This document shows, piece by piece, positions 1 through 31,993 of a stretch of 31,993 nucleotides of DNA. Made by a program: the position numbers and the translations under genes. The first letter of the stretch is position 1. Each line of letters begins with the position of its first letter. The notes beneath the pieces are model-generated. The model saw nothing but the letters and a program-made list of their open reading frames with translations, searched no databases and had not been told where the DNA came from. The stretch lies in IMG/VR virus record IMGVR_UViG_3300025038_000006; one strand, written 5' to 3'. This stretch comes from an uncultured virus (IMG/VR IMGVR_UViG_3300025038_000006) (taxonomy: Duplodnaviria; Heunggongvirae; Uroviricota; Caudoviricetes).

Positions 1-7479: not shown

Positions 7480-8115
7480 ATGACAAACAAGGCAATCGAT
7501 TTATTTTGGTATAACGACAGTAAGGCTCACAGCCCTTTTACTGAATATGAGATCAGGAAAAACGTGGAAACCGGTAAGTACCTAGTTAAATACTGGAACT
7601 ATAACGAGGTTACTCCAACTCATGAAAAAGCAGTTGAGCCGCCGCAAACTGCAACTGGATTTATCAGCCTTTATGGTGCTAAAAATTGGGCACAAAATCA
7701 TTTTGAGGAGAAACTACAAAATTGGTTCAAAGCCCCAACTGAGCGTGAATTATTAACTACTAGCATACAAAGTCTTGTTGATGCATGCCACTCACGAGCG
7801 GCAGCAAATGGCTGGTGGACTGATTTATCAACTGGCGAACCCCTGGCTCGCAACAAAGGCGAGATGATGATGCTAATAGTCAGTGAGATTGCTGAAGCAA
7901 TGGAAGGTCACCGCAAAGGCCTGAAAGATGATCACCTGCCAGCCTACGGTATGGAAGATGTCGAATTTGCTGACGCTCTTATTCGTATATTTGATTATGC
8001 CGGTGGGCACAACCTGGAATTGGCCAACGCGTTCGTTGATAAGCTTGATTATAACGATAATCGCGTTGATCACAAAATTGAGAGCCGTAAAAAAGACGGC
8101 GGTAAGAAATACTAG
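7480..8115 (+). CDS. Phage protein with C-terminal MazG-like (all-alpha NTP pyrophosphohydrolase) domain
   Basis: LIVSEIAEAMEGHRK...EDVEFADALIRIFD gives the ExxE...ExxD acidic motif; N-terminal half unassigned. Confidence 0.8.
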   Translation: MTNKAIDLFWYNDSKAHSPFTEYEIRKNVETGKYLVKYWNYNEVTPTHEKAVEPPQTATGFISLYGAKNWAQNHFEEKLQNWFKAPTERELLTTSIQSLVDACHSRAAANGWWTDLSTGEPLARNKGEMMMLIVSEIAEAMEGHRKGLKDDHLPAYGMEDVEFADALIRIFDYAGGHNLELANAFVDKLDYNDNRVDHKIESRKKDGGKKY

Positions 8116-8139
8116 AGCACATGCAAAGGAGTTAGTAAT

Positions 8140-8343
8140 ATGAGCGGAATCTACTATACTACAGCACAAATTAAAGAAATATTTTGCTGGGAGTCTAATA
8201 CAACAATTTATCGCAAAATGGAAAGCGGCTTTTTACCTGAGCCTGATTTGAAGGGCCGCCCTAACAAATGGCTAAAATCAAAGATTGATGATATCATTAA
8301 TGAGCAGTCGGCTTCAGTTGGCAGCGAAGAAAATGGGGCTTAA
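8140..8343 (+). CDS. AlpA-family excisionase / recombination directionality factor
   Basis: 67 aa with TTIYRKMESGFLPEP...RPNKW.KS.ID pattern; adjacent to the att site; RBS aaggag. Confidence 0.8.
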   Translation: MSGIYYTTAQIKEIFCWESNTTIYRKMESGFLPEPDLKGRPNKWLKSKIDDIINEQSASVGSEENGA

Positions 8344-8386
8344 TGCCTCGTTTTCACCTTTAAATTAAGGTGACTTTTTGTAATAA

Positions 8387-8480
8387 CGGTATTGCGTGCG
8401 GTATTTTAGCTTTCCAAATTACTCAATCCCTTGTAAATCATATCTTGTAGCTTATAGTGTGTGTCCTCGTGGGCACACCA
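8387..8480 (+). other. Prophage attachment site (attR): arm-type repeats plus duplicated tRNA 3' end
   Basis: GTCCTCGTGGGCACACCA (8463-8480) parses as T-stem 3' strand CCTCG, acceptor strand TGGGCAC, discriminator A and CCA; direct repeat CGGTATT at 8387 and 8399; no upstream tRNA body. Confidence 0.7.
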
Positions 8481-8530
8481 CTTACTGTATTTTAGTATTA
8501 TTCTTTAACAAGCTACCTTTTATCTAAACG

Positions 8531-8571
8531 AAAGGGCCGTAAAAACACTAAGTATTTTTACGGCCCTTTTT
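8531..8571. terminator. Bidirectional terminator
   Basis: aaagggccgtaaaaa / tttttacggcccttt inverted repeat between convergent units. Confidence 0.85.
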
Positions 8572-8591
8572 ATTTAAATGCAATCAATTGC

Positions 8592-8717
8592 TTAGTGGCA
8601 GTGATATACACCAGTTTTACTATTAGTATGGCAGCCAGCTGCATCTGTACCGCCACTATGCGCAACGGCAGTGGTAGCTAATGTTGCTGAAACCAAGATG
8701 AATAATAACTTTTTCAT
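8592..8717 (-). CDS. YHYH-type small secreted peptide (41 aa; absent from the ORF track)
   Basis: MKKLLFILVSATLATTAVAHSGGTDAAGCHTNSKTGVYHCH; signal peptide ending in AVA; HSGGTD..GCH...TG.YHCH motif; RBS aagga. Confidence 0.85.
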   Translation of the reverse strand: MKKLLFILVSATLATTAVAHSGGTDAAGCHTNSKTGVYHCH

Positions 8718-8838
8718 AGAGGATTCCTTTTAATTTATACGAAATAGAAATTGATGAGTAGAAATTGTAATATATAAGTCCTATCCATCACATATTAGAA
8801 TACTTTAATAGTTTTTAAACTTCAATATATAAGTAATA

Positions 8839-9216
8839 CTACTTATTCATAAGACGAAGAAATTGTGGGTTTTTCACTTGTATCTGCATATTATTTTTAT
8901 ACTCCTCCACTGTACCACGCACACAAAAACGCTTACCTACATAACCATCGATTTTGCCAAAGCGCTCCTCGAACCAGCGATAATCTCTGTCCCAAACTAA
9001 GATAGTAAGGGTTTGATTAGGATAACGCTTGTCAAGATTTAGATAATGTCTATTAGACAGATGCTTAACCTCTGCTAAATTGCCACATGCCATAACAGAC
9101 TTCCCCACATGAAATGGTGCTTTATAAGCTTCAATCTTAGGCTCTGCTGCATTGGCAGTTATCGCCGATACACTTAATAAGATAGTACTGAACCCTAATA
9201 CTAATTTCTTAATCAT
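8839..9216 (-). CDS. Secreted OB-fold (nucleic-acid-binding-like) protein
   Basis: Signal peptide ending in ANA; H.G...CG...V...YLNL...YPNQ..TI.VW...Y.G...C..GT...YK...QI...P pattern shared with 9601-9933. Confidence 0.75.
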   Translation of the reverse strand: MIKKLVLGFSTILLSVSAITANAAEPKIEAYKAPFHVGKSVMACGNLAEVKHLSNRHYLNLDKRYPNQTLTILVWDRDYRWFEERFGKIDGYVGKRFCVRGTVEEYKNNMQIQVKNPQFLRLMNK

Positions 9217-9248
9217 AAATATCTCCGAACTACTTAACTTATAATTCT

Positions 9249-9587
9249 TTAACTTGAGTATATCATTCTAAAAAATAGAACAATACAAATGGCCAATGCT
9301 ACAATTAAAGTCAATGACTTTACTATCTGTTTTGAGGTGAGGTATTCATTACTCATTTTTTCTACTGCTTTTTGTTTGAGTTTTTCCTTATCAAGTTTTA
9401 ATTTAGCATCTAGTTGTCTTATTCGCTTTCTTTCTAAATCGAGAGCCATTCTTTCTAGCTTTATGGCTTCTCTTTGCTGCTCAGCTTCTTGCTCTAATCG
9501 TTTATTTTTCGCTACTAATTCATCTTGCTCATAAATAATACCGACTAAAATCAAAATAACAAAAAGACCTAGTAAGAACTCTCCCAT
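9249..9587 (-). CDS. Membrane protein: TM - coiled coil - TM
   Basis: Hydrophobic N- and C-terminal segments flank a Lys/Glu/Arg-rich helix. Confidence 0.75.
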   Translation of the reverse strand: MGEFLLGLFVILILVGIIYEQDELVAKNKRLEQEAEQQREAIKLERMALDLERKRIRQLDAKLKLDKEKLKQKAVEKMSNEYLTSKQIVKSLTLIVALAICIVLFFRMIYSS

Positions 9588-9600
9588 GTATTACACCCTA

Positions 9601-11121
9601 TTATAGTAATTGACTTGGAGAAGCTAACTTGATTTGAGGGGTGCCTTTATAAGAATCTATAGTCCCTTTAATGCAAACATCCTGACCTTCATACTGGTAA
9701 ATATTCCCAAAATTATTTGCATCAGATTCCCATATAACAATAGTGGCATTTTGGTTGGGATAAGTTGCCCCTAGATTTAAGTATGTCCCTTTACTAAAGT
9801 CTTTAACTTGTACTATATTACCGCATACCACGCGATAAGACCCAATATGCTTATAAGCCTGTGAAGCAGGTACGCTATTTGACATAACAGACTCATAGCT
9901 GCTTAATTCAGGCTCTTGATAACTAGGAGACACTTCTTCAATCTTAGCAGGCTATACAGACTTGGGTTCATCTCCAGACTTTTTATAGACAGCTGATTGT
10001 GATTGAATGGAATCTATACTCTGTTCTGGCTGAGCAGCCGGATTGCTTGCTGGAGTATCTGCAACTTCATTTGTAGCAGCAACGTTCTCTTGTAGCACCC
10101 CTTCATTATTTAATTCAGAACCATTCAGAGCCTCTTCTCCTTCATAATCAGTTGGCTCACTTGAAACACTAGCTAATGTCATTGGCTCAATAACATCATC
10201 TTGTTCATCAGATTTACTAAAGAAGGCATTAGCGCCAAACGCTATTATAATAAGCGCGACCGACCCAATAGCAATCATATGACTGAGCGTTACTTTTGTT
10301 TGAGATAGTGCGGTAGGCTCTCCTTTAGGGATAGATGGCGTGAAACTAGTATTTCTCGAACCAACCATGCGCGGATAATCAACCTCTAAGTTAGATGGCT
10401 TTAGGTTCTGTGATAATCCGTTGACTACTAACGGTTCCTTGTTACCATTTGTCTGCTCTACCTTATCTTGTAATGCAGCAATGGTTGCCTTTAGCTCAGC
10501 AATATCTTCTTTAGTAATGATATCTATTGGCTTCTGACTTTGATGCTGAGCTTTTATAGCTTCCTGTTCTGCTTTGGTGCGCTTGGCTTGCTCAGCTTGG
10601 AACTTTTTAGCCTGCTGTTCTTCTTTCTTCTTTTGCTCTGCTAGTTGTTGTTCATACCAAGCCAACTGATTTTGATATTCCTTAAAACGCTTGGCTGTTT
10701 GCTCTTTGGTTACCTTAGCACTTAATTGATTAGTGTTTTGTAGATGTAAAGTATGACGAATCTCCTTAATAATACCTTGAGGATCAAGTTCCATCTTTTT
10801 ATTGGTATATCTAAGCAGAACTCCGTATATTTTTACTAAATCATTCTGCCTCTTGAGCATGTCGTCAAATTCACGATAAGTTTTGACCTTCCAATACCCA
10901 TCTAATTCTATAGGTAGCAAATAGCCTTTTGATTTATTCTCAATCATAAAGTCAATGTATCTATTTCCACCATTGGAATCTGTAAAATGATACTGCGCAA
11001 CGACATCTTCAGGCTTAATCTCTGGTACTTGCGCTAAAATACATCTCACAAATTGCTCTTCATATCCTGCGACATGCTCAAGCTCTTTTTTATTAGCGTA
11101 TATCCACTCTTCCCAACTCAT
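9601..11121 (-). pseudogene. DUF559/Vsr-like nuclease - coiled coil - TM - OB-fold fusion interrupted by one in-frame TAG at 9952-9954
   Basis: N-terminal QY...YIDF...IELDG...D...RQN.L....LLRY motif; TM HMIAIGSVALIIIAFGANAFF; ORFs 9952..11121 and 9601..9933 share a frame and read ...KSV*PAKIEEVSPSYQ... Confidence 0.7.
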
Positions 11122-11259
11122 CTATCTACTCCAGTTCAATTAATGCTACATCTAGCACATGGCCGAAATTCTACTCTATTTGTAATTTTTCTGTAAGATA
11201 CTGAAATAAATAAATATTAGATACATTCGTACAAACTTAATATCGGATTTTAAACTAAT

Positions 11260-11290
11260 AAAAAACCCTCCAAGTTAAGCTTGAAGGGCT
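11260..11290 (-). terminator. Probable terminator
   Basis: A tract plus ccctccaag/cttgaaggg. Confidence 0.55.
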
Positions 11291-11498
11291 ATCACTGATA
11301 CTTAAAAAAGAAAATCAACTTACTGATTAACACAGTTTATCTTTAACAAATTACTCCTGGACGAACTACCGAATATTCCTCGGTATTTGCTTTTTTCATC
11401 TAATTCATCATCTTTATAGAGGTTGTGTTAAAAATAGGGTGTTTATAACACTTTATGTCGTAGCTTTCGAATAACAACAACATTTCAAAGTCAATTTA

Positions 11499-11884
11499 TC
11501 ACTTTAAGCAAGTTTGATTAATCTCTTCTCCTGTTATGACTTCGTCTGTTTCTTCGTAGTCTTCAGGTTTATCATAATTATATTTAATCTCAAACTTTCC
11601 ATCTGGGTATAGAGTAAAGGTTAAGCCCCATATTTTATCACCTGTTAATTTCAACATATTATCTTTAAGTGAAGTAATTAGATTCATTAGAGAAATCAAA
11701 TCATCAAATTCTAGTGAATGATAGGATTCAACTTCATTCAAATAAGAAACTATAATCAATCCACTTAAATCCGAACCTAGTATATTTGTAGATAATTTAA
11801 TGTAATCACAACCTCTATTTTGGTACTGTATTAAGATATCACCTATTAGAGAGTACAATACAATGCCTCGATATCTTCTGTCAT
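11499..11884 (-). pseudogene. DUF600/YezG-like immunity protein, frameshifted near the N terminus
   Basis: C-terminal W.LTFTLYPDGKFEIKYNYD motif; ATG at 11884 (MTEDIEALY) with gaaaggg RBS is shifted out of frame by a 5-bp tandem duplication (TACAA x2, 11854-11863). Confidence 0.6.
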
Positions 11885-12067
11885 AGCCCTTTCTCTTGAT
11901 TACTTATTTTACTTGGCGCCCAACCTGTCGATAACTCTCCGTTTGAACTGTTGCATAATTTGCGACAGTTGCTTGTTACTCTAATTCGCTTTCTTTAAAA
12001 ACATTATAAATATGCTTACCAATTGTTTTAATATCTCTCTCAAAAAGCTTTGCCCTAAATTACTAAT

Positions 12068-12101
12068 AAAAAAAGCCATTACTTAAAGTATGGCTTTCTT
12101 T
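12068..12101 (-). terminator. Terminator of the carboxypeptidase gene
   Basis: A tract plus aaagccat/atggcttt. Confidence 0.7.
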
Positions 12102-12127
12102 GTTTCAAAAGACGAGTAAGAAACTAA

Positions 12128-13267
12128 CTAACGTAGCTCATCCACAACAGCAAGCATAGCCACAAGTGAAGCCTCGCCAAACTTAATTGAACGCTCAGGC
12201 GACCATCCTGTGTCTTTATTTGGCAAGTTATCATTGTCCTTAAAGGGCATCTCTAAAGTATTCGCAAGGCAATCAAAGCGTTCAGCAATCGCATTAGTTG
12301 CTACCGTCATATTGGCCTGACCTGGGGCATCAAGCTCATAACCAAACTCTGTTTGGAAGTCTGCACTAGCTAGAAGCAATGCCTCTGCAAACTTCTCACG
12401 CAAACTAGCCAAACGCTCGCTATAGTTTGGCGTACCCTGCGAGCCTGCCAAGAACACATAGGGCAATGCTTCATCACCGTGTACGTCATAGAATAAGTCT
12501 ACGCCAGTTTGGTCCATCTTCTTCATAACGTGGAATACTTCAGGGCTTTTGTCCAAGCTTGGGCTTTCCCACTCACGGTTTAAGTTAGTACCCACAGCAT
12601 TGGTACGTAAGTGTCCTCGTGCACTGCCATCAGGATTCATATTGGGTACAATATATAAGTTCGCTTTTTCAAGTAAACGCTTACCTGTAGGATTAGTCTC
12701 ATCTAGTAAGCTATATAACAGGCCTTCAATTAGCCATTCGGCCATTGTTTCCCCTGGATGCTGGCGGGCTATAATCCAAATATTAGGCTTAGCTGTATCT
12801 GAGTTACTCTCCTCATCACTCACTTTAACCAAGGTCAAATCACGTTTGTCTAACGTTTCACCTAAATGCTCTAGTGTCACTAGCGGATGGAGTTGAACCG
12901 CTGCTAATAAGTCTTGATGACGCTCATAGCTATATGGTGCAAAGTAGGCAATCTGAATGGTATCGCATTCCAACTCGACCTCTATGCTCAGCTTACCGTC
13001 TTTGTAAGTCGTGGGCAGACGAAACCAATTATCACGGTCGTAAGAAGCAACCGCTTGGTAGTCATTCCAACCTTCAACGTAAGAGGCTTCGCCAGCATTG
13101 ACGATATTTAGCACATACTGCTCACCTACTTCACCGCTCAAGCGAAAGTTAAACCATTGGAAAAACTCATCACCAAAGTCGGGACGAATTTTCAATTGAA
13201 TATCTTGTTTATTATCTAAACTTATAACTTCGATATTACCGGCATCAAAATTGGCAGTGATATGCAT
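12128..13267 (-). CDS. M14 cytosolic zinc carboxypeptidase (Nna1/CCP-like)
   Basis: FDAGNI, QWFNF, AYFAPYSY, ARQHPGE, NPDG, NLNREW, DVHGDE and TLEMPF motifs. Confidence 0.92.
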   Translation of the reverse strand: MHITANFDAGNIEVISLDNKQDIQLKIRPDFGDEFFQWFNFRLSGEVGEQYVLNIVNAGEASYVEGWNDYQAVASYDRDNWFRLPTTYKDGKLSIEVELECDTIQIAYFAPYSYERHQDLLAAVQLHPLVTLEHLGETLDKRDLTLVKVSDEESNSDTAKPNIWIIARQHPGETMAEWLIEGLLYSLLDETNPTGKRLLEKANLYIVPNMNPDGSARGHLRTNAVGTNLNREWESPSLDKSPEVFHVMKKMDQTGVDLFYDVHGDEALPYVFLAGSQGTPNYSERLASLREKFAEALLLASADFQTEFGYELDAPGQANMTVATNAIAERFDCLANTLEMPFKDNDNLPNKDTGWSPERSIKFGEASLVAMLAVVDELR

Positions 13268-13491
13268 AGCTTTTCCTTATGTTCCTTAATAGCTTTAAGG
13301 AGTAATAATAGTCATATTTTTAAAACACTAAGTCCTACCTAGCACTTAACCTATCCACTCAATAAATATAATGATAAGTATAATCTATCTTTATATGACG
13401 CTAACCTTCACTGAATACAATACGCTATAAGACAGTTAACAAAACAAATGCTCAAGAAACCTAAATCTTGTTATCAACAAGTTATTTTATC

Positions 13492-15672
13492 TTATAGCTT
13501 AGTAGTAAACTCTTTTAGCCTATGACGTAGAGTATCGGGGGCAATAGGCTTATGTAATAGTGATACCCCCATTTTCTGTGTGGCTTTAATGATTTCAGGT
13601 GAGGTATTCCCCGTGAACATCAAACATTGGGGCAAGGACTGTATACCATTTAAAGCCGCCATCATATTGATAGTTTTTAATACCTCCATACCTGTTCTAT
13701 TGTCATCCAATTGATAGTCCGTAATGATTATCTGCGGCTGATGTAAACGATATTGGCTAATGGCTTCGGTCACATTAGAGGCGATTAATACCGTATATCC
13801 CCAAGATTGTAATAACAAATCCATGGAAATTAATACTGAATCCTCATCATCTACTACCAATACTGAAATTATAGCTGCTTCCTCAATTTTAACTGCCTCA
13901 TTTACAATATGAATATCATCCTCACTTTGGCAAATTGTCAGATCGATAGAAAACTGTGTTCCTCGACCAAATTCAGATCTTACATTTATGGGCACATCCA
14001 GTAAGTTTGCCATTCCCTTTGCAATCGACAATCCCAATCCTAACCCTTTATTACTTTGGGTATGAGTTTCTAACTGATGAAAGGAATCAAATACTTTATA
14101 TAACTCATCCATTTTAATGCCTTTGCCTGTGTCCCAAACGCTAACTCGGCACTTACATTTTTCGATATTATTTACCGCATTTTTGCTAGGTGTATAACGC
14201 ACCCCGATTAAGATGCCACCTTTGGTCGTATACCGTATAGCATTACTCAAAAAATTTCTTAAAATTAAGGACAACATTGCTGGATCAGACATTACACACA
14301 AGTTGGTATGATGATAACGTAGCTCTAGACCTTTAAGCTCTGCTTCAGGCCTAAATTCATCAACCAGATTGTGTAAAATAATATCTAAATCTGTCGAAAC
14401 AATATTGGGAATCATTTCGCCCGACTCTAAATGAGCGTAGTCCAAGATAGTGTTTAACATGTCACTACTGGATTTACTAGCTGTTTTAGCATATCCAACA
14501 ATTTTCTTTTGGGTGTCATTAAGCTCAGTTCTAGACAAGGTTTCAATAAATAAACTTAGAGCATGTGCAGGCTGGCGTAAATCATGACTGGCAGAGGCTA
14601 AAAAGTTAGTCTTAGCAGTACTTATCCGCTGTAACTGTTGCGATTTCGCTTCTAATTGAGATACGAGATGGGTATTCTCCAGATAAATCTGAATGGTCTT
14701 GATTGAATTGAGCCAGTTATACTTTGCGAAATAGGAGTGAGTAAATACAAAAATGATAATAACAACAGATAAAACTATCAGTTGCATGTCATCTATATAT
14801 AGCAAAATAGCTGCCCAAGTTAACAGACTTGGTATCGAGAAAGCATTAAATACCTGCCGAAAAATGCCAATACTCGACATAGCACCGCTAATAATTGCAA
14901 AATTCAAACCAATTAAAACAAGCATCTGAACTGAAAATTCAAAATTATTGGTAATCACTTTGACCACACCGATCGCCCATAAACAGCCTAGCAATAACAT
15001 GCAGGTAAATAACACTTTATAGGCGGTATAACTGGCAAGATAATCCGCTTCATGATTCGTTTTAGGTTCGAAATGTAAGTCTTGTAGATCAACGACGGCG
15101 GTAACTGGAGACAATTGATTTGTATTTTGGAGATCACAAATCATCTTGTCGATGTTTTTACAATTAGAGTAACAAAGATAAAGACCCAAATTATGATAGA
15201 AGATCCAAATATAAAACAGCTTAGGTTGAATTTCTATAAGGCCATAGTACTGATTTAAAAAGAAGAATAAGAGGCAACCTATAACATCGGTTATCAGAAA
15301 ATAAGCTGTTAAATAAATAAAGGTGGTTTTTATAAATTTATGGGTTATGTGTGTAGAGCTGGACAAAGCTTTCTTCCATAGACCCCAGCATATTCCTATA
15401 GTCAAGCTATGACAAATGATCCAAGTAGAGTGCAGCGGCATACTAAATAAACTAGGATGTAAAGCAAACTCCATCATAAAAAAGAAAATAAACCCAGTGA
15501 CTAACATCCCACTTAGAAAGTAAGGCAAGACTCGGTTCACGTGTTGAACTTGTTTTGATAATACCCTTTCTGCTGTTTTTTGATTGGTAATAAGTCTATT
15601 TAGGCCTCCTATATCATCCATTATTCTCATGATTACATTAACCTTTAATAGGGAAGTAAGAATAGAAACCAA
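13492..15672 (-). CDS. Hybrid sensor histidine kinase with receiver domain (multi-TM input); start may be the ATG at 15630
   Basis: H box FLASASHDLRQP, N box NFLSNAIRYT, G1 DTGKGI, G2 GLGLGL, C-terminal receiver (VVDDE, ITDYQL, LHKP). Confidence 0.92.
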   Translation of the reverse strand: MVSILTSLLKVNVIMRIMDDIGGLNRLITNQKTAERVLSKQVQHVNRVLPYFLSGMLVTGFIFFFMMEFALHPSLFSMPLHSTWIICHSLTIGICWGLWKKALSSSTHITHKFIKTTFIYLTAYFLITDVIGCLLFFFLNQYYGLIEIQPKLFYIWIFYHNLGLYLCYSNCKNIDKMICDLQNTNQLSPVTAVVDLQDLHFEPKTNHEADYLASYTAYKVLFTCMLLLGCLWAIGVVKVITNNFEFSVQMLVLIGLNFAIISGAMSSIGIFRQVFNAFSIPSLLTWAAILLYIDDMQLIVLSVVIIIFVFTHSYFAKYNWLNSIKTIQIYLENTHLVSQLEAKSQQLQRISTAKTNFLASASHDLRQPAHALSLFIETLSRTELNDTQKKIVGYAKTASKSSSDMLNTILDYAHLESGEMIPNIVSTDLDIILHNLVDEFRPEAELKGLELRYHHTNLCVMSDPAMLSLILRNFLSNAIRYTTKGGILIGVRYTPSKNAVNNIEKCKCRVSVWDTGKGIKMDELYKVFDSFHQLETHTQSNKGLGLGLSIAKGMANLLDVPINVRSEFGRGTQFSIDLTICQSEDDIHIVNEAVKIEEAAIISVLVVDDEDSVLISMDLLLQSWGYTVLIASNVTEAISQYRLHQPQIIITDYQLDDNRTGMEVLKTINMMAALNGIQSLPQCLMFTGNTSPEIIKATQKMGVSLLHKPIAPDTLRHRLKEFTTKL

Positions 15673-15684
15673 TCAGTTATCGAA

Positions 15685-16326
15685 TCAATCAAATTTAGAA
15701 AGATATCCGGCCCGTTGTGCCTCTATAATAATTTGAGTGCGATTATGAACCGAGAAATGGGACATAAGAGTCGCAATGTGATTGCGTACTGTGTGCTCAC
15801 TGATACATAAATGGTCTGCTATTTCCTTATTACTAATGCCTTCAGCAAGCAAGGCCAATACTTCCAATAGTCGGTTACTTAGCATAGGTTTAGGTTCATT
15901 GATAGCGGAACATTCTTCACCATTTCCATTATTAAAAGTTTTTTTCAGGCTTCTCTTTTTGAGTAGAGCTTGAACTGTTTTAATGATGACATCAGGCGCT
16001 GAATCTTTGTTTAGAAAACAACTGGCACCAGATGCTAAAGCGGTATTGATATTTTCATGATAGTTTGAGGCAGAGAGCAACATAATCCGAGCATTGGGCC
16101 AATGCTTTTGAATGATTGACATACCCTCAAGACCATTAATACCTGGCAAACAAATATCGAGCAGTACCACGTCTATGTTTGTACTGACTAAACTTAAATC
16201 GCTAATTTTTTCTATTTCTAAAATATTGGCATCAGTTCTTGGCTCTAGTATGAGTCGAAGTCCTACCCTAAATAGCTCATGATCATCTATGAGAAGGATG
16301 TTTTTCTTATCCGTAGAATTATTCAT
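15685..16326 (-). CDS. NarL/LuxR-family response regulator
   Basis: LIDDHELFRVGL, LLDICLPG and HTH LSNR..EVLALLAEGISNKEIADHLCISEHTVRNH. Confidence 0.95.
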   Translation of the reverse strand: MNNSTDKKNILLIDDHELFRVGLRLILEPRTDANILEIEKISDLSLVSTNIDVVLLDICLPGINGLEGMSIIQKHWPNARIMLLSASNYHENINTALASGASCFLNKDSAPDVIIKTVQALLKKRSLKKTFNNGNGEECSAINEPKPMLSNRLLEVLALLAEGISNKEIADHLCISEHTVRNHIATLMSHFSVHNRTQIIIEAQRAGYLSKFD

Positions 16327-16651
16327 TATAGTTTTTTCACTATTAGCTTATTATTAAAAGAGTGACAACCTAAATTTTCAATTTTTATTAAATATTTACT
16401 TACAAATAAACATCGTTTTGTATAGTTTACATTAACATAATTCATAACATGGTTGACATAGTTTTCGACCAAACTCGAAAATTAAAACAACTTTTGTTAG
16501 TCTCATATTTATTTCTCTTTAATTAACATCAACTTAACAATATTCACTTTTTAAACTGGTACTAGAGCTAATTTTTACTGTGCCTATATCTTCTTTATTC
16601 ACCTCTATCTATTAATAATGACCCTATACATTAATAGCGTAAACGACCCAT

Positions 16652-16684
16652 AAAAAAGCCACATTCCTATCAGAATGTGGCTTT
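16652..16684 (-). terminator. Rho-independent terminator
   Basis: aaaaaagccacattc-ctatca-gaatgtggcttt. Confidence 0.8.
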
Positions 16685-16744
16685 CTAAAGTTTGAAAAAT
16701 CAGTGATTGGCTAAACAATCATTAGCTAGTCAAATAATGGTTAA

Positions 16745-19486
16745 TCAAATCACCATAACACCTTGTTCAATATAGACATCATTTAGCGCGCTCACAGCGT
16801 TTGAATGTTGATACACGTCATAACTTACGCCAGCGACAACTTCGCTGCTAGCTAGGGACCAATCGCCCCCAGTGACATCATCCATTTTCGCCTTAGAAGC
16901 ATCATCACTGCTCCAATTAGTTGACCCTAAGTCAACCTTACTTAAGTCATTACCATTGATAAATAATGCCGACTCACGGTCAGTATCTTGTAATAGATCC
17001 TCAAACCGGACATCTAAAACATTTTGGCCATTCAGTTCAACATTCTCGATACCCGTCAAATTCTCTGTGGTTGCATTGGTAATATGTCTATTGCCGTCTA
17101 CCAAACGGCTGTCTAAACTGTAATCTAATATTAGGGTGTCTGTACCTGAGCCTCCAGCGATAAGACCTGATAAATCTGAACCACAAACCGTAATTATATC
17201 GTCGCCCCTACCTAAATCTATACTTGAACCTCCTTTGACGCTATCTAAAACGCTCATGACATCGTTGCCATCTCCAAGGCCCACTGAAGCATGATTTAAA
17301 GTTGACCCTTCAACAACTAAAGTATCTTCCCCGTTACCGGTAATAATCGTTGAATGGTCTTCTATATGCCTTGCCACGTTAATAACATTGTCACCATCAC
17401 CTAAATCAACAACCGCATAATCTTCAACATCTTCACCGACCGTTAACGTATCATTGCCTTCATAAGTAGTTAATCGGCTATGACCATCAACATCGTCACC
17501 GGTGGTAATAGTATTATCACCGGCTCCTAAGTCAATATCGGCACGGCCATCAATTTTATGACCTACCACAAGCTCATCCACTCCAGCACCCGCTGTGATA
17601 TGCGTTGCTCCTAAAATATTTTTGCCGAAGCTTAGTGAATTATCACCTTCACCAAGATGAATTTCACTGTGATTGACCATAGATTTAGCCACATTGATAA
17701 CATCGTCACCATTACCCACTTGAATAGTAGAGTGGTCTTCGACAAAACTGTCAATAGTGATTGAGTTATCGCCATCTCCTAAATCAATTGATGAAGAGTC
17801 TTCTGTATCATCGCCAATGACTAGGGTATCGACTCCACTACCGGTAATAATCTTAGACTGACCATCTAAATCATCACCAATATCGATGTTATTAGTACCC
17901 TCGCCTAAATTAATTTCACTGGTGCCTTCAACAAAGGTGCCAATGCTAACATTGTCATTCCCATCACCACCAAAGACATGACCAAAATCATTTGCACCAG
18001 CATTTCCAAGATTATGGGTTATCGTCAGATAGTTGGTATGGTCAGCACTATCTAATGATGAAGCAGCTTGTTCATCTAAGGCAAACTCAACACGGCCTGC
18101 GCCTAAATCAATGACACCGCCATCATCCATTTCACCATAGACGGTCACCTCATCATTACCACGTCCCATAAAGATACGACCACCGTCTATTCCCCACCCT
18201 GTGACCTTACCTTCGGCATTACCACCGATTACCACAGTGTCATTACATTCTTCAGTATAGATATAGCTTCGAGCTTCAAGGTTGGTTTGAGCCTGACCCA
18301 ATACCGCATCCATTTTACCTTGAACATAATAAGTATCATTACCGCTACCTAATTTAGCAGACGTATAAGCATTTTGATCCTCACGAATATGCACCAAATC
18401 ATGACCGCCATAGGTTTCCAAACTCCATAATGCATTACCGTCTTCATGATCTCTTTCAAAGTCGCCATCCCAGGGAGATTTAATTAAATTGTCTTGACTA
18501 TCAAAACCGGTATAACCGATGTAGATAGCATCGTTATAATCACTGGTTGCATAATTAATATCATCGCCATATTTACCGCCTGTTTTGCCACGCGGGTCTG
18601 AAGGGCCTTCACTGTCTGTTAAGTTGGCGCCTAAATGCCATAAATACATCGGTGCAGCATCAATACCGGGTTCGTCACAAGGGTTAGTTGCTGGTAAATC
18701 TAATACAGCAGAATCGGTACTGGTGGGTGAGGCGTTTTCATACTGATCAATGATAATAGCGTCCACTATGACTTCTGAACCATCAACTGGGTTAGTGACA
18801 TCCGTAAATGAGCCCGTATAACCATTCAAAAGTATCTCATCGGTAACCACTATTTCTGTGACATTATCAATGGCCACACCGTTTTCAGTATAAGTGGTGG
18901 TAATTAACAAGGTACTGCCTACAACAGTAGTTGAATCTACTGTTACCACATAATCTACAGTGTCTTGGAGCTCTGAGTTTTCGATAACCCCATCATCGTT
19001 AATATCTTCGGTAATGACAACATTGGGAGCAGCTGGCGGCTCAAGTTGTACATCGTAACTGTGCTCTATTTCACCGATATATGGGTTCTCCTGTAAATCA
19101 ATTGCAAATGCCGCTATTGAAACGGAGTCGTCAGCTGCTAAATCACTACCCAATACAGATACTGAATAAGCATTATTTGAATCCAGATTGGCGGTATATT
19201 CTTGATTGTTTAATGTCACCTTTATTAAAGTAAGTTGCTCATAATTTCCCTCTACTGTTCCAGTTAATAAGATTTCTTGGCTGGCTTCAGAGATATTGAC
19301 CACATTATTTTCAGTGATACTGTCAACCAAGACAGTTAGCATGTAATTAGGGTCTATCGCTAGGGTTTGTGGCTGTACAGAAATAGCGGCTATCTCTGCA
19401 TTATTATTTATACTTTTATTGTTAATGATATTTTTATTATTAATATTGAAGACGTCCGATATTATTTTTTGATTTATATTATTCAT
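16745..19486 (-). CDS. RTX-like calcium-binding surface protein (Ig-like domains + 21-aa beta-solenoid repeats), probable T1SS substrate
   Basis: No signal peptide; two Ig-like modules; about 13 tandem GxGxD/N repeats; C-terminal GGSGTDTL...GIENVEL...YDVY...VYIEQGV region like Bap-type T1SS substrates. Confidence 0.8.
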   Translation of the reverse strand: MNNINQKIISDVFNINNKNIINNKSINNNAEIAAISVQPQTLAIDPNYMLTVLVDSITENNVVNISEASQEILLTGTVEGNYEQLTLIKVTLNNQEYTANLDSNNAYSVSVLGSDLAADDSVSIAAFAIDLQENPYIGEIEHSYDVQLEPPAAPNVVITEDINDDGVIENSELQDTVDYVVTVDSTTVVGSTLLITTTYTENGVAIDNVTEIVVTDEILLNGYTGSFTDVTNPVDGSEVIVDAIIIDQYENASPTSTDSAVLDLPATNPCDEPGIDAAPMYLWHLGANLTDSEGPSDPRGKTGGKYGDDINYATSDYNDAIYIGYTGFDSQDNLIKSPWDGDFERDHEDGNALWSLETYGGHDLVHIREDQNAYTSAKLGSGNDTYYVQGKMDAVLGQAQTNLEARSYIYTEECNDTVVIGGNAEGKVTGWGIDGGRIFMGRGNDEVTVYGEMDDGGVIDLGAGRVEFALDEQAASSLDSADHTNYLTITHNLGNAGANDFGHVFGGDGNDNVSIGTFVEGTSEINLGEGTNNIDIGDDLDGQSKIITGSGVDTLVIGDDTEDSSSIDLGDGDNSITIDSFVEDHSTIQVGNGDDVINVAKSMVNHSEIHLGEGDNSLSFGKNILGATHITAGAGVDELVVGHKIDGRADIDLGAGDNTITTGDDVDGHSRLTTYEGNDTLTVGEDVEDYAVVDLGDGDNVINVARHIEDHSTIITGNGEDTLVVEGSTLNHASVGLGDGNDVMSVLDSVKGGSSIDLGRGDDIITVCGSDLSGLIAGGSGTDTLILDYSLDSRLVDGNRHITNATTENLTGIENVELNGQNVLDVRFEDLLQDTDRESALFINGNDLSKVDLGSTNWSSDDASKAKMDDVTGGDWSLASSEVVAGVSYDVYQHSNAVSALNDVYIEQGVMVI

Positions 19487-19668
19487 AATAAGCCCTATGT
19501 GTAATTATTTGTTTATTAAGTTAAGTGGCGCTTAATTACTATAGGCTTAGGAGATACACGTGTTTATAGTACAAATATGCTAATTAGAGTTTTGTTTCGG
19601 TCATCCCGATTTGAGTCTGAAGTCTTGCACTGATGATAAGAATCAGAGTGAATTCAAATATTAAAACT

Positions 19669-19703
19669 AAAAAAAGCCAGAGTATTAATACTCTGGCTTT
19701 TTT
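19669..19703. terminator. Palindromic terminator after the giant adhesin
   Basis: aaaaaagccagagtatt/aatactctggctttttt perfect inverted repeat. Confidence 0.85.
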
Positions 19704-19805
19704 ACTGTCTGGCTTTTTACTGCCCGATTTTATTACTATATTTCAGGGCAGAAACTTTTCTTTCTAGATGACTGTTAGCAAGTAACCACTAACCTTTTTT
19801 AGTGA

Positions 19806-22800
19806 CTAAATAATATGATTATCTACTAAGTTATTAAAATCACCTGCGTAGTTATCAATTTGAATATTTAGATCACTTTGAGCGGCAGAGTATCCACCAC
19901 TAAAGTTACCATCTGCACTCACACCTAGTACTTCGGTTACGGCATCCCAATTTAAATAATCTGCAAGATTGGCAGCATCTCCTATGGTTTCACCTTGCAG
20001 TAAATCGCTTAGATTTAACTTATCACCTGCTTCAAAATCAGTAATAATATCTAAATCAGGCGTTGATACCCCGTCTATATCATTATTCGTCCAGATGAAA
20101 GTATCCTCACCTAGTCCGCCCGTCAGTACGTCATTTCCAGATTTGCCTTGCAGAATATCATTACCATCCATACCTAGTAAGACATCATCTAATCCTTCAC
20201 GGCCTACTAAGGTTTCTGAAGCATTAGTACCTTGAACCGTGCCAGTATCACCTTGTTGGTACTCGATGCTTACTAACGCTGAGCTAGAAACGTCATTTTC
20301 AGAAATTGTGTAATCGAATGAATTCACACTAGAGAAGTCAGTCGTGGTATAGATGACTGGATCAACACCTGAGGTTTGACCTCCATTAACATCAAAGGTT
20401 GTTGTTACTTCAGAGTTAGGTGAGGTATTGTCGTTACCTACCAATACCGCTTGATCTAACTCTAATATGCCCGTAGTGTCATTGGTAATGACGCTATCAT
20501 CTTTAGCAGATAAACTGTAGACGAAGATAGTTTGCGTTGATTCAACACTATCGCCGTCATCGTCTATAAGGGTAAAGGTAATATCTTCTTGATAATCAAC
20601 CACTAATGATTGAGTTTCATAGGTATATTTACCTGTCTCGAAATCTAGCGTCATAACACCTTGTGCCTGGGTATTAATTATGACCGTTGTTGTTGATTGG
20701 TCATAGCTATATATATCTGATGATGGACTAGATGCTACCATAGAGCCATCGCTACCATCATAATCATAGGTAATACCATCTAAGGTAAAGGTTAGGACGT
20801 GACCTTCATCAGCACCAAACAAGTTTCCATTTACCAAACCATAGTCTATGACATCAGGTAAGGTATCGATAAGGATATCGTCAAGCTCATCTAGATCAGT
20901 AACGATTCTGGCAAGATCAGTCGCGCCTTGTTCACCAATCTGCCCATCATAAGCAATGGGGTCAAGTTCGATAGTCGACTCATCAAAATCAGGACCGAAA
21001 GCAAAGGCATAAGATTTAATGTCATTAGCATTCAAAAAAGTAGTCCATAATGTTTCTTCTTGAGCTTGAATACCATTATCTTCATTAATATTACCCTTTG
21101 CGCCTGTACCATTTAGACCTGGATCAAAGTCGTTTACGGTTCCTTGACCAAACGTTGGCTCGCCATCGGTTAGGAAATAAGAGTAGTTATTGGCACCAAA
21201 TATACCCCCTGCATTATCGTAACTAGTCATAGTCACATCTAAAGCAGCATCATAGTTCGTACCACCACCAGGGGTTATACCAGGTAAGCTAGCTTTCAGT
21301 TCATCGATAGTCATCCATTGTGGCTGTGCCTGTGCCTCTTTAGCAAAGGTGATTAGCTGAACTTTAACATCGCCGGCCACATCATAACCGTCTAGTAACT
21401 TCACAATAGCCGCTTTTGCAAAATCGAGACGGGTTTCACCTCCAGAAATCTCCGTACTCATGCTGCCTGAAGTATCTAGAATAATAGTGATATTTGAGTC
21501 GGATGTTGCAGCAGCAATATCAATGTTACTTTGTGATTGTGCAGGTCTATCATCCTCAACAGTAACCGCAAAGTTAGTGCTAGCTGATTGTGTACCATCA
21601 CTGACACTGGCTTCAAACTGAACGTCGACCTGATCCTCATCGTCATTACTAGGGTGGTCAATAGCATGTAGCAACGTTGTATTGTAGTCGGCTACAAACC
21701 CACCTGAGCCATCAGTAGTAATGGGTCCTACATCAACTGTCATAACCTCTAACAAGTCTCCCTCAATAACTACTTGACCGGTTAACTGACCGGTTAAGTC
21801 ATCCCATGTCCAACTGACCGTCTCACCTTTTACAGTGATATCAGTTGGGCCAGCTAAATCAATAGAAAAGTCACTAGCATCAAAATTATCAACATCTGTA
21901 AAACTGATTGAACCAGTCGCTACTGCACTGTCCGTTGTATCGTTATTGCCTGTGGTATCGGGGATTGGATCAAACTCTGTTAGACCCTCTTCTGACACTG
22001 TTACTGGAGTAACGGTCGGAATGGCGCAGTCATTGCTACCTTTAATTACAATCTCTAATACCGCAATATCTGAGCCTGTACCATCTGTCATAGTGTAGTT
22101 GAAGCTTTCAGTTAGTGAGTCGCCATCATTTAAGGCTTGAACGGTGGCATCGTCATCATTTACTTCATACACATAGGTCCCATCAGCATTGACTGTTAGC
22201 GTTCCATAAGTACCTACCAATGCCGTTCCTAATGTGCCAGCAGTGCCACTACCTTCAACTCCACCAACTCTAATATCAGTCACTATAGCATCAGTTTGGT
22301 CTGGATTATCATTGGTTAGCACGTTACCGGTCGCATCTTGAGAACCTGATCCATTATTGATACCTCCAGCTTCAACAGCGGCAGCACTATCGTCTACTGC
22401 TAATAAGTCATTATCAACAATAGTACCTATGCCACTATTTAAAATATTAGCATTTGTACTTGGATTACTGAGTGTTATGTCAAATGTTTCTGTAGCCTCC
22501 CATACTGCGTCATCTATGATAGGAACAGTAATGGTTTGGGTCAATATTCCTGGAGTAAAGGTTAGCGTACCCATTGTGTTTGTATAGTCTGTACCATCTA
22601 CTGCTGTAACATCGGCAGTTGCATAATCAACAGTAACATCAGCTACTGCAGCTGGGCCACTTAGCGTTACTGTGAAGGTCATTGTTCCGTCCTCCTCATT
22701 AACTGACTGACTATCAATACTAATATCGGTTATATAATCATCATTAATGATGGTCATATCAGCGGTGTTAGCGTCAGAATCAACACCAATGCTTTCAAAG

Positions 22801-25800
22801 CCGCCGCCTACAGGATTGCTGATAGTGATATCAACGATTTCATCATCCTCTGCTAACAGATCATCTATCACCGTTAGGTCTAAATTAACTGAGCTTTGAC
22901 CGGCTGGTATAGTCACTTGAATAACGCCAGTAAAGTCATCGCCATTGTCAGCTGTGCCTGAGTAAGTCACATCAACTGTGACGTCTGTAGCAGCAGTTAT
23001 TAAATCACCGTTTTGATCGCGCAACTCAATTGGAAAAATGCCGATATTATCAGGATCAACAGCACCTTCGTTGATTGAATCAACATTATCTACGATAGAC
23101 ACTTCAACTGGGTCAGGTATAGGCTCGTCATTGATAGTCCCTGTAGCACTGCTACCTCCTATGGTTAATGTGGTGGTTTCGCCATCATCTGCATAGCTGT
23201 CATCAATGGTTGGATAAGTGACAGTAAAGCTTGTGACACCTGCAGGTACTGTAATCTCACCTGTAACTAAGTCTAAGGTGACTCCATCACTAAAGCTAAC
23301 AGCCGTAGAGTAATCCACGTTTTCAGTGGCTGTACCTTCTGTTAAGCTAAAGCTGTAGGTTTCATCAGTCATGCTAGGGTTACTTAACGTAACCATATGA
23401 ACTAAATCATCACCTTCAAAGGCTGCAGTCGGTTCGACAGTAATCTGAATATAATCATCACTAATGATGGTCATATCGGCGGTGTTAGCGTCAGAATCAA
23501 CACCAATGCTTTCAAAGCCGCCGCCTACAGGATTGCTGATAGTGATATCAATGATTTCATCATCCTCTGCTAGCAGATCATCTATTACCGTTAGGTCTAA
23601 GTTAACTGAGCTTTGACCGGCTGGTATAGTCACTTGGATAACGCCAGTAAAGTCATCGCCATTGTCAGCTGTGCCTGAGTAAGTCACATCAACTGTGACG
23701 TCTGTAGCAGCAGTTATTAAATCACCGTTTTGATCGCGCAACTCAATTGGGAAAATGCCGATATTATCAGGATCAACAGCACCTTCGTTGATTGAATCAA
23801 CATTATCTACGATAGACACTTCAACTGGGTCAGGTATAGGCTCGTCATTGATAGTCCCTGTAGCACTGCTACCTCCTATGGTTAATGTGGTGGTTTCGCC
23901 ATCATCTGCATAGCTGTCATCAATGGTTGGATAAGTGACAGTAAAGCTTGTGACACCTGCAGGTACTGTAATCTCACCTGTAACTAAGTCTAAGGTGACT
24001 CCATCACTAAAGCTAACAGCCGTAGAGTAATCCACGTTTTCAGTAGCTGTACCTTCTGTTAAGCTAAAACTGTAGGTTTCATCAGTCATGCTAGGGTTAC
24101 TTAGCGTAACCATATGAACTAAATCATCACCTTCAAAGGCTGCAGTCGGTTCGACAATAATCTGAATATAATCATCACTAGTGATGGTCATATCGGCGGT
24201 ATTGGCGTCAGGATCAATACCAATAGCTTCAAAGCCACCGCCTACAGGATTGCTGATAGTGATATCAACGATTTCATCATCCTCTGCTAACAGATCATCT
24301 ATCACCGTTAGGTCTAAATTAACTGAGCTTTGACCGGCTGGTATAGTCACTTGAATAACGCCAGTAAAGTCATCGCCATTGTCAGCTGTGCCTGAGTAAG
24401 TCACATCAACTGTGACGTCTGTCGCAGCAGTTATTAAATCACCGTTTTGATCGCGTATCTCAATTTCGAAACTGCCGACGTTATCGGGGCTAGTGGCAGA
24501 CTCATCGATTACCCCTACATTGTCAACAATCGATACTGACACTGTGTCAGGTGTAGGTTCATCAATGATAGTGCCCACGCCATTATTTAAAATAGTGGCG
24601 TTAACAGCGTTACTCAAGATCACATCATAGGTTTCAGGGAGTTCTGCGTAAGCATCATCGATAATAGGCACTTGGATAGTTTGAGTAAATACAGTGGTAC
24701 CCGCTGTAAAGGTTATCGTACCTGTTACTCCAGTATAATCTGAACCATCTACGGCCGTTACATCCCCTGTGGCATAGTCCACTGTCACATCAGCTGTTGG
24801 CGGTACATCACCGGCTAAAGTTACGGTAAACTCTGCAAAACCAGCATCTTCATCAACGGTCACGTCATCAATTTCGACAGAATAGTAAGGGGCGTCAATA
24901 ATTGTGACATCAGCCACATCATTATCAGTATCAATAGCAATGGCTTCAAAGCCGCCACCAGTCACCTCAGTGATAGTTATGACCACGTCTTCTAGGTCTT
25001 CATTTAAGGCATCAGTTAAGGTCTCAATATTAAGGTCAACTGAACTTGTACCTGCTAAAATAACAACTGTGGTACTGACTGTTGTGTAGTCAACACCATT
25101 GGCTGCCATGCCTGTGTACTCAACAGTAACGGTCACATCAGTGGCAGCAACAATTAAATCACCATTCGCATCGCGAAGCTCAATTGGGAAGATTGCCATC
25201 TCACCTTCATTGATATCACCTGTATCACCGCCTAAATAATCGTCTACGATAGACACTTCAACTGGATCAGGTATAGGCTCGTCATTGATGGTGCCTGTGG
25301 CACTGCTACCCCCTATGGTTAATGTGGTGGTTTCACCATCATCTGCATAGCTGTCATCAATGGTTGGATAAGTGACAGTAAAACTTGTGACACCTGCAGG
25401 TACTGTAATTTCACCTGTAACTAAGTCTAAGGTGACTCCATCACTAAAGCTAACAGCCGTAGAGTAATCCACGTTTTCAGTAGCTGTGCCTTCTGTTAAG
25501 CTAAAGCTGTAGGTTTCATCCGTCATGCTAGGGTTACTTAGCGTAACCATATGAACTAAATCATCACCTTCAAAGGCTGCAGTCGGTTCGACAGTAATCT
25601 GAATATAATCATCACTAATGATGGTCATATCGGCAGTATTGGCGTCAGGATCAATACCAATAGCTTCAAAGCCACCGCCTACAGGATTGCTGATAGTGAT
25701 ATCAACGATTTCATCATCCTCTGCTAACAGATCATCTATCACCGTTAGGTCTAAATTAACTGAGCTTTGACCGGCTGGTATAGTCACTTGAATAACGCCA

Positions 25801-28800
25801 GTAAAGTCATCGCCATTGTCAGCTGTGCCTGAGTAAGTCACATCAACTGTGACATCTGTCGCAGCAGTTATTAAATCACCGTTTTGATCGCGCAACTCAA
25901 TTGGGAAACTGCCGATATTATCTGGATCAACCGTACCTTCGTAGATTGAATCAACGTTATCTACAATCGATACTTCAACTAGGTCAGGTGGATATTCATC
26001 ATTGATAGTCCCTGTAGCACTGCTACCCCCTATGGTTAATGTGGTGATTTCACCATCATCTGCATAGCTGTCATCAATGGTTGGATAAGTGACAGTAAAA
26101 CTTGTGACACCTGCAGATACTGTAATCTCACCAGTTACTGCATCGAAGGTAACTCCATCGCTAAAGCTAACAGCCGTAGAGTAATCCACATTTTCAGTAG
26201 CTGTGCCTTCTGTTAAGCTAAAGCTGTAGGTTTGATCCGTCGCACTAGGGTTACTTAGCGTAACCATATGAACTAAATCATCACCTTCAAAGGCTGCACT
26301 CGGTTCGACAGTAATCTGAATAGTGCTATCTTTAATGGTTACATTAGCGGTATCGGCCATAGGATTAACACCAATAACTTCAAAGCCGCCACCCACGGGG
26401 TTACTAATGGTGATATCAACGATTTCATCACCTTCTGCTAACAGATCTTCTAAAGAGGCAATGTCTAAGTCAACTGAGCTTGCGCCCGCAGGAATAACAA
26501 CTGTAAAGCTACCGGTATAATCATTGCCATTGGTTGCCGAGCCTGTATACTCTATCGTTACCGTGACATCGGTAAGTGCGACTTGTGGATCGCCATCAAC
26601 GTTTGTCAGGTAAATAGGAAATGAGGCTAACTCGCCCTCATAAATTGAATCTACGTCATCAAAAATAGAAACTGTCACTGGGTAATTACAATCATCGACA
26701 ATATTCATATCAGCGACATACATTACTGGATCTAGTGCAATGGCCTCGAAACCACCACCGGACACACTTGTGAGCTCAATATTAACAATCTCTGAGCCCT
26801 CAGCAATATTATCATCCAAAGTTTGTAAAATCAGATTAGTACTCTGAGCGCCTGCAGGAATTACAACACTGGCAATACCTGTAAAATCAGTACCATCAAT
26901 AGCAACACCGCTATATTCAATATTAACTGTGATATCAGTGACTGCGTTGATAGCATTGCCATCCGCGTCCTTTAGAACAATTGGAAATAAGCCACTAGAA
27001 GCTTCTATAACATCAGTAGTAAAGTCTAGAATAGACACAAAAACTGAATCGCAATCATCTACAATATTCATGTCAGCAGTGTTATGGTCTGGATCAACGG
27101 CTATAGCTTCGAAACCACCACCTGATACATTAAAGAGTTCAATATTTACTAGCTCTGAACCTTCAGCAAAATTATCATCAATCGTTTCTAACACAAGGTA
27201 ATTAGATTGACTACCTGCTGGGATAACAATAGTTGATATACCTGTAAAGTCCGTACCATCAATGCCTACACCACTATAATGAATATCTACTGTAGTATCG
27301 GTAATTGCACTTACAGGATTTCCATCTTGATCATGCAGCTCGATTGGAAAAACACCATTGCCGCCTTCAACAACATTAGTTACGAAGTCAAGAATTGAAA
27401 CAACTACTGACTCTGCCTCACAGCAATCGTCGACTATATTCATATCAGCTGTGGCTTTAGTAGGATCAACCGCTATTGCTTCAAAACCACCACCAGTTAC
27501 ACTGTTTAATTCTATGTTTACAATCTCTGAGCCTTCAGCGATATAATCATCCAATGTCGTGATATCAAAATCCACACTCGAGCTGTTAGCAGGTATAGTG
27601 ACACTTGTCACCCCTATATAGTCCGTTCCATCGATGGCCACACCACTATAATGTATATCGACAGTGACATCAGTTATAGCGGCATTAAGGTTACCGTCAG
27701 CATCTCTCAACTCTACTGTAAAGGTAGCAACCTCACCTTCATAAACCGAATCAACATTATCAACAATTGACACATAGACTGAGTCTAAATCTGTGTGACA
27801 CTCATCAGTAATTGTGCCCACACCACTGTTTAGGATTGTGGCATTAACAGCATTACTTAGCGTCACACTATAAGTTTCAGCAACCTCAGCAATATTATCA
27901 TCCAAAATAGGCACAGTAATGGTCTGCGTGAGTGTACCCAATGGGAATACTAAAGTGCCGGTTACGCCAGTATAGTCTGAAGCATCCAGAGCAGTAACAT
28001 CACCTGTCGCATAATCCACGGTCACATCAGCTGTTGGGGCGTCGCCTGTTAAAGTTACCGTAAATACTGCATTACCAGCATCTTCGTCGACCGTTACGTC
28101 GTCAATCTCAATAGTAGTGTATGAGCTGTCGATAATATCAACGTCCGCGACACACTTATCGGCATCGACACCAAGGGCTTCAAAGCCGCCGCCTGTCGCG
28201 TCAGTAACGGTAATGACCACATTTTCTAAGTCTTCGTCTAACAGATCAGTAAGCGTTTCTATATCAAGATTGACTGAACTTTCGCCTGCTAGAATAGTGA
28301 CTGTGGTACTTACTGAGGTGTAGTCATCACCATTGATTGCCGTACCGGTGTACTCAACTGTGACAGTCACGTTAGTGGCTGCTATGACTAAATTACCTGC
28401 TTCATCACGCAGTTCTATTGGGAAGGTTGCCGTGTCACCTTCATTCACAGCGTCATAGTTATCGACGATAGATACTTCGACTAAATCTGGCAGTTGTTCT
28501 TCATCGGTAATCGTACCTATGCCACTATGTGAAATAGTTGCATTAACTGAGTTACTTAAGGTCATATCATAAGTTTCGTAAGGTTCAGCATAAACATCAT
28601 CTATGATCGGCACCTGGACAGTTTGCGTAAATACAGTGGTTCCCGCTGCAAAGGTAAGCGTACCAGTTATACCTGTGTAGTCTGGACCATTTAAGGCAGT
28701 AACATCACCTGTCGCGTAATCAACTGACACGTCAGCCGTTGGTATGCCTCCTGTTAAAGTTACTGTAAATTCTGCATAACCTGCATCTTCATCCACAATG

Positions 28801-30674
28801 ACATCATTAACTTCTACGCGCGAGTGGGGAATATCAGTAATGTCAACGTCGGCAACACACTTATCAGCATCGACACCAAGGGCTTCAAAGCCACCGCCTG
28901 TCGCTCCAGTAACCGTAATGACCACATTCTCTAAGCCTTCGTCTAATAAATCAGTAAGCGTTTCAATATTAAGATTGACTGAACTTGCGCCTGCTGGAAT
29001 AGTGACTGTGGTACTTACTGTAGTGTAGTCATCACCATTGATTGCCGTACCTGTGTACTCAACTGTAACGGTCACTTCAGTGGCAGCTACGATTAAATTA
29101 CCTGTTTCATCACGTAGCTCAATCGGGAAAATTGCTGGGTCACCTTCATTCACAGCATCATAGTTATCGACGATAGATACTTCGACTAAGTCAGGGTATT
29201 GTTCTTCATCGGTAATCGTACCGATACCGTTATGATCTAATGTGGCATTAACAGGGCTACTTAAGACAACATTAAAAGTTTCGTCTTCTTCATCGTAAAC
29301 ATCATCTAAAATAGGCACTTCGATAGTCTGAGTGGTCTCGCCTGGTACGAAAGTTACTGTTCCGCTTAGTCCGGTATAGTCTGCACCATTGATTGCTGTA
29401 CCATCATCGGTATTAAAACTAACTTCTACTGTTTCCGTACTCGGATGTGACAAAGTAACTGTAAATGTGGCAACAACGTCTTCTCCCATGAGACTTTCAC
29501 TCACAGTGACATCATCAACACTAATACTTGGCATCATGTCTTTGTCTATAATGACTGTATTTACCGTATCGTCATTACCAAGTTCCGCACTACCTGTTAC
29601 CCCAGTAATAACCACATTGTAATTTTCATCGCCTTCATAGACGCCGTCATCATTGATACCTACTTCAACCACAACACTCAATTGACCTGCGGGTATGGTG
29701 ACTGTGGCAGTGGTAGCACCGGTGAAGTCGTTACTATCTGTGGTTTGATTTTGAACTTCATAGGTAACCACAGTATCGGTATCAGAAGCCTTATCTAAAC
29801 TAATGGTATAAGTGGCAGGGCCATTGTTTTCATTAACACTGCTATCTCCAGATAAAGAAACGATAGCAGGAGACTCTACAACCGCTGAGTCACTGCTGGT
29901 TTCTGAGGCATTTTCTAGGTAGTCAACAACCTGGGCTTTTACTTCGATAGTTTCGCCGTTAGCAGGTGCTGGATATTCTAATACCAAGCCGTTGTCTTTA
30001 ATATCTTGGGTAATAACAATCATATCCATAGACCCATCAGGGTTTGTTACTATTAAAGTATCACCAACCTGTGTTTTTTCATGGACTTCGATTAAGACAC
30101 CCACTGTTCCGTCCAACTCGCCTGCTGAAATTATGCCATCATTATTGGCATCCTCAGTAATGGTCACAACTGGAGGATTAACGGGAGGAGTAGGAGGAGG
30201 AGGAGGAGAATCATCAGAGCTGCCAATTGAAGCAATACCTAATGCGGCTAAAACAGGCAGTCCGCCTATCCACCATGGCTGTACGAATTCTTCACCACCC
30301 AGTGCATTGCCTTGTACCGCACCATTTTGAAGTTGGGTCACAAAATCAGTTTGTTCAGCACTATCAGGAATGTAATAGTAAGGTTCACCCTCTTTTGACG
30401 CACCTATAAGCGCACTATTATTATTGGCAGCATTTTCTGTATAAAAGTCTTTGATAATAAGATCGTCTTCTGCACCGGTACGCTCAAAGGAAACCTTTAA
30501 ATCGTTATCGACGCGCCGAGTGATAATATGGTCTGGGCCATATCCTTTGGCGTTATCAAAAAACTCATAGTTAGCATTCTTCGTAGCATTAATAACTGTT
30601 GGTCCGTTACCTGAAAGAGTATGTTTTGCAATTACTCCGCTTGAATCTACTGTTGTTACAATGATATTTTTCAT
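19806..30674 (-). CDS. Giant T1SS-secreted repetitive adhesin (Bap/Lap-like; Calx-beta/Ig repeats, VCBS-like, vWA, RTX)
   Basis: 3622 aa, very acidic; Bap-prefix-like N terminus; Calx-beta motifs (FTVTL...V.YAT.D.TA..G.DY...GTLTF..G...I.VPI.DD); vWA MIDAS LDTSGSM, GGTNY, FLTDGEP; RTX nonapeptides GMDGNDILQGKSGNDVLTGGLGEDTF; C-terminal DIITDF...LNLSDLL. Confidence 0.93.
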   Translation of the reverse strand: MKNIIVTTVDSSGVIAKHTLSGNGPTVINATKNANYEFFDNAKGYGPDHIITRRVDNDLKVSFERTGAEDDLIIKDFYTENAANNNSALIGASKEGEPYYYIPDSAEQTDFVTQLQNGAVQGNALGGEEFVQPWWIGGLPVLAALGIASIGSSDDSPPPPPTPPVNPPVVTITEDANNDGIISAGELDGTVGVLIEVHEKTQVGDTLIVTNPDGSMDMIVITQDIKDNGLVLEYPAPANGETIEVKAQVVDYLENASETSSDSAVVESPAIVSLSGDSSVNENNGPATYTISLDKASDTDTVVTYEVQNQTTDSNDFTGATTATVTIPAGQLSVVVEVGINDDGVYEGDENYNVVITGVTGSAELGNDDTVNTVIIDKDMMPSISVDDVTVSESLMGEDVVATFTVTLSHPSTETVEVSFNTDDGTAINGADYTGLSGTVTFVPGETTQTIEVPILDDVYDEEDETFNVVLSSPVNATLDHNGIGTITDEEQYPDLVEVSIVDNYDAVNEGDPAIFPIELRDETGNLIVAATEVTVTVEYTGTAINGDDYTTVSTTVTIPAGASSVNLNIETLTDLLDEGLENVVITVTGATGGGFEALGVDADKCVADVDITDIPHSRVEVNDVIVDEDAGYAEFTVTLTGGIPTADVSVDYATGDVTALNGPDYTGITGTLTFAAGTTVFTQTVQVPIIDDVYAEPYETYDMTLSNSVNATISHSGIGTITDEEQLPDLVEVSIVDNYDAVNEGDTATFPIELRDEAGNLVIAATNVTVTVEYTGTAINGDDYTSVSTTVTILAGESSVNLDIETLTDLLDEDLENVVITVTDATGGGFEALGVDADKCVADVDIIDSSYTTIEIDDVTVDEDAGNAVFTVTLTGDAPTADVTVDYATGDVTALDASDYTGVTGTLVFPLGTLTQTITVPILDDNIAEVAETYSVTLSNAVNATILNSGVGTITDECHTDLDSVYVSIVDNVDSVYEGEVATFTVELRDADGNLNAAITDVTVDIHYSGVAIDGTDYIGVTSVTIPANSSSVDFDITTLDDYIAEGSEIVNIELNSVTGGGFEAIAVDPTKATADMNIVDDCCEAESVVVSILDFVTNVVEGGNGVFPIELHDQDGNPVSAITDTTVDIHYSGVGIDGTDFTGISTIVIPAGSQSNYLVLETIDDNFAEGSELVNIELFNVSGGGFEAIAVDPDHNTADMNIVDDCDSVFVSILDFTTDVIEASSGLFPIVLKDADGNAINAVTDITVNIEYSGVAIDGTDFTGIASVVIPAGAQSTNLILQTLDDNIAEGSEIVNIELTSVSGGGFEAIALDPVMYVADMNIVDDCNYPVTVSIFDDVDSIYEGELASFPIYLTNVDGDPQVALTDVTVTIEYTGSATNGNDYTGSFTVVIPAGASSVDLDIASLEDLLAEGDEIVDITISNPVGGGFEVIGVNPMADTANVTIKDSTIQITVEPSAAFEGDDLVHMVTLSNPSATDQTYSFSLTEGTATENVDYSTAVSFSDGVTFDAVTGEITVSAGVTSFTVTYPTIDDSYADDGEITTLTIGGSSATGTINDEYPPDLVEVSIVDNVDSIYEGTVDPDNIGSFPIELRDQNGDLITAATDVTVDVTYSGTADNGDDFTGVIQVTIPAGQSSVNLDLTVIDDLLAEDDEIVDITISNPVGGGFEAIGIDPDANTADMTIISDDYIQITVEPTAAFEGDDLVHMVTLSNPSMTDETYSFSLTEGTATENVDYSTAVSFSDGVTLDLVTGEITVPAGVTSFTVTYPTIDDSYADDGETTTLTIGGSSATGTINDEPIPDPVEVSIVDDYLGGDTGDINEGEMAIFPIELRDANGDLIVAATDVTVTVEYTGMAANGVDYTTVSTTVVILAGTSSVDLNIETLTDALNEDLEDVVITITEVTGGGFEAIAIDTDNDVADVTIIDAPYYSVEIDDVTVDEDAGFAEFTVTLAGDVPPTADVTVDYATGDVTAVDGSDYTGVTGTITFTAGTTVFTQTIQVPIIDDAYAELPETYDVILSNAVNATILNNGVGTIIDEPTPDTVSVSIVDNVGVIDESATSPDNVGSFEIEIRDQNGDLITAATDVTVDVTYSGTADNGDDFTGVIQVTIPAGQSSVNLDLTVIDDLLAEDDEIVDITISNPVGGGFEAIGIDPDANTADMTITSDDYIQIIVEPTAAFEGDDLVHMVTLSNPSMTDETYSFSLTEGTATENVDYSTAVSFSDGVTLDLVTGEITVPAGVTSFTVTYPTIDDSYADDGETTTLTIGGSSATGTINDEPIPDPVEVSIVDNVDSINEGAVDPDNIGIFPIELRDQNGDLITAATDVTVDVTYSGTADNGDDFTGVIQVTIPAGQSSVNLDLTVIDDLLAEDDEIIDITISNPVGGGFESIGVDSDANTADMTIISDDYIQITVEPTAAFEGDDLVHMVTLSNPSMTDETYSFSLTEGTATENVDYSTAVSFSDGVTLDLVTGEITVPAGVTSFTVTYPTIDDSYADDGETTTLTIGGSSATGTINDEPIPDPVEVSIVDNVDSINEGAVDPDNIGIFPIELRDQNGDLITAATDVTVDVTYSGTADNGDDFTGVIQVTIPAGQSSVNLDLTVIDDLLAEDDEIVDITISNPVGGGFESIGVDSDANTADMTIINDDYITDISIDSQSVNEEDGTMTFTVTLSGPAAVADVTVDYATADVTAVDGTDYTNTMGTLTFTPGILTQTITVPIIDDAVWEATETFDITLSNPSTNANILNSGIGTIVDNDLLAVDDSAAAVEAGGINNGSGSQDATGNVLTNDNPDQTDAIVTDIRVGGVEGSGTAGTLGTALVGTYGTLTVNADGTYVYEVNDDDATVQALNDGDSLTESFNYTMTDGTGSDIAVLEIVIKGSNDCAIPTVTPVTVSEEGLTEFDPIPDTTGNNDTTDSAVATGSISFTDVDNFDASDFSIDLAGPTDITVKGETVSWTWDDLTGQLTGQVVIEGDLLEVMTVDVGPITTDGSGGFVADYNTTLLHAIDHPSNDDEDQVDVQFEASVSDGTQSASTNFAVTVEDDRPAQSQSNIDIAAATSDSNITIILDTSGSMSTEISGGETRLDFAKAAIVKLLDGYDVAGDVKVQLITFAKEAQAQPQWMTIDELKASLPGITPGGGTNYDAALDVTMTSYDNAGGIFGANNYSYFLTDGEPTFGQGTVNDFDPGLNGTGAKGNINEDNGIQAQEETLWTTFLNANDIKSYAFAFGPDFDESTIELDPIAYDGQIGEQGATDLARIVTDLDELDDILIDTLPDVIDYGLVNGNLFGADEGHVLTFTLDGITYDYDGSDGSMVASSPSSDIYSYDQSTTTVIINTQAQGVMTLDFETGKYTYETQSLVVDYQEDITFTLIDDDGDSVESTQTIFVYSLSAKDDSVITNDTTGILELDQAVLVGNDNTSPNSEVTTTFDVNGGQTSGVDPVIYTTTDFSSVNSFDYTISENDVSSSALVSIEYQQGDTGTVQGTNASETLVGREGLDDVLLGMDGNDILQGKSGNDVLTGGLGEDTFIWTNNDIDGVSTPDLDIITDFEAGDKLNLSDLLQGETIGDAANLADYLNWDAVTEVLGVSADGNFSGGYSAAQSDLNIQIDNYAGDFNNLVDNHII
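22733..26323 (-). repeat. Near-identical 717-bp (239-aa) intragenic repeats
   Basis: Marker (a/g)tgatggtcatatc recurs at 22747, 23464, 24181 and 25618, with long near-identical flanks. Confidence 0.9.
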
Positions 30675-30766
30675 TTTCTTTCCCTGTTGAATTTGAACTG
30701 ATTTATGTTTGTTAGATAATTTCTTAAATTGGCCTGCTAAATCCTGTTCAACTAGGCCTTGTAATA

Positions 30767-31681
30767 TTATTTTTGTTGTATTACTGCGACTACTCTACGG
30801 TTCATCTGTCTTCCTTCTGCAGTTGCGTTTGAAGCAATTGGCCGTGATTCTCCATAGCCAACCGCTTGAATTCGAGCGGGACTGATTCCGTATTGATTAA
30901 TAAATACCTCTTTGACTGCCTGAGCACGACGTTTTGACAAAGCGATGTTGTAAGCATCACTTGCATTACTGTCGGTATGACCCTCGATAACTACAGTCGT
31001 ATCTGAATACTTCTGCATAAACTCGGCGGCAGTAGACAGGTCGCGTAGGTACTGAGGTTTAACCACTGATTTATCATTATCGAAAAGGACTTGAAGGTTT
31101 ATGGTGACTTTTTCTTCTAAAATAGGAGCACTAGGGGGCTGAGGCTTGGGTTGTGGACGAAGCGCACAGTTTGGAATAACTTTGCTTATTTGATGAGATT
31201 GATAGGTCATGCCAGCCATAGCAGCACGGGCTTGATCCTCAGAAACGCGTTTTGATTTTGCAACGCGGTTTTTATTCACGTTTATTTCGTAATATTGAGT
31301 CTCCTTATTTTTGAGAGTTGAAGTGTTATGTTTTAACAATAAGTCATTGGTATTTAGCTCAGAGGACCTGTTACTCAACCGGTTGTCCCCAATGCAGGAA
31401 TAAACTGTGGTAAAACTTCCAGGATGTAGGCTGACCTGATAATCATCGTTTATCGCGATATTGACCCCTGTCCTTGAGTCATCTTCATCCATAGGCCTAT
31501 AGAAGACCAGTCGGGTTGTGCCCTCAGGAGTTGGTGTATTTAAAATAGTATCTACATCGACAACTTTATTGGGATACCAAGCAACATTGTTTACTCTAAC
31601 CATTCCCTCTTCAGTAGCACATCCTTGCAACATAGAGGCTACCAATAAAGTGCCAATCCATCTTTTGGCTGATATTTTCAC
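30767..31681 (-). CDS. OmpA-domain lipoprotein
   Basis: GTG start after aaggag; lipobox LQGC; C-terminal OmpA/MotB domain VLFDNDKS...IEGHTD...YNIALSKRRA...GYGESRPIASNATAEGRQMNRRV. Confidence 0.92.
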   Translation of the reverse strand: MKISAKRWIGTLLVASMLQGCATEEGMVRVNNVAWYPNKVVDVDTILNTPTPEGTTRLVFYRPMDEDDSRTGVNIAINDDYQVSLHPGSFTTVYSCIGDNRLSNRSSELNTNDLLLKHNTSTLKNKETQYYEINVNKNRVAKSKRVSEDQARAAMAGMTYQSHQISKVIPNCALRPQPKPQPPSAPILEEKVTINLQVLFDNDKSVVKPQYLRDLSTAAEFMQKYSDTTVVIEGHTDSNASDAYNIALSKRRAQAVKEVFINQYGISPARIQAVGYGESRPIASNATAEGRQMNRRVVAVIQQK

Positions 31682-31993
31682 AACAAACTCCTTAATATTT
31701 GCAAGCGAAACGATTCAAACGAGAGAGCAAACAATTTTTTGTAAGGAATAACCCTTAAACTAGAGCGCTTCACTGATAGATCCTTTATCTTAAAAGCGAT
31801 CTCTGATTTGTTTTAATAGTTAGGACAACAGAGGTTAAGCATTCATTGCTGTTTTTTGCCCCTTTTCTACGCTTACTCTTCGTAATTAAGAGAGATAGTA
31901 AATTAAGCATGTCTTACGAAATTTATGCATAATTTCCATATCTTCCTACCAATAATACTTACCGGACTTATGTTAGGTAATGGTATAAAGCTA

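Follow-up and report, generated by a model that had tools for sequence, protein, structure and literature searches.

SNIPE (2026) is so far the one system for which sensing or interception of foreign DNA at the cell envelope, ahead of its arrival in the cytoplasm, has been shown, and that only recently. The accessible part of its report describes SNIPE as a nuclease anchored in the membrane that cuts phage DNA as it is injected, and gives as its defining features a GIY-YIG nuclease domain together with DUF4041 (PMC13190303). Embedding in type I RM operons is in turn a published guide to defence genes, and TgvAB and other defences were found from the position between hsdS and hsdR, as set out in the available sections of PMC11411939 and 10.1101/2024.01.29.577857. 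Full-text searches of open-access and bioRxiv papers found no account of a membrane nuclease of the DUF559 or NERD type that carries a periplasmic OB domain; the supplementary lists of 10.1101/2024.01.29.577857 may include the family.

The gene cluster described here lies in a 31,993-nucleotide stretch of DNA, referred to below as the window, and comprises four co-oriented genes on the minus strand, an arrangement for which the ORF coordinates agree with the preliminary description. Gene 1 (9601..11121), which encodes the core protein of the family, has 506 codons plus a stop and one in-frame TAG inside. It is followed by gene 2 (9249..9587), encoding a membrane hairpin of 112 aa, by gene 3 (8839..9216), encoding a basic OB-fold protein of 125 aa that is predicted to be secreted, and by gene 4 (8592..8717), encoding a YHYH_alt peptide of 41 aa with a signal peptide. 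The gaps between these genes, calculated from their coordinates, are 13 nt (9588-9600), 32 nt (9217-9248) and 121 nt (8718-8838). The cluster adjoins a prophage-like block, the end of which is an excisionase-like gene (8140..8343), and it is absent at the corresponding site in the nearest genome (G001). The tRNA-type integration site that had been placed beside the cluster is absent: ARAGORN found no tRNA or tmRNA gene in the whole window, and Rfam gave no match there at gathering score. The promoter scan was uninformative, with 12 sites against 11.5 expected.

The N-terminal domain of gene 1 (aa 1-130; 10732..11121, minus strand) had been proposed to be a nuclease on the basis of a motif, and structural modelling leads to the same assignment. 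Its predicted structure (pLDDT 92.1) has the Vsr-type alpha/beta nuclease fold, and by VIA it matches NGO0050 (3HRL) at Z 11.2 and rmsd 2.0 with 92 of 94 residues aligned, I-Bth0305I at Z 10.0 and Vsr at Z 8.9. The domain profile also finds 3HRL with HMMER (E 0.024), and the DF...E.DG motif is aligned. Foldseek gave no match to the domain at E<=0.001; nonetheless, all of its top rows are PD-(D/E)xK nucleases. Nine residues (D57, E72, D74, K78, R91, Q92, N93, R104 and N107) are invariant in sets of 56 and 16 sequences, and among them is the acidic signature D-F...E-x-D-G, present as IDF (D57) and IELDG (E72, D74). The domain shares both fold and signature with the DUF559/Vsr/NGO0050/I-Bth0305I superfamily, but differs from it in K78, in an additional helical part at its N-terminus and in scores that stay below the Pfam cut-offs. 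PF18741 reaches 20.4 bits on the window protein, short of its gathering score of 38.2, and PF04480 is not among the Pfam matches; P0248 alone among the relatives reaches PF04480 (20.9 against 20.6), and among 41 genomes from the order just 2 had a PF04480 match. Where gene 1 has K78, His is usual in DUF559. A further difference is that no membrane anchor is described for solved members of the superfamily among the matches listed. Judging from the modelled structure, we regard this domain, which is predicted to be cytoplasmic, as a putative metal-dependent endonuclease of the PD-(D/E)xK type.

Beyond this domain, gene 1 continues into a charged, Q/K/E-rich helical stalk (aa about 131-235; 10417..10731, minus strand), which differs in length between relatives and forms a variable gapped region of alignment A1. 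Its composition, together with weak matches to coiled-coil proteins, the sole matches of the full-length profile A2 against PDB sequences, suggests a putative coiled coil. The single transmembrane (TM) helix (aa 283-302; 10216..10275, minus strand) falls within a hydrophobic segment spanning residues 275-303 (Kyte-Doolittle peak 2.25), and 15 of the 16 relatives examined have a single hydrophobic segment at the same relative position. Next comes a low-complexity linker (aa 304-414; 9880..10212, minus strand), poorly conserved in alignment A1 and predicted to be periplasmic; with a pI of 4.05 it is as acidic as had been described, and the single TM helix likewise stands.

The linker holds the in-frame TAG (codon 390; 9952..9954, minus strand). 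Up to this codon gene 1 spans 9952..11121 and encodes 389 aa, and the same frame runs on to 9601. Base 9954 is A in the window, whereas contigs from three independent public runs (X3, X4 and X5) have C there and hence GAG (Glu); elsewhere A was seen only in X1, a possible source run of the window. The relative P0001 (506 aa), with 95% identity across its first 389 aa, has Glu at this position, and P0002 likewise has Glu at codon 390. By this sequence comparison the TAG is a private nonsense mutation, and recoding or readthrough was rejected because near-identical natural copies have GAG. Since the window's gene 1 ends at the TAG, before the OB domain, the local copy is probably inactive.

The part of gene 1 past the TAG had been described as OB-fold-like, and gene 3 as its paralog with a signal peptide, and both assignments hold. 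The gene 1 domain (aa 415-506; 9604..9879, minus strand), predicted to be periplasmic, carries an invariant Cys pair (C433 and C483). Pfam scores are below threshold for both proteins: the gene 1 C-terminus matches tRNA_anti_2 at E 0.0014 but stays below the cut-off (PF13742, 19.2 against 27), and gene 3 does not reach PF01336 (15.3 against 27). The structure model of gene 3 (pLDDT 90.0) is a five-stranded closed OB-type beta-barrel with 115 Foldseek matches at E<=0.001, Stn1-Ten1 being matched at E 7.9e-6. By VIA, 25 chains match it at Z>=8 with nucleic-acid binders on top, including Teb1 OB-B (Z 10.0), the AsnRS anticodon domain (Z 9.4) and Ten1 (Z 8.9), and the non-nucleic-acid periplasmic OB folds CcmE (Z 7.9) and YgiW (Z 7.4) score barely lower. 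Profile A3 gave one match against PDB sequences, at chance level. Gene 3 is 35% identical to the gene 1 C-terminus, the two parts being paralogous in related loci as well (phmmer E 1e-12 to 1e-18), and it has a signal peptide, the invariant residues C44 and C98 and the tail NPQFLRLM; the Cys pair is invariant in the OB parts only. It has 90 relatives, and from Vibrio to Psychrobacter its identity is 50-80%.

Mature gene 3 has a pI of 9.58, mature gene 3 and 10 of 11 homologs have a pI of 8.0-9.7, and aromatic positions are conserved in the OB alignment, features that hint at binding of nucleic acid or another polyanion. The best structural matches of gene 3 are to RPA/CST (Stn1-Ten1), and a further likeness is the joint encoding of two or three paralogous OB units. 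The match is one of fold only (9-19% identity), and unlike RPA/CST gene 3 is predicted to be extracytoplasmic and has the conserved Cys pair, and its heteromer is putative. Complex prediction for the gene 1 OB domain (408-506) and mature gene 3 (24-125) gave a score of 0.00, a value that counts neither way for binding. Stand-alone gene-3-like genes were found in 8 copies among 121 genomes, in housekeeping context, and the OB protein may therefore have a role of its own.

The predicted topology of gene 1 places the nuclease inside and the OB domain outside, as the preliminary description had proposed. It is suggested by the single TM helix, the lack of an N-terminal signal peptide in gene 1, the exported OB paralog and the restriction of the Cys pair to the OB part. 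In this respect gene 1 would resemble SNIPE, which likewise has a single-pass inner-membrane anchor, a cytoplasmic nuclease and a non-catalytic part directed outward; both are widespread accessory genes thought to act on DNA at entry. The two differ in several respects. The nuclease of gene 1 is Vsr/DUF559-like, not GIY-YIG, and the Pfam scan at E<=1 returned neither GIY-YIG nor DUF4041. Gene 1 also has the opposite chain order, with the nuclease N-terminal and the outside part C-terminal. Furthermore, the predicted outside part of gene 1 is a folded OB domain that is conserved, not variable, and it has additional secreted or membrane-bound OB partners.

The architecture extends well beyond the window and is kept across genera. 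The N-domain profile recovered 573 clusters at 50% identity (E<=0.001), making this a common family, which occurs as one to three genes, with a two-gene form in Vibrio and a three-gene form in Acinetobacter. Among the best 150 of these clusters, 100 have the N-domain, TM helix and OB domain and 5 the N-domain and OB domain, and at least 105 thus keep the architecture; one clade of relatives has no OB domain and a disordered periplasmic tail instead. A second architecture was found among the longer relatives of gene 3, 17 of 18 of which are NERD-TM-OB-OB proteins (e.g. P0344, annotated as 'NERD domain-containing protein'). These resemble the gene 1 family in having a putatively cytoplasmic nuclease-related domain, one TM helix, OB domains of the gene 3 type, the distal one being 58% identical to gene 3, and the NPQFLRLM tail. 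They differ in that the inside module is NERD (PF08378), not DUF559-like, and in that both OB domains are in one chain; like gene 1, they are uncharacterised. As judged from sequence, the outside module is thus constant across the two families, and the module inside can be swapped. The search for NERD-TM-OB-OB proteins in 400 genomes of the class gave one match, the stand-alone gene-3-like gene of G001, and in metagenomes it gave two contigs of about 2.3 kb, from which no genomic context was recovered.

The linkage of the four genes was examined among 29 related loci, where gene 1 is accompanied by gene 3 in 19, by gene 2 in 7 and by gene 4 in 2. All four genes occur together solely in L007, L008 and G010/L043, and three genomes (G162-G164) have gene 1 without any gene 3, so that the earlier proposal of a single four-gene system is not sustained. 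Gene 3 is the usual partner of gene 1: of the 21 loci whose gene 1 is unbroken, 18 have the two side by side. In gene 2 a hydrophobic segment at either end (1-26 and 85-112) flanks a charged coil of about 60 aa, which agrees with its description as TM-coil-TM. In Acinetobacter the gene at its position encodes a TM-coil-TM-linker-OB protein. Gene 2 is lineage-specific, and we read it as an optional membrane accessory.

The family is patchily distributed, a match being obtained for 10 of the 121 genomes searched in the genus, and it is present on 5 plasmids. The hosts found belong chiefly to Acinetobacter, Psychrobacter, Moraxella and Vibrio. Broken copies or fragments are common and, in addition to the window, were found in L001, L006, L022, L025, L029, G096 and G005. 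A defence-island context was found, along with plasmid and mobile-element contexts: defence genes lie within about 6 kb of 11 loci clearly and of 1 ambiguously out of 26, a count that has no matched background and in which loci are not independent, as L012/L013, L010/L017/L028 and L001/L004/L025 share sites. The neighbouring defence types are RM, Zorya, GmrSD-like, PDC and HEC; of the 143 flank ORFs that were candidates, the PADLOC scan covered 71. The Acinetobacter trio lies between hsdS and hsdR in L017, in L028 and on a plasmid of A. indicus, and in L010 hsdS is immediately upstream of it, an embedding that is confined to the Acinetobacter branch. The trio shares this position with PrrC and TgvAB (available sections of PMC11411939 and 10.1101/2024.01.29.577857), but PrrC and the GmrSD-like systems have no sequence or domain relation to it. 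L009, L011, L018, L020 and L027 have ordinary housekeeping surroundings. No PADLOC-DB v2.0.0 model matches genes 1-4 beyond coiled-coil noise, the matches being confined to coiled-coil stretches (PDC-S66, E 0.0019; PDC-M09A, E 0.025), and the cluster genes had no match in PHROG or in 50,697 phage records. That these are horizontally mobile, uncharacterised, single-pass inner-membrane nucleases is a reasonable, though far from certain, description of the family.

Our main reading, to which we assign a probability of roughly 0.5, is that the module is an envelope-level defence against incoming foreign DNA, a reading for which we infer the topology, the ligand, the catalysis and the defence role. 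A cytoplasmic Vsr/DUF559-type domain would be tied by the stalk and the TM helix to the acidic linker and the periplasmic OB domain. The OB module outside would recognise a polyanionic cue of DNA entry, most likely nucleic acid, and the nuclease inside would then cut DNA at the membrane, with gene 2, or the TM-coil-TM-OB protein of Acinetobacter, serving as an optional membrane accessory. The trans-membrane sensor-effector of the preliminary description survives in this form, being consistent with the architecture, the folds, the NERD exchange and the defence context, but the obligate four-gene set and the tRNA site that went with it do not. If true, the family would add to SNIPE an unrelated nuclease and a folded, conserved periplasmic module of nucleic-acid-binding type, with a modular logic in which a constant outside part is combined with swappable nucleases inside, and it would give a function to unnamed 'DUF559 domain-containing' and 'hypothetical secreted' proteins. 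If the OB ligand is not DNA, the family would still be a new single-pass signal-to-nuclease device.

Within this reading, we lean modestly towards a nuclease that its ligand clusters or activates, and away from a constitutive gatekeeper of the SNIPE type that does not signal, whose OB domain would dock where the phage enters (at the tail, the tape measure protein or the channel) while the nuclease cuts the threaded DNA. Such gatekeeping, which we consider unlikely, is how SNIPE operates according to the accessible text of PMC13190303, and it is consistent with the sequence-based suggestion that gene 1 can act alone where gene 3 is missing and with the clade that has a disordered periplasmic tail in place of the OB domain, as expected of an adaptor. 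On the other hand, the outside part of SNIPE is its least conserved part (PMC13190303, same text), but the OB domain here is strongly conserved and is kept when the nuclease is exchanged for NERD, and a generic ligand therefore fits better than a phage-specific dock.

Ligand-driven activation can be extended to a transmembrane receptor for extracytoplasmic nucleic acid, which would be a prokaryotic counterpart, in logic, of Toll-like receptor 9 that has its effector built in. In this extension, which we hold to be doubtful, the two or three OB units (those of the gene 1 tail and of gene 3, joined in Acinetobacter by that of the TM-coil-TM protein) would form an RPA/CST-like periplasmic DNA-binding unit. 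DNA exposed in the periplasm by a phage, a pilus or an uptake machine would occupy this unit and cluster the stalks, and the Vsr-like nuclease, or NERD in the sister family, would thereby be switched on.

A comparably low probability attaches to the suggestion that the module is a barrier to, or processor of, natural-transformation DNA, in which the periplasmic OB domains bind the DNA and the membrane nuclease destroys the entering strand, mobile elements carrying the module to stop the host from curing them by recombination. Some of the host genera listed above are naturally transformable, plasmids and islands carry the module, secreted non-specific nucleases are encoded close by in L011, L022 and L047, and mobile elements of Vibrio and Campylobacter encode transformation-blocking DNases. 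However, none of the 26 loci examined was seen to adjoin a competence gene, the genes nearby belong to anti-phage systems and not to DNA uptake, and the taxon list may merely mirror sampling. Least probable is that the protein is no defence nuclease at all but a membrane-tethered DNA-binding regulator, which would follow the logic of ToxR and have gene 3 as its partner in the periplasm, or else an envelope-stress factor whose OB domains bind a non-nucleic-acid ligand: the near matches of gene 3 to YgiW and CcmE, its stand-alone relatives in housekeeping context, a V. cholerae periplasmic protein of the YgiW/CcmE kind that binds antimicrobial peptides and the cell-surface-exposed C-terminal OB domain of TcdC (accessible parts of PMC6370654 and 10.1101/872283, respectively) would fit such a role, but the residues of catalytic type do not vary among 56 sequences, the family is patchy and mobile in its distribution, and the unrelated nuclease family NERD occupies the same place, an exchange hard to account for if the inside module did no more than bind DNA.

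Gene 4 is a secreted YHYH peptide, as described beforehand, and matches NF033223 (YHYH_alt) with 50.3 bits against a curated cut-off of 30 (E 2.2e-13), its residues 17-41 covering the entire 25-position model. The Pfam YHYH domain, in the accessible part of PMC7824862, is a larger domain and distinct from this 25-residue motif. Of the 3 genomes with a YHYH_alt gene, 2 have it without the cluster, and gene 4 is a neighbour of the system, not part of it. Just past gene 4 lies a GC-rich inverted repeat with a T run (8534..8572, no strand assigned), which was read directly from the sequence, as its loop exceeds the limit of the hairpin scan that missed it; it is likely a two-way terminator that closes the cluster.

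The four co-oriented ORFs of the cluster all lie on the minus strand of the window, as gene 1 (9952..11121, 389 aa, terminating at a TAG), gene 2 (9249..9587, 112 aa), gene 3 (8839..9216, 125 aa) and gene 4 (8592..8717, 41 aa). Translation shows that the gene 1 frame runs past the TAG to a stop at 9601-9603, giving 506 codons in total. The gaps from gene 1 through gene 4 are 13, 32 and 121 nt, and the ORF coordinates bear out the first two as they were given in the preliminary description. The cluster is closed by a GC-rich inverted repeat at 8534-8566 with a T run after it (read by eye; absent from the terminator scan output), and the scan reported a terminator-like site upstream of gene 1, at 11290-11264, which ends the preceding gene.

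We modelled the first 135 residues of gene 1 using 56 aligned relatives (pLDDT 92.1). The top Foldseek ranks were all PD-(D/E)xK nucleases, none of them below E 0.001, and VIA-align against 48,161 chains matched the domain to the DUF559-type protein NGO0050 (3HRL; Z 11.2, rmsd 2.0, 92 residues aligned), the homing endonuclease I-Bth0305I (Z 10.0), a RAP domain (Z 9.2) and Vsr (Z 8.9). 3HRL was likewise the top match of the sequence profile (E 0.024), with IDF and IELDG aligned to its DF...E.DG signature, and residues D57, E72, D74, K78, R91, Q92, N93, R104 and N107 are invariant in the 56 sequences. The domain thus belongs structurally to the Vsr/DUF559 superfamily yet fails the curated Pfam cut-offs (PF18741, 20.4 versus 38.2), and we therefore regard it as a distinct family within that superfamily.

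Gene 3, modelled with 38 relatives, is an OB fold (pLDDT 90.0). Foldseek returned 115 matches at E<=0.001, led by Stn1-Ten1, RPA and the anticodon domains of aminoacyl-tRNA synthetases; VIA-align gave Z 10.0 to Teb1 OB-B and 9.4 to AsnRS, and somewhat lower scores to the periplasmic OB proteins CcmE (Z 7.9) and YgiW (Z 7.4). The C-terminus of gene 1 aligns with gene 3 at 35% identity with both cysteines invariant, and this Cys pair is conserved in the OB parts only. Gene 1 has a single hydrophobic segment (aa 275-303), none at its N-terminus, and a segment in the equivalent relative place occurs in 15 of 16 relatives; it is followed by an acidic flank, the next 110 residues having a pI of 4.05. 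Genes 3 and 4, the latter a YHYH_alt peptide (NF033223, 50.3 bits, cut-off 30), open with signal-like hydrophobic segments whose cleavage motifs, read by eye, are ANA/AE and AVA/HS. Together, the hydrophobic segments, the acidic flank and the restriction of the Cys pair to OB parts point to a cytoplasmic nuclease and a periplasmic OB fold. In gene 2 a charged stretch of about 60 residues separates the two hydrophobic ends, suggesting a hairpin whose coil is cytoplasmic.

The closest database relative of gene 1 (P0001, 506 aa) is 95% identical to it across the first 389 residues, and both this protein and a second relative, P0002, have Glu at the TAG position. In contigs of four public sequencing runs, window base 9954 is A in X1 only, the possible source of this DNA; X3, X4 and X5, which come from three other studies and carry cluster copies at least 99% alike, have C there, so that the coding strand reads GAG. 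The TAG is, from these comparisons, a private nonsense mutation. Since close copies have Glu or GAG and the 116 codons downstream are otherwise intact, the break is recent and strain-specific; the copy in the window is a fresh pseudogene, the product of which would be without the OB domain.

A word-indexed search recovered 248 relatives of gene 1, and a profile of its N-domain matched 573 of 1.84 billion cluster representatives at E<=0.001, 318 at E<=1e-10 and 150 at E<=1e-30. In terms of architecture, the best 150 matches comprise 100 proteins with N-domain, TM and OB, 23 with N-domain and TM, 22 with nothing but the N-domain (many being short fragments) and five with N-domain and OB. Long OB-less relatives that form one clade (P0263, P0265, P0273, P0277, P0280, P0288 and P0297; motif LAIELDGLTK) keep the stalk and TM, followed by a long, low-complexity, disordered periplasmic tail with a short, conserved R-x-D-R-D-like motif at its end. 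In a Moraxella nonliquefaciens variant (locus L024, 6001..7365; P0211, P0229) the N-domain precedes an apparently soluble region of about 330 aa in which no TM or OB was detected and which appears to include a degenerate repeat of the N-terminal helices.

Partner genes were counted in 29 loci from species genomes. Gene 3 adjoins gene 1 in 19 of them (18 of the 21 in which gene 1 is uninterrupted), seven contain a homolog of gene 2 (Psychrobacter and one Acinetobacter) and two contain gene 4. In five Acinetobacter loci the position of gene 2 is taken by a TM-coil-TM-linker-OB protein about 280 aa long; Vibrio, Ignatzschineria and Rhodopila carry genes 1 and 3 only, and three genomes encode gene 1 with gene 3 nowhere in the genome. 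Across the genus (121 genomes), 14 genomes have gene-3-like genes; eight copies stand alone and seven are linked to gene 1. In G001 (the nearest genome) and G098 such a stand-alone gene, encoding a secreted OB protein, lies between those for sulfate adenylyltransferase and cardiolipin synthase (loci L055, 5961..6329, minus strand, and L053, 5744..6127, plus strand). YHYH_alt genes are present in three of 21 relatives, once beside the cluster and twice elsewhere. From these counts gene 1 is the core, gene 3 its usual but non-obligatory partner, gene 2 lineage-specific and gene 4 a neighbor, so that the real unit is genes 1 and 3 and not the four-gene system that had been proposed.

The distribution of the gene 1 family is patchy. 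P0001 has matches in 10 of the 121 genomes (seven uninterrupted, one with a TAG, one fragment and one merely a gene-3-like ORF). The cluster is absent from G001, where homologs of the two flanks in the window, the prophage-like block and the carboxypeptidase side, are on different contigs; in P. pasteurii it has the position seen in the window, with an M14 carboxypeptidase gene preceding it and mobile-element genes following. Among 72,556 plasmid records gene 1 is carried by five (Acinetobacter indicus, Vibrio, two Roseomonas and Polaromonas), and it is in none of 50,697 phage records.

To the left of the cluster in the window is the prophage-like block (1..8343, plus strand), which encodes phrog_9664, a UPF0114 membrane protein, a Sak4-like annealing protein (3045..3734), an SSB (3752..4558), a pyrophosphatase (7465..8115) and, nearest the cluster, an excisionase-like gene (8140..8343); no integrase was found within the window. 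The cluster does adjoin mobile DNA, but the tRNA-type integration site previously placed beside it must be abandoned, as the window contains no tRNA or tmRNA gene and no Rfam family. Just upstream of gene 1 lies a possible orphan immunity gene, a 119-aa ORF (11499..11858, minus strand) whose match to YezG-like immunity proteins is weak (20.9 bits, cut-off 21.7); it is not conserved beside gene 1 in the other loci. Further right are genes for an M14 carboxypeptidase, a hybrid sensor kinase and a response regulator, a 913-aa ORF (16745..19486, minus strand) with sub-threshold Ig-like and Ca-tandemer adhesin matches, a very large 3622-aa ORF (19806..30674, minus strand) and then an OmpA-family gene (30767..31681).

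We scanned the flanks of 26 loci (omitting L005, L016 and L023). Pfam was applied to every chosen ORF and PADLOC to 71 of the 143, once ORFs with plain housekeeping domains had been set aside. A recognised defence gene lies within about 6 kb in 11 of the 26, plus one ambiguous case, as a raw count with no matched background in which several loci are kin. These neighbors are ZorA/ZorB (L001), PDC-S26, a GajB-like helicase and an HsdR fragment (L007), HsdS (L010), a GmrSD-like HNH protein and a giant DpdF/GajB-like helicase (L012 and L013), HsdM, PDC-S02 and an AbiJ domain (L014), type I RM (L017 and L028), PDC-M09A (L021), GmrSD/HEC-06 (L022), and PDC-S26 and WYL (L025), with a GajB-like helicase at L029 as the ambiguous case. 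The trio sits exactly between hsdS and hsdR at two loci, L017 and L028, and on the A. indicus plasmid, and integrase, transposase, resolvase or excision genes flank several other loci. Housekeeping surroundings at L009, L011, L018, L020 and L027 count against the association with defence. At L001 (7337..10198, Psychrobacter sp. MES7-P7E) gene 1 is cut after the TM helix and the Zorya genes follow directly; this chromosomal hot spot, whose flank is common to L004, L005 and L025, has defence cargo differing by species.

A search for longer proteins containing the gene 3 domain gave 18 matches. Seventeen of them (P0344-P0360, e.g. from Marinospirillum insulare) are 500-573 aa long and combine a NERD nuclease-related domain at the N-terminus (35-42 bits in the four scanned, cut-off 22.1), a single hydrophobic segment around residue 200-295 and a tandem pair of OB domains. 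Identity between the distal OB and gene 3 is 58%, and both have the NPQFLRLM tail. This architecture shows that a membrane-tethered OB and a gene-3-type OB can work in one chain, and that either of two unrelated nuclease families can fill the predicted inside position with the outside module retained, as would be expected if a sensor or adaptor were coupled to an effector. No other result supports the sensor-effector idea of the preliminary description as strongly; that description's observations essentially hold, and its interpretation is right in part, the four-gene unit and the tRNA site having fallen away.

The analysis establishes the folds and layout of the family, its conservation, linkage and mobility, and its proximity to defence genes, and a putative defence role is well motivated by context and the NERD fusion. 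The gene 1 protein would span the inner membrane, and its OB module, aided by the basic secreted paralog (gene 3 pI 9.58; 8.0-9.7 in 10 of 11 homologs), would bind a polyanion appearing in the periplasm as foreign DNA enters, whereupon the nuclease would cut DNA at the inner face of the membrane. PD-(D/E)xK nucleases commonly must pair to cut both strands, and the trigger we favour is ligand-driven clustering, in which a polymeric ligand held by several OB units would draw the stalks together and activate the nuclease. The acidic linker beside the OB fold could be a competing pseudo-ligand, by analogy with the acidic tails of single-strand binding proteins. The bolder reading, a transmembrane receptor for periplasmic nucleic acid, we consider unlikely.

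The alternative is a constitutive gatekeeper resembling SNIPE, and we rank it second because the outward part is the best conserved here, whereas that of SNIPE is its least conserved (PMC13190303). In outline the family would work as SNIPE does, but gene 1 is not itself a SNIPE member, as the Pfam scan found neither GIY-YIG nor DUF4041 in it. Two further rivals are a non-catalytic regulator and a barrier against natural transformation that mobile elements would carry. The gene 1 family matches no PADLOC v2 model, and full-text literature searches found no description of it; the thousands of RM-embedded genes listed by a 'guilt-by-embedding' preprint (10.1101/2024.01.29.577857) may include it. 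We describe the family as putative envelope-anchored defence nucleases.

Secreted non-specific nucleases are encoded less than about 3 kb from gene 1 in three unrelated loci: Endonuclease I in L011 (10153..10998), Endonuclease_NS in L022 (4319..5374) and a 'DNA/RNA non-specific endonuclease' in L047 (5335..6096). Their proximity may be due to chance or may reflect a functional link to extracytoplasmic DNA.
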